Notes: generated from the sequence alone by a model not told the origin. A stretch of DNA of 56,218 nucleotides from Clostridia bacterium (GCA_017547545.1 JAFYPJ010000038.1:1-56218), one strand, 5' to 3'; shown: positions 1 through 56,218, numbered from the stretch's first letter. Translations and numbers: made by a program.

Positions 1-345
1 CTTGACACCCCTATTTGGATCCCCACCAATATACCAAAAGGGTATGATCTTACATATATTGATGTAGCGGAGTATTCTGAATATAAAAAAGCTATTCTCA
101 TTTGGAGTAATGAGATAAATAGAATAACATACTCAGTAAATTTTGGATTGTCAAATATCAATACAGAAGAGTACAACAGTATCAATAGAAATTTTGTTTC
201 AAAAAAAGGTCACGAATACATTATTGTTAATGTCCAAAATGATCTACAAGCAATAACAATAATTAATAATAATTATTACTCTATTAAAGCACCCAACAAG
301 CGAATACTTGAAAAAATATTAAACTCAATGAAATTCGTAAACTAA
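1..345 (+). CDS. C-terminal fragment of a DUF4367-like protein (5' end lies outside the window)
   Basis: Frame 1 is open from base 1 (LDTPIWIPTNIPKGYDLTYIDV...). The 'IPxGY' type motif is typical of DUF4367 domains that accompany anti-sigma factors. The tracked 148..345 ORF is only the tail of this frame. Confidence 0.45.
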   Translation, partial: LDTPIWIPTNIPKGYDLTYIDVAEYSEYKKAILIWSNEINRITYSVNFGLSNINTEEYNSINRNFVSKKGHEYIIVNVQNDLQAITIINNNYYSIKAPNKRILEKILNSMKFVN

Positions 346-351
346 TAATTA

Positions 352-393
352 AAAACACTCAAACAATGCAAAGCATTTTTTGGGTGTTTTTTG
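352..393 (+). terminator. Rho-independent terminator
   Basis: Nested hairpin aaaacacTcaaa-c-aatgc-aaa-gcatt-t-tttgGgtgtttt with one G:U pair, running into a T tract. Confidence 0.6.
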
Positions 394-568
394 TTGAAAT
401 TATTTGTAAACGTTTTGTTAATACGCCTTTTTTGCTTTGGTATTTTATAACCAGGTAACATTTAAAGAATAAAAGGGGGAAATATTATAACAAAATACAA
501 TTTCTTATACACCAATAGCAAAACCTGCTGTCATCCTAATTTATTAAATATGTAAAAAGGAGGTAACC

Positions 569-961
569 ATGAAAAAAACAGTTTTAATAATTTTGTCATT
601 AGCTCTACTATGCTATTATTCGTTTTCTATACATGCACAAAACAACCAATTTAGTTATGAGTTTTATTTTAATAAATGCGAAATAGTAGTTTGTGGAAAC
701 ATCAACGAAAGCGAAGCCTATATTATTGCATATACAATATACTGTAATGAAAATGGAATAAGCTATCCTGCAATTTGTAGTCCTTGCGATATATCCGGAC
801 ATTATTACAAATACTCAACTGTAACATCTAAAACTCATAGAGTATATTCTTCTTCTCCGCGTTGTTTATTAAACACATATAATGTAACAATCTGTACAAA
901 ATGTAGTAGTACTCTCTCAAAATCATTAATTGAAAGTGAAAGAATCGTTTGTTGCTCATAA
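569..961 (+). CDS. Small secreted cysteine-rich protein (hypothetical)
   Basis: Strong RBS (aaaaaggaggtaacc-ATG) and an N-terminal signal peptide (...YYSFSIHA/QNN). The short mature chain has many Cys, including CSPC and CTKC pairs. Confidence 0.6.
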   Translation: MKKTVLIILSLALLCYYSFSIHAQNNQFSYEFYFNKCEIVVCGNINESEAYIIAYTIYCNENGISYPAICSPCDISGHYYKYSTVTSKTHRVYSSSPRCLLNTYNVTICTKCSSTLSKSLIESERIVCCS

Positions 962-1018
962 AAATATAATATTCCCCCCCAAAAATACACAATTATTATT
1001 TAAAGAAAGGAATATAAA

Positions 1019-2992
1019 ATGAAAAAACTTGTTACTTTAATTATTATTGCTGTTATATTATTTACAACAACTATCTGCTCCAATGCAGCTTATTTCAGTG
1101 ATGTATCTATTTATCTGGAAGATAATATACTTAATGCAATAAACTATATGTCTGACAACGGACATATGACGGGAAGCGGAGACGGTACATTCGGTTTGGA
1201 TACCCCCGTTACAAGAAGTGTTTTCGTTACTGTATTATTCAGGTATTCCGGAGACACCGGAACATTCTCGCATCCCTTTACGGATGTTCCGGCAAATCAA
1301 TACTATTCAAATGCTGTTGGTTGGGCATATCAAAATGGTATTACAGACGGTACCGGTGGAAACACATTTAGTCCTGATTTAATCCTTACAAGAGAGCAAC
1401 TTGTAAGGATGTTAAAGAACTATTCGGTATATAAAAACAAATATGTATCACCGGGATCAGCTGTTAACTTAAGTAGTTATAACGACGGCTCTAATGTATC
1501 TGATTTTGCCACCGTAGCGGTTCAATGGAGTATATTGAATCACATACTTCAACCTCAAGAATCGCGAATTGGTCCAAAAGATACGGTAACCCGTACCATT
1601 TTGGCTGTATATATACACAGATATTCAATTTTTATTGACAAAATCGACCATACAAAAGATGTTTTCAATTTCAACAATTCTTCAGATCACTTTGAAAATA
1701 CATATTTCGTTTCTGAAGATGACAAGGATTTGATAAATCAAGCTCTCTGTGCATATTACGGAGCCAATTTTATTCCTTCAGATCAAATGACATCGATAGT
1801 AAATTGGTATAGCCGTGCCTGGACAGGATCTTGTCATGGTATGGCCCTAAGTGTTGCATTAGATAAATTAGGAATTATTGCATTGAATGAAAACTACGAC
1901 ACAAACAAAGCAACAATGAATGCAGTTTCGTCACCTTCCGTAAATGCATCCGTAGAAAGTATTATAAATGTATATCAAGTTACACAATCTTTAAATATAT
2001 TACCCTATAATTCTTATGAAAAATCCAATATTACTGCATATAAAGCAGGATTAACTGCTTTTATTGCCGATTTAAAACAAAACGGAATAGCTTTGTTTGA
2101 TTATTTTGCAAAAAACTCTTCCGGCACCTATGGACATGCTTTGGTTGCATACGATATTACAAGAGTTACCGGGCCTATTCACAAGGTACTTGCATATGAC
2201 TGTAATTCTCCTACACAACCCGTTGTCATTACGATAAACCCCAATACAGGTGGTTGTTCAATCCAAGGTAACTCTGATATAATTCATGCATTCAAATATA
2301 CATGTGATTTCTCGATGTATAAAGATTATTTGGATTTTGACGGTATCTATAATGACAAAAATGTTTCTTTTATAAACAACAATCCACCTGTTAATTCTGT
2401 TATTTCAAATGATCCTGCAAGGATAAAGGTATATAAATATGATGATTATGGAATAGGAAGTGAAGACCTTGGAAGCATCGTTGTATCTGATGGTATTGCT
2501 TCCGGTTATATGGAAATACTAAACCATAATTACAGTGTAGGTGGTTCACCCAATTCACTTTGTACAGATGAATATACCGTTGATATAAGTAATTGTTATG
2601 AATTAAAATATGATGAAAATAAAGCAAATTGTCTTTTTGAAATTTACCATGAGGAATACAATGTTATAGTTGAAGCTGAAAATACAAACAGAATTATGGC
2701 TACTACCTCAAGCTATTCTGGTTTGCGCCGTTGGGTAAAAATATTTAGTGCTGCAAATTCAAATTTCCGTGTTCTTTATAAAATCGACAATTCTTTTTAT
2801 GATTTTGTTATAATTGAAGGTATATCAAATGGTACTTCAGAAGTTTTATTTACAAATAACGATGTTACCTTAAATGGAATCACAGGTAATATTACCGTAA
2901 CTTATATAGATTATGATACATTTGAAGAAACAACTTTAACCGTAAACAATAATTCTTCATCTTCAACAATCATTTATCCAACCGAATCTTGA
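1019..2992 (+). CDS. SLH-domain cell-surface protein with a possible papain-like Cys/His module
   Basis: Signal peptide followed by N-terminal SLH repeats (FSDV...MTGSGDGTFGLDTPVTRS; FTDVPANQYYSNAVGWAYQNGITDGTGGNTFSPDLILTREQ). The central region has WTGSCHGMALS and, about 120 aa later, YGHALVAYD. Confidence 0.8.
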   Translation: MKKLVTLIIIAVILFTTTICSNAAYFSDVSIYLEDNILNAINYMSDNGHMTGSGDGTFGLDTPVTRSVFVTVLFRYSGDTGTFSHPFTDVPANQYYSNAVGWAYQNGITDGTGGNTFSPDLILTREQLVRMLKNYSVYKNKYVSPGSAVNLSSYNDGSNVSDFATVAVQWSILNHILQPQESRIGPKDTVTRTILAVYIHRYSIFIDKIDHTKDVFNFNNSSDHFENTYFVSEDDKDLINQALCAYYGANFIPSDQMTSIVNWYSRAWTGSCHGMALSVALDKLGIIALNENYDTNKATMNAVSSPSVNASVESIINVYQVTQSLNILPYNSYEKSNITAYKAGLTAFIADLKQNGIALFDYFAKNSSGTYGHALVAYDITRVTGPIHKVLAYDCNSPTQPVVITINPNTGGCSIQGNSDIIHAFKYTCDFSMYKDYLDFDGIYNDKNVSFINNNPPVNSVISNDPARIKVYKYDDYGIGSEDLGSIVVSDGIASGYMEILNHNYSVGGSPNSLCTDEYTVDISNCYELKYDENKANCLFEIYHEEYNVIVEAENTNRIMATTSSYSGLRRWVKIFSAANSNFRVLYKIDNSFYDFVIIEGISNGTSEVLFTNNDVTLNGITGNITVTYIDYDTFEETTLTVNNNSSSSTIIYPTES

Positions 2993-3061
2993 CATTACAG
3001 TAAAATTTAATATAATAATAGTAATCCATTACATTATAATAAATATGCAAGGAGAAATATT

Positions 3062-4471
3062 ATGAAAAAATTATTCAGCATTATTATTTGTATGCTTATA
3101 GTAACAAGTATAATTCCATTTGCCGCTTATTCCGAAGATAACGGTAACTGGTATTATGAAGAACACTCCATCAAGTGGTCATTTAATAGCGAAACACAAA
3201 CAATCACCGTAAGCGGAAACGGCAAAATGGCCGATTACGGCAACATCACCTCTAATGGACTTGTAATCCCAGGTCCTGCAAATGGTAATAATAATATAAA
3301 GCATGTAATAATAGAAGAAGGTATTACCTACATAGGAAAGCACTCCTTTTATAACTGCAAAAATATTGAAACCATTTCTCTGCCCGATTCTCTGCGCGAA
3401 ATAGGCGAACAGGCATTTGTGAGCTCCTGCGGCAAGCTTGAATCCCTTGAAATCCCGGCAGGCGTTCGTAAAATCGGATGCTGTGCTTTCACATCATTCA
3501 ATGGAATAATGGAAAATATGTCCGAAATAAAATTTTACGGAAATCCTCCCCAAATAGAGGACTACGGATTGTTTTTAGATTTCAGAGGTATTGTTTATTA
3601 CCCACCCTTTAGCTCATGGACAAAAGAAGTTAAAGAAAATTTTGAAAATAATGTATCCGATGCAGAAATAATATGGAAAGAATGGCCGGCTCCCGAACTT
3701 GACCACATTGAAGAGATCTTTCTTGATCTTGAATACGGGGCATGGTATATTTCTTCGGTTGACCATGTATACAATGAAAAAATAATGAAAGGCACAGACA
3801 ACGGATTTTCTCCCAATATGAAAGTTAGCCGCGAACAGGCTATACAGATTCTTTATAACCTGGAAACAAGAAACGATTCTTTGTATACCGACCAACGCTT
3901 TTTAGATGTTCCGGAGAATCATTGGGCTTCAAGGGCAATAAAATGGGCAAAGGGAAATGGTATTGTAAATGGCACGGGAAACGGCAATTTCGGTTTAGGT
4001 GAACCTCTTACCCGCGAACAGCTTGCAACCATGCTTGCAAATTATGACAAGACTATAGGTTTTGATATCGAAAAAGGAAAAGACGTTACATCCTTTTACG
4101 ATCATACCACAATTTCAGATTGGGCTAAAGTTGGTATTGAATACTGTGTTGAAATTGGAATTATAAAGGGCACGGATAAAAACACCCTGAACCCCAAGGG
4201 TGAAGCTACAAGAGCCGAGATCGCTCAGATGATGAGTAATTATCTTAACTACCATTCAGGAATAATAAAGATCGTATTTAATGCTGACAAAGGCGAATGT
4301 GACGAAAGTACGCGTTTTGTTGCGAAGGGAGAGAGGTTAGGAGAACTTCCTGTTCCCACAAAAGAAGGTTACGAATTTGACGGTTGGATATATTATGTAC
4401 ATTTCACGGCTACTGCCGATACGGTTTTTGAAGTTGATATGGAATTACTTGCAAAATGGGTAAAAAAATAA
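3062..4471 (+). CDS. BspA-type leucine-rich-repeat surface protein with SLH domains and a C-terminal Listeria-Bacteroides (Flg_new-like) repeat
   Basis: Signal peptide. LRR_5-like segments (IKHVIIEEGITYIGKHSFYNCKNIETISLPDSLREIGEQAF). SLH repeats (FLDVPENHWASRAIKWAKGNGIVNGTGNGNFGLGEPLTREQ). C-terminal PTKEGYEFDGW. Confidence 0.85.
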   Translation: MKKLFSIIICMLIVTSIIPFAAYSEDNGNWYYEEHSIKWSFNSETQTITVSGNGKMADYGNITSNGLVIPGPANGNNNIKHVIIEEGITYIGKHSFYNCKNIETISLPDSLREIGEQAFVSSCGKLESLEIPAGVRKIGCCAFTSFNGIMENMSEIKFYGNPPQIEDYGLFLDFRGIVYYPPFSSWTKEVKENFENNVSDAEIIWKEWPAPELDHIEEIFLDLEYGAWYISSVDHVYNEKIMKGTDNGFSPNMKVSREQAIQILYNLETRNDSLYTDQRFLDVPENHWASRAIKWAKGNGIVNGTGNGNFGLGEPLTREQLATMLANYDKTIGFDIEKGKDVTSFYDHTTISDWAKVGIEYCVEIGIIKGTDKNTLNPKGEATRAEIAQMMSNYLNYHSGIIKIVFNADKGECDESTRFVAKGERLGELPVPTKEGYEFDGWIYYVHFTATADTVFEVDMELLAKWVKK

Positions 4472-4499
4472 GGTTGGCAAAATGCCAACCTTATTTTTT
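4470..4499. terminator. Bidirectional rho-independent terminator between convergent genes
   Basis: aaggttggca-aaa-tgccaacctt with a T run on the + side and an A run on the 5' side. Confidence 0.75.
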
Positions 4500-4587
4500 A
4501 TTATAAGAAATATGCTCCGCCTCGTGCAACACAATAATCGATAAAGTTCTGAAGATCGGGGCGGAATTGTGTGCAGCACTTGCTGCC

Positions 4588-5289
4588 TTATTCTTCAACA
4601 GCTTCTTCTGCCTTAGGAGCCGCATTATTTCTTCTCTGATTATTTCTGCGGTTTTCGTAGATTACAACCACACGGCGGTTGTTATCAGAGCCGATGGAAT
4701 TTGTGCTTACACCCTTAAAATTCTGAAGCTCAGAGTGAATAATTCTTCTCTCATAGGGGCTCATGGGTTCAAGGGTAATATTTTTATGGTACTTAATTAC
4801 CTTCTGTGCAACACCTCTTGCAAGGCGGCGGAGAGTTGCCTCTCTTCTTTCGCGGTAATTTTCAATATCAACTGTCATCTTGATATGCTCTGTGCCGTCG
4901 GCATCGCACTGACGGTTTGCTGCAAGATTGCAAAGATACTGAAGAGCCTCAAGAGTTTCACCGTGGTGACCGATAAGAATACCTGCAGATTCGCCTGTAA
5001 TATTTATCATTCGGTCGCCGTTGGAGATATTGTCTGCGCAAAGCTCTGCCTGTGCGTCAAGTCCAAGATTATTTAAAAGTGTATTTACAAGATTGAGAGC
5101 TGTAAGATCTGCACGGGCAACACAGAAAACTCTTACCTTTGCATCAACCTCACCAAATCCCAAAAATCCTTTTTTGGGATACTCAAGAACTTCATAGTCA
5201 ACATTGGCAACCGGAACGCCAAGTTCGTTTGCACCGTTGGCTACAGCTCCTTCTATAGTTCTGCCTGTAGCAATTACTTCCTTATTCAA
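4588..5289 (-). CDS. jag: Jag/KhpB RNA-binding protein (Jag_N, KH, R3H)
   Basis: KH-like ITGESAGILIGHHGETLEALQYL and R3H LEPMSPYERRIIHSEL. Sits directly downstream of yidC. TTG start preceded by aaggaag. Confidence 0.85.
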   Translation of the reverse strand: MNKEVIATGRTIEGAVANGANELGVPVANVDYEVLEYPKKGFLGFGEVDAKVRVFCVARADLTALNLVNTLLNNLGLDAQAELCADNISNGDRMINITGESAGILIGHHGETLEALQYLCNLAANRQCDADGTEHIKMTVDIENYRERREATLRRLARGVAQKVIKYHKNITLEPMSPYERRIIHSELQNFKGVSTNSIGSDNNRRVVVIYENRRNNQRRNNAAPKAEEAVEE

Positions 5290-5307
5290 GGTTCTTTCTT
5301 CCTTTCA

Positions 5308-6708
5308 TCAGTTGTCTGTTTCATTGTCCTTTAAAGGAGCCGCGTCTATAAGGGGACTTGCGCTTTCCGGCTTCTTTTTGACGGTAGATTTCTTAGGTTC
5401 GGGTTTTACGGGAGCAACATCGTCATCCTCGTCATCTATATGATGCAAAGACTTGGGGTGACGCTTATAGGTAACATTCTTTTTCTTGTCCTTTTTGCTC
5501 TTGCCTGCCATTTCCTTTTCAGCCGCTGCATAATCTTCATCGCTGAAAACGGGAATGGGGAACATCTTTTTAAGAATGAGCTGCTGTACAACACCCAAAA
5601 TGTTCTGGAATATCCAGTAAAGACCGAGTACCGCAGGATACATGAATGTAAACCATGTACTCATTGCAGGCATAACAAGATCCATTATCTTATTAGACAT
5701 ACCTGCATCCCCTGTTTGGGTAGGCTGATAGGTAAGCTTACGGGTAAGCCACATGCTGAAATACACAATTACAAATGTAGCTATGGGAATAACTATAAGA
5801 AGATTGAATTCAAGAGTAGGTGTTCTTGAAAGGTCAATTCCCAAAAATGTAAGATCGGGATTTTCAAAGCCCTTAGGCAAAAGATCGCGTACGAGCTCAA
5901 GATTGTTTTCATTCTTCAAAATAGTAGCTATGGGAAGGTCACCGATACGAAGTGCATCCTTTGTAAGAGCCTCGCCCTTATAGAGAACACCGAGATCAAT
6001 AAGTCTTCTTCCTATGTCAGTAATAACATCCTTTGAAACGCCTGCGGTGAATCTCAAGGGGTTGTAGATAACTCTGAAAAGAGCAAAGAGTATAGGCATC
6101 TGTAAAAGAAGAGGCAAACAACCGCTCATGGGGTTGAAATTTTCCTTCTGATAAAGAGCCATGATCTCTTCCTGAACCTTTTGCTGAGTTGCTCTGTCAT
6201 CTCTGCCTGCATATTTCTTACGGATAGCCATTTCCTTGGGACGAAGCTTTGCCTGCTTAACGCTGTTCTTCTGCTGCTTGATACCAAAGGGGAAGAGTAT
6301 TATCTTCATGGCAATAGCAAAGAAAAGAAGCGCAACCGCGTAAATGGGAACAAGATTATAGAAGAATCTCAATACAAATCCGAAAGGAATTGCAAGCTTT
6401 TCCATCCAGGAATCGGGTGCGGTATAAAGCTTTTTTTCATTGGTTACCTTTTTTACGAATTTGTTTTCCTCTACCTCTTTACAATCTTTATCAAGGCATT
6501 CTCTGGTTACATAGTAACCTTCATATTCTGTTCCGTCTTTACCCTTTTTAGTGCCTTCTTCGTAGCTTTCATACTTCCATTCATGCACATGCTCACTGTT
6601 TTTCTTATCTGCAAATGCAGTTAAGGAAAGCGCATTGAAAAGAAGGGTAAATACCATCATACAAATAAGGATAGTACCAATTCTTTTGTTTAAAAAATTT
6701 CTGTTCAT
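5308..6708 (-). CDS. yidC: YidC/Oxa1-family membrane protein insertase with an N-terminal extension and a Lys-rich C-tail
   Basis: 60KD_IMP core (NPMSGCLPLLLQMPILFALF). Synteny with yidD, rnpA and rpmH. The C-terminal KSKKDKKK...KKSTVKKK tail resembles the ribosome-binding tails of YidC2/Oxa1. Confidence 0.9.
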   Translation of the reverse strand: MNRNFLNKRIGTILICMMVFTLLFNALSLTAFADKKNSEHVHEWKYESYEEGTKKGKDGTEYEGYYVTRECLDKDCKEVEENKFVKKVTNEKKLYTAPDSWMEKLAIPFGFVLRFFYNLVPIYAVALLFFAIAMKIILFPFGIKQQKNSVKQAKLRPKEMAIRKKYAGRDDRATQQKVQEEIMALYQKENFNPMSGCLPLLLQMPILFALFRVIYNPLRFTAGVSKDVITDIGRRLIDLGVLYKGEALTKDALRIGDLPIATILKNENNLELVRDLLPKGFENPDLTFLGIDLSRTPTLEFNLLIVIPIATFVIVYFSMWLTRKLTYQPTQTGDAGMSNKIMDLVMPAMSTWFTFMYPAVLGLYWIFQNILGVVQQLILKKMFPIPVFSDEDYAAAEKEMAGKSKKDKKKNVTYKRHPKSLHHIDDEDDDVAPVKPEPKKSTVKKKPESASPLIDAAPLKDNETDN

Positions 6709-6762
6709 TTCAATACCATTTTTCTTTAAAATACGAGGAATTCACAATTATAAATAATTCTT

Positions 6763-7014
6763 TTACGCTCCGTGATTTTTATTATCACGGTGCTTACGGT
6801 TTCTTTTCGGCACGTGGTCCACTCCGCCCTTGCAAAAGGGATTACAGCGAAGTATCCGCCATATACTGAGTGCCGCGCCAACAACTACTCCCCATTCCTC
6901 AAATGCCTCTATAGCATATTGGGAGCATGTTGGATAAAATCTGCAACATGGTTTTTTAAGCGGCGAAATATACCGCCGGTATAGCTTTATAAGGCCTATA
7001 AAAAACCTTTTCAT
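6763..7014 (-). CDS. yidD: Membrane protein insertion efficiency factor YidD
   Basis: [27 protein letters not shown] motif. 4-nt overlap with the rnpA stop. Confidence 0.9.
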
Positions 7015-7385
7015 ATAAGCATATCCAGGCGGTTAAGTGCCTTTTCTAAATCTTTTTTAATGTGGTATGTTTTTGCGCCCACAGCCGCACTGCGTGCCAC
7101 GATTACAATTAAAAAACCGCACTTGACGCCGCGTTCCGTATCTATCTCCCGGTAAGCATGGCGTATAATTCGCTTAACGCGGTTACGCACCACTGCCCCA
7201 CCGAGCTTTTTGGAAACTGTCAGCCCTATGCGGTTCATCTTCTGTTTTTGCGGATGTGCTTTTTGCAATCTTTTGGCAGCATAGTCGGGTAATACATAAA
7301 CGGCTGCAAGACGGCCTATATGCTTTTTGCCCTTTGCATAGGCTTTTGCATACAGATGGTTTTCACCGATTGCAACATATTTCAT
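7011..7385 (-). CDS. rnpA: Ribonuclease P protein component
   Basis: [23 protein letters not shown] motif, downstream of rpmH. I place the start at the internal ATG ([10 protein letters not shown]...) rather than the tracked 7436 start. Confidence 0.85.
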
Positions 7386-7454
7386 AATTTGCACCCGTAT
7401 TACCGAAGCAGAAAACAGCTTGGCCGTTCTCTGCATTCGGAAAATATAAGTTGA

Positions 7455-7589
7455 TTAATAAGTTAATCTTGCTCTGCCTTTTGCGCGTCTTCTCTTGAGG
7501 ACCTTTCTGCCATTAGCAGTAGCCATTCTCTTTCTGAAGCCGTGCTCCTTTTTTCTCTGGCGTTTCTTGGGTTGATAAGTTCTAAGCAT
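7455..7589 (-). CDS. rpmH: 50S ribosomal protein L34 (too short for the ORF track)
   Basis: Manual translation of the reverse strand gives [44 protein letters not shown] (44 aa), preceded by GGAAGGAGGAG. Confidence 0.95.
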
Positions 7590-7634
7590 TACGGTCTCCT
7601 CCTTCCTTTGAACAAAAAAACCATGTGTCAAATT

Positions 7635-7663
7635 ATTATACCGCTAAGTGGGTATTCTGTCAA
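7635..7663 (-). promoter_or_regulatory. Consensus sigma-A promoter for the rpmH operon
   Basis: Reverse strand reads TTGACA-17 nt-TATAAT (tgtcaa at 7658-7663, attata at 7635-7640). Confidence 0.7.
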
Positions 7664-7720
7664 TAGTTTTTTCTAAATTTTATGCCTGTATTGGTGCTTG
7701 TTTACAAATAGTTTTATTTT

Positions 7721-9907
7721 TTAACGGTGTTTTGTCCTTCTTTTTGTAATAATTTTCGGTTTAAATACCCTTTTGGAAGCATCTGCAAGTCGCATTTCCG
7801 CTTTTCTCGAAATAAGATCCACAGATTCAAGACGCACCCTTATAACATCTCCAAGGCGGTAAACGCTTTCACCGCAATGAAGTGAACAAGTTTCCTCGCT
7901 ATAGGTATAAAACCCGTTCAGCTCTGTTATGGGTATCAATCCCTCGCAGGTATTACCAAGCTCACAGAAGATACCGAAATTGGTTACAGAGCTTATAACC
8001 GCGTCAAATTCTTCTCCTATAAAGGACTGCATATAAATACACTTATAAAGATCCTCTATATCTCTTTCACAGGATACCGCCTTTTGCTCATTTTCGGTAG
8101 ACTTTGCCGCTGCCTTCTGAGCAAAGGAGGAAAGATATTGAATCGAAGTTTCACTTATATTACCTACTAATATATTCGATATTATCCGATGTGTAGCAAG
8201 ATCGGGATATCTTCTTATAGGTGAGGTGAAATGACAGTATTTATCAATACAAAGTCCAAAATGGGGACTTGGGGATTCGCTATATTTTGCCTTTGAAAGT
8301 GAACGCAAAAGCAGATAAGAAACGGTATTGCCTATTCCTTCTTCCTTGGCTTGCTCCAAAAGCTTTGTAAACATTGACGGATGAATCTTCTTTGCAGAAA
8401 ATGCACTTGTTGAAAGACCTAAATTATGGGCAAAAATTGCAAAACGGTGGATTTTATCGGGATCGGGATCCTCATGAATACGGTAAACACAGGGCATAGA
8501 CATGTCAAATAGCCAATTTGCCACACCCTCGTTTGCGCAGAGCATAAACTGTTCTATAAGCTTTTCGGCATCCCCTCTCTCTCTCTTTACTATATCGCAG
8601 GGCAAACCGTTTTCATCCACTAATATTTTGGCTTCTGCAGTTTCAAGCTCAAGAGCCCCTCTTAAATGATTCTTTTTTGCAAGAATACGATATAACTCTT
8701 CCATTACCGGAAGTGTTTTTGGGTAAAGCATGGAATACTTTTCATAGAAATCAGAGTTTTCTCCCTTTTCAAATAGGTCATTTACCTCTGAATAAACACC
8801 TCTTACCTTTGATTCTATAAGAGTCTTTTTTACATCGCAGGAGATAAGATTTCCTTTTTTATCTATGCTTATAAACGCGGATAACGCTCTTCTCGGAACA
8901 CCTGCATTAAGGGAGCATATTCCGTTAGACAAAGCTTTCGGGAGCATAGGAACAACTTTATCTACAAAGTAAACGCTACATCCCCTTTCCATTGCTTCCT
9001 TATCAAGGGCACTTCCCTGCCGTACATAGTGGGAAACATCTGCAATATGAACACCAAGAAGATATCCGTAATCGGTTTTTTCAACAGAAACCGCATCGTC
9101 AAGATCCTTTGCATCCTCACCGTCTATGGTGAATATCATTTTATCTCTTATATCCTCTCTGCCGTCTGCAGTATCGGGAATATCCTGTGCTTCGGTGTCC
9201 GCTTCTGCAAGTGATTTTTTATCAAAAAACATTTTAATGGAGTTTTCACAAAGAATTGCTTCATAGTTTGCCTCTTTGGTATAGGCACCGCCAAAATCCT
9301 TTATTATCTCTCCCCTTGCAGCTACTCCGCTTTTAGGGTATTTTATTATTTTTACTTCAACCTTATTTCCAACCTTAGGAATTATCCCTTCTCCGGGAGT
9401 ACAGATAACGGTAAAATTATGCTTTTTATTATCCGCTTCTACTGTATAAAGCTGACGCCCTTTTTTACCCCTTGTGGGCAACCGTTTAAGTGTCCCGACA
9501 ACCGAGGTAAGGCTGTGGGAAAGTATTTTGGTTATCTTTGCAACATCGCTTTTCCCTTGTTCTGTTTCGGTTTGAAAACACAAAACAGTATCGCCGTCCA
9601 AAGCTCCCATCGTTTTATCGGGCGGGATGAAAAAATCTGCTTTCCCCTCCTCGTTTGGAGTTACAAAACCAAAATCCTTTTGAGATGCACGGAATGTTCC
9701 AACAAAGTATCCCGAAGAATCAAAGGGCATGATCTTTCCTCTTTGAGTTATAATTATCTCTCCTTCTTTCTCAAGAGAGTTCACTGCCTGAAAAAATTCC
9801 ACAAAATCTACACCCTGGGATATAAGTTCCGTATAAATACCGTCCATTGTTTTTGGACGGTAATTTTCTTCTTTTATAAATTTTAATATCTTTTCTTTTA
9901 TTTCCAT
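7721..9907 (-). CDS. rnr: Ribonuclease R (RNase II/VacB family 3'-5' exoribonuclease)
   Basis: RNB-domain motifs (FTIDGEDAKDLDDAVSV, HFTSPIRRYPDLATHR), a C-terminal S1 domain and a basic tail. Confidence 0.95.
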   Translation of the reverse strand: MEIKEKILKFIKEENYRPKTMDGIYTELISQGVDFVEFFQAVNSLEKEGEIIITQRGKIMPFDSSGYFVGTFRASQKDFGFVTPNEEGKADFFIPPDKTMGALDGDTVLCFQTETEQGKSDVAKITKILSHSLTSVVGTLKRLPTRGKKGRQLYTVEADNKKHNFTVICTPGEGIIPKVGNKVEVKIIKYPKSGVAARGEIIKDFGGAYTKEANYEAILCENSIKMFFDKKSLAEADTEAQDIPDTADGREDIRDKMIFTIDGEDAKDLDDAVSVEKTDYGYLLGVHIADVSHYVRQGSALDKEAMERGCSVYFVDKVVPMLPKALSNGICSLNAGVPRRALSAFISIDKKGNLISCDVKKTLIESKVRGVYSEVNDLFEKGENSDFYEKYSMLYPKTLPVMEELYRILAKKNHLRGALELETAEAKILVDENGLPCDIVKRERGDAEKLIEQFMLCANEGVANWLFDMSMPCVYRIHEDPDPDKIHRFAIFAHNLGLSTSAFSAKKIHPSMFTKLLEQAKEEGIGNTVSYLLLRSLSKAKYSESPSPHFGLCIDKYCHFTSPIRRYPDLATHRIISNILVGNISETSIQYLSSFAQKAAAKSTENEQKAVSCERDIEDLYKCIYMQSFIGEEFDAVISSVTNFGIFCELGNTCEGLIPITELNGFYTYSEETCSLHCGESVYRLGDVIRVRLESVDLISRKAEMRLADASKRVFKPKIITKRRTKHR

Positions 9908-9928
9908 ATCTTCCTTTACAAAATAAAT

Positions 9929-9958
9929 ACCGCCTTTAGTTTTAACTCTAAAGGCGGT
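9929..9958 (-). terminator. Rho-independent terminator after secG
   Basis: accgcctttag-loop-ctaaaggcggt, with a T-rich tail on the minus strand. Confidence 0.7.
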
Positions 9959-9974
9959 TATTATTAAATTTTAA

Positions 9975-10385
9975 TTACTCAACAACAGGAGCTTCTGTTT
10001 CAACGGTTTCTACAGTTTCAACAGTTTCAGAATCATCTACGGTTTCGGTAGTTTCAACGGTTTCTAATGCATCTGTTTCAATACCGCCTTCAACTTCTTC
10101 AACCTCTGCTTCGGTATCGCCGCTTACAGCTTCGGTTGTTGCATTGGGCTGCATTACATAAACAACAATAACAATGATTACAAAAATTATAGCAATAATT
10201 GTTGTAAGCTTAGAGAAAACCTTATCCATAGTTTTGCCCTTGGTCTTACCAAAGAATGTTTCCGCACCGCCTGCGATGGAACCGGAAAGACCGTGGCTCT
10301 TACCGGACTGCATAAGAACAGCAACCACTAAGAATAAAGCCGCTGCCAAAAGAATTCCGCCAAGTACATAATCAATAGCTGTCAT
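9975..10385 (-). CDS. secG: Preprotein translocase subunit SecG with a long acidic C-terminal tail
   Basis: LAAALFLVVAVLMQSGKSHGLSGSIAGGAETFFGK, followed by a second TM helix and then a ~55-aa E/T/V repeat tail (ETVETVETVETE). Confidence 0.85.
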   Translation of the reverse strand: MTAIDYVLGGILLAAALFLVVAVLMQSGKSHGLSGSIAGGAETFFGKTKGKTMDKVFSKLTTIIAIIFVIIVIVVYVMQPNATTEAVSGDTEAEVEEVEGGIETDALETVETTETVDDSETVETVETVETEAPVVE

Positions 10386-10609
10386 GATAAATCCTCCAAT
10401 AAATCAAATCATTTTATAAAATTAAGTAAAAAATTTTTTCAAATAATCATAGGCAAATAACATTCTACCATACTTTTTTAAGAATTGCAATAGTTTTTTT
10501 CAATAAATTACATTTATTTTTGAACTTTTTTATTTTTTTGCTCAAAATGTATAATACAGCGAAATAAGGTGACAATATAAACAAACCAAAAAAAAGGACG
10601 GTATCAATA

Positions 10610-11392
10610 ATGGATAACAACCAAAGTAAAAAAACGGCAGGCATAATTGCGCTGATAATTATTGCAATTATTGTTATTACCGTAATAATAGTAGCAATAG
10701 CAACAAACAAAGACTCAAAGAAAGATCCCGATGTTACCGACAAAATAGAGGATAATGCAGAATCAGATCTTTCTGATGCGGTTACCGATATGGTAGACAG
10801 TGCAAGCGAAGCTCTCGACGGTGTGAAAGATATAATAGACGGTGAAGAAAGTATGATGGATAATAATAAAGACTCCGCAGAAAGCGAATCTTCAACCGAT
10901 CATAATACCGATACAACTCCTCCCGAAGATACAACCGCATCCCTTCCCAGTGAATTCTGTCTTCCCGTAACCGGACATATTTCCAAGGGCTACAGCATAG
11001 ATGCTCCCGTTTTCTCGCTCACTATGAATGATTACCGCACTCACAGCGGAATAGATCTGCAGGCAGAGCTTGGAACAAATGTGGCCGCATTTGCCGAAGG
11101 TACGGTTACAAATATATATAACGATCCCTTTATGGGTGTTTGCGTTGAAATAACTCACAGCGGTTCTCTGGTATCTAAATATATGAATCTCAGCGAAGAA
11201 TTGGGAGAAGGTATTGAAGTTGGCGCCCAGGTTACCTGTGGCCAAAGCATAGGAAAGGTTGGAAATACCGCAGCAATGGAAGCATCTGATGAAAGCCATC
11301 TTCATTTTGAGGTTTTCAGAGAGAATGCCACAATTGATCCCATGGAATTTTTAGATGTAGATGTTATTGCAGATTTTGGGTATGAGAATTAA
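10610..11392 (+). CDS. Membrane-anchored M23/LytM-family metallopeptidase (SpoIIQ-like architecture)
   Basis: N-terminal TM helix, acidic linker, then a LytM domain with FSLTMNDYRTHSGIDL and SHLHFEV metal-ligand motifs. Confidence 0.85.
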   Translation: MDNNQSKKTAGIIALIIIAIIVITVIIVAIATNKDSKKDPDVTDKIEDNAESDLSDAVTDMVDSASEALDGVKDIIDGEESMMDNNKDSAESESSTDHNTDTTPPEDTTASLPSEFCLPVTGHISKGYSIDAPVFSLTMNDYRTHSGIDLQAELGTNVAAFAEGTVTNIYNDPFMGVCVEITHSGSLVSKYMNLSEELGEGIEVGAQVTCGQSIGKVGNTAAMEASDESHLHFEVFRENATIDPMEFLDVDVIADFGYEN

Positions 11393-11414
11393 AAGGGACC
11401 AAAAGGTCCCTTTT
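11391..11414. terminator. Bidirectional terminator
   Basis: aaaagggacc-aaaa-ggtccctttt palindrome between convergent genes. Confidence 0.75.
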
Positions 11415-11415
11415 A

Positions 11416-12906
11416 TTATTTCATCTTTTTATTCTTGCTGTGTTTCCAGGTCGCGGGTGCAAAAAAGAGTATTATGGGAAATATCTCAAGTCTGCCCAAA
11501 AGCATCATAAAGGAAAGAATGATCTTTGTAAAATAATTATATCCCGCAAAGTTTTCCCATGGACCTACTCCTGCAAAACCGGGGCCGATATTGTTAAAAC
11601 AAGCAACAACGGCACTGAAATTAGTTTCAAAGGAATTAAAACCGGAACCGGCAGTCCAAGTATCGCAGCTTACAACAAGAAAACCTATAAAAATGATCAT
11701 TATGTAAAATGCAAAATAGGTTTTAACGCTTGAAATGGTAGATTTATCAAGGGGCTTACCCTCATAACGCTCACTTGTAACCGAACGGGGATGCAGGAGC
11801 TTGCGCACCTCGGAACGCATAGATTTAAATAGAATGATAACCCTTGAAACCTTCAATCCACCGGCTGTGGAATTTGCACAGCTTCCCATAAACATAAGAA
11901 GAAGCAGTATGCCCTTTGACAGAGCCGGCCATGCATCAAAATTTGCTGTGGCATAACCGGTTGTAGAAACAACGGTTGCCACCTGAAATGCGCCATGACG
12001 AAGTGCTTCTCCAAAGCCTGAATATTCTCCTATTGGCATTATGTTAAGGGTTATTGTTATTGTTGAAATAAGTACTATGGATAAAAACACCCAGGCTTCA
12101 TTTACCTTTCCCGCTTCTTTAAATTTACGGAATAAAACAAAGTAATAAACATTGAAATTAAGCCCGAATACCAGCATAAACAAGGTTATTACCCATTGAG
12201 AATAAGGAGAATAACTTGCCAATGAATCTGCCTTGATACCAAAACCACCTGTACCCGCCGTACCAAAGCTGTGCACAAGACTGTCAAATACGGACATTCC
12301 GCCGCACAAAAGTAATATTATTTCCAGAACGGTTAATATAATATAAATCAAATAAAGAAGTTTTGCGGTATCCTTTAATTTCGGAACCAATTTACCCATT
12401 ATGGGACCGGGCATTTCTGCCTTTAAAATATGTATTGAACGGTCTGATACACCGGGCAGAAGAGCAACAACAAACACAAGAATACCCATACCGCCCACCC
12501 AATGGGTAAAGCTTCTCCAAAAGAGCATTCCCTTACTCATAGCCTCAACATCTTCAAGTATCGAAGCACCTGTAGTGGTAAAACCGCTTACAGTTTCAAA
12601 AAATGCATCCACATAATGCGGAATATCCCCGCTGATAACGAATGGTAACGCACCAATAGAAGAAAATACAAGCCAACTCAAAGCAACCATAACAAAGCCT
12701 TCACGGGCATAAATTGTTTTATCCTCAGGCTTGAAAATAAGCATAAGAGCCTGTCCCATAATAAAGGCAAATGCCATAACTACCGCAAAGGCAAAAACAC
12801 CTGCATTTTCCTTAAAAAGCATACTTACAACAAGGGGAAGCGAAAGCAGTATTGCTTCTATACGCATAAGTCTTCCTATAAAATAGACTATCAGTGAATA
12901 GTTCAT
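11416..12906 (-). CDS. trkH: TrkH/KtrB-family potassium uptake membrane protein
   Basis: About 10-12 TM helices with repeated selectivity-filter-like TTGAS, GTGGFG and STTGYA segments. Lies immediately after trkA. Confidence 0.9.
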   Translation of the reverse strand: MNYSLIVYFIGRLMRIEAILLSLPLVVSMLFKENAGVFAFAVVMAFAFIMGQALMLIFKPEDKTIYAREGFVMVALSWLVFSSIGALPFVISGDIPHYVDAFFETVSGFTTTGASILEDVEAMSKGMLFWRSFTHWVGGMGILVFVVALLPGVSDRSIHILKAEMPGPIMGKLVPKLKDTAKLLYLIYIILTVLEIILLLCGGMSVFDSLVHSFGTAGTGGFGIKADSLASYSPYSQWVITLFMLVFGLNFNVYYFVLFRKFKEAGKVNEAWVFLSIVLISTITITLNIMPIGEYSGFGEALRHGAFQVATVVSTTGYATANFDAWPALSKGILLLLMFMGSCANSTAGGLKVSRVIILFKSMRSEVRKLLHPRSVTSERYEGKPLDKSTISSVKTYFAFYIMIIFIGFLVVSCDTWTAGSGFNSFETNFSAVVACFNNIGPGFAGVGPWENFAGYNYFTKIILSFMMLLGRLEIFPIILFFAPATWKHSKNKKMK

Positions 12907-12908
12907 AA

Positions 12909-14273
12909 CTACCTCTTATCAAAAATCTCTGTTAAAGTATTTATACGCTTTCCCGTTGTAAGAACTATAACATGGTCACCTGCATAAATTACATCATCAC
13001 CTGTGGGAATAATAGACTTTCTTCCCCTGATGATGCCTGCAACAAGCATATTTCTTTTAATAGAAAGTTCTTTTAACGGTATATCAAGCTCTTCAAAGCT
13101 ATCTCTTACAATAAATTCAAGGGCCTCCGCTTTATCGTCCATAAGGGTATAAAGCGTTTCCATTTCACTACCCAAAGAATTTTCAAGAGCTCTTGCATAA
13201 CCTGCAAGCTGGTCTGAAATTATTTTACAGGGAGAGATTATAGTGTCAAGTCCCAAATTCTCTGCCATGGAAGCCAATTCAGGACGGTTTACCTTAGTTA
13301 TTACCTGAGGTACCTTTTGAGATTGGGCAAATATTGAAACAAGTATATTTTGCTCGTCCATACCGGTTAAAGCGATAAATGCATCAACAGAACGCAAACC
13401 CTCCTCTAAAAGTATCTCCTGAGAGGCACCGTCGCCCTCAATAATAGTTGCGCCGGGAAGGAATTCCGCAATAGCTTTACAACGCTTGTTATCCTTTTCT
13501 ATTATAGTAACATTTGCACCTATACTCAAAAGCTTCTGGGCAAGGTAATAGGAGGTTTTCCCTGCACCTATGATCATAACATTTTTCGCCTGCTTTTTCA
13601 TTATACCAAGGGCACGGAAAAGCTTTGCACCTTCCGCGGTGGACGCTGCAATACCTATATGATCCCCCGCATTCAGTATGAAATTACCGTCGGGAATATA
13701 AACCTCATCCCCTCTGCGTACCGCACATACAAGAAACTTTTGATTATATTTTTTTCTAAGCTCCCAAAGTGAGCAATTTACAATAGGAGAGTCGTTTTTC
13801 AATTTTAATTCGATCATTTCATAGTTTCCGCGTGCAAAGGATTCTATTTTCATTGCACCGGGAAGCTTTATGAGGTTGAAAAGCTCACGGGAAGCCATCT
13901 TTTCCGGATTTATAGAAGAAGAAAGCTCTAAATGCGAACGCATAAAGGAAAGGCTCTTATCATTATATTCGGGATTTCTTATTCTTGCAAGGGTATGGCT
14001 TGCCCCCATACGCTTTGCAAGGAAACAAGCAAGCATATTCAATTCATCAGAATCTGTTACTGCTGCAAACAGCTCCGCATCTTCCACTCCCGCCTCGGTA
14101 AGCACATCGCTGTCTGCTCCGTTACCGCAAACACCGATTACATCATATATATTTGTAATTTCAGTAATTATGGCAGGATCGTTATCTATAGCCACAGCCT
14201 CGTGCCCCTCATCCACAAGGTTTGAGAGAATAGCTGTTCCTATTTTTCCGCATCCAACAATTATAATCTTCAT
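12909..14273 (-). CDS. trkA: Trk system potassium uptake protein TrkA (two RCK/NAD-binding modules)
   Basis: MKIIIVGCGKIGT and VMIIGAGKTSYYLA Rossmann motifs. Start moved to the internal ATG at 14273. Confidence 0.9.
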   Translation of the reverse strand: MKIIIVGCGKIGTAILSNLVDEGHEAVAIDNDPAIITEITNIYDVIGVCGNGADSDVLTEAGVEDAELFAAVTDSDELNMLACFLAKRMGASHTLARIRNPEYNDKSLSFMRSHLELSSSINPEKMASRELFNLIKLPGAMKIESFARGNYEMIELKLKNDSPIVNCSLWELRKKYNQKFLVCAVRRGDEVYIPDGNFILNAGDHIGIAASTAEGAKLFRALGIMKKQAKNVMIIGAGKTSYYLAQKLLSIGANVTIIEKDNKRCKAIAEFLPGATIIEGDGASQEILLEEGLRSVDAFIALTGMDEQNILVSIFAQSQKVPQVITKVNRPELASMAENLGLDTIISPCKIISDQLAGYARALENSLGSEMETLYTLMDDKAEALEFIVRDSFEELDIPLKELSIKRNMLVAGIIRGRKSIIPTGDDVIYAGDHVIVLTTGKRINTLTEIFDKR

Positions 14274-14343
14274 AGCTCGCTCCGAATCAGTATAATTTAC
14301 ATCATTATACATCACACTTTTATAAAAAGCAATAGTTAATAAC

Positions 14344-14376
14344 AAAAACGAGAAAGCAAAATGCTTTCTCGTTTTT
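14344..14376. terminator. Terminator closing the 7-gene cluster
   Basis: aaaaacgagaaagca-aaa-tgctttctcgttttt. Confidence 0.75.
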
Positions 14377-14389
14377 ATTATTAAATTTA

Positions 14390-15427
14390 TTAACCTGTAA
14401 TACCGGAACGTTCGATACCCTCTACCATGTATCTCTGACAGAAGAGATAGATTATAATAAGAGGAGTAATAATAAGCATTGCCGCTGCATTGCTTACCGC
14501 TGCCTGGAACATTGAGGGTGCCAGGGTTATATCGAGAGAGTTCGGCATGGTTACTATACTGGGCATGAGTGTGGTATTTACAGAGGGGAAGAAGAGCTTT
14601 GTATAGAAGTTATCCGTCCACTGCCATGAGAATGAGAACAGGAATATTGTTATCAACATAGGAACTGACAGAGGAATAATGATCTTGAAGAAGGTCTTAA
14701 AGGGACCGTAACCGTCAAGATATGCGGATTCTTCAAGCTCGTCGGGAACGCCCTTGAAATACTGACGCATCATGAAGATATACAAACCGTTCTTAAATCC
14801 AAGACCTGTTAATGAAAGCAGAGCCAAGGGGAAGAATGTATTCGTCATATTTATGGTAGGCATGGGTATGAACCCAAGAGCATTGAACATACCAAGCAAA
14901 TCAAAATATGTGAATCTCATAAACATTGAGAACTGCAAGGTCTTATGGGGAACGATCATTGTAAGAATAACAATAGCAAATAAAATCTTGTTACCCTTAA
15001 ACTTGAACTTTGCAAAACCATAACCGATTATCGAAGAGATAAAGGTCTGTATAAATGCACACATAAGTGAAAGCAATACGGTGTTAAACAAAGCTCCAAA
15101 ATAGTTATTATCCTTGATAACTGCTATATATGTATCAAGTGTAGGATATCTCGGCACTAATTTTACCGTTACATCACCAAAGTCCTGCGCACTCATAAAT
15201 GAGGAAGAGATCTTTGTGAAGAAAGGCATAAGAATTACATAGGAAATACCTAAAAGAAGGAGGAATCTTGCAATCTTCCATACGGTACCCGTAACGAAAT
15301 TCATGCTGAGATACTTTAATTTAAGACGCTTCCACAGGGAAGTTCTTTCAAAATCAACTTTGATCTTGTTTTTTGTTTCCTTGGTTACCTTGGGGGCCAC
15401 AGGAATACTATTTTTTACATTATCCAT
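14390..15427 (-). CDS. Carbohydrate ABC transporter permease (MalG-like), pair 2
   Basis: 6-TM binding-protein-dependent permease with EAA-like loop EESAYLDGYGPFKTFFKIIIP. RBS taaggaggg. Confidence 0.9.
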   Translation of the reverse strand: MDNVKNSIPVAPKVTKETKNKIKVDFERTSLWKRLKLKYLSMNFVTGTVWKIARFLLLLGISYVILMPFFTKISSSFMSAQDFGDVTVKLVPRYPTLDTYIAVIKDNNYFGALFNTVLLSLMCAFIQTFISSIIGYGFAKFKFKGNKILFAIVILTMIVPHKTLQFSMFMRFTYFDLLGMFNALGFIPMPTINMTNTFFPLALLSLTGLGFKNGLYIFMMRQYFKGVPDELEESAYLDGYGPFKTFFKIIIPLSVPMLITIFLFSFSWQWTDNFYTKLFFPSVNTTLMPSIVTMPNSLDITLAPSMFQAAVSNAAAMLIITPLIIIYLFCQRYMVEGIERSGITG

Positions 15428-15439
15428 TTTCAGCCCTCC

Positions 15440-16438
15440 TTAATCTCTTCTCTGGTAGAATATGAATGCCGACAGAGCTGCTGTTACAATGCCGATGATT
15501 CCTATAACTATAAGGAAGTACATCCATGCCATTGCAGATGAAAGCTCACGGCCTCCGTTACCGGTGTAAACACCTGAAATGTATGACATAACAGGGTTTG
15601 TTGCTGAGGTCAACGCGTCTATAACTGTATATATTGCATTAACCAGAATCATCGGGCTTACCATGGGGATAGTTATCTTCCAGAATGCTTCCCATGCAGA
15701 TGCACCGTCTATATTACAGGATTCATAGATCGCAGGAGATATAGACTGTAAGCCTGCAAGGAAGATAAGCATCTGTACACCCGAACGGTTGATAATATCA
15801 TAAATGTTATTCATGATATTAACAACATACTGTGTAAGCTCTGTACCAACCTTCATGGAGTCAAACATCCATTGTATATCCGTCATGGATACCACTGCAT
15901 TTACCGTGTCGGTTCCGGCACCGGTATTGATGGAGGATGTATTATCGGACATGTACTGAGTAAGAGCGTTTGTTGAGTCAATTTCATCAATAAGACCGGT
16001 ACAAAGAATAACCGGAATAAAGAATATTGCTCTGAATGCTGCACGGCCAAGCATCTTCTGATTAAGAAGAACCGCCATGAACAAAGAGAAAATTACGATT
16101 GCGGGGATATCAAAGATAAGATCTTTGATACCCTGCGTAAGCGTTTGTACGAAATAAACATCTACGGTGAGAGCTTCATTATAATTTGCAAATCCTACAA
16201 AATCATATTGGAAACCGCCGCCGGGCAATGTTTTTACCGCACCAAAGCTGAATTTGATAGAGTCTAATATAACAGGACCGTAAATGAAGAATAAGCCCAA
16301 TATGAAGGGGAGGAGGAACAACCATCCGCTTCTTGCCTTACGGGCATCAAGTGATGCACGGCTTGACTTTTTCTTTACAGGAGCGGCTTTCTTCTTTACA
16401 GGTGCCGGTTTATTGGCTGTTTTTACTGCATTATTCAT
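15440..16438 (-). CDS. Sugar ABC transporter permease (MalF-like), pair 2
   Basis: Lys-rich N-terminus, 6 TM helices, EAA-like loop YESCNIDGASAWEAFWKITIP. RBS aaggaggg. Confidence 0.9.
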   Translation of the reverse strand: MNNAVKTANKPAPVKKKAAPVKKKSSRASLDARKARSGWLFLLPFILGLFFIYGPVILDSIKFSFGAVKTLPGGGFQYDFVGFANYNEALTVDVYFVQTLTQGIKDLIFDIPAIVIFSLFMAVLLNQKMLGRAAFRAIFFIPVILCTGLIDEIDSTNALTQYMSDNTSSINTGAGTDTVNAVVSMTDIQWMFDSMKVGTELTQYVVNIMNNIYDIINRSGVQMLIFLAGLQSISPAIYESCNIDGASAWEAFWKITIPMVSPMILVNAIYTVIDALTSATNPVMSYISGVYTGNGGRELSSAMAWMYFLIVIGIIGIVTAALSAFIFYQRRD

Positions 16439-16450
16439 TTCAAGCCCTCC

Positions 16451-19400
16451 TTATTTCTTAATATAACTTACAGGTTCGATCACATCACCGTCAACTTCAA
16501 CAGCAAATCTGTTGTAGTTGAGAACGAACACTGTACCGTCTGAGTAAGTTATGCGTACGATAGTACCGTCTGTTACTCTGTGAACATTAGCTTCTTCAGC
16601 AGTTTCGTCTGCAGCTTCTTCGGTAACTGTTTCTTCAACAGTTTCTTCAACAGTTTCTTCTGCAACTGCTTCTTCAACATCTTCAGCCGCTTCAACAACT
16701 CTTACACCTTCAAGGAATTCATGGTTTACAATCGTGCAATTCTGAACATCCTTAAGAAGTGCATTAAGCTCGTTGTAGATCTCAACAAGGTCATCCTTCC
16801 AGATCTTATAGTCTACAGAGTAGTACTTGGAAAGGCTACTGTCATCTTTAAGCATTTCGGTATTATCGTATGAAAGTGTAAAGTAAGGCATAGCACCGTT
16901 CTCAATCATCTTGAGAACTTCGTAGTTCATGTCGCTTGCCATATTTGTAGGTGATCCTGCATATTCAATACAACCGTGGAGAACCATTCCTATGAAAGGA
17001 ACACTTCTGAAGGAGTTTGAATGACGGCTGGAGTCAAGCGCCATATTAAGGATAGTGTCAGCATACTTCCATGTAAAGGAGTTACCGCCGTTAACCATTA
17101 CGCTGTCATAATCCTTGCTTGCCTGTTCAAGAAGATCCACGATAAGATCTTTTCCGTCTTCACGGCTGTATGTATCATCCTCGTCAAAGTCGGAGTTAAG
17201 ATCTGTACCTAATGTTCCAAGAGAAATACCGCTCTTACCAAGCTTGGTAAGGTCTTCGGTTACATCACCGTAAAGATCTGCAAATACCGAAGGAGATATA
17301 CAGATAAGACCTGTTGTAATGGTCTGCTGGAAGGAGGAGTAATACTCTCTCTTCTGCTGATATCTGTTATCTATTGTTCTTGCACCGTCCTTTTTAAGAC
17401 TGAAGCCATCAAAAGAACCGTCCTTTGTTAAATAACTGAGATCAAAATCAGGGTATACGGTAATATTATTTTTCTTTGCAAATTCCACAAAATCGGTATA
17501 GCCTTCATCACCGCCAACCTCTTTCTGGAACTTAACCTTGGTAGGTACACTTGAAATCATACCACCGTTGGCAAAACCTGTAAGCTTGTAGTTAATATTT
17601 GAGATTCCTTCTTCCTTGAGTTCGTTATACATCTCTTTAAGATCTTCAAAGGAAGTGAGGGCTTTGGTTACTGTTACAGGCACGGAAAGGAATGTTCCGT
17701 CTGTGTCCATTGTACCAAAGGATTCGATATAAAGAGGAATATCCTCTTTGTTGCTTTCAATAAATGAGAGAACTTCATTCTTAACAAGATAATCCTGATA
17801 TGCTTTTGCCATACCTACATAGCTTGTTTCATAATACTCATCCTCAGAAAGACCTGCATTTGCAGCCATTTTTTCATCAGAAAGCATTATGATACGGATT
17901 CCGTAGCTTCCGGTATATCTACGCTCTGCGGTGATAGTCCATACGGTATCGTCACCAACAGATACTGCATCCGAAAGATTATAGGAGTCATTTGCTCTGA
18001 GGTAGAATTCAGGATAAGCTGAATTGTACTTGTGGGTAGAACCGCCGTGTGCGGTTTTAATGGTAGCAAGGGAGTCACCTTCTTCGATGATTGCAAAGAA
18101 ACCGCGATCCTGTGCTGTTGCCGGAATTACTACTGCTTCTTCCTCTGCTGCATCCTCGTTTGCTTCATCCTTTGCTTCATCTGCTGTTTCCTCGGTTGCT
18201 TCTTCGGCTTTTTCTTCGGCAGGTTCTTCTGCTGCTTCTTCAACCTCGGCAGCTTCCTCACCCTCGGTTGCTTCTTCGGCTTTTTCTTCGGCAGGTTCTT
18301 CTGTTGCTTCTTCAACCTCGGCAGCTTCCTCACCCTCGGTTGCTTCTTCGCCCTCTGCTGCTTCACCTTCAGCTTCTTCTTCGCCTTCGGTTACAGGAAC
18401 AAAGTTTTCAACCAAACCGTATACGGGTAAGCGCATATCTTCAAGATTTGTTGCTACAATTTCGTGGTAAGAGAAGTCCGTTCCGTATACATCTCCGGAC
18501 ATACCAACGATAACACTCTCTGCATCCATCTGCTTGAAATCAAGCAATGCTCCGCTTCCGTCGGGAACGAATACATAACCGTTGTTTACACCGTTTCCTG
18601 CACCAAAATAAGGAAGCACTCTGATATAATTTAAGGTATACTTATCTTCATCAAAGCGTACACCGTTTGCAGGAAGCTTTATCTGAAGACCGCTTTCATC
18701 AAGATAATACTCAAGAGCCATCTTGAAAAGCGGAGGAGCTTCAGCTGTTGAGATATAGTTTGTTATCTGATGGTCTTCTTCCATCTTAGCAAAGGTATAT
18801 TTGGGGCAATATTTCTTGATAATACTCTCAATATCCTTCTTTTCACGACGCTCTGCAGTTGTATCGAACACATAAACCGCCATTTTCTCGGTTATAGGAT
18901 AGTTCTTATACATGTCTGCTCTTTCGGCATCGGTAAGCTCTTCATTTTCAGGATCCTGCAATACATAGAAGTAGGAAAGCTTGTTGAAGAGATACTTGGG
19001 AATATTGTGTTCTTCGGCTGCGGCAACGATAAGCTCTTCAAATCTGGACTTTTCAATTACCATGGGAACAAGATATCTTGTTTCTTCTTCACCGATAGAA
19101 TATTCCACACGGAGACCGCTTTTAAGGTTTTTAACCTTGATCTGTCCCTTTTGAGTGGACCAAGCAAAGCTGTTATAAGGAGTAGCCGTACCTGTGTTGT
19201 CCTTAAACTCTATCATAAGCTGGGACATAAGCTCACCCTTGATATCCTGAGAAGCTGTGCTTGTTGCGATATCGTAGGGATTAGTAAATACTGTCTGGCC
19301 TGTAACAGTATTGTGCAATGCTACTTCACCGGAAAAGCTGTCGCACCAGAGCTCATAACCGTATGCAGATACCATGAGTTCCATTGTTGCAAGCTTCTCT

Positions 19401-19762
19401 TCAGGAGAATTATACTTTGTTACAAGATAAGAATTTGCTTTCTTAATATTAGGGTCGGTGGTTTCTTCCTCTTCAGATTCTTCGTCTGAATCGGTATCTT
19501 CACCTGTGGTTTCTTCACCGTCTGCAGCTTCTTCACCATCTGCAGCTTCTTCGCCGTCTGCAGCTTCTTCGCCATCTGCAACCTCAGCCTCGCCTTCGGC
19601 ATCTTCGTCTGAGGTTTCTTCATCGTCAGTAGCTGCAAGAAGTGTATCAACTGCTGTTTCGTCATCTTCGGGTGCTGCACTTACAACTACCGCAAAGGTT
19701 GAGAAAAGCATCATCACAGCAAGAAGCAGTGATAAGAATTTAATTGAAGTTTTGTTATTCAT
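16451..19762 (-). CDS. Large secreted protein of unknown function (DUF5696-like from memory) with three acidic repeat inserts
   Basis: Signal peptide (...FAVVVSA/APEDD), no other TM helix. Conserved-looking blocks YFGAGNGVNNGYVFVPDGSGALLDF and GFFAIIEEGDSL. RBS gaaggagg. Confidence 0.85.
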   Translation of the reverse strand: MNNKTSIKFLSLLLAVMMLFSTFAVVVSAAPEDDETAVDTLLAATDDEETSDEDAEGEAEVADGEEAADGEEAADGEEAADGEETTGEDTDSDEESEEEETTDPNIKKANSYLVTKYNSPEEKLATMELMVSAYGYELWCDSFSGEVALHNTVTGQTVFTNPYDIATSTASQDIKGELMSQLMIEFKDNTGTATPYNSFAWSTQKGQIKVKNLKSGLRVEYSIGEEETRYLVPMVIEKSRFEELIVAAAEEHNIPKYLFNKLSYFYVLQDPENEELTDAERADMYKNYPITEKMAVYVFDTTAERREKKDIESIIKKYCPKYTFAKMEEDHQITNYISTAEAPPLFKMALEYYLDESGLQIKLPANGVRFDEDKYTLNYIRVLPYFGAGNGVNNGYVFVPDGSGALLDFKQMDAESVIVGMSGDVYGTDFSYHEIVATNLEDMRLPVYGLVENFVPVTEGEEEAEGEAAEGEEATEGEEAAEVEEATEEPAEEKAEEATEGEEAAEVEEAAEEPAEEKAEEATEETADEAKDEANEDAAEEEAVVIPATAQDRGFFAIIEEGDSLATIKTAHGGSTHKYNSAYPEFYLRANDSYNLSDAVSVGDDTVWTITAERRYTGSYGIRIIMLSDEKMAANAGLSEDEYYETSYVGMAKAYQDYLVKNEVLSFIESNKEDIPLYIESFGTMDTDGTFLSVPVTVTKALTSFEDLKEMYNELKEEGISNINYKLTGFANGGMISSVPTKVKFQKEVGGDEGYTDFVEFAKKNNITVYPDFDLSYLTKDGSFDGFSLKKDGARTIDNRYQQKREYYSSFQQTITTGLICISPSVFADLYGDVTEDLTKLGKSGISLGTLGTDLNSDFDEDDTYSREDGKDLIVDLLEQASKDYDSVMVNGGNSFTWKYADTILNMALDSSRHSNSFRSVPFIGMVLHGCIEYAGSPTNMASDMNYEVLKMIENGAMPYFTLSYDNTEMLKDDSSLSKYYSVDYKIWKDDLVEIYNELNALLKDVQNCTIVNHEFLEGVRVVEAAEDVEEAVAEETVEETVEETVTEEAADETAEEANVHRVTDGTIVRITYSDGTVFVLNYNRFAVEVDGDVIEPVSYIKK
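16627..16662 (-). repeat. 12-bp in-frame tandem repeat (x3) encoding VEET repeats
   Basis: ctgtttcttcaa, cagtttcttcaa, cagtttcttctg. Confidence 0.8.
18191..18352 (-). repeat. 72-bp in-frame tandem repeat, two near-identical copies plus a partial third
   Basis: ctcggttgcttcttcggctttttcttcggcaggttcttctg[c/t]tgcttcttcaacctcggcagcttcctcacc recurs at 18191, 18263 and 18335. It encodes EEATEGEEAAEVEEA(T/A)EEPAEEKA. Confidence 0.9.
19511..19582 (-). repeat. 18-bp in-frame tandem repeat (~4 copies) encoding GEEAAD
   Basis: tctgcagcttcttc(a/g)cc(g/a) iterated. Confidence 0.85.
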
Positions 19763-19780
19763 TTCATCTGCCTCCTTCTG

Positions 19781-21931
19781 TTACATTCTGTAGGACAATT
19801 CCGTAATAATACTTGATACGAAACCAACGATCTTCTGGAGAAGTCCTGTAAATAATAATCCGATAAACATTATAAATGCCATACCAACAATGGTCATAAG
19901 CGATGTGATAACATTTTTAAGAAGAGAATATCCGTGAGTTACCATCATACCGCAAACAACCAAAAGTGCAACCCAAGCCCAACCTATAGTAACAAGCAAG
20001 GATACAACGCCCGCTTCATTCAAAGAGAAGAAGTGAGTACATATTACGGAAGGAATTACAAAGAAGGGTAAGGGAGCAAGTGAATAACCAACTGCTGTAT
20101 AAATATCCTTAAAGCTTCCTTCACCGTCCATAAGTGTGGTAAGACACCAGTTAGCTGTTACCCAAAGGAATACAGGCATAAGTATTGAAACTGCCTGAAC
20201 AAATATTGAACTTGTTGCTCCTGTGGGATTGAAGAGATATGCCTGGCCAACCGCCTGATATGTAAAGGAGATAACAGCCAATATAACCCAGAAGGTTGCA
20301 CCGCGAACAGAACCGCGTTTTTCATGCTTAAGGTCCCAGAATCCGTCGAAGGGATGTCCAAAGAGATGGAACGCATAGAGAACTTCTTCATGCATTTTAC
20401 GCTTGCCCTGCTTCAGGATACCTGCCTTGTTAACCTTGGCAGCCCACTTAAAGAGCCATGACAAACCGAGAACAACTAATATTGCAACTACGGGAATAAG
20501 AAGAATTACCTTCTGAGCAACTTCTTTTCTGTATTCCTTAAATGCATTTGAATAGTTTGTAGTATCATAAGCAGACTTAAAGTATTCCATACTTTCCTGC
20601 CACTTACCGCTACGGTAAAGAGACTTACCGATACCAACATATGCCGCATCAAAGTTACCGTTTCTCTGGAGGATCTTTTCCCAGTCTTCAACGGCCTTAT
20701 CATAGTTTCTTTCATTATCGTTATGAAGTGCGTCAATAAGAATATCACCGTACTCTGTTCTTTCGTATACAGTTATTGAAAGCTCTGTTTTATCAAGAAT
20801 AAGAAGCTTTGAACCCTGGTATACAAGACCTTCCGCCATCTTAAGGTTACCGAGCATTTCGCCCTTATCACCAAAGATGTGAAGCAAACGGCCGTAAGAA
20901 TCATAGGTATAAACCTTGGAACGCTTTTCGTCGATAATAGACCATGTGCCTTCATCACCAAGCGCCACGTCAATTATCTTGGAAGCACCGATGATATCAC
21001 TGGAGGATTTAGAGCTCCAGATAACATTTACTTCACCGCCGGGACCAAAGAATCCACCGCGAACCATAACATCATCACCTGAAGAATTGAGCTTTTTGAC
21101 AGGAGAATAATCGCTGGATTTACCCTCGATAGCTGCCTGCTGAGCAGATTCTTCGATAGAGGAAGAAGTAACATAAACAAAGCCTTCGTCGTCTATTGTG
21201 ATATTATTATACTCTGTAGGAACATAGCTTTGAGACTGTGCTCTCTGCTCTGCTGTCATAAATGACTGCCAAAGAATATCCGCCGCATCAACAGAAACCT
21301 TCTGTGCACCGAGAAAGCTCTGGAATTCGCCTTCTTTGTTAAGAACGATTACACCCATGTAGGTTGTGGAGGATACAACATAAAGGTTTCCTACATCATC
21401 TACCGCCAATGCAACCGGCTTATAAATAGCATCCGATTCCATAACCTCGGAGCTGGGCTCCTGGATCACGCTGTGGAAGGGGAACATTACATCACCCTCA
21501 GGGGTACGGCTGAATAATACAATTCGGCTGTTTTCGGTATCTGCTACATAAATAAAATCATCTGTAACATACATACCGCTGGGCGCACTGAGTGAATCGG
21601 GTACACCCTGATCGTTAATGAACTCATTACCGAAATGAGTTACATATTTATAATACTTGTCAAGCATGTAGATACAGTTCTTACCGTTATCTACAATATA
21701 AACATTTTCATTCTCGTCTACAACGATGTCTGAAGGATTAACAAGGTTTTCGGGCAAGCCCATTGCTTCCCACTTTACCTCTCTGTCCGGTGTGTATGCA
21801 TCAGGAGAGTCAACCGGCACACCTGCAATTGAGTAGGTGTAGGAGGTATATGCATCTGCGAAGGATGCAACCCCGCCGAGTAAGGTAAACAGACAAAGTG
21901 AGAGAGCTATTAAAGAAAGATATCTTTTCAT
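19781..21931 (-). CDS. Fusion protein: secreted NHL-repeat beta-propeller, TPR-like segment, TM helix and C-terminal Yip1-type polytopic domain
   Basis: Signal peptide. NHL-like blades (VYIVDNGKNCIYMLDK, IYVADTENSRIVLFS, LYVVSSTTYMGVIVLNKEG, VYVTSSS...). TPR-like NYDKAVEDWEKILQRNGNFDAAYVGIGKSLYRSGKWQESMEYF. A TM helix, then HPFDGFWDLKHEKRGS followed by 5 TM helices. Confidence 0.85.
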   Translation of the reverse strand: MKRYLSLIALSLCLFTLLGGVASFADAYTSYTYSIAGVPVDSPDAYTPDREVKWEAMGLPENLVNPSDIVVDENENVYIVDNGKNCIYMLDKYYKYVTHFGNEFINDQGVPDSLSAPSGMYVTDDFIYVADTENSRIVLFSRTPEGDVMFPFHSVIQEPSSEVMESDAIYKPVALAVDDVGNLYVVSSTTYMGVIVLNKEGEFQSFLGAQKVSVDAADILWQSFMTAEQRAQSQSYVPTEYNNITIDDEGFVYVTSSSIEESAQQAAIEGKSSDYSPVKKLNSSGDDVMVRGGFFGPGGEVNVIWSSKSSSDIIGASKIIDVALGDEGTWSIIDEKRSKVYTYDSYGRLLHIFGDKGEMLGNLKMAEGLVYQGSKLLILDKTELSITVYERTEYGDILIDALHNDNERNYDKAVEDWEKILQRNGNFDAAYVGIGKSLYRSGKWQESMEYFKSAYDTTNYSNAFKEYRKEVAQKVILLIPVVAILVVLGLSWLFKWAAKVNKAGILKQGKRKMHEEVLYAFHLFGHPFDGFWDLKHEKRGSVRGATFWVILAVISFTYQAVGQAYLFNPTGATSSIFVQAVSILMPVFLWVTANWCLTTLMDGEGSFKDIYTAVGYSLAPLPFFVIPSVICTHFFSLNEAGVVSLLVTIGWAWVALLVVCGMMVTHGYSLLKNVITSLMTIVGMAFIMFIGLLFTGLLQKIVGFVSSIITELSYRM

Positions 21932-21942
21932 GCTTTTCCTCC

Positions 21943-22827
21943 TTAGTCTTTCATACCCGACGATGCCATAGTTTCAACTATCTGGCTCTGGTTTACAACG
22001 AATACTATGATCGGCACGCTCATAAGAAGTACCGAACCTGCTGTTGCCGCACCAACATTAGTACCTGCGGCACCTGTTATCTGTACGATAGCAGCATTAA
22101 ATGTTTTAAGCTGTTCACTCCATACATAAACGGAAGCACCTGCATTCCATACAGACTGGAAGGTTGTAACGATAAGTGTAAGCCATGCAGGCTTAACCAA
22201 AGGCATTGCTATCTTCCAATATATATAGAATTCTTTTGCACCGTCAATACGGGCAGCCTCTATCATCTCATCCGAAATACCGTCATCAATAAAGTTCTTC
22301 ATAAGGTAAAGACCAAGGGTTGATGCCCATACGGGAAGAATCGAAATAGAGTAGGTATTAAGCATACCGAGATAACAGTAAATAATAAAGTTGTATGTAC
22401 CTGTAATGGTAGAACCGATCATAAGAGAGTAAACGATTATATTGTTGATAACCTTATAACCGGGCATACGAACCTTAGAAAGTGAATATGCCGTCATTGA
22501 ACCTAAAAGCAAACATCCTAAGGTAGAAGCTACCGAAATGAATACGGTATTAAAGATATACCTTGAAATAGGAACCCATGTTTGGTTCATGTTTGTAAAA
22601 AGGTCAATAAAGTTCTTCATGGTGGGCTTGATAACATACATCTTGGGAGGTGTTATGGAAAGCTCACCAAGAGGCTTGAATGCGGTTATTACCGTATAAT
22701 ACATAGGAAGGAACATCAATGCACCGAGTATTACAAGCATTACTGTAATAACTGTATCGCCCCCGGCAGAACGGTTAAGTACGACCTTATGTTTTCTGAC
22801 ACGCAATCTTTTAACTTTTTTTGCCAT
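21943..22827 (-). CDS. Carbohydrate ABC transporter permease (MalG-like), pair 1
   Basis: 6 TM helices, EAA loop EAARIDGAKEFYIYWKIAMP. Confidence 0.9.
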   Translation of the reverse strand: MAKKVKRLRVRKHKVVLNRSAGGDTVITVMLVILGALMFLPMYYTVITAFKPLGELSITPPKMYVIKPTMKNFIDLFTNMNQTWVPISRYIFNTVFISVASTLGCLLLGSMTAYSLSKVRMPGYKVINNIIVYSLMIGSTITGTYNFIIYCYLGMLNTYSISILPVWASTLGLYLMKNFIDDGISDEMIEAARIDGAKEFYIYWKIAMPLVKPAWLTLIVTTFQSVWNAGASVYVWSEQLKTFNAAIVQITGAAGTNVGAATAGSVLLMSVPIIVFVVNQSQIVETMASSGMKD

Positions 22828-22828
22828 A

Positions 22829-23803
22829 CTACTGTCCCACCTTTGCTAACATTTTATTTACAAGACGGTTCGAGGTGAACATGAGGATAAACATGAACAA
22901 CGCGATCGCCGATGCATAACCGAACTCAAAACGGGTACTCATGTACTCGGTAAGATGATGGTTAAGAGTCCATGCACAATAGTTTACTGAGGGTGTTCCG
23001 CAGAGAAGTGTTACGATAGCACCAAAGCCAAAAGCGTTGGTAATAGACATAACCGCACCGAACATAAGCATGGATTTCATATTGGGAAGGGTAACAAACC
23101 AAACCTCCTGCCAACGGTTCTTAATACCGTCAACCGCACCTGCTTCATACTGAGCACGGTCAACACCCTGAAGTCCCGCGATAAAGGAAAGGAAGGAAAT
23201 ACCCAAGCTGGTCCAGATAGAAATAAATATCATCAAAGGAACGATGTAGGTTTCATTCTGGAAAAAGAGGATCGGTTCGCTTATAAGGCCTAACTTCATG
23301 AGCCAGCCGTTTGCAAATCCGTAGATATCTCCTCTGAATACAAGTAAGAAAATGGTGTGCGCACCGCCGGAAATACCGGGTGCATAAAATATAAATGTAA
23401 CCAATGCTCTTGCTTTAGGTGAAAGCTCGTTGATAAACCAAGCAAGAATAAAGCTTAAGATAAAGGACGCAGGTCCCGTTGTAAGAGCAAAGATCATTGT
23501 GTTTTTGAATGCGGTGATGAACAAATCGTCATCAAGAAACATTCTGATAAAATTATCAAATCCAACCCATTTAGGGAACTGGAACATATTAAAAGATGTA
23601 AAGCTGAGTAAGAGTGAGAGTATAACGGGTATAACAGTAAAAACAAGGAACATTATCATAAAGGGTGTTATCATAAGATAGCCCGCTCTTGTTCTTTTCA
23701 TCTCACTTCTTATGTACTGCCATCTTGTCATATCTTTTTTGGAAACCGGCTGTTTGCTCTTTTTTTCCGGTTTGGTACTCTTTTTTACAGCAGTATCTGA
23801 CAT
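22829..23803 (-). CDS. Sugar ABC transporter permease (MalF-like), pair 1
   Basis: Lys-rich N-terminus, 6 TM helices, EAA loop YEAGAVDGIKNRWQEVWFVTLP. Confidence 0.9.
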   Translation of the reverse strand: MSDTAVKKSTKPEKKSKQPVSKKDMTRWQYIRSEMKRTRAGYLMITPFMIMFLVFTVIPVILSLLLSFTSFNMFQFPKWVGFDNFIRMFLDDDLFITAFKNTMIFALTTGPASFILSFILAWFINELSPKARALVTFIFYAPGISGGAHTIFLLVFRGDIYGFANGWLMKLGLISEPILFFQNETYIVPLMIFISIWTSLGISFLSFIAGLQGVDRAQYEAGAVDGIKNRWQEVWFVTLPNMKSMLMFGAVMSITNAFGFGAIVTLLCGTPSVNYCAWTLNHHLTEYMSTRFEFGYASAIALFMFILMFTSNRLVNKMLAKVGQ

Positions 23804-23866
23804 GAGTAATTCTCCTTTTCAATATTATTTTTTAAAGGGTTAACTTTTGGGGCAGAGGGTGCGAAA

Positions 23867-26800
23867 TTACTTCGCATCCTCGTCATAAGTTACCGGCCAA
23901 AAGTCCAAACCGAATTCTTCACGCTTACGCGCAATTTCCTTATTTATATATGTAACCTGTTCAAGCATTGCATCAGCAGGGTTGTCACCTCTGTTGTATG
24001 CATTAAGGAATGCAAAGGATACATACTGAGTTAAGATGTATGAACCGGGATATTCGGGTACGGTTTCAAGACTTGAAAGAATACCGCGAACCGCCGCACG
24101 TTCTTCATCTGTCCACTTCTGTGAAAGAAGTGCTTTAACATTTGCGGTTGAATACTTGGTTGTAGGAAGTGAAGTTGCAATAGTTTCTCTTGCCTGACGC
24201 ATCTGAGAATCAGAACCGCAGTACCACTTCATATATGTCCATATAGTATCCTTCTTTTCCTGGCTGCGGCCTCTGTCTTTAGGCATGATCATTGCCATTG
24301 TGTTTGCAACCGCAGTATGATTTACAGTACCGTCCTCCTGAACTGTACCGATAGCTGGTGCAAGCTGCCACAAGCCACGGAGTTCATAGTATGTCATAAG
24401 GGTATTGTAAATTGTAATACCGTCTTCAGAAACCATTATCGGAATTTCACCTGTTCTGAAACGGGTAATATCGTATGCAACGGGAGCACTGTACTTCTGG
24501 AACATTTCGCAGAGAGTTTTAAATGCGGAAAGTGATTCGGTAGAATCAAGATTTGTTCTGTAACCGTTGTCACGGAAGAGATCTCCGCCTTCTTGCTGAT
24601 AGATAAAGAGCTGTGCGCCGGGAAGTGCTGTTGAAAGACCGATGTCAAAATTGTTATTCAAAAGCGCGGGCATTGAGGAAAGCAGCTCTGTCCAGCTTTC
24701 GGGCATACCGATACCTAATTCATGGAGTACATCAACACGGTAGAATGCCATAGGCATAATAAGTGTTGTAGGCAAGCCGTATGTATTGTATTCTTCTTTA
24801 CCTGTTTTTTCATTAAGTGCCGTCATAGATACTTTCTTATACCAGGGATTTTCCTCAAGGGGAACATCCTTTCCTTCTTCAACAGCGGCATAAGAATATT
24901 CATCCATTATATCTTTAAAGCCCGGCATGTCTTGTACAGGTTCAATAGCAGTTCGCATACCGAAGGTTATTGTGTTAACCGTATCAAGGAAGGAAATATC
25001 CGGTCCTATACCTGCCAGGATCGCTTCCTGCAAGCCGGCGGTAATAACCTTAATATATAATGCAGTTCCTTCACCGGGACAACCTTCTGCCGAGAAGTAG
25101 TTATCAACAATATATCTTGTGATAAGCATTGATTCACGGTCTGCAATCGCCCACATTTCAATAACATCGTCTTCGTTGCCCTTACTGTCTTCGGTTACTG
25201 CGTCACCTGAGAAACCGATGGTAGTATAGTCCATTGTGAAACTTGCTACAAATGCTTTGCATTCAAACCATACCTTCTGGAATGCATTTGATACATCCTG
25301 AGGCAATTCTTCGTTTACATCACCTATAACGAAATAGTCAAGCTTAACGGGCTGACCCAATGCTGCATATAACCAGTCACTGAGTGCAATTATATAGTTT
25401 TTGAACGTAAGGAAATTAGGTGCAATCTGATATTCATCCTTTGCCATATCCTCAAAAAGTTCTGCTATGGTAAGAAGGGTATTTGTCTGGTCACCGTCGG
25501 CGCCTGTCATTTCAACGATATCTTCCTGAATCTCATAAAGCTCGTTTGCCGCTTCACCGATAGATACGATGCAATCGGGAACAAGTCTTCTAAAGCCGTA
25601 ATCACGGTATGAGTCGGGAACGGGACCGGTAATCATAAGCATTCTCTGATAAACATCATTAAGCTCGTCTATCATCTGCTCTATCTGATATACATATTTT
25701 TCCATTTCACCGAGAACTATTTCTATTTCAACGGTATTAACACCCTCTTCAAGATAGAAAAGGAATTCCTGTTCACCGTTGTTCGCATAAGCAGACTGGA
25801 ACTCGGTATTATACATAAATCTTAAATGGCTTGCCTCACGGAACTGAACCTCACCGTTTATCTTAACTCTTCTTGAAGAGAACATACCGATAAGGGAGTT
25901 CTGACGGAAACGGAAAGACATAGAGTAGAGACCTGTTTCTTTTACCTCTACCTCGTATTTCATCCAGTTGTTGTTACCGCCGTTGTCAAGAATATTATAT
26001 TTGATAACCGCAGGATCCTGGGGCTCAGTGATGGAGGAGGTTCTGTCATTACCGGGGAATACATTCTGAACAGATACATATTCGGGGTTTTCAGCCTGAA
26101 CCTTTATAGGCTCATGATCTTCAACTTCCTTAACACCGTTTGCTTTCATTTCCTTGAGCCATTCGTCATATGTAGGCTCTTCTTCATGTCTGTAGAATTC
26201 GATCTTGCTGATAACCATGTGTTCACGGTTAGAAACAAGAGTTAAGGTATGCCAACCTTCGTCAAGATAGAATTCAAAAGGATCAATATCATAACCCAAC
26301 CAGTCACGAACATAGTAGGTCTGCCACATGGGAACTTCCCAACGCCTCGGTCTTGTATCGTTACCGTTTTTATCTTCGGGGAAGGTGTAGCAGTCATATT
26401 CTTTGTCTATTATTCTGCCTGTTTCTTCATCTACGACATATTTGTCTGTATCATAGCCCATTTCTTCAAGAGTCTTACCTTCTTCGATTGTACGGTATTC
26501 GTAAGACCAGCAACGGGGGAAGTAAAGATATCTTGCTTCCGAGAAGGGAAGCTTACCGTCGATGTAAAGCATACGCTCGATGGTTGTGGATATCTCTGCA
26601 TCTTCAAGCTCTTCATCAGAATCCGCCTGAGGATTGGATGTGTAGGTAATACGCATAGCGTACATGCCTGTTTTTTCAACATTGAAACGGAATACAGTCT
26701 CACCGGTATCACCTGTGCTTAAAACAGTTCCGGTAACCTCATCCTCATAGCTGAAATGACCTGCAACAACACCCTTGGTATCCTTAACCTCGGATGCATC

Positions 26801-27310
26801 CTTGAGTTCATAGCTGGCAGTAGTGTAAACAATTTCTTCTTTCTGATCTTCTTCTTCCTTCTTCGCATCTTCGGAAGCAGGATCTTCTTCAAGATCAGCA
26901 GTTTCACTGTTGTCGGCATTAGCTTCGGCATTTTCTGCCTCTTCCTGAGCCTCCTGCTCTGCTATAAGGTCTTCTGCCTGTTCTGCTGAATAAACGGTTT
27001 TACCGTCTGCAGATACAGGTTCGTCTTCTGTAACGAGATCCTCATATGTGATGACAATATTGGCATCCTCGGGAGCCTTCTTGGCATCAGCATGCTCGTC
27101 GGTATAATCTATATAAGAGTCTACACCGATAAGCTTTTCCAATTGCACCGCATCGTAATGATAGAGGGATGCAAGAGGATCAACCGTTACTTCCTCTTTC
27201 TGGGAAGAGTCATCTTCTGCGGCATACACCAACACGGACGTTGACAGGACGCCGAAGAGCATAAGCACCGCCATGGAAAATGACAGGATTTTTTTAATCC
27301 TTACGTTCAT
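23867..27310 (-). CDS. Giant extracellular solute-binding protein: signal peptide, acidic linker, two CBM-like beta-sandwich modules and a family-1 SBP domain
   Basis: Start placed at MNVRIKKILSF... (ATG 27310, RBS aaggaggaaac). CBM6/35-like blocks (VFRFNVEKTGMYAMRITY...LYIDGK; KYEVEVKETGLYSMSFRFRQ...VKINGE). The C-terminal ~550 aa look like an SBP (VIEMWAI, YGLPTTLIMPMAFYRVDVLHELGI, WQLAPAIG). Confidence 0.85.
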   Translation of the reverse strand: MNVRIKKILSFSMAVLMLFGVLSTSVLVYAAEDDSSQKEEVTVDPLASLYHYDAVQLEKLIGVDSYIDYTDEHADAKKAPEDANIVITYEDLVTEDEPVSADGKTVYSAEQAEDLIAEQEAQEEAENAEANADNSETADLEEDPASEDAKKEEEDQKEEIVYTTASYELKDASEVKDTKGVVAGHFSYEDEVTGTVLSTGDTGETVFRFNVEKTGMYAMRITYTSNPQADSDEELEDAEISTTIERMLYIDGKLPFSEARYLYFPRCWSYEYRTIEEGKTLEEMGYDTDKYVVDEETGRIIDKEYDCYTFPEDKNGNDTRPRRWEVPMWQTYYVRDWLGYDIDPFEFYLDEGWHTLTLVSNREHMVISKIEFYRHEEEPTYDEWLKEMKANGVKEVEDHEPIKVQAENPEYVSVQNVFPGNDRTSSITEPQDPAVIKYNILDNGGNNNWMKYEVEVKETGLYSMSFRFRQNSLIGMFSSRRVKINGEVQFREASHLRFMYNTEFQSAYANNGEQEFLFYLEEGVNTVEIEIVLGEMEKYVYQIEQMIDELNDVYQRMLMITGPVPDSYRDYGFRRLVPDCIVSIGEAANELYEIQEDIVEMTGADGDQTNTLLTIAELFEDMAKDEYQIAPNFLTFKNYIIALSDWLYAALGQPVKLDYFVIGDVNEELPQDVSNAFQKVWFECKAFVASFTMDYTTIGFSGDAVTEDSKGNEDDVIEMWAIADRESMLITRYIVDNYFSAEGCPGEGTALYIKVITAGLQEAILAGIGPDISFLDTVNTITFGMRTAIEPVQDMPGFKDIMDEYSYAAVEEGKDVPLEENPWYKKVSMTALNEKTGKEEYNTYGLPTTLIMPMAFYRVDVLHELGIGMPESWTELLSSMPALLNNNFDIGLSTALPGAQLFIYQQEGGDLFRDNGYRTNLDSTESLSAFKTLCEMFQKYSAPVAYDITRFRTGEIPIMVSEDGITIYNTLMTYYELRGLWQLAPAIGTVQEDGTVNHTAVANTMAMIMPKDRGRSQEKKDTIWTYMKWYCGSDSQMRQARETIATSLPTTKYSTANVKALLSQKWTDEERAAVRGILSSLETVPEYPGSYILTQYVSFAFLNAYNRGDNPADAMLEQVTYINKEIARKREEFGLDFWPVTYDEDAK

Positions 27311-27569
27311 TTTTGTTTCCTCCTTAAGGGTTAAATGATTTTTCGCAAATCCAAAAAAGGGCAACAATACCCCAACAGGCATAACTATCCCAAAAGAATA
27401 TACCCGTTGGTTTTCGCACAAAACCATGCCGCATCCTCTTTCCAAAGCTCCGTTTTGCATGCTTTTATCCGGTTCAGAATACGGTTGCCGTTACCCATGA
27501 ACCAAAGCATTTCACACGGTTTTTGTGCAGAGAAAAGGCTTGGTTTTCCCTTTTATTTTCATGTTTATT

Positions 27570-27598
27570 ATAATACCACAGCCACCGATAAATGTCAA
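27570..27598 (-). promoter_or_regulatory. Sigma-A-type promoter for the 7-gene cluster
   Basis: Reverse strand reads TTGACA-17 nt-TATTAT. This implies a ~250-nt untranslated leader before ATG 27310. Confidence 0.55.
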
Positions 27599-27729
27599 GT
27601 GCAGAGTTTTAATGTCGCCTTATGTCATAAGGGTTTACGGGAAATTTTATTAAGTAATTTTTAATTTTACCAAGGGCTTTTTTTTCAATGAATTTCCATT
27701 TGTTTCTTTCAAGTCAAAAACATGCTTCG

Positions 27730-27920
27730 TTTTTTTGTGACGAATCGAGAAATTTTTGCTGAAATTTTGTGCATTTTCCCGTTTTTTTAACAATTTCAAC
27801 ATATAAAATGCCGCATCTGATTCGGTTTATCCATGTAAAAAAATTCAAAATTTTTGTATAATTTCCACAAAATTTTGCTATTTTTTTCTACACATATACA
27901 AATTGCACAAAATTTCAAAA
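27730..27920. promoter_or_regulatory. Phased A/T-tract (likely curved) DNA with three copies of CACAAAATTT between divergent promoters
   Basis: T/A runs recur about every 10-11 bp (near 27733, 27755, 27766, 27775, 27785 and near 27840, 27851, 27862, 27872, 27884). TGCACAAAATTTC is at 27904-27916, its exact reverse complement at 27761-27773, and CACAAAATTT at 27866-27875. Confidence 0.45.
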
Positions 27921-27970
27921 AAGCCGATTTTTTGTGAATTCGGCGCCATTTTAACACGATTTATAAAAAT

Positions 27971-27999
27971 TTGACAGTTGCAGATTAAACTGATATAAT
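27971..27999 (+). promoter_or_regulatory. Consensus sigma-A promoter for yfbR-rsuA-tex
   Basis: TTGACA (27971-27976), 17 nt, TATAAT (27994-27999). Confidence 0.7.
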
Positions 28000-28031
28000 A
28001 TTATCATAAAAAATCCGAAAGGAAAAACGAA

Positions 28032-28610
28032 ATGAAAAACTCCTTTTACCCTATGATTTTCCGCCAGCGTTATATACGCCGCTGGGGACTCATGAGAAAT
28101 ATGACAGAAGAAACGCTCAGCGAACATTCCTATGAGGTTGCGGTTCTTGCCCACGCACTATGCACCGTTGGGAACAGATATTTCAACAAAAACTATGACA
28201 CGGGCAAAGCGGTCAGCTACGCACTTTTTCATGATGCGCAGGAGGTTTATACCGGTGATATGCCAACCCCTGCAAAATATTATAATGAAAGCATGCGCCG
28301 CAATTATGCCGAAATTGAGGATAATGCTACAAAAAAGTTACTTTCAATGCTTCCCGAAGAGTTGCAGCCGGACTACAGCGAGCTGCTCTGCCAGAATGAC
28401 AGCGAGCTTCATCTTATAGTAAAAGCAGCAGACAAATTAAGTGCATATATCAAATGTATAGAAGAACTCAAATGCAACAACAATGAATTTAAAAGTGCCG
28501 CAAAAGCTACCCTTAGATCACTCAAGGAAAACCCTCTGCCTGAGCTTCATTATTTTATGGAGAATTTCCTGCCCGCATTTGAAAGCGATCTTGACGAATT
28601 GCAGATGTAA
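28032..28610 (+). CDS. yfbR: HD-domain 5'-deoxynucleotidase (YfbR-like)
   Basis: RQRYIRRWGLMRN...ETLSEHSYEVAVLAHAL...LFHDAQEVYTGDMPTP. Confidence 0.8.
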   Translation: MKNSFYPMIFRQRYIRRWGLMRNMTEETLSEHSYEVAVLAHALCTVGNRYFNKNYDTGKAVSYALFHDAQEVYTGDMPTPAKYYNESMRRNYAEIEDNATKKLLSMLPEELQPDYSELLCQNDSELHLIVKAADKLSAYIKCIEELKCNNNEFKSAAKATLRSLKENPLPELHYFMENFLPAFESDLDELQM

Positions 28611-29305
28611 TGAGATTAGATAAATTTTTATCCGAAACAAAAACCCTGTCCAGAACCGAAACGGCAAAGGCGGTAAAGCAGGGCATAATAACGGTCAATT
28701 CAAAGGTTGCCTTAAAGCCTAACTTACCCGTAAACGAGGAAACGGATATAATATGCGTTTCTGGGCGAATAATTGAATATAATAAATATCGGTATATAAT
28801 GCTGAACAAGCCTGAGGGCTATGTTTCTGCAACCGATGACAAAAGCGCTCCTTATGTTACACAGCTTTTAAGCGAGGATCTGCAGAAATTTGAGCTTTTT
28901 CCCGTGGGAAGGCTTGATAAATACACGGTAGGGCTTATGATCTTAACCGATGACGGCCGGCTTGCCCACCGTGTGCTTTCTCCAAAGCATCATGCCGAAA
29001 AAGTATATTATTTCAAATGCGAAAAGCCTCTTGAAAGAACAGAGGAATTAGAAGCGGGAGTACATATAGAAGGCGGTTATCTTACTAAGCCCTGTAAGGT
29101 AAAAAAGCTCTCCGAATTTGATGGAGAAATAACCCTGACCGAGGGAAAATACCACCAAATAAAGCAGATGCTTTATGCCGTTGGAAACAGGATAACCTAT
29201 CTTGAAAGGATCCGCTTTGCAGACATCCCCTTAGACACTTCTCTTGAACGGGGAAGGTGGAGATTTTTAACCGAAGATGAAATAGAAAAATTACGCAAAA
29301 TATAG
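28610..29305 (+). CDS. rsuA: RsuA/RluB-family pseudouridine synthase
   Basis: S4 domain (MRLDKFLSE...) and catalytic GRLDKYTVGLMILTDDG. TAATG overlap with the upstream gene. Confidence 0.85.
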   Translation: MRLDKFLSETKTLSRTETAKAVKQGIITVNSKVALKPNLPVNEETDIICVSGRIIEYNKYRYIMLNKPEGYVSATDDKSAPYVTQLLSEDLQKFELFPVGRLDKYTVGLMILTDDGRLAHRVLSPKHHAEKVYYFKCEKPLERTEELEAGVHIEGGYLTKPCKVKKLSEFDGEITLTEGKYHQIKQMLYAVGNRITYLERIRFADIPLDTSLERGRWRFLTEDEIEKLRKI

Positions 29306-29317
29306 AAAGAGGAAGAA

Positions 29318-31468
29318 ATGGATATTTTACAGACCTTATCAGAAGAATTTTCAATACCCATGAAAAGATTGGAGGATACCGTTGCTCTTATAGATGAAGG
29401 CAACACAATCCCCTTTATTGCAAGATACCGTAAAGAGGTTACGGGAAGTCTTGACGATACCGTGTTAAGAGGTCTATTTGATCGCCTTACCTACCTTCGT
29501 TCCCTTGAAGAAAGACGGGAAAAGGTACGCGAAACAATAGCAGAACAGGGCAAACTCACAGATGAAATAAGTCTTGCTCTTGATAACGCGGCAACCTTGA
29601 CCGAAATAGAGGATATTTACCGTCCTTTCAAACAAAAGAAAAAGACAAGGGCCGGTGTTGCCCGTGAAAAGGGCCTTGCTCCCTTGGCTGAGCTTATCTG
29701 TGAACAGCGTGAAAAATATGAACCCTCAATTATTGAAACTGCCGAGAGCTATATTGATGAAGAAAAGGGTATATCAAGTGCCAAAGAAGCTCTTGCAGGC
29801 GCAATGGATATTATTGCAGAGGATATTTCCGACAATGCGGAATTCCGTAAAGAGATCCGTGCAATAACCTTTGAATTCGGTTTTATTTCATCCTCTGCCG
29901 CAACCGAGGAAAGTACCGTATATGATATGTATTATGAATACCGTGAGCCTATCCGTAAAACTCCTTCACACCGTATTCTTGCCATGAACCGCGGTGAAAA
30001 AGAGGATATTTTAAAGGTAAAGGTAGAAATCGCAAAGGATGCTGTTCTCAATTATCTTTTCAAGGCGGCAGATATCAATATGTTTACAGAAGCCACCACC
30101 TATATGGCAAAGGCGGCTATAGACAGTTACGAAAGACTTATCGCTCCTTCCATTGAAAGAGAGATTCGTTCCGATCTTTTCGACGATGCATCCGAGGGTG
30201 CTATAAAGCTCTTTTCGGAAAACTTAAAAAATCTCCTTATGCAACCTCCCGTTAAGGGAAAAACTGCTCTCGGATTTGACCCGGGTTACCGTACAGGCTG
30301 TAAGCTTGCGGTGGTAGATAAAACAGGAAAAGTGCTTGATACAGCCGTTATATATCCCACCAAGCCTCAGGAAAGAATTGAGGAATCAAAACGTGTTATC
30401 AAGCGTCTTTGCGAAAAACACGGTATTGAAATAATTGCTATCGGTAACGGCACAGCCTCAAAGGAAAGTGAAATATTCATTGCAGGTCTTTTGCGCGAGC
30501 TTCCGGGTAAGGTACAGTATGCTATGGTAAGCGAAGCGGGAGCATCGGTTTATTCTGCTTCCGAAGCGGGTGCTGCTGAATTTCCAGATTTTGATGTTAC
30601 AGAGCGTTCCGCAGTTTCTATAGCAAGAAGATTGCAAAACCCCCTGGCAGAGTTAGTTAAAATAGATCCCAAGGCAATCGGTGTTGGGCAATATCAGCAT
30701 GATATGAAGCCTGCCCGTCTTGATGCGGCACTGGGAGGTGTTGTTGAGGACTGCGTTAACAGCGTTGGTGTTGATGTAAACACCGCGTCCTATTCCCTTC
30801 TTTCATACATTGCAGGTATCAATATGACCACCGCAAAAAATATCGTAAAATACCGCGAGGAAAACGGAGAATTCACAAAGCGTTCCCAGATATTAAAGGT
30901 ACCCAAGATAGGAGCCAAAGCATATCAACAGTGTGCAGGCTTTTTAAGAGTAGCTTCATCCTCCGAGATCCTTGATAATACCGGTGTTCATCCCGAATCC
31001 TATGATATTGCAAAAAAGCTTATCTCAAGATATGATTATACCTTAGACGATGTAAAGCAGAGCCGACTCTCCGAGCTTGGCAACAGGGTTCGTGCAGAAG
31101 GTGTGGCCAAGGTTGCTACAGAACTTGAATGCGGTGAACCTACATTACTTGACATTGTTGGCGAGCTTGAAAAACCGGGCAGAGATGTACGAGATTCCCT
31201 TCCCCAGCCGATTTTGCGCGAGGATGTTATGGGGCTTGAGGATCTTACCCCCGGTATGCTTATGACAGGAACGGTAAGAAATGTTATAGACTTCGGTGCT
31301 TTTGTTGATATTGGTGTTCATCAGGACGGATTAGTGCATATTTCTGAAATTTCGGATAAGTTTATCAAGCATCCGAGCCAGGTTCTCTCTGTTGGCGACA
31401 ATGTTCAGGTAAAGGTACTCTCTGTTGATACCAAAAAGGGGAGAATATCTCTTACAATGAAAATATAA
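29318..31468 (+). CDS. tex: Tex-like transcription accessory protein (YqgF, HhH, S1)
   Basis: IPFIARYRKE, LGFDPGYRTGCKLAVVD, and C-terminal S1 domain GTVRNVIDFGAFVDIGVHQDGLVHISE. Confidence 0.95.
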   Translation: MDILQTLSEEFSIPMKRLEDTVALIDEGNTIPFIARYRKEVTGSLDDTVLRGLFDRLTYLRSLEERREKVRETIAEQGKLTDEISLALDNAATLTEIEDIYRPFKQKKKTRAGVAREKGLAPLAELICEQREKYEPSIIETAESYIDEEKGISSAKEALAGAMDIIAEDISDNAEFRKEIRAITFEFGFISSSAATEESTVYDMYYEYREPIRKTPSHRILAMNRGEKEDILKVKVEIAKDAVLNYLFKAADINMFTEATTYMAKAAIDSYERLIAPSIEREIRSDLFDDASEGAIKLFSENLKNLLMQPPVKGKTALGFDPGYRTGCKLAVVDKTGKVLDTAVIYPTKPQERIEESKRVIKRLCEKHGIEIIAIGNGTASKESEIFIAGLLRELPGKVQYAMVSEAGASVYSASEAGAAEFPDFDVTERSAVSIARRLQNPLAELVKIDPKAIGVGQYQHDMKPARLDAALGGVVEDCVNSVGVDVNTASYSLLSYIAGINMTTAKNIVKYREENGEFTKRSQILKVPKIGAKAYQQCAGFLRVASSSEILDNTGVHPESYDIAKKLISRYDYTLDDVKQSRLSELGNRVRAEGVAKVATELECGEPTLLDIVGELEKPGRDVRDSLPQPILREDVMGLEDLTPGMLMTGTVRNVIDFGAFVDIGVHQDGLVHISEISDKFIKHPSQVLSVGDNVQVKVLSVDTKKGRISLTMKI

Positions 31469-31492
31469 TTTATAATTCAAGGAGAAATAAAT

Positions 31493-32245
31493 ATGGAAAG
31501 CAAGATCAGAGTAACAGTATGGAACGAATTCCGCCACGAAAAAGAGGGCGGTGCCGCACAGAAAGTGTATCCCAACGGTTTGCACGCAGTTATTAAAGAA
31601 TTTCTTGATAAAAACGATGATATGGAGGTTCGTCTTGCAGCACTTGACGATCCGGATCAGGGGCTTCCGGATGAGGTACTTAACAATACCGATGTTCTTC
31701 TCTGGTGGGGGCACTGCCACCATTGGGAGGTAAACGATGAGCTTGTTGAAAAGGTTCGTCAGCGCGTTTACCGTGAAGGTATGGGATTTATCCCCCTTCA
31801 TTCAGGACACCATTCCAAGCCCTTTAAGGCAATAGTTGGCTGTACGGGAGATCTTGAATGGGGCGACGGTGTAAAAGAGGTGGTATGGAATCTTAATCCC
31901 TCCCATCCCATTGCTGCAGGTATTCCCAAGGCATTTGAGCTTCCCGTTGAAGAGCTTTATTCCGAACCCTTTTTTGTACCCCAGCCCGACCAGCTGGTAT
32001 TCGGTTCCTGGTTTGAACAGGGTAATATCTTCCGTTCCGGCATCTGCTATTTCAGAGGACTCGGTAAGATATTCTACTTCCAACCCGGCCATGAGGAATT
32101 CCCCTCATTTTACAACGAGTATGTACAGAAAATAATTACAAATGCTGTTCGCTGGGCAAAGCCTGTCAACCGTGTTATCAAAGACGAATGTCCCTATGTT
32201 GGTACAGGTCTTTTTGATAAAACTCATGAGGAAAACAATATATAA
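31493..32245 (+). CDS. ThuA-domain protein (class-I glutamine amidotransferase-like fold), paralog 1
   Basis: IRVTVWNEFRHE...DVLLWWGH...GFIPLHSGHHSKPF...GKIFYFQPGHE. Confidence 0.75.
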   Translation: MESKIRVTVWNEFRHEKEGGAAQKVYPNGLHAVIKEFLDKNDDMEVRLAALDDPDQGLPDEVLNNTDVLLWWGHCHHWEVNDELVEKVRQRVYREGMGFIPLHSGHHSKPFKAIVGCTGDLEWGDGVKEVVWNLNPSHPIAAGIPKAFELPVEELYSEPFFVPQPDQLVFGSWFEQGNIFRSGICYFRGLGKIFYFQPGHEEFPSFYNEYVQKIITNAVRWAKPVNRVIKDECPYVGTGLFDKTHEENNI

Positions 32246-32324
32246 TTTTTTGCTATATTATTGACTTTAATGTATTTTTATGAGATAATATTACCAATAA
32301 ATAATTTCCCGGAGGAAAAAATAA

Positions 32325-33077
32325 ATGGCAGACAAGATCAGAGTAACAGTTTGGCATGAATACCGCCATGAAAGAAACACCGAGGGGGAGGCTTATAAGT
32401 GCTATCCCAACGGTATCCATGCAGTAATAAAGGATTTTCTTGATAAGAACGATGATATGGATGTTCGCATCGTTTGTCTTGACGATCCCGACCAGGGACT
32501 TCCCGATGAGCTTCTTAACAACACAGATGTACTTCTTTGGTGGGGACACGGCTTCCACGGTGAAGTAAATGATGAATTGGTTGATAAGATAGTTACCCGT
32601 GTTTACCGTCAGGGTATGGGCTTTATAGGTCTTCACTCTGCACACCATTCAAAGCCCTTCCGTAAGCTTCTCGGCTGTACCGGTAACCTTGAATGGGGCG
32701 ATAATATCAAGGAAGTTATATGGAACCTCAACCCCACACACCCCATTGCAGCAGGTATCCCCAAGGCGTTTGAGCTTGAAGCAGATGAGCTTTATTCAGA
32801 GCCCTTCTATATTCCCAAGCCTGACGATCTTATCTTCGGCGCATGGTTTGAACACGGTAATATATTCCGTGCAGGCTGTACATGGGCACGCGGCTTAGGT
32901 AAAATATTTTATTTCCAGCCCGGCCACGAAACCTGCCTTTCCTTCTACAACCCCTATGTTCAGAAGATCATTACAAATGCTGTTCGCTGGGCAAAGCCTG
33001 TTGAAGAGCCTATCGACGAAACCTGCCCTTATTCCGGCAAGGGATTCCTTGTTAGCGAAACAGTGCGTTTCGATTAA
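32325..33077 (+). CDS. ThuA-domain protein, paralog 2
   Basis: Same length and collinear with 31493..32245, roughly 70% identical by eye. Confidence 0.75.
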   Translation: MADKIRVTVWHEYRHERNTEGEAYKCYPNGIHAVIKDFLDKNDDMDVRIVCLDDPDQGLPDELLNNTDVLLWWGHGFHGEVNDELVDKIVTRVYRQGMGFIGLHSAHHSKPFRKLLGCTGNLEWGDNIKEVIWNLNPTHPIAAGIPKAFELEADELYSEPFYIPKPDDLIFGAWFEHGNIFRAGCTWARGLGKIFYFQPGHETCLSFYNPYVQKIITNAVRWAKPVEEPIDETCPYSGKGFLVSETVRFD

Positions 33078-33087
33078 TTAAAATCAT

Positions 33088-33128
33088 AAAAGGCAGTTTT
33101 TGCTCAAATCAAAAACTGCCTTTTATTA
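33088..33128 (+). terminator. Rho-independent terminator
   Basis: aaaaggcagttttt-gctcaaatc-aaaaactgcctttt followed by a T tail. Confidence 0.8.
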
Positions 33129-33129
33129 A

Positions 33130-36090
<2,961 letters not shown>

Positions 36091-36172
36091 TTTTTAAAAA
36101 GGTATTGATTTGTTCACTAAAAAAGAGTAAAATAACTGTATGTGAAAAAATTATTTAATAGGAGATAAAAAA

Positions 36173-37132
36173 ATGGCTTTAGTTACAACAAAAGAGATGT
36201 TCAAAAAAGCTTATGAAGGCGGATACGCTATCGGTGCTTTTAACATCAATAATATGGAAATAGTTCAGGCAATCACAGAAGCAGCAGGCGAGCTCAGATC
36301 TCCCGTTGTTCTTCAGGTTTCTGCAGGCGCACGCAAATATGCAAAGCAGGAATACCTCCTTGCACTTGCAAATGCTGCAATAAAAGACGCAGATATCGAC
36401 CTTGCTCTTCACCTTGACCACGGTGCAGACTTTGAAATTTGTAAGGCTTGTATCGACGGCGGCTTTACCTCAGTTATGATCGACGGCTCTCACCATTCTT
36501 TTGAAGACAACATTGCTCTTACCAAGAAGGTTGTTGAATATGCTCACGAACGCGGCGTAGTTGTTGAAGGCGAGCTTGGTGTTCTTGCAGGCGTTGAAGA
36601 TGATGTTGTTGCTGAGGATTCCACATATACCCGTCCCGAAGAGGTTGAAGAGTTTGTTGCCAAGACCGGTGTAGACTCTCTCGCTATCTCTATCGGTACT
36701 TCTCACGGTGCATACAAGTTCACACCCGCACAGTGCACAAGAAACGAAGAAGGCATCCTTGTTCCTCCCCCCTTGCGTTTCGACATTCTCGAAGAAATCG
36801 AAAAGAAGATCCCCGGATTCCCGATCGTTCTTCACGGTGCTTCTTCCGTTCCTCAGGAATATGTTAAGGAAATCAACTCTATCGGCGGTCAGCTCCCCGA
36901 TGCAGTAGGTATTCCCGAAGAACAGCTCAGAAAGGCTGCTTCCCTTGCAGTATGTAAGATCAATATCGACTCGGATATCAGACTTGCAATGACCGCAGGT
37001 ATCAGACGCGTTCTTACCGAACAGCCCGGTGTATTTGACCCCCGTACCTACCTCACCGTAGCTCGTGCAGAGGTTAAGAAGATGGTTGCTCATAAGATCG
37101 AAAACGTTCTCGGCAGCAAGAACACACTCTAA
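36173..37132 (+). CDS. fba: Class II fructose-1,6-bisphosphate aldolase
   Basis: GAFNINNME, LHLDHG, VMIDGSH, EGELG, ISIGTSHGAYKF, LHGASS. Confidence 0.95.
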   Translation: MALVTTKEMFKKAYEGGYAIGAFNINNMEIVQAITEAAGELRSPVVLQVSAGARKYAKQEYLLALANAAIKDADIDLALHLDHGADFEICKACIDGGFTSVMIDGSHHSFEDNIALTKKVVEYAHERGVVVEGELGVLAGVEDDVVAEDSTYTRPEEVEEFVAKTGVDSLAISIGTSHGAYKFTPAQCTRNEEGILVPPPLRFDILEEIEKKIPGFPIVLHGASSVPQEYVKEINSIGGQLPDAVGIPEEQLRKAASLAVCKINIDSDIRLAMTAGIRRVLTEQPGVFDPRTYLTVARAEVKKMVAHKIENVLGSKNTL

Positions 37133-37156
37133 GCGGTATAATACCAATTCAAAACC

Positions 37157-37183
37157 AAAGGCTGTCCAAGGACAGCCTTTTTA
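37157..37183 (+). terminator. Rho-independent terminator
   Basis: aaaggctgtcc-aa-ggacagccttttt. Confidence 0.8.
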
Positions 37184-37197
37184 CTTGGGGAGATATT

Positions 37198-37761
37198 ATG
37201 AAATCAATAGATATCCTCTGTGCCGATCTTCTGTATGCCGAAATGCTGAAATTGGAGCTTGAGAGGGCAGGATATTCTGCCCACATAGGAAGAAGCGCAA
37301 CACCCGATCTTATAATTTGCGACCTTGACACAAATGAAGCTGTTAAAGGTCCTTTTGTACTTACCTTCTCCAGGGATAAGGATGCACATCTTTGCCGTCC
37401 TTTTGATATAGAGGAGTTCTTATTGCTGGTTTCTCAAAAGCTTTCGGAGGAAGAGGTAACAGAAAACACAGAAATTAAAAAAAGCACTCTGTATGTATCC
37501 CCTTATGAAAGATACGCGGTATATAACAATGAAAACATAGAGCTGTCTGAGCTTGAACACCGTTTGCTTTTATATTTATACAACAATAAAAGCGCCGATA
37601 TAAACGAGCTTTCACTTAATGTGTTCGGTGAGGAGTCCAATCCTAATCTTGTAAGGGTTTATATAAATTATTTAAGGAAAAAAATTGATAACCGTTTCAA
37701 GGTAAGGCTTATAACAACAAAAAGAAACAAAGGCTACTGTTTAGGGGAGGATGTTCAATGA
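37198..37761 (+). CDS. Atypical OmpR/PhoB-type regulator: shortened, degenerate receiver plus winged-helix domain
   Basis: C-terminal trans_reg_C (LSELEHRLLLYLYNN...LVRVYINYLRKKID...ITTKRNKGYCL). The N-terminal receiver is only ~80 aa, lacks the acidic pair and has RPF where KPF is expected. Confidence 0.75.
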   Translation: MKSIDILCADLLYAEMLKLELERAGYSAHIGRSATPDLIICDLDTNEAVKGPFVLTFSRDKDAHLCRPFDIEEFLLLVSQKLSEEEVTENTEIKKSTLYVSPYERYAVYNNENIELSELEHRLLLYLYNNKSADINELSLNVFGEESNPNLVRVYINYLRKKIDNRFKVRLITTKRNKGYCLGEDVQ

Positions 37762-38882
37762 TTCTTATAAAAAATGCAAAGGTTCCCCAATCAAACAACA
37801 GGGTGATAAACCTTGATATACTTTATGATGAAGCAAAGGGAGAAATCATTGAAACCGGCCATGGATTAAACCATAATTCATCAACGCAAATAAATGCGGG
37901 CGGTGATTATATTTTACCTATGTTCACCGATATTTACACCCGTATTTGCTCTCCGGATGATGATATATCCACCGAAATGTGTGCAAAATGGGGCGGATAT
38001 TCGGATATTCTTGTTATATCGGATACAAAACACCAAACAGAATACTGTAATTTTCATACCGTTGATTCACTTAATATTTCATTACTTGAAAGTAATCATA
38101 CCCTTAACATCGAGGAATTAGAGAATTTTATGAAAAAAAGCGCGCAGGAAAACAGGCTGCTTATCGCTTCTCCTCAAAAAAATCCACTTTTCCAAAACAG
38201 CTGTGCAACCCGCGGCCGTACCGCATCACTTTTAAAGCTGCCTTGCGAACCCTCATATATTGAAGCCCGTTCGGTGTATGAATATATACTATTGGCAAAG
38301 GAAACAAATTGCAGACTTCACATAAGAGGCATATCAACAAAAGAAAGTATTGAACTGATAAAAAATGCAAAAAACAGCGGAGTTAAGTTAAGCTGCTCCA
38401 CCTCTCCCTGCTATTTTTCCTTTACTGATGAGGACACCGTTTTCATCGGCTCAAATGCAAAAGTCTACCCTCCATTGCGCTCTGCCGATGATAAAGCTGC
38501 TGTAATAAAAGCAATTTCCGACGGTACAATAGATTGTATTGATTCGGATCATACCCCCGTTTCAAGCGAGGGTAAGAGCTACAACATCATAGCCTCAACC
38601 GAAGGAGCCATAGGCCTGCAAACTGTTTTTTGCGCGGTTTGTACCTATCTTTTAATGCCCGGATATATTGATATTTTCCGCCTTTGCGAGTTATTGTGTC
38701 AAAATCCTTCAAAAATATTGGGTATTCAAAAGCCCGATTTTATAACAAAAGGAAAAATGTCATTTATACTTGCATCTGTTTCGGAGGATTTCATTTTAAC
38801 CAAAAGCAATCTTATTTCAAATGCAAAAAATTCGCCGTATATCGGAATGTCGCTATGCGGTAATATTAAAAATGTTTTTTAA
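37758..38882 (+). CDS. Dihydroorotase-like amidohydrolase-fold protein with a degenerate metal site
   Basis: DHOase-like layout (ILIKNAKV..., IDCIDSDHTPV, NPSKILGI). The HxH position reads DIYTR and the PHH position reads PCYF. ATGA overlap with the upstream regulator. Confidence 0.7.
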   Translation: MILIKNAKVPQSNNRVINLDILYDEAKGEIIETGHGLNHNSSTQINAGGDYILPMFTDIYTRICSPDDDISTEMCAKWGGYSDILVISDTKHQTEYCNFHTVDSLNISLLESNHTLNIEELENFMKKSAQENRLLIASPQKNPLFQNSCATRGRTASLLKLPCEPSYIEARSVYEYILLAKETNCRLHIRGISTKESIELIKNAKNSGVKLSCSTSPCYFSFTDEDTVFIGSNAKVYPPLRSADDKAAVIKAISDGTIDCIDSDHTPVSSEGKSYNIIASTEGAIGLQTVFCAVCTYLLMPGYIDIFRLCELLCQNPSKILGIQKPDFITKGKMSFILASVSEDFILTKSNLISNAKNSPYIGMSLCGNIKNVF

Positions 38883-38889
38883 ACAACAA

Positions 38890-38913
38890 AACCGCTCCCG
38901 GTTGGGAGCGGTT
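38890..38913. terminator. Bidirectional terminator hairpin; copy 1 of the repeat flanking the XRE/SLOG insert
   Basis: aaccgctccc-ggtt-gggagcggtt, T-rich on both sides. Confidence 0.8.
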
Positions 38914-39160
38914 ATTTAATTTCCTGCTCTAATTCATCGAATACTTCACTTGAAAAAAATTCTTTTATTGAAATATCTAAACCATCACAAATCTTTTTTA
39001 TAGATACTATCCCCGGATTTTTACTTTTTTCATTTAACATACTATAAACAGTTGAAGGCGGTATACCCGAAACATTAGCCAACTCATTTATTGCAATATC
39101 CCGTTCATTGCATAACTCTATTATTCTTTTTTCTACTGCTTCTTTAATATTCACAATCAT
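38912..39160 (-). CDS. XRE-family helix-turn-helix transcriptional regulator
   Basis: IELCNERDIAINELANVSGIPPSTVYSMLNEKSKNP...IKKICDGLDISIKEFF. Confidence 0.85.
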   Translation of the reverse strand: MIVNIKEAVEKRIIELCNERDIAINELANVSGIPPSTVYSMLNEKSKNPGIVSIKKICDGLDISIKEFFSSEVFDELEQEIK

Positions 39161-39168
39161 CCACCTTT

Positions 39169-39266
39169 ACGATATATCGTTAATATGATTTTAGACAAAT
39201 TTGCGATAAATCGTGTGGGATATATCGCAATTTCAAAAGAAACATGTTATAATTACGATATATCGT
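39169..39266. promoter_or_regulatory. Divergent promoter/operator region with repeated ACGATATATCGT palindromes
   Basis: Perfect 12-bp palindromes at 39169-39180 and 39255-39266. Degenerate copies gcgataaatcgt (39203-39214) and gatatatcgc (39219-39228). Extended -10 element tgtTATAAT at 39245-39253. Confidence 0.6.
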
Positions 39267-39287
39267 ATATTCCGAGGTGGTTTTATT

Positions 39288-39729
39288 ATGAAATGCACAT
39301 TTTTTGGACACAGAGATATTAAAAATCAAATCCATATTAAGAAAAAATTATCAGAGGTATTAAAAGATTTAATAGAAAATAAGGGCATCCGCACTTTTTA
39401 TGTTGGAAATAACGGGAGCTTTGATAGTTTGGTTCAACTAACACTCAAAGAACTAAAAAAAATTTCCGGATATTAAATACAATGTCGTATTGGCATATTT
39501 ACCTGTTAAAAAATATGAATATGAAACTGTAGATTATTCAAAAACCATTTTTCCGGAAGAGCTTGAAAATGCTGTGCCTGAATTCGCAATATGCAAAAGA
39601 AATGAATGGATGATAAATAATTCGGATTATGTAATCAGCTATGTAAATAAATCTTATGGTGGAGCAGCAAATTACAAACAAATGGCTCAAAGAAAAGGGC
39701 TTATAGTTATTGAGATAAATGATATTTGA
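39288..39729 (+). pseudogene. SLOG/DUF1273-family gene split by a frameshift in an A8 run
   Basis: ORF 39288..39476 (MKCTFFGHRDI...) and ORF 39490..39729 (...AICKRNEWMINNSDYVISYV...GGAANY...RKGLIVIEI) are two halves of one family. Removing one A from 39455-39462 gives the continuous read ...LKELKKFPDIKYNVVLAYLPVKK.... Confidence 0.75.
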
Positions 39730-39810
39730 TCAAAACGGCAAGTTGCCGCAACCAATTCCGCCCCAGCCTTTAATGACTAACCGTTTTTTAATCTCACGGG
39801 ATGAAGTAAA

Positions 39811-39833
39811 AACCGCCCCCAACGGGAGCGGTT
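39811..39833 (-). terminator. Terminator of the amino-acid ABC operon; copy 2 of the flanking hairpin
   Basis: aaccgccccc-aac-gggagcggtt with one stem mismatch. The T5 tail is on the minus strand. Confidence 0.7.
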
Positions 39834-39867
39834 TAAAAGTCAGGACTGAATATACCTAATGGCACTT

Positions 39868-40608
39868 TTATATAACTTTAGATAAGAACTCTTTGAGTCT
39901 CGGACTCTTGGGATTAGAGAAAAACTCTTCCGGAGAAGCGTCTTCGGCTATAACACCCTCATCTATAAATACAACTCTTGATGCAACCTCACGGGCAAAG
40001 CCCATTTCGTGAGTAACAACAACCATTGTCATACCGCTTTTGGCAAGATTCTTCATAACCTCAAGAACTTCACCTACCATTTCGGGGTCAAGGGCGGAGG
40101 TGGGCTCATCAAAAAGCATAACCTCAGGGTTCATGGCAAGAGCACGCACTATGGCAACTCTCTGCTTCTGACCGCCTGAGAGCTGTGAAGGATAAGAATT
40201 TGCTCTGTCTGCCAGGCCAACAACCTCTAACAGCTCCATAGCCTTCGCCTCGGCTTCTGCCTTAGACATTTTAAGGAGCTTTACAGGTCCGAGAGTCATA
40301 TTTTTAAGAACAGTCATGTGCGGAAAAAGATTAAACTGCTGGAAAACCATTCCCATCTTCTGACGGTGAAAATTTATATTTGTTGATGAAGAGGTAATAT
40401 CCCAATCCTTAAATAAAATCTTTCCGTTAGAAGGGAGCTCAAGAAGATTCAGACAACGCAAAAAGGTAGACTTACCGCATCCGGAAGGGCCGATGATTAC
40501 AACAACCTCTCCTTTTTTGATATCCGTGGTAATTCCTCTTAATACATGATTTTCGCCAAAATTCTTTTCAAGATTTTCGGTATGTATAATTACTTCATTA
40601 GTGCTCAC
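39868..40608 (-). CDS. Polar amino-acid ABC transporter ATP-binding protein (GlnQ-like)
   Basis: Walker [10 protein letters not shown], signature [15 protein letters not shown], Walker [13 protein letters not shown] place the start at GTG 40608 behind GGAGAGGAGG, overlapping the end of the permease gene. Confidence 0.9.
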
Positions 40609-41332
40609 TCTTACGCAACCTCCTCTCCAGCAAACGAACAAGATATGTAAATACCATAACAATAATAAGATATACGAGAGCTACCGCTATAAGGGGCATA
40701 AATGCAGAAAAGGTTCTGCCGCGGATAAGGTCACCCGCTTTGGTAAGATCCTGAATACCAACATAACCTGCGATAGATGTTTCCTTTAACAAAACGATAA
40801 ATTCGTTACAAAGTGTGGGAAGAACCGTTTTAAACATCTGAGGTGAAACTATATATATCATTGTTTGAATATAATTAAATCCAAGGCTTCTTCCTGCTTC
40901 AAACTGACCGTTATCAACAGCCATAATACCGCCTCTGAAGATTTCGGCAACATAGGCACCCGAATTTATACCAAAAGCTATTATTGCAACAAGGGTTCCG
41001 TTTGTAGAGGATGCCATGATAACAAAATACATAATGAGAAGCTGAACAACAACAGGTGTTCCTCTCACCACCGTAAGATATACGGTACAAATAAAATTTA
41101 CGATCTTTAAAAAATAATATCCGATTCCCTTACGCTTCTTCATAGTATCTATGTTCTTATCATGCGTTGATCTGATGATAGCTACTACTATTCCTATAAA
41201 AGCACCTATAATAGTTGCAAAAAATGTTATAATAATTGTGGTTATAAGACCTTCTAAAAGCCATTGCCACCTATCGTCATTTATAAAATTAAGCGTAAAT
41301 TCAGCCGCAAAATCCTTAAACCATGCTCCCAT
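40598..41332 (-). CDS. Amino-acid ABC transporter permease (HisMQ/GlnP family)
   Basis: EAA-type loop [23 protein letters not shown]. Start placed at ATG 41332 (MGAWFKD...) behind taggag. Confidence 0.9.
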
Positions 41333-41484
41333 TGATTTTCTCCTAAAATAAACAGTTCCCGCCTGTATATCTACGGGCGAGTTACTATGGTTACTAAAAG
41401 AGCGGCATCGGACACACCGACTTCCGCCCGCCATTTATACAATTCTGTAATATCACATAAAACGGTGTAATTTTCCGTACATTT

Positions 41485-41527
41485 AAAATTTAATCGGGCG
41501 ACGGAAAACGCCGCCCGATTAAATTTT
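41485..41527 (-). terminator. Intercistronic terminator/attenuator hairpin after the SBP gene
   Basis: 16-nt arms aaaatttaatcgggcg and cgcccgattaaatttt with an 11-nt loop. Confidence 0.65.
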
Positions 41528-41538
41528 ATGTATTATAA

Positions 41539-42336
41539 TTACTTGATATACTTATCAATGATCTCCTGAACCTTGCCTTCTTCTGTAAGCTCAGCAAGTG
41601 CATTGTTGATCTTTTCAAGAAGCTCATCGTTTTCCTTGGATACACAAATTGCATACTGTTCGTCTGTGTAAGAACCTTCAAGGATCTTAAGACCTTCATT
41701 AGCAGCAACATAAGATTTAGCAGGCTCATTATCAATGATAACTGCAGTTACCTTGCCGGAAAGAAGTGCCTGAACTGCGTCATTACCTGTTTTGTAACGA
41801 ACAACATTGTCTGAACCAAAGCCCCATTCTGCGGGATCGGAAGAAGCGTAGATATCGCCTGTGGTATCCTGCTGAACACCTATCATAACACCTTCGATAA
41901 CATCTTCAGGGTTGCCTTCAGCATCATAACCGGTGTAGAAATCTTCGTAAGAAGTATATTCGCTGTCTTCAAGAACGATTACAGACTGAATACCTGTTGC
42001 ATAAGAGGTTGTAAAGTTAACACTTTCCTTACGCTCTTCAGTTACGGTAAGACCTGCCATACCCATGTCAAACTTGCCGGACTGAACACCACCGATAATT
42101 GAACCGAATTCAACATCCTGGATTTCAAGCTCCATGCCAAGCTTTTGTGCAATAAGACCTGCGATTTCCACATCAATACCTGCATATTCACCGTTCTCTA
42201 CATATTCGTAGGGAGGGAAGGAAGCATTGGTAGCCATAACTAATTTGTTGTCATCCTTCTTGCCGCATGCTGCGAAAATGCCGAGACAAAGTATCAAAGC
42301 AAGTGCAAGAGCCAAAATTTTAGCAAACTTTTTCAT
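41539..42336 (-). CDS. Amino-acid ABC transporter substrate-binding lipoprotein (SBP family 3)
   Basis: Lipobox LGIFAAC. NASFPPYEY, GFDIEL-like (GIDVEIAGLIAQKLG), and DMGMAGLTVTEER. Start at ATG 42336 behind ggagg. Confidence 0.9.
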   Translation of the reverse strand: MKKFAKILALALALILCLGIFAACGKKDDNKLVMATNASFPPYEYVENGEYAGIDVEIAGLIAQKLGMELEIQDVEFGSIIGGVQSGKFDMGMAGLTVTEERKESVNFTTSYATGIQSVIVLEDSEYTSYEDFYTGYDAEGNPEDVIEGVMIGVQQDTTGDIYASSDPAEWGFGSDNVVRYKTGNDAVQALLSGKVTAVIIDNEPAKSYVAANEGLKILEGSYTDEQYAICVSKENDELLEKINNALAELTEEGKVQEIIDKYIK

Positions 42337-42431
42337 TTTAAATTCCTCCAAAATAAAATTTGTATCCCTATTATAGTATATTTAATACCCAAAGTCAATA
42401 GATATTTAATTTTTCATGTATATTTATAAGC

Positions 42432-43424
42432 CTATTGCTCTATCAAAGTACTTCCGCCAACAAATTCACGAACCAATGAAGTTTTGGGAACAACCTCGCG
42501 GTCAATAAGCTTGAACTTATTGATAAGCATCAATAATTCCTGCACCGTTTCGTATCCGCTTGAGCCCTCGGTCATACCGAAAAGAAGCTCATTCAAATAT
42601 ATCTTATAAACACAATGCTCATACAAAAGAGATGAGTTGAAAATTATATTTGCATTTTCGGTATAGGGAAAGATATGCTTTGCGGCACCCTGCTCCACCG
42701 ATTGCCAACGGGCAAGAGTATCCTTTGCCGTTGTACCTCTGAAAAAATGATCACGAATAAGACGGCGGATAAGACGGGTAGTTCTTGAATTTATTTTTGT
42801 CATATCGTCATTTTTCAGGGCAGTTAAGGCACTACAATATATCTTGAACTTATTGTCATCCGGAATATTTGATACAAGCTTCGGGTTTAAGCCGTGAATT
42901 CCCTCAACTATAATAACCTCATTGTCCCCAAGACTTATCTCGCGTCCTACATCAAGCCTTGATGAGCTTTTAAAATCAAAAATCGGAAGCCTGGCTCTGC
43001 CTTTTTCAATAAGAGCTTCAACATTTTCATTAAAAAGACGGTAATCTATAGCTTCTATGGTTTCAAGATCGTATTCACCGTTTTCATCCAGGGGAATCTC
43101 ATTTCTTGATAAGTAATAGTCATCCAAAGAGATAGCAACCGAATTTACACCAAGCACCTTCAGGTGAAGGCTCAAACGGTTTGCAAAAGAGGTCTTGCCC
43201 GAAGAAGAGGGACCTGATATTAAAATTATCCTTCTTTTTTCAATATTGTCCTTAATATCCTTTGCCATTTCGGATATCTTTTGCTCCTGCCATATCTCAC
43301 TTACATTGATAAGCCAGTTCACACTTCCCTGTGAAATAATTCTGTTCAGATCGGATACCGTAACAATACCAAGCTTTGCACACCAATTACGATATTCGTT
43401 AATTGTAAGCTCTATTCTTGACAT
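42432..43424 (-). CDS. Uridine kinase/phosphoribulokinase-family nucleoside kinase
   Basis: P-loop ILISGPSSSGKTSFANRL, SLDDYY, VIIVEGIHGLNP. Confidence 0.75.
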   Translation of the reverse strand: MSRIELTINEYRNWCAKLGIVTVSDLNRIISQGSVNWLINVSEIWQEQKISEMAKDIKDNIEKRRIILISGPSSSGKTSFANRLSLHLKVLGVNSVAISLDDYYLSRNEIPLDENGEYDLETIEAIDYRLFNENVEALIEKGRARLPIFDFKSSSRLDVGREISLGDNEVIIVEGIHGLNPKLVSNIPDDNKFKIYCSALTALKNDDMTKINSRTTRLIRRLIRDHFFRGTTAKDTLARWQSVEQGAAKHIFPYTENANIIFNSSLLYEHCVYKIYLNELLFGMTEGSSGYETVQELLMLINKFKLIDREVVPKTSLVREFVGGSTLIEQ

Positions 43425-43649
43425 ATTCTATCCTCCGTTTAGTGTATTCTTTATCATTATATCACTTTTTTATATAAAAAGAAACAGTTTTCAAAACAAA
43501 AATTTGGAATTCATATAATTTGAATCAACAGCCATAATAATATCAGAATCAGATTCAAAGAGATTGAAAAGCAACTGCTTTGCAAGCTTTTAATATGATT
43601 CTTTAAAATAGATATAATGCTTCTTTTGGAGCAGAAAAGGAGAATTAAA

Positions 43650-43856
43650 ATGGCTAACAGTTCTAACAACAAAGTTATGGTTCCCGAAGCAAAGGCTGCC
43701 CTTGAGCAGTTTAAGATGGAATCCGCAAATGAGGTAGGCGTAACTCTTAATAAGGGCTACAACGGTGACCTCACTTCCCGTCAGGCCGGCTCTATCGGCG
43801 GCCAGATGGTTAAGAAGATGATCGAAAAGTACGAAAGAGACCTCGCAGGTAAGTAA
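43650..43856 (+). CDS. Alpha/beta-type small acid-soluble spore protein
   Basis: MANSSNNKVMVPEAKAALEQFKMESANEVGV...TSRQAGSIGGQMVKKMI. Start at the internal ATG behind aaaaggag. Confidence 0.9.
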   Translation: MANSSNNKVMVPEAKAALEQFKMESANEVGVTLNKGYNGDLTSRQAGSIGGQMVKKMIEKYERDLAGK

Positions 43857-43863
43857 AGCCAAA

Positions 43864-43906
43864 GGGGCTGTCTCAAATGCAAAACATCTGCATTTGAGAC
43901 AGCCCC
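43864..43906 (+). terminator. Very stable 18-bp-stem hairpin after the SASP gene
   Basis: ggggctgtctcaaatgca-aaacatc-tgcatttgagacagcccc. There is no clear T tail. Confidence 0.6.
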
Positions 43907-44067
43907 TGCTATATTGAATTCACACAGATTTAATTATCAATTCATAGGTTATTTTGATATTATTACATAATAAGTGCTATAATTTATTTATCTTTGTGTT
44001 AAAAATGACAATTCGCAAACAAACATTTTTGTTTAAACAGTTATATAAAGTATAGCGGAGCATTTAT

Positions 44068-46590
44068 ATGTTTAAAAAATCACTTTCTGTAATACTGATT
44101 TGTATTACCTTAATATCAACCCTTGGTTTTTCCTCATCGGCTGTTATTACAACACATGATATAACCGAGGCAATGACCGTACTGAAAAACACCGTATATC
44201 CCCAGAATAATTACTGGTGTGGCGGAGATCCCGATTCCTCTATTCCCTACAGCGGTTGCGGTAAGGCGGGAAGTTGTTTTTGCAATAATTTTTTCAATGC
44301 TTTTCAGTGCCACGGTTTTGCCCTTTGTACCGCACAAAAAACGGTTGGCTCTTTCCCTGCGGTAAGACTTTATAACTACAGTCACGGTGCAGTAAGCGGT
44401 TCCTGGACCTGTTATACAAAATCCGCCTTGGGCACCTCTGCTCTTTGTGCCTTGGAGCTTCAACCCGGTGATATAGTGCGTGCCGCAAACGATTCTGCTT
44501 ATCAGGACGGACATACTGCCATAGTATGGAAGGTTGAGGACGGAAAGGTTTATTTTGCAGAAGCCTGGGGTTCGGTTTACAACAAAATAAATTGGGGCGG
44601 ATTCAATTATTCCTCCTATTCGATGAGTGCAATTTGCTCAAAATATCCCTATGTTGCCCTCTGGCGCAATACCGATGTAATAAATCAATCGAACTGCGAC
44701 CATGAAATGACCGAAAATTTTGACGCAAAGCATCCACACAGACAGTATAATGAATGCAGTTTTTGCCTCAAAAAAGAATACACCGGAAAATATCAGAATA
44801 TTGATGATTGCCCCTGTTGTAACGATAAGCATGAATATACCTTTGGCTATGAGAGCTCTCATCCCCACTACGAAACAAAAGCCTGCTCCCTTTGTGATTC
44901 TTTAATATATACCGGTGAAAGCAAAAAGGACTATTCCTGCCCTGAATGTCTGGGATTACCCTATAATCTCACTCTGTCTTTTTCCAAGGAAACTGCCACC
45001 GCAGGCGAAGAAATAACCGTGAATTTCAGTGCGGAAAATGCGGTAAGCTATACTCTGAGCATAAAGTATGACGATACAAAATTTTCCGATACTGTTACCA
45101 CCGATAAAAACGAATACAGCTTTGAGCTTGGGGATACAGGAAATTATACCGTAACCTTGCACGCCTTCTCTGCCGAAGGAAAAACAAATACACTTACAAG
45201 TGACATATTTTTTGTAAATGCACCCATTACTTCGGTTGAAATCAAGGAAGATACATACTATCTTACCTACGGTCTTTCTCTTTCAGAGGAAAAGGCAGCA
45301 CAATTCACTCAAAAAAGAGGACTTGAGCTGTATGAATATAAAGACGATTCCTTTATCGCAAGCTTCACTCTTACACAAAAATACACAGAGCTTATGGGAA
45401 AGGATGCTTATACATATTTCCCCGTTGCTCTATCTTACCACGAAATTCTCGATTTCTGCCGCTTTACCGATCTCAGAATGGCAAATTGCGAAAGTGCCGA
45501 AGAAAACCAACTTCTTGTTTCGCTGTGCACAAAAGCAAGCTCACCCGGAATATTACTGAATGCAAACGATATTGAAGAAGAAGGCAGCTGGGTAAATGAA
45601 AAAGGAGAAGCTCTTACATATTTCAATTGGCATGAAACCTATGCGGAAATGCATGACCTTTACCGTAATTATATTTTTATGTACCCTTCGGGAAACTGGA
45701 CTACCTCTCAGGCGTTGCCTACCTTCGGTCACGGCTTTGTTTGTATCGGCGCTCCTCAATTTTCCTATAACGAAAACGAGGACGGAACCCTTACCCTTAC
45801 AGCCCTGCCTGTAAAAAGCGGTGATTTTATTGAGATACCCAAAGAAATAAACGGAAAAACCGTTACGGGAATAGGCAATCTTTTCTTTGCGCACGCAAAA
45901 TTCAAAAAGATCATTCTCCCCGATTCCATAACATATATTTCCGATTCAGCATTTCAATACACAGAGGTTGAGCTCTTTTCAATACCGAGAAATTGGCCTC
46001 TTGAATATATTTTCAAGGATGACGGTTTAAATTATGAATATACCGTACCCTTTGAGGATATAAGCACCGATCAATGGTATTACGAAAGCTTGTCATATTG
46101 CTATATCTACGGCTATGTTACCGGAACATCAGCTTCAACCTTCTCTCCCGAAATGACCTGTACCAGAGAAATGTTCATAACCGTTCTTTCAAGAGTTATG
46201 AAGGCTGATATCACTGATTACAGCGAGGCATCTTCCTTTACCGATGTTGTACCTGGAGAATGGTACAGCGCGCCGATAGAATGGGCATTTGCCAACAATA
46301 TAACAAATGGAATCGGTGACGGAAATTTCGGTTTGGGACAGTCTGTAACAAGAGAGCAAATTGCAGTATTTCTTTCCAACCTTCACGACAAATCAGAACA
46401 AATTGCCGATCTTGAAAAATATACGGATGCAAGCTCTATTTCATCCTGGGCGATAGAGGGAATGAGCTGGGCAATAAACGAAAAGGTTCTTAAAGGTACT
46501 TCCGAAACCACCCTTGAGCCCAAGCGCGTTGCCATGCGAACCGAGCTCTGCCAGATGATATTTAATTACTGCGAAATATTTGAAACCTGA
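44068..46590 (+). CDS. Mosaic SLH-anchored surface protein: Cys/His (NlpC/CHAP-like?) module, Cys/His repeats, Ig-like region, C-type-lectin-like domain, BspA-type LRR and three SLH domains
   Basis: Signal peptide. QCHGFALC...DGHTAIVWKV. Two CxH...HPH...CxxC...YTG repeats. CTLD-like ...ANCESAEENQLLVSL...NANDIEEEGSWVNEKGEALTYFNW...GFVCI. LRR_5-like IEIPKEINGKTVTGIGNLFF...ILPDSITYISDSAF. SLH repeats FEDISTDQWYY..., FTDVVPGEWYS..., YTDASSISSWA.... Confidence 0.85.
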   Translation: MFKKSLSVILICITLISTLGFSSSAVITTHDITEAMTVLKNTVYPQNNYWCGGDPDSSIPYSGCGKAGSCFCNNFFNAFQCHGFALCTAQKTVGSFPAVRLYNYSHGAVSGSWTCYTKSALGTSALCALELQPGDIVRAANDSAYQDGHTAIVWKVEDGKVYFAEAWGSVYNKINWGGFNYSSYSMSAICSKYPYVALWRNTDVINQSNCDHEMTENFDAKHPHRQYNECSFCLKKEYTGKYQNIDDCPCCNDKHEYTFGYESSHPHYETKACSLCDSLIYTGESKKDYSCPECLGLPYNLTLSFSKETATAGEEITVNFSAENAVSYTLSIKYDDTKFSDTVTTDKNEYSFELGDTGNYTVTLHAFSAEGKTNTLTSDIFFVNAPITSVEIKEDTYYLTYGLSLSEEKAAQFTQKRGLELYEYKDDSFIASFTLTQKYTELMGKDAYTYFPVALSYHEILDFCRFTDLRMANCESAEENQLLVSLCTKASSPGILLNANDIEEEGSWVNEKGEALTYFNWHETYAEMHDLYRNYIFMYPSGNWTTSQALPTFGHGFVCIGAPQFSYNENEDGTLTLTALPVKSGDFIEIPKEINGKTVTGIGNLFFAHAKFKKIILPDSITYISDSAFQYTEVELFSIPRNWPLEYIFKDDGLNYEYTVPFEDISTDQWYYESLSYCYIYGYVTGTSASTFSPEMTCTREMFITVLSRVMKADITDYSEASSFTDVVPGEWYSAPIEWAFANNITNGIGDGNFGLGQSVTREQIAVFLSNLHDKSEQIADLEKYTDASSISSWAIEGMSWAINEKVLKGTSETTLEPKRVAMRTELCQMIFNYCEIFET

Positions 46591-46609
46591 AGCTATAGCT
46601 TCAGGTTTC
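46582..46609. terminator. Bidirectional terminator overlapping both convergent stop codons
   Basis: gaaacctgaagc-tata-gcttcaggtttc followed by ttttatt. Confidence 0.75.
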
Positions 46610-47704
46610 TTTTATTACTTCTGCCAAAGCTTCTCCAAGATAAACTGCCGCAAGCTTTGCTTCGCTCAAGGTATTACCGCAGCTTCCTATTTCAAAAAGC
46701 AAAGAACCGGGAGCATATTGCTGGTTAAAGCTTGCTGCCCTCAGATTAACCGGACGGGCAAGGCACGGGTAGCTTGAAGTAAGATTTTTTTGAAGCTTTA
46801 ATGCAACATTCAGATTATCCGTCCACAAGGGGTGGTCTGCTCCGCCGCTGTTTGTACCAACAAGTATCATTATCTGTGCTACCGTATGGGAATCAACAGT
46901 ACATTCGGTTTTTATAAGTTCACCGTTATCGCGTATTATGGCATCCCTGTGAATATCGAACACATATTTTATTGAAGGATACTTATTAAGATAATATTTA
47001 ACACTTTCAAGCGAATTGTTATAGGAGGAATTATAATCCTTTGCATCATGAAGAATATCGCAATGGATCGTTGATACTCCCCGCGAATTAAGAGTATCAC
47101 ATAAAACCTTACCCACCGAAACAATATTTTCCTCTTTATTTTCGGTTCGAAACGAGGTTTCATTATCATATGAATCGGCACCTTGAATGCTGTAGCACTC
47201 GGTAGCATGAGTATGTATTATAAGAACCAAAGGCTTTTGCATGGTTGCAAGTGCCGTTACCGCTTCCCCGTCAAGCGATTTCGGGAACGGGGCAGAAACC
47301 AATGCCTCGGCATCAACCTCGACCCCGCTGTCCGTATCATTTATCAGTATTTCTCCCTTTTGCGCGCCTCCGCTCATATCAAGAGAAAGAATTGGATAGG
47401 CTCCCTTTTTAACAGGCCGGCTCTCGGTTTCGCTTTCATTCTTTTCTTCCTCTACAAGATATACCTCATCATTATAAAGGCTCTTGTTATCAACTACATA
47501 ATTCTTTTCCTTTGCCGCAATAAGCTGAAAACCTGCCGACTCTCCCAGAGTAATACTCCTTAAATTTGATGCAGTAAAAAAATTTCCCGCCTTATATAAA
47601 CCGCAAAGGCATATCGCAGCTGCGGAAAAAACACATATACCTACACGATAAACCTTTACAAAATCATCCTTTTTTCTCAAAAATCTTGCAAATCCCGTAT
47701 TCAT
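46601..47704 (-). CDS. spoIIP: Stage II sporulation protein P
   Basis: N-terminal TM helix. LVLIIHTHATECY, VFDIHRDA, LFEIGSCGN. Adjacent to gpr. Confidence 0.85.
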   Translation of the reverse strand: MNTGFARFLRKKDDFVKVYRVGICVFSAAAICLCGLYKAGNFFTASNLRSITLGESAGFQLIAAKEKNYVVDNKSLYNDEVYLVEEEKNESETESRPVKKGAYPILSLDMSGGAQKGEILINDTDSGVEVDAEALVSAPFPKSLDGEAVTALATMQKPLVLIIHTHATECYSIQGADSYDNETSFRTENKEENIVSVGKVLCDTLNSRGVSTIHCDILHDAKDYNSSYNNSLESVKYYLNKYPSIKYVFDIHRDAIIRDNGELIKTECTVDSHTVAQIMILVGTNSGGADHPLWTDNLNVALKLQKNLTSSYPCLARPVNLRAASFNQQYAPGSLLFEIGSCGNTLSEAKLAAVYLGEALAEVIKET

Positions 47705-47769
47705 GGCGCACTCCCCCTATTCATGATAAATATATTCGGAAGAAGCATAAAATATTCCTGATTTTAAAT

Positions 47770-48642
47770 TTATATTCTAAAAGCAAGATTTATCGCATCC
47801 GCAAGAAGCCTTGCGCTTTCATTCACCGCAATATCACTTTCCTTCAAGGAAACAAAAAAACTCCTTGAGTTTTCAAGTACACCCTCAAGCATTCCGGCAC
47901 ACTCTCCCATATCTGCCCGTTCAAGGGCATCATAAACAAGGGTTGCGGAATCCACCACTGTAGGTACTCCCACGGCAATAACGGGAACACCCAAAGACAT
48001 AGAATCTATTTTTACCCTTTTGTTGCCTATACCCGAACCGGGTGCAATACCCGTATCCGAAATCTGAACGGTAGCAGCAAGTCTGTCAACACTCCTTGCG
48101 GCAAGGGCATCTATAACTATTACAAGATCGGGCTTTACCTTTTTCACAGCACCCTCAACAAGCTCAAAGGTTTCTATGCCCGTTTGCCCTACCACTCCGG
48201 GACAAAGAGCCGCCATTTCTTTTTGACCTATACTTTCAAAAAGTTCAGGCTTATACTGTTTCACATGACGGGTAACCAAAAGACCGTCTACGGTTTTGGG
48301 GCCAAGCGCATCAGCGGTTATCTCTCTGTTGCCCAATCCTATTGTCAGTACCGATTCTGCCTTTGGCATAAATGAAGCGATATCCTTAGCAAGAGCCTGA
48401 ACCGCGTTTTCCTTTTCGTTTTCACTCATCAGCCACACCCGCCCTGTATGGGCTGTTATATACCTGCCTATATCCTTTCCTAAAACCCTTGCTCCTTCTT
48501 CATTTTTTATCTCCATGTACTGGAACTCAAAGCCGTTTACATTTTCCTCACGGTAATCTATTCCGGAATGTTCTCCCAAACCCTTTGTTTCACGCATTTC
48601 GGATGCAAGATCGGTGCGTATATACCCTTTATTTTCCACCAA
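47770..48642 (-). CDS. gpr: Germination protease (GPR endopeptidase)
   Basis: IRTDLASEM, TIGLGNREITADALGP, VIVIDALAARS, GVPVIAVGVPTVV. The start (TTG 48642 or GTG 48639) is uncertain. Confidence 0.85.
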   Translation of the reverse strand: MVENKGYIRTDLASEMRETKGLGEHSGIDYREENVNGFEFQYMEIKNEEGARVLGKDIGRYITAHTGRVWLMSENEKENAVQALAKDIASFMPKAESVLTIGLGNREITADALGPKTVDGLLVTRHVKQYKPELFESIGQKEMAALCPGVVGQTGIETFELVEGAVKKVKPDLVIVIDALAARSVDRLAATVQISDTGIAPGSGIGNKRVKIDSMSLGVPVIAVGVPTVVDSATLVYDALERADMGECAGMLEGVLENSRSFFVSLKESDIAVNESARLLADAINLAFRI

Positions 48643-48795
48643 TTTTGTATTTACCTGCCTTTCCTTGTCAATTTATTGAAAAATAATATTAAAAAATTAA
48701 AAATTATACGATTTTCTTCTTGAAAAATCCAAAGCAATGCTTTATAATAGATTATGTGACTATATAAACGGAAAATATTCAGGAGGAAATACCAA

Positions 48796-50520
48796 ATGAA
48801 AAAGATATTAGCATTAACTTTATGTCTTGTAATGCTCGTTCCCGTATTTGCGGCATGCGGCAAAATCAAGCCAACAGATGATGACAAGGGCGCGGAAATT
48901 CCTGTTTACCTTACCGATCCCGTGTTTAATCTTGACCCTGCATTCGCGTATCTTGACGACGGTGCAGTTGAGATCCTTCAGATGATCTTTGAAGGCCTTT
49001 ATACCCTTGATGAAAAGGGCAAGCCCGTTGAAGCTATGTGTAACGGTTACAAGACCTTTACAGACAGAGAAGGCAATTTCGTTTGCGAATTTTCTCTTAA
49101 CGAAACAAAATGGAGCGATGGACGCTCTGTTACCGCTTCCGATTTTGTTTATGCATGGAAGAGAATTCTTGAGCCCGGATTCACAAGTCCCGCCGCTTCT
49201 CTCCTTTTTGATGTCAAAAATGCCCGTGCCTGCAAAAACGGTGATGTTACAATTGATGACCTTGGAGTAGTTGCAATTGCAACAAGAGTTCTTCAGGTTA
49301 CCTTTGAAAGAAAGATAGATATTGAGCAATTTATTGAGATCACCGCAAGCCCCGCACTTGTTCCCCTTTATGAAGATAAGGTTAACCGTCAGGATAACTG
49401 GGCAAGCAGCTATATAACCATGGCTACCAACGGTGCATTCTTTGTTAAGCTCTTTACACCCGGCAGCGACAATCTTACTCTTGAGCGTAATATCCATTAT
49501 TACAGAGATGCTGAAGAAGCAAGATTCCTTGACACAAAGGTTAAGCCCTACAGAATAGTTATTCATTTCAACACACCTACCGAAGCGCTTGCAGAATACA
49601 ACAAGGGTGAATTAGTCCTCAACAGCAACCTTGCACTTCCCGCAAGAACTACCGCTTCCGGTGTTGAAACTCTTGAAACACTTTCAACACATACATATGT
49701 TTTCAATACCAATAAGGCTCCCTTTGACGATGCAAATGTTAGAAAGGCTCTTTCAATGGCAATAGACAGAGAAGAGCTTGCAAAAACAATCGTTTATGCC
49801 GAGCCCTCTGAAGGTATTATCCCCACCGGTGTATTTGACACATCAAGAAAGAACTCCTTCCGCGAAAACGGAGGAAAGCTTATTTCCACAAAGGCAGATC
49901 TTACAGAAGCAAAGAAGCTTGCAAGCAAGGCTGAAGTTAAAGAGTTTACCCTTACACTTCGCGAAGGCGACACAATAGCAGCTGAGGTTGCCGATTACGC
50001 TGTAAAGCAGTGGGAACAGCTTGGCTTTGAGGTTGAAATAGTTACCAAGGGCTATACCCGTGCAGACCAGAACGAATACGAGCAGTATAACGATGATTAT
50101 ACCGATGCATATCTTGCCGGCGATTTTGATGTTATAGCAACAGACAGCACCATGCTTTCCACATATGCCTTTGCAGATCTTGCATGCTTTGCAAAGCCCT
50201 TCTCCGGCGGTGCTATAGACCTTGCATCCGGCAACTTCGATCCCGTTTCTCATGTTTCCGGCTACAATAACGAAAAATATGACGAGCTTATCGAAAAGGC
50301 TTTTGAAGAAACCGATGCATCCAAGCGTTCAGCACTTCTCCATCAGGCAGAAGAAATGCTTGTTGAAGATATGCCCGTAATGCCTCTCTTCACCTACGAT
50401 AATGTTTATGTAATGTCTAAAGATCTTAAAAAATTCAAGACCACCTACTATGGCGGTATGACTTTTGTTAAGTCTACCTTGAAGGGTTACGAGGATTATA
50501 AGGCCGTAACCGAAGGCTGA
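48796..50520 (+). CDS. Orphan family-5 (OppA/DppA-like) peptide-binding lipoprotein
   Basis: Lipobox PVFAAC. SBP_bac_5-like blocks (WSDGRSVTASDFVYAWKR, FNTNKAPFDDANVRKALSMAIDRE). No opp permease or ATPase genes are nearby. Confidence 0.8.
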   Translation: MKKILALTLCLVMLVPVFAACGKIKPTDDDKGAEIPVYLTDPVFNLDPAFAYLDDGAVEILQMIFEGLYTLDEKGKPVEAMCNGYKTFTDREGNFVCEFSLNETKWSDGRSVTASDFVYAWKRILEPGFTSPAASLLFDVKNARACKNGDVTIDDLGVVAIATRVLQVTFERKIDIEQFIEITASPALVPLYEDKVNRQDNWASSYITMATNGAFFVKLFTPGSDNLTLERNIHYYRDAEEARFLDTKVKPYRIVIHFNTPTEALAEYNKGELVLNSNLALPARTTASGVETLETLSTHTYVFNTNKAPFDDANVRKALSMAIDREELAKTIVYAEPSEGIIPTGVFDTSRKNSFRENGGKLISTKADLTEAKKLASKAEVKEFTLTLREGDTIAAEVADYAVKQWEQLGFEVEIVTKGYTRADQNEYEQYNDDYTDAYLAGDFDVIATDSTMLSTYAFADLACFAKPFSGGAIDLASGNFDPVSHVSGYNNEKYDELIEKAFEETDASKRSALLHQAEEMLVEDMPVMPLFTYDNVYVMSKDLKKFKTTYYGGMTFVKSTLKGYEDYKAVTEG

Positions 50521-50592
50521 TAACAAACCCCGCCCCTGGAATTTCTGCGGCACATCGCACGAAATGGAGCAAATTTCTATATGTTAAAAATC

Positions 50593-50627
50593 AGGGTTGC
50601 CGGTTTTTACGGCAACCCTTGTTTATT
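50593..50627 (+). terminator. Rho-independent terminator
   Basis: agggttgccg-gttttta-cggcaaccct followed by tgtttatt. Confidence 0.75.
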
Positions 50628-50644
50628 ATGAAAGGAAAATTTAA

Positions 50645-51169
50645 ATGCAAGCAGCTTTGCAAAAGAAAACCGAAGTTAAAGTTTATATTTTATATGTTTT
50701 AAAAAACATTGCCTTTCCCGTTGATTACAATACTTTTCATGACACGGTAACTGCGGATGAACCGGTTACCGCCTTTGCCTTTACCGAATGCTTTTCAGAG
50801 CTTTTGGATACGGAAAATATTGAAATTGTTGAAACGGATGACGGCAAGGATGAATTCATGATTACCCAAAAAGGAATCAATGTTTGTGACAGTCTTTTGT
50901 ACCTCCTTATACCCAGCGTTCAAAAAACAGCATTGCATGCCGCTTCCCGTTTGATGTCTTTTGAAAAAAGCGGAATGAATGTTTCGGTAAACATAACACA
51001 AAAGAATGAAGATTTTCTTCTTTGCTTTTCGGTAAATGAGAAGGATAAACCCATTCTTTATATGGAAACAAACTTAAAAAATGAAGAACAGGCCAAGGAT
51101 ATTGCCCAAAATATTAAAACAAATCCGGAATTTATCTATAAAAAAATTCTTTTGGCATTAGAAAGTTAG
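50645..51169 (+). CDS. Hypothetical protein, possibly DUF4364/PadR-like winged helix
   Basis: The N-terminus (VKVYILYVLKNIAFPVDYNTFHDTV...) resembles my recollection of DUF4364 proteins of Clostridia. The family call is not verified. Confidence 0.4.
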   Translation: MQAALQKKTEVKVYILYVLKNIAFPVDYNTFHDTVTADEPVTAFAFTECFSELLDTENIEIVETDDGKDEFMITQKGINVCDSLLYLLIPSVQKTALHAASRLMSFEKSGMNVSVNITQKNEDFLLCFSVNEKDKPILYMETNLKNEEQAKDIAQNIKTNPEFIYKKILLALES

Positions 51170-51293
51170 TGAACATTTTAACCATTACCCATAAAATGTA
51201 ATTTTAATAGGTTATTACCAACAAACTTTCTTACAGTATATTGTTTAGTTTGTACATATATGTTCATTTATATTGCTAATCTCAGAAAAACTC

Positions 51294-51322
51294 TTGACAC
51301 AATTCGTTAACAATGTTATAAT
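51294..51322 (+). promoter_or_regulatory. Consensus sigma-A promoter upstream of the sigma-factor gene
   Basis: TTGACA (51294-51299), 17 nt, TATAAT (51317-51322). Confidence 0.65.
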
Positions 51323-51339
51323 ATTAGTACATCTAATTA

Positions 51340-51921
51340 TTGAGTGTGTATATATTGAATAATAATAATGTTGAAAATATTCTTGCCCTTATAGAAAAAA
51401 TCCGTCAGGGCGAGCAAAAAGAATTTGATATTTTATTCAGAACATACAAGCCGCTTATTACTGCAAAGGTAAATGAGTTTTCTCAAAGCCTTGAAGCAGA
51501 TGAAGTTGAGCAAATATCTGCAATTGCTTTATATGACGCGGCGATGTCATATAATCCCGATAAGGTAGACAATAAAGTGACCTTTGGTTTGTATGCAGAT
51601 ATATGTATAAGAAACCGTCTCATTTCGGAGCTTCGCCGTAACAGGACAAATGAAGTGCTTCGTTGTGAGATCATGCCGCTTGAAGAGGGGGCGCTTAACT
51701 CCCCCGAAGAAGATTTTCTCCGTAAGGAAGAAACAATGCTCCTTTTAAAGCGTGCAAGGGAACTTCTTACTCCTTATGAAAACAGTGTATTCTGTCATTA
51801 TCTTAACGGAAAAAGCTATGATGAGATAGCTCAAACTTTAGGAAAGAACAAAAAATCCGTAGATAATGCTTTAAGAAGGATAAGGGATAAGATAAGAGAA
51901 CATGATAATACACCCGAGTAG
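51340..51921 (+). CDS. Sigma-70-family RNA polymerase sigma factor (regions 2 and 4 only)
   Basis: Region 2-like FDILFRTYKPLI...YDAAMSYNP...FGLYADICIRNRLISELRR. Region 4 is LTPYENSVFCHYLNGKSYDEIAQTLGKNKKSVDNALRRIRDKI. The start codon (TTG 51340, GTG 51346 or TTG 51355) is uncertain. Confidence 0.8.
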   Translation: MSVYILNNNNVENILALIEKIRQGEQKEFDILFRTYKPLITAKVNEFSQSLEADEVEQISAIALYDAAMSYNPDKVDNKVTFGLYADICIRNRLISELRRNRTNEVLRCEIMPLEEGALNSPEEDFLRKEETMLLLKRARELLTPYENSVFCHYLNGKSYDEIAQTLGKNKKSVDNALRRIRDKIREHDNTPE

Positions 51922-51999
51922 CTTAAAAAGAGCGCGTTTTACGAGGTAACGGTGTAAATCCGTTCCCGGGTTAAATATTTTTTCAAGTGAGGTATCACC

Positions 52000-52275
52000 A
52001 TGTACGAAGACAAGACCTTAGTTTGCAAGGAATGCGGTAATGAATTTGTATTCACTGCAGGCGAACAGGAATTCTATGCAGAAAGAGGCTTCCAGAACGA
52101 GCCCCAGAGATGCAAGACTTGCCGTGATGCAAGAAAGGCAGCTGCTAAAACTGCAAGAGAAATGTTCACTACTGTTTGTGCAAACTGTGGTAAAGAGGCT
52201 ACTGTACCCTTCCAGCCCAGTAACGACCGTCCTGTATATTGCAGCGAATGTTACGCCGCTATGAAGCAGCAGTAA
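52000..52275 (+). CDS. Double CxxC zinc-ribbon protein (zf-trcl-like)
   Basis: CKECGNEFVFTAGEQEFYAERGF...RCKTCR and CANCGKEATVPFQPSNDRPVYCSECY. Confidence 0.8.
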   Translation: MYEDKTLVCKECGNEFVFTAGEQEFYAERGFQNEPQRCKTCRDARKAAAKTAREMFTTVCANCGKEATVPFQPSNDRPVYCSECYAAMKQQ

Positions 52276-52346
52276 TCTCCGGGTATTTCATAATTATATT
52301 TTTTAATTCTATTTCTGATATAAATTATTAAGTATAACTATGCTTA

Positions 52347-52380
52347 AAAGCAAGCGAACTCCGGTTCGCTTGCTTTTATT
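52347..52380 (+). terminator. Rho-independent terminator
   Basis: aaaagcaagcgaac-tccg-gttcgcttgctttt followed by attt. Confidence 0.8.
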
Positions 52381-52486
52381 TGTACTGATAATGATTCAAT
52401 TCACACAATCATCACTTTTTCAATTTTTTACCGTCATATTTACAGTATAAAATATGTAATAAAAATATATAGGAAAGGAAAAAAGA

Positions 52487-54178
52487 ATGTATATTTTAAA
52501 AAACTCATTTAAATCTATAGGTCGTTCAAAAGGAAGAAATGTGCTGATAGGAATTATTGTACTTGCTATATCCGTTTCGGCATGTATAGGCCTTTCCATA
52601 CGGCAAGCAGCGCAAAACGCCAAGGAAAGTGCCCTTGAAGGAATGAGTATTACTGCAACTATCTCCTATGACAGACAATCTGCCATGAAGGATTTTCAGC
52701 CTTCTATGGGAGAGGGTGGTAAAAGACCTGAAATGCCTGAAGGCGGCTTTGACCGTTCTGAATTTTCAAAAATGATGGGCAATGACAATTCCTTAAGCTT
52801 GGAGGAATATGAAAAATATGCAGAAGCTGATTCGGTAGGGGCTTTTTATTACACTACCACACTTTCCCTTAATGGATCTGATAATTTCCTTCCCGTTTCG
52901 GATGAAACAGAAGATGAAACCGAAGAGGATTCCGTAGAATCCGAAGAAAATTCCCAGGACTTTGGTTTTGAAATGGGTGGCTTTGGCGGTAAAATGCCGG
53001 GCCCTATGGGAAATATGATGTTTGGCTCAATGAGTGATTTTTCTGTTGTTGGTTACAGTACTCATGCTGCCATGAGCAACTTTTCGGCAGAAGGAAATTC
53101 CACTATTACAGAAGGTGTCATGTTCACCGATGAAACCGAAGATTTTGAATGTGTTATTTCAGAAGAGCTTGCAATTTATAATGATATCAATGTTGGAGAC
53201 ACCGTAATCTTTACCAATCCCAACAATGAAGAAGAAAGTTATGAATTTACAGTTACAGGAATCTATACAAGTACAGAAGGTAATACAACCGATTTTTCCG
53301 CAATGATGGGAGCCACATCCCTTGATCCGGCAAACAGCATTTACACAAGCAGTAATGCCCTTGCGGTAATAATTGCAAACTCTGAGGAAAACTCCTCCAC
53401 CATGACAGATGAGGATACAGGAAGAGAATACGAAACGGCATTGACCTCCACTCTTTCGGCAACCTATGTCTTCAAGGATGTGGAATCCTATGAAAAATTT
53501 GAAGATGAGGCAAGAGAGCTTGGGTTAAGTGAAGAATATACCATTTCCTCCTCCGATGTTGCAGCATACGAAAACAGCATCACTCCCCTTACAACCCTTA
53601 GTAAAATAGCAGGATATTTCCTTCTGGTTATCCTTGGTATAGGAGCAATTGTACTCGTTGTACTCAATATTTTCAATGTAAGAGAACGAAAATACGAAAT
53701 AGGTGTACTTACCGCTATGGGTATGAAAAAGGGCAAGGTTGCAACTCAATTCCTTTGTGAAATATTTGCAGTTACCCTGTCTGCAGTTCTTATAGGTGCA
53801 ATTATAGGCGGTGTATGCGCCGTTCCCGTAACAAATGCATTGCTTGATTCCCAGCTTGCACAAACAAAGGCAAACGAAGAGCAGGTTCAGGAAAACTTTG
53901 GCGGTATGCCCAACATGGGTAATATGCCCGGTATGCCGGGCGGTATGGGCGGCATGGGCGGCATGGGCGGCATGAGCAAGCCTGATAATATTGATATTCC
54001 CGAAGGCTTTATGGGAGAAGCTCAGAACTACATAACCGAAATCGATTCCGCAATGAATCTCACGGTAGTAATTCAAATGCTGGGAATAGCGGTTCTTCTC
54101 ACATTATCGGCAGGTGCCGTATCAATGCTTTTTGTTATGAGATACGATCCCTTAAAGATCCTTGCAAACAGAGACTAA
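52487..54178 (+). CDS. MacB/FtsX-type ABC transporter permease with Met/Gly-rich inserts
   Basis: TM1, a ~340-aa extracytoplasmic domain, then the FtsX TM2-4 block (RERKYEIGVLTAMGMKKG). Confidence 0.85.
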   Translation: MYILKNSFKSIGRSKGRNVLIGIIVLAISVSACIGLSIRQAAQNAKESALEGMSITATISYDRQSAMKDFQPSMGEGGKRPEMPEGGFDRSEFSKMMGNDNSLSLEEYEKYAEADSVGAFYYTTTLSLNGSDNFLPVSDETEDETEEDSVESEENSQDFGFEMGGFGGKMPGPMGNMMFGSMSDFSVVGYSTHAAMSNFSAEGNSTITEGVMFTDETEDFECVISEELAIYNDINVGDTVIFTNPNNEEESYEFTVTGIYTSTEGNTTDFSAMMGATSLDPANSIYTSSNALAVIIANSEENSSTMTDEDTGREYETALTSTLSATYVFKDVESYEKFEDEARELGLSEEYTISSSDVAAYENSITPLTTLSKIAGYFLLVILGIGAIVLVVLNIFNVRERKYEIGVLTAMGMKKGKVATQFLCEIFAVTLSAVLIGAIIGGVCAVPVTNALLDSQLAQTKANEEQVQENFGGMPNMGNMPGMPGGMGGMGGMGGMSKPDNIDIPEGFMGEAQNYITEIDSAMNLTVVIQMLGIAVLLTLSAGAVSMLFVMRYDPLKILANRD

Positions 54179-54190
54179 GGAGGTGTAAGA

Positions 54191-54838
54191 ATGAGTATTT
54201 TAACATTAGAAAACATAAACTTTTCATATGGAAAAACAAAAGTTTTAAAGGATATTTCCTATGAATTTGAAAACGGTAAAATGTACTGTATAGTTGGAAA
54301 AAGCGGTGCAGGTAAAACTACTCTTCTCTCCCTGCTCTCCGGACTTGCAAAACCCCATTCCGGAAAGATCCTTTACAAAGGCGAGGATATTAAAAATACG
54401 GATAAGTATAAATACAGAAGCAAGTATATCGGTGTTATATTCCAGAGCTTTAATCTTATAACAAAATATACCGCCCTTGAAAATGTAATGCTTTCCATGG
54501 ATATAGCCGGTGTAAAGGGAATAAATAAAAAGAAAAAGGCTATGGAGCTTCTTTTATCGGTAGGTCTTGATGAAGATGAAGCAAACCGCCGCGTATTAAA
54601 GCTTTCGGGCGGTCAGATGCAAAGAGTTGCCATTGCCCGCGCCCTTTCCTACGATCCTGAAATAATTCTGGCAGATGAACCTACGGGTAATCTTGACACC
54701 GAAACCCAGAACGAAATAATGGAGATCTTTAACAGCCTTGCAGAACAGGGCAAGTGCGTAATTCTCGTAAGCCATTCTCCCGATGTTGCTAAAATGTGCG
54801 ACGAATGTTACGAACTTAAACGCAATTCAAAAAAATAA
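54191..54838 (+). CDS. ABC transporter ATP-binding protein (MacB/LolD-type)
   Basis: Walker A GKSGAGKTTL, signature LSGGQMQRVAIARAL, Walker B ILADEPTGNLD. Confidence 0.9.
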   Translation: MSILTLENINFSYGKTKVLKDISYEFENGKMYCIVGKSGAGKTTLLSLLSGLAKPHSGKILYKGEDIKNTDKYKYRSKYIGVIFQSFNLITKYTALENVMLSMDIAGVKGINKKKKAMELLLSVGLDEDEANRRVLKLSGGQMQRVAIARALSYDPEIILADEPTGNLDTETQNEIMEIFNSLAEQGKCVILVSHSPDVAKMCDECYELKRNSKK

Positions 54839-54897
54839 CTTGAAAAAATGCCTGGGATATGCTATTATTGATTTAATACATATGGGGGCATTTTTTT

Positions 54898-56037
54898 ATG
54901 AAAAAATTAAACAAGATATTGCTTAAAGAAAATATTGAAAAAAGAATAAATGAAAGAATTTCTTCGGGAATGGTTGGCGGCTGCTGTGTTGCAGTAATGC
55001 AGAACTCGGAGCTTTTATACAAGAACTGTTTCTCGTCTGAAAATTTTGAAATAAATGAAAAAACCACCTTCCGTTTAGCATCAATGACCAAACCGATAAC
55101 AGCGGCGGCGATCCTTATCTGCACAGACAGAGGACTCCTTAACCTTGAAGACAAGGTTTCAAAGTTTGTTCCGGGTTTTGCAAAAATGAAAATAGGCAAA
55201 ATGAATAACGGTGAGCTTGAAATAGTTGGTGATGCCGAAAAGGAAATAACCGTTTTACATCTCCTTACCCACACAAGCGGTCTTGGAAGCGGTGATGTTG
55301 GAAACTATGCACTTTCAAAAATGACAAGAGAAAAGGAGCAAAGCTGTTTAAAAGAGGCGGTTGAGCATTACGCTGTTTCAGCCCTTGATTTTGAACCCTT
55401 TTCCGCGCAGTTCTACAGCGCAATTTTCGGCTTTGATGTACTTGCAAGAATAGTTGAAATAGTAAGCGGAAAAGCGTATAACGATTTTGTACGCGAAAAT
55501 ATTTTTGAACCCCTTGGCATGGAGGATACCACCTTTACCCCTGCAAGCGAACAGAGAGAACGCATTGTTCCTATGCACGATTATGTTGACGGCAAGGCAG
55601 TTACGGTAGATTTTCCGGATGGTGGAATGTTTGAAGGTCTTCCCCTTGCATATTTTATGGGCGGCGCAGGGCTTGCCTCCACAATGGATGATTATCTCAA
55701 ATTTGCGCAAATGCTTCTTAACAAGGGCAGCTTTAACGGCAAACGCATAATTTCAGAGGAAATGGTAAATGCCATGGCAACTCCTCATGTTCCCCATGAA
55801 ATAATGCCCTACAGCGAAAGATGGGGACTTGGTGTAAGAGTTATAGTTAATGACGAATACAAACGATTGCCTGTTGGAGCTTACGGCTGGAGCGGAGCTT
55901 ACGGTACTCATTTCTGGATAGATCCCGAAAATAAGATTACTGCAATATACATGAAAAATTCAAGATTTGACGGTGGCTCAGGTGCCGAAACAGCCGCTCA
56001 TTTTGAAGAAGATGTTACCAATAGCTTTGAAGAATAA
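54898..56037 (+). CDS. Beta-lactamase-family serine hydrolase (class C/PBP4*-like)
   Basis: SxxK motif in RLASMTKPITAAA. LLTHTSGL. No signal peptide is obvious. Confidence 0.8.
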   Translation: MKKLNKILLKENIEKRINERISSGMVGGCCVAVMQNSELLYKNCFSSENFEINEKTTFRLASMTKPITAAAILICTDRGLLNLEDKVSKFVPGFAKMKIGKMNNGELEIVGDAEKEITVLHLLTHTSGLGSGDVGNYALSKMTREKEQSCLKEAVEHYAVSALDFEPFSAQFYSAIFGFDVLARIVEIVSGKAYNDFVRENIFEPLGMEDTTFTPASEQRERIVPMHDYVDGKAVTVDFPDGGMFEGLPLAYFMGGAGLASTMDDYLKFAQMLLNKGSFNGKRIISEEMVNAMATPHVPHEIMPYSERWGLGVRVIVNDEYKRLPVGAYGWSGAYGTHFWIDPENKITAIYMKNSRFDGGSGAETAAHFEEDVTNSFEE

Positions 56038-56047
56038 GAGGTATATA

Positions 56048-56218
56048 ATGAAAAAACACATTTTAGCACTTATTGTAATCAGCATTTTGCTAATATGTGC
56101 ATTATCTGTGAGCGTAAGCGCAAAATGGTGGGACGAAAATCCCTTTGATGATGTAAAGAGTGATGCATGGTATTACGATGCGGTTCGTATTTGTAATGAA
56201 AACGAGCTTTTCAACGGA
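56048..56218 (+). CDS. N-terminal fragment of a secreted SLH-domain protein (runs off the window)
   Basis: RBS aagagg, signal peptide MKKHILALIVISILLICALSVSVSA, then SLH start FDDVKSDAWYYDAVRICNE. Confidence 0.7.
   Translation, partial: MKKHILALIVISILLICALSVSVSAKWWDENPFDDVKSDAWYYDAVRICNENELFNG

Follow-up and report, generated by a model that had tools for sequence, protein, structure and literature searches.

A conserved seven-gene operon of Firmicutes combining two ABC permease pairs, a giant binding protein, an NHL–Yip1 membrane protein and a DUF5696 protein with a predicted glycosidase fold

The window, by which we mean the whole analyzed stretch of 56,218 nt, carries on its minus strand a block of seven tightly packed genes (14390–27310; Table 1), with gaps of 63, 1, 11, 18, 12 and 12 nt leading from the gene for a giant binding protein (SBP), via a permease pair (F1G1), an NHL-TPR-Yip1 gene and a DUF5696 gene, to a second permease pair (F2G2). 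The true start of the SBP gene is the ATG at 27310, which is preceded by AAGGAGG and gives a product of 1147 aa, the length named in the original prediction. That prediction had described seven closely spaced ORFs on one strand, bounded by a single promoter and a single terminator and lacking a convincing internal terminator; the ORFs, their gaps, the promoter score and the folding z-score bear this out, and the terminator-like hairpins within the block are weak and not commoner than in shuffled sequences (10 found against 13.3 expected).

Table 1. Features of the operon in the window
Feature	Coordinates	Strand	Remarks
Intrinsic terminator closing the operon	14337..14383	-	fold -27.6 kcal/mol, z -10.5
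Permease G2	14390..15427	-	345 aa; EAA loop
Permease F2	15440..16438	-	332 aa; EAA loop
DUF5696 protein	16451..19762	-	1103 aa, secreted or anchored; Pfam, AF2, Foldseek
NHL-TPR-Yip1 protein	19781..21931	-	716 aa; Pfam and hydropathy
Permease G1	21943..22827	-	294 aa; MalG/UgpE-like, EAA loop
Permease F1	22829..23803	-	324 aa; MalF/UgpA-like, EAA loop
SBP gene	23867..27310	-	1147 aa; ORF list extends to 27460
Structured 5' leader	27311..27563	-	~253 nt; hairpin and U-run at 27373-27358
Sigma-70-type promoter	27570..27598	-	TTGACA-17-TATTAT, extended -10 TG; 11/12 matches
Palindrome CCTTATGACATAAGG	27618..27632	-	15 bp, immediately precedes the -35 box; candidate operator

This arrangement recurs widely. 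The order SBP-F1-G1-NHL/Yip1-DUF5696-F2-G2, on the same strand and with tight spacing, is found in all 66 complete loci, i.e., those whose contig spans the whole block, each from a different species; in all of these the Yip1 and DUF5696 genes travel with two permease pairs, the question of gene neighborhood raised at the outset. The remaining 20 loci are partial or split: 18 lack genes at one or both block ends only, where the available sequence stops, and in two, one gene appears as a pair of neighboring ORFs. No rearranged or inserted genes were seen in any of them. Further afield, positional orthologues of all seven genes lie in the same order, at ~27% identity, on pNP243 of Butyrivibrio fibrisolvens and on a plasmid of Paenibacillus cellulosilyticus, and here F1 pairs with F1 and F2 with F2. 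The gene set and order have been retained together in both Clostridia and Bacilli, and the seven genes constitute one genuine operon or module, which agrees with the earlier claim of a single unit with a non-standard CUT1 layout. The notion that unrelated transport operons or genes came to be adjacent by chance is hardly credible: it could appeal to the two complete translocator pairs and to the small hairpin that sits in the 63-nt gap behind the SBP gene, but it is contradicted by the synteny, with identical order and spacing in every complete locus, even between Firmicutes classes, where identity falls to 27%, and by the single strong promoter and single strong terminator in the window.

The 1147-aa protein itself has no match in Pfam or NCBIfam; since its homologues carry SBP_bac_1/SBP_bac_8 and its predicted fold conforms to that of an SBP, we take it, as had been proposed, to be one. 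Its parts comprise a signal/anchor helix, an acidic linker, two β-sandwiches (~165–375 and 400–532), a helical bundle (534–652) and a CUT1-type SBP fold (~655–1135), the C-terminal 500 residues being predicted to adopt the CUT1 oligosaccharide-binding fold. Foldseek searches with the AF2 model (pLDDT 84, pTM 0.83) recover oligosaccharide SBPs with TM scores of 0.65–0.76 (9xf5, E 6e-17; 3uor, TM 0.76). The two N-terminal modules formerly called CBM-like do appear as two predicted β-sandwiches, but their similarity to CBM35/Golvesin_C is sub-threshold only. Both the SBP and the DUF5696 protein bear AXA-type signal peptides, with neither a lipobox nor a sortase signal in either; hence, their retention at the surface is a conjecture.

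The permeases have Pfam and NCBIfam hits. All four are matched by the Pfam model BPD_transp_1, with F1 scoring below the cut-off (20.9 against 26.4 bits); F1 also aligns to models for UgpA and PotB, and EAA loops, the elements that couple to an ATPase, can be read in all four sequences. F2 is 25% identical to F1 and G2 21% identical to G1, and F2 has an extracytoplasmic insertion of ~100 aa, located between residues ~150 and ~225. The pairs F1G1 and F2G2 are anciently diverged. The reported lack of a nucleotide-binding subunit stands: no MsmX/MalK-type ATPase is encoded in the 56-kb window, whose only ABC_tran genes lie beside an amino-acid-type SBP and permease (39868–40662) and beside an FtsX permease (54191–54838). 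The companion idea of a shared MsmX-type ATPase encoded elsewhere is plausible. A ugpC/MsmX-type gene directly upstream heads the orthologous Paenibacillus operon, its product being 51% identical to the ATPase near locus L001, and an MsmX/UgpC-type gene lies ~1.6 kb upstream in two close relatives (L001 and L010); such genes occur within the flanks (up to 10 kb on each side) in only two of ~80 species.

In its MalF/MalG-type permeases with EAA loops, its SBP_bac_1-fold receptor, the absence of an ATPase gene from the operon and the MsmX/UgpC-type ATPase beside the Paenibacillus version, the system resembles the orphan-MsmX/MsmK CUT1 importers of Firmicutes. It differs from them in having two anciently diverged permease pairs with one recognizable SBP; in the size of that SBP (~1000–1150 aa), with its two extra β-sandwiches, helical bundle and signal peptide without a lipobox; and in the NHL-Yip1 and DUF5696 genes embedded between the pairs. 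The service of two pores by one SBP would be unprecedented and may simply be wrong.

The DUF5696 protein matches its namesake Pfam family (PF18952) with E 8.8e-153 (510.5 bits against a cut-off of 25.6), a family with 5658 representatives at 50% identity. Its AF2 model (pLDDT 77, ~90 in the folded parts) consists of an N-terminal β-sandwich, a TIM barrel and a C-terminal β-sandwich, interspersed with acidic low-complexity linkers (23–100, 461–545 and 1037–1057) that are encoded by tandem DNA repeats. This three-domain fold is like that of GH129 (NagBb), the GH129-like DagB/ZGAL_3152 and GH101 (EngBF, SpGH101), with Foldseek E-values from 1e-27 to 1e-12 (5opq, 1.3e-27; 5wzp, 3e-18; GH101, ~1e-12) and target TM scores of 0.68–0.72 over whole targets. 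On the strength of the model, the protein is predicted to have the GH129/GH101 retaining α-glycosidase fold. Some GH129/GH101 enzymes are extracellular, and the disaccharide freed by the GH101 enzyme EngBF is subsequently imported by an ABC transporter, the same logic as we propose below for this operon. Unlike those enzymes, DUF5696 has no detectable sequence similarity to them, contains long acidic low-complexity inserts and always lies within a transporter operon. The structural alignments show 9–11% identity, a profile search against PDB sequences found no match, and eight DUF5696 members gave no hit to the GH101 or GH129 Pfam models at E up to 10; therefore, DUF5696 is not a member of either family by sequence, and at most a new, distantly related one. 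The Pfam and Foldseek check once suggested for this protein yielded a fold match but no sequence-level membership of a known enzyme family.

Six residues (D785, D858, R867, N894, H929 and E954) are invariant, and the carboxylates and polar residues of the barrel region hold down to 27% identity. The domain plan of DagB matches the DUF5696 model, and catalytic residues differ even between NagBb and DagB (PMC5698469). The catalytic Asp nucleophile and Glu acid/base are D486/E517 in DagB and D435/E478 in NagBb; the candidates in DUF5696 are D858, D785 and E954, and the choice of D858 as the nucleophile is a guess. The original prediction left the protein as either a glycan-processing enzyme or a second receptor, and because of the GH129/GH101-like fold and the barrel carboxylates invariant to 27% identity, the enzyme is favored and the receptor disfavored. 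A non-enzymatic GH-fold receptor that replaces the SBP for the second permease pair would nevertheless account for the order DUF5696-F2-G2, which mimics SBP-F-G, and for the single recognizable SBP beside two pores in most loci, and the catalytic residues of DUF5696 remain candidates only. We consider such a receptor unlikely: the invariant D785, D858, E954, R867 and H929 in the barrel resemble an active site, two ordinary SBP genes lie directly behind F2G2 in Butyrivibrio, and we know of no ABC importer whose receptor has a TIM-barrel GH fold.

The 716-aa protein combines a signal peptide, an extracellular NHL/SBBP β-propeller, TPRs, a TM helix (475–493), a near-invariant cytoplasmic motif HPFDGFWDLKHEKRGSVRG (526–544) and a five-TM Yip1 domain. 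Pfam detects Yip1 (PF04893) at 2.8e-13 (50.5 bits against a cut-off of 28.6) along with NHL/SBBP and TPR, and hydropathy shows five hydrophobic segments behind residue 545. Permeases aside, it is the best conserved component of the operon (56–76% identity, 697–756 aa, 63% mean column identity). In B. fibrisolvens NHL and Yip1 are two genes, split exactly after TM1; the occurrence of both fused and split forms shows that the two parts work together. The cytoplasmic motif HPFDGFWDLKHEKRGS is near-invariant, Butyrivibrio included. In other bacterial proteins, such as PknD, an extracellular NHL propeller functions as a sensor domain; together with this motif and the lack of a dedicated regulator in the window, this lends something to the idea that the protein senses or regulates transporter activity across the membrane rather than being a passive scaffold, its propeller detecting glycan and its invariant cytoplasmic loop gating the ATPase or relaying a signal to expression. 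We deem this improbable: Pfam finds no kinase, DNA-binding or cyclase domain in the protein that could serve as an output, and YknW of Bacillus subtilis, the one studied bacterial Yip1 protein, is an accessory to an ABC transporter that modulates complex assembly (PMC4887032). By analogy, YknW offers a precedent for a Yip1 protein as an ABC-transporter accessory. The likeness to YknWXYZ lies in a Yip1-family membrane protein encoded together with an ABC transporter, here as a strict co-occurrence of the genes; the differences are that YknYZ belongs to the MacB-type exporters and YknW lacks a large extracellular domain, whereas here the transporters are type I importers and Yip1 is fused to an NHL propeller and TPRs.

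Taken together, we find it somewhat more probable than its converse that the operon encodes a cell-surface machine for the capture, cleavage and import of a glycan, which is probably α-linked. Briefly, the SBP would hold the glycan by its two N-terminal β-sandwiches and pass an oligosaccharide to F1G1, while the GH129-like DUF5696 enzyme would trim or cleave the glycan extracellularly, its product entering via F2G2. The latter might share its SBP with F1G1 or rely on others encoded elsewhere, as the two ordinary SBP genes that follow F2G2 in Butyrivibrio suggest. A shared MsmX-type ATPase dimer would power both pores. The NHL-TPR-Yip1 protein would act as a hub that keeps both signal-peptide-bearing soluble proteins beside the pores, a role that we assign to it because it is the sole stably membrane-embedded extracytoplasmic component and the best conserved non-permease one; it might also signal to the cytoplasmic side via the invariant HPFDGFWDLKHEKRGS loop. 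The strong promoter would drive expression and the long structured leader would probably tune it.

The leader of the window has an MFE of -78.7 kcal/mol (z -3.97), its DNA is conserved in L001, L008 and L010 (nhmmer E 2e-16 to 4e-19), and it has no Rfam match; across the leaders of 40 orthologous operons the mean z is -2.95. Of 61 upstream regions (60 loci and the window), 42 have an equivalent near-consensus promoter, placed 57–346 nt before the SBP gene. The palindrome CCTTATGACATAAGG is kept in the window and in the same three related genomes, and is a candidate for the operator of a regulator whose gene lies elsewhere. Both the leader and this operator-like palindrome may carry regulation. 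No regulator adjoins the block within the window, as first reported, but the statement does not extend to the Butyrivibrio version, beside which lie a histidine kinase gene, assigned to the His_kinase family (PF06580), and, by the record annotation, a response regulator gene. There, a GH43 gene also overlaps the start of the SBP gene. Elsewhere the flanks of the loci are unrelated and of a housekeeping kind (NifS/NifU, AlaRS, alanine racemase, YfbR); no CAZyme, regulator or catabolic gene recurs in them, and no cytoplasmic glycosidase, kinase or regulator lies nearby in the window and most relatives. This absence is unusual for a nutrient-utilization locus and counts against our preferred explanation. 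The window additionally encodes several SLH-domain surface proteins.

These settings bear on an alternative that departs from the preferred explanation in substrate and physiological role only, namely that the same machine recycles or remodels envelope glycan, importing the cell's own or its neighbors' surface polysaccharide (secondary cell-wall polymer, capsule or EPS) rather than a dietary one. The housekeeping flanks, the frequency of the near-consensus promoter, the SLH-domain proteins and the presence of the module alike in rumen, hindgut and biogas-reactor genomes speak for it; its link in B. fibrisolvens to GH43, the two-gene kinase and response regulator set and further SBPs is the usual nutrient-utilization setting, and the structured leaders suggest regulated rather than constitutive expression. 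We regard it as possible, though the less likely account. The module also invites comparison with Gram-positive polysaccharide utilization loci (gpPULs), which share an ABC importer with a GH-like protein and, in the case of Butyrivibrio, GH43 and the histidine kinase/response regulator; unlike them, the window and most relatives lack a regulator, further CAZymes, a cytoplasmic GH or catabolic genes. Moreover, PULs are usually mosaic, whereas the composition of this module is fixed across hundreds of species.

A bolder version, which we consider doubtful, is that the module forms a Gram-positive surface complex of a new kind, in which the Yip1-propeller hub physically couples the extracellular GH129-like enzyme, as a new GH family, and the CBM-bearing receptor to two different ABC translocators, channeling the cleavage and uptake of two products; this would be a functional Firmicutes counterpart of the Bacteroidetes SusCD 'utilisome' controlled by an undescribed structured leader RNA. 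If the proposed functions are true, DUF5696 (~5700 representatives at 50% identity) would gain a fold and a likely α-glycosidase-like activity class, bacterial Yip1 proteins would gain a second transporter context besides YknW, and the notion of 'one SBP, one permease pair' would be challenged by an ABC importer that has two distinct pores and an enzyme embedded in it. We found no publication on this operon, and likewise no paper mentioning DUF5696. In a collection of species-representative genomes at least 583 stretches contain a relative; the module, with its fixed order and well-conserved proteins, is present in at least several hundred Firmicutes species of the gut, rumen and digesters, almost all uncultured. 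Two carriers, Butyrivibrio fibrisolvens D1 and Paenibacillus cellulosilyticus KACC 14175, are in culture, which makes the hypotheses directly testable.

The seven genes of the block constitute a conserved operon. Metagenome-assembled genomes of Clostridia hold abundant homologues of the DUF5696 protein. When each species was represented by a single genome, at least 583 stretches encoding a relative were recovered, and three loci picked at 44-53% identity presented the identical seven-gene order between unrelated flanks. Upon placing the window's seven proteins on the ORFs of 86 loci, we found that all 66 loci covering the block show the same succession on one strand: the binding protein (SBP), a MalF/MalG-like permease pair (F1G1), the NHL-TPR-Yip1 membrane protein, the DUF5696 protein and a second permease pair (F2G2). 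Of the remaining 20, 18 lack nothing but genes at one or both edges of the block, where their contig or the stretch retrieved runs out, and in two a single gene appears as a pair of neighbouring ORFs; no rearrangement or inserted gene was seen in any of the 86 mapped loci. The same picture emerged with the binding protein or the Yip1 protein as the starting query. This synteny rules out the alternative that unrelated operons are merely adjacent and answers the neighbourhood question raised in the original prediction, as Yip1 and DUF5696 travel with two permease pairs in 66 of 66 complete loci. Clustering of 1085 flanking ORFs yielded only lineage-specific housekeeping neighbours (NifS, NifU, AlaRS and ROK kinase) and no recurrent regulator, CAZyme or ATPase beside the module. 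In the window, a divergent gene for a YfbR-like 5'-deoxynucleotidase adjoins the promoter; it is also the module's upstream neighbour in two related loci (L001 and L092), representing residual local synteny without an obvious functional link.

The layout of the block accords with a single transcription unit as originally read: the ORFs are separated by gaps of merely 63, 1, 11, 18, 12 and 12 nt, one promoter and one strong terminator bracket them (see the table), and terminator-like hairpins within the block are weak and do not outnumber those of shuffled sequence. Translation of the first gene begins at ATG 27310, preceded by AAGGAGG, which bears out the predicted 1147-aa product; an in-frame extension to ATG 27460, present in the ORF list, was rejected, both for want of a ribosome-binding site and on account of indels in that stretch, between the window and its relatives, that are not multiples of three. 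The GC content of the block (0.40-0.43) is that of its surroundings. Downstream, genes for TrkA and then TrkH, on the same strand, form a separate unit; the listed TrkA start falls within the operon's terminator stem, and the true start codon probably lies more downstream, since TrkA_N is first matched from about residue 26.

Features of the window by coordinate
Feature	Coordinates	Strand	Details
Palindrome CCTTATGACATAAGG	27618-27632		15 bp, near-perfect; abuts the -35 box
Promoter TTGACA-17-TATTAT	27598-27570	minus	score 11/12; extended -10 TG
5' leader	27311-27563	minus	about 253 nt
Seven-gene block	14390-27310	minus	SBP-F1-G1-NHL/Yip1-DUF5696-F2-G2
NHL-TPR-Yip1 gene	19781-21931	minus	716 aa
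DUF5696 gene	16451-19762	minus	1103 aa
Tandem repeats in DUF5696 gene	16589-16684, 18173-18379, 19511-19580		encode linkers
Terminator	14383-14337	minus	-27.6 kcal/mol; z -10.5
TrkA gene	12909-14345	minus	listed start TTG (14345)
MicX match	11382-11529		25 bits (gathering score 75); E 0.063
YfbR-like gene	28032-28610		divergent
Tandem ThuA-like genes	31493-32245, 32325-33077	plus	followed by GH2
GH2 beta-galactosidase gene	33148-36090	plus	LacZ-like; 980 aa
SLH-domain protein genes	1019-2992, 3062-4471, 44068-46590
SpoIIP and germination protease genes	46601-48642

On the transport side, all four permeases carry the BPD_transp_1 domain (Pfam) and an EAA loop, establishing two ATPase-coupled type I importer pores in the module. 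F1 and F2 are 25% identical and G1 and G2 21%, as against about 57% for each permease between species; hence, the second pair is indeed diverged, as had been proposed, and judged by their sequences F1G1 and F2G2 are two old, distinct pores. A recent duplication is ruled out by these values, each permease being closest to its own positional orthologue. The module has one receptor, established by structure prediction as of the CUT1 fold: the SBP model (pLDDT 84) begins with a signal/anchor helix and an acidic linker, continues with two beta-sandwiches and a helical bundle, and closes with a domain of about 480 residues at the C-terminus that resembles CUT1 oligosaccharide-binding proteins (cycloisomaltooligosaccharide-binding protein, E 6e-17; MalE, TM 0.76). 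Thus, of the binding protein with two CBM-like modules originally envisaged, the SBP part stands as a predicted fold, whereas the CBM35/Golvesin_C similarity of the beta-sandwiches stays below threshold. In line with the sugar-type ATPase reported missing near the block, no MalK/MsmX-type ATPase is encoded within the window, whose two ABC_tran genes are parts of an amino-acid system and of a MacB/FtsX system, respectively; among relatives, the flanking DNA retrieved (up to 10 kb per side) holds an MsmX-type ATPase gene in two close ones only. The ATPase is probably supplied from outside the module, the usual arrangement in the MsmX-dependent CUT1 systems of Firmicutes.

The 1103-aa protein carries the DUF5696 domain (Pfam, E 8.8e-153), of a family with 5658 representatives at 50% identity. 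An AlphaFold2 model from 51 input sequences (pLDDT about 90 in folded parts, pTM 0.76) has three folded parts with disordered acidic linkers between them: a beta-sandwich region at the N-terminus, a (beta/alpha)8 barrel and a beta-sandwich at the C-terminus. Foldseek searches of the PDB matched it to the GH129-like 3,6-anhydro-D-galactosidase DagB (5opq; E 1.3e-27, target TM 0.68), the alpha-N-acetylgalactosaminidase NagBb of GH129 (5wzp; E 3e-18, target TM 0.71) and GH101 endo-alpha-N-acetylgalactosaminidases (E about 1e-12, target TM 0.27-0.35), with GH36, GH31 and GH13 following at weaker E and lower TM. The published domain plan of DagB is that of our model (PMC5698469). The substrates of these fold relatives are alpha-GalNAc and alpha-anhydrogalactose. 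The module thus includes one extracytoplasmic protein with a predicted GH129/GH101 fold. No sequence-level link to known GH families was found, so it is not a GH129 or GH101 member by sequence. In an alignment including two cultured homologues only 27% identical, D785, D858, R867, N894, H929 and E954 are invariant, as are the PDGSG and YGxD motifs of the N-domain. The invariant residues look like an active site, with D858, which sits in the LGSDLNSDF loop following barrel strand four, as the putative nucleophile. In DagB the nucleophile is D486, and in NagBb it is D435. The earlier idea of a glycan-processing enzyme thus gains a predicted fold and an invariant residue set, but not family membership; alternatively, the protein might be a non-catalytic receptor serving F2G2. 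The E/A/T/G-rich linkers are encoded by tandem DNA repeats (e.g., 72 bp x 2.2 at 98% identity; 18 bp x 3.9), and lengths of 760 to 2545 aa across the family indicate that linkers and extensions evolve fast.

The fourth component is one propeller-Yip1 membrane protein (Yip1, NHL, SBBP and TPR matches in Pfam). It is the best conserved of the extracytoplasmic components (56-76% identity, 697-756 aa), with a near-invariant loop between TM1 and the Yip1 helices predicted to be cytoplasmic by the positive-inside rule. Cultured bacteria illuminate its composition: tblastn against annotated plasmids recovered two records about 27% identical to the DUF5696 barrel. The operon of Paenibacillus cellulosilyticus KACC 14175, locus tags HUB94_RS00490-RS00525, consists of ugpC (an MsmX-type ATPase), 986-aa SBP, two permeases, YIP1 family protein, DUF5696 and two permeases, which supports the external supply of the ATPase. 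In Butyrivibrio fibrisolvens D1 pNP243 (L090; WAA20_RS20510-RS20550) the order is GH43, 977-aa SBP, two permeases, NHL protein, YIP1 protein, DUF5696, two permeases and two further SBPs, with a divergent histidine kinase (His_kinase family, PF06580) and response regulator beside it. Best-hit mapping gave positional orthology for every gene in both carriers, F1 with F1 and F2 with F2; the module is ancient. In B. fibrisolvens the NHL propeller/TPR/TM1 and Yip1 parts are two overlapping genes (8859-10954 of L090), the NHL protein ending right after TM1 and the separate Yip1 protein opening with HPFDGFWDLKFEKRGS; therefore, the window's fusion joins two cooperating partners.

With regard to expression, a near-consensus extended -10 promoter lies 57-346 nt 5' of the SBP gene in 42 of 61 upstream regions (the window and 60 related loci). 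The window's leader (median in relatives about 210 nt) is conserved in the DNA of three genomes (L001, L008 and L010) whose proteins are only 53-65% identical; it contains a hairpin with a U-run at 27373-27358, and its fold is much better than those of shuffled sequences (z -3.97). Only four leaders align. Across the 40 leaders that reach 100 nt or more (the window, those three and 36 other loci), the mean z is -2.95, with 72% below -2, and many contain terminator-like hairpin and U-run elements, which suggests control by attenuation or structured RNA. The leader has no Rfam match and may act as an attenuator or cis-regulatory RNA of a kind not described before; the only Rfam match in the region, to the Vibrio sRNA MicX, is almost certainly chance. 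The palindrome upstream of the promoter may be an operator for a regulator encoded elsewhere; it is kept in the three closest related genomes (L001, L008 and L010) only and is ruled out as a general feature of the module.

Briefly, we advance the following mechanism: (i) the SBP would capture an alpha-linked glycan; (ii) the GH-like DUF5696 protein would cleave it at the cell surface; (iii) the products would enter via both pores; and (iv) the NHL-TPR-Yip1 protein would hold both soluble proteins at the pores. The signal peptides of the SBP and the DUF5696 protein are both conserved and of the AXA type; neither protein showed a lipobox or a sortase motif. The extracellular GH101 EngBF of bifidobacteria, with its disaccharide ABC importer, is an analogue of such cleavage followed by import. 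As for the fourth step, the bacterial Yip1 protein YknW modulates ABC transporter assembly (PMC4887032); alternatively, the Yip1 protein might be a sensor. The original observation is confirmed, and its reading as polymeric-glycan capture, processing and import gains partial support and is made more precise. Alternatively, the same machine might serve to recycle glycans of the envelope and not to take up dietary ones, a reading favoured by the strong promoters, the housekeeping character of the flanks and the missing regulator; carriers inhabit rumen, gut and biogas reactors. An anti-phage role was rejected, as PADLOC returned nothing beyond a weak TPR match.

The ABC-importer-based glycan locus is a known kind of system; what is new is the fixed set of two different pores, a giant receptor, a predicted GH129-like protein and a propeller-Yip1 protein. 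Within the searchable library, our literature search found no papers mentioning DUF5696 or PF18952, nothing relevant on Yip1 or NHL with an ABC transporter, SBP or glycoside hydrolase, and no paper on this gene combination.

Among the other genes of the window, the ThuA-ThuA-GH2 arrangement, 4-9 kb from the operon, was not seen beside the module in other genomes. Three surface proteins have SLH domains, and one of them also carries BspA-type LRR and Listeria-Bacteroides repeats; they indicate an S-layer or SLH-anchoring envelope in this spore-former, whose SpoIIP and germination protease genes also lie in the window.
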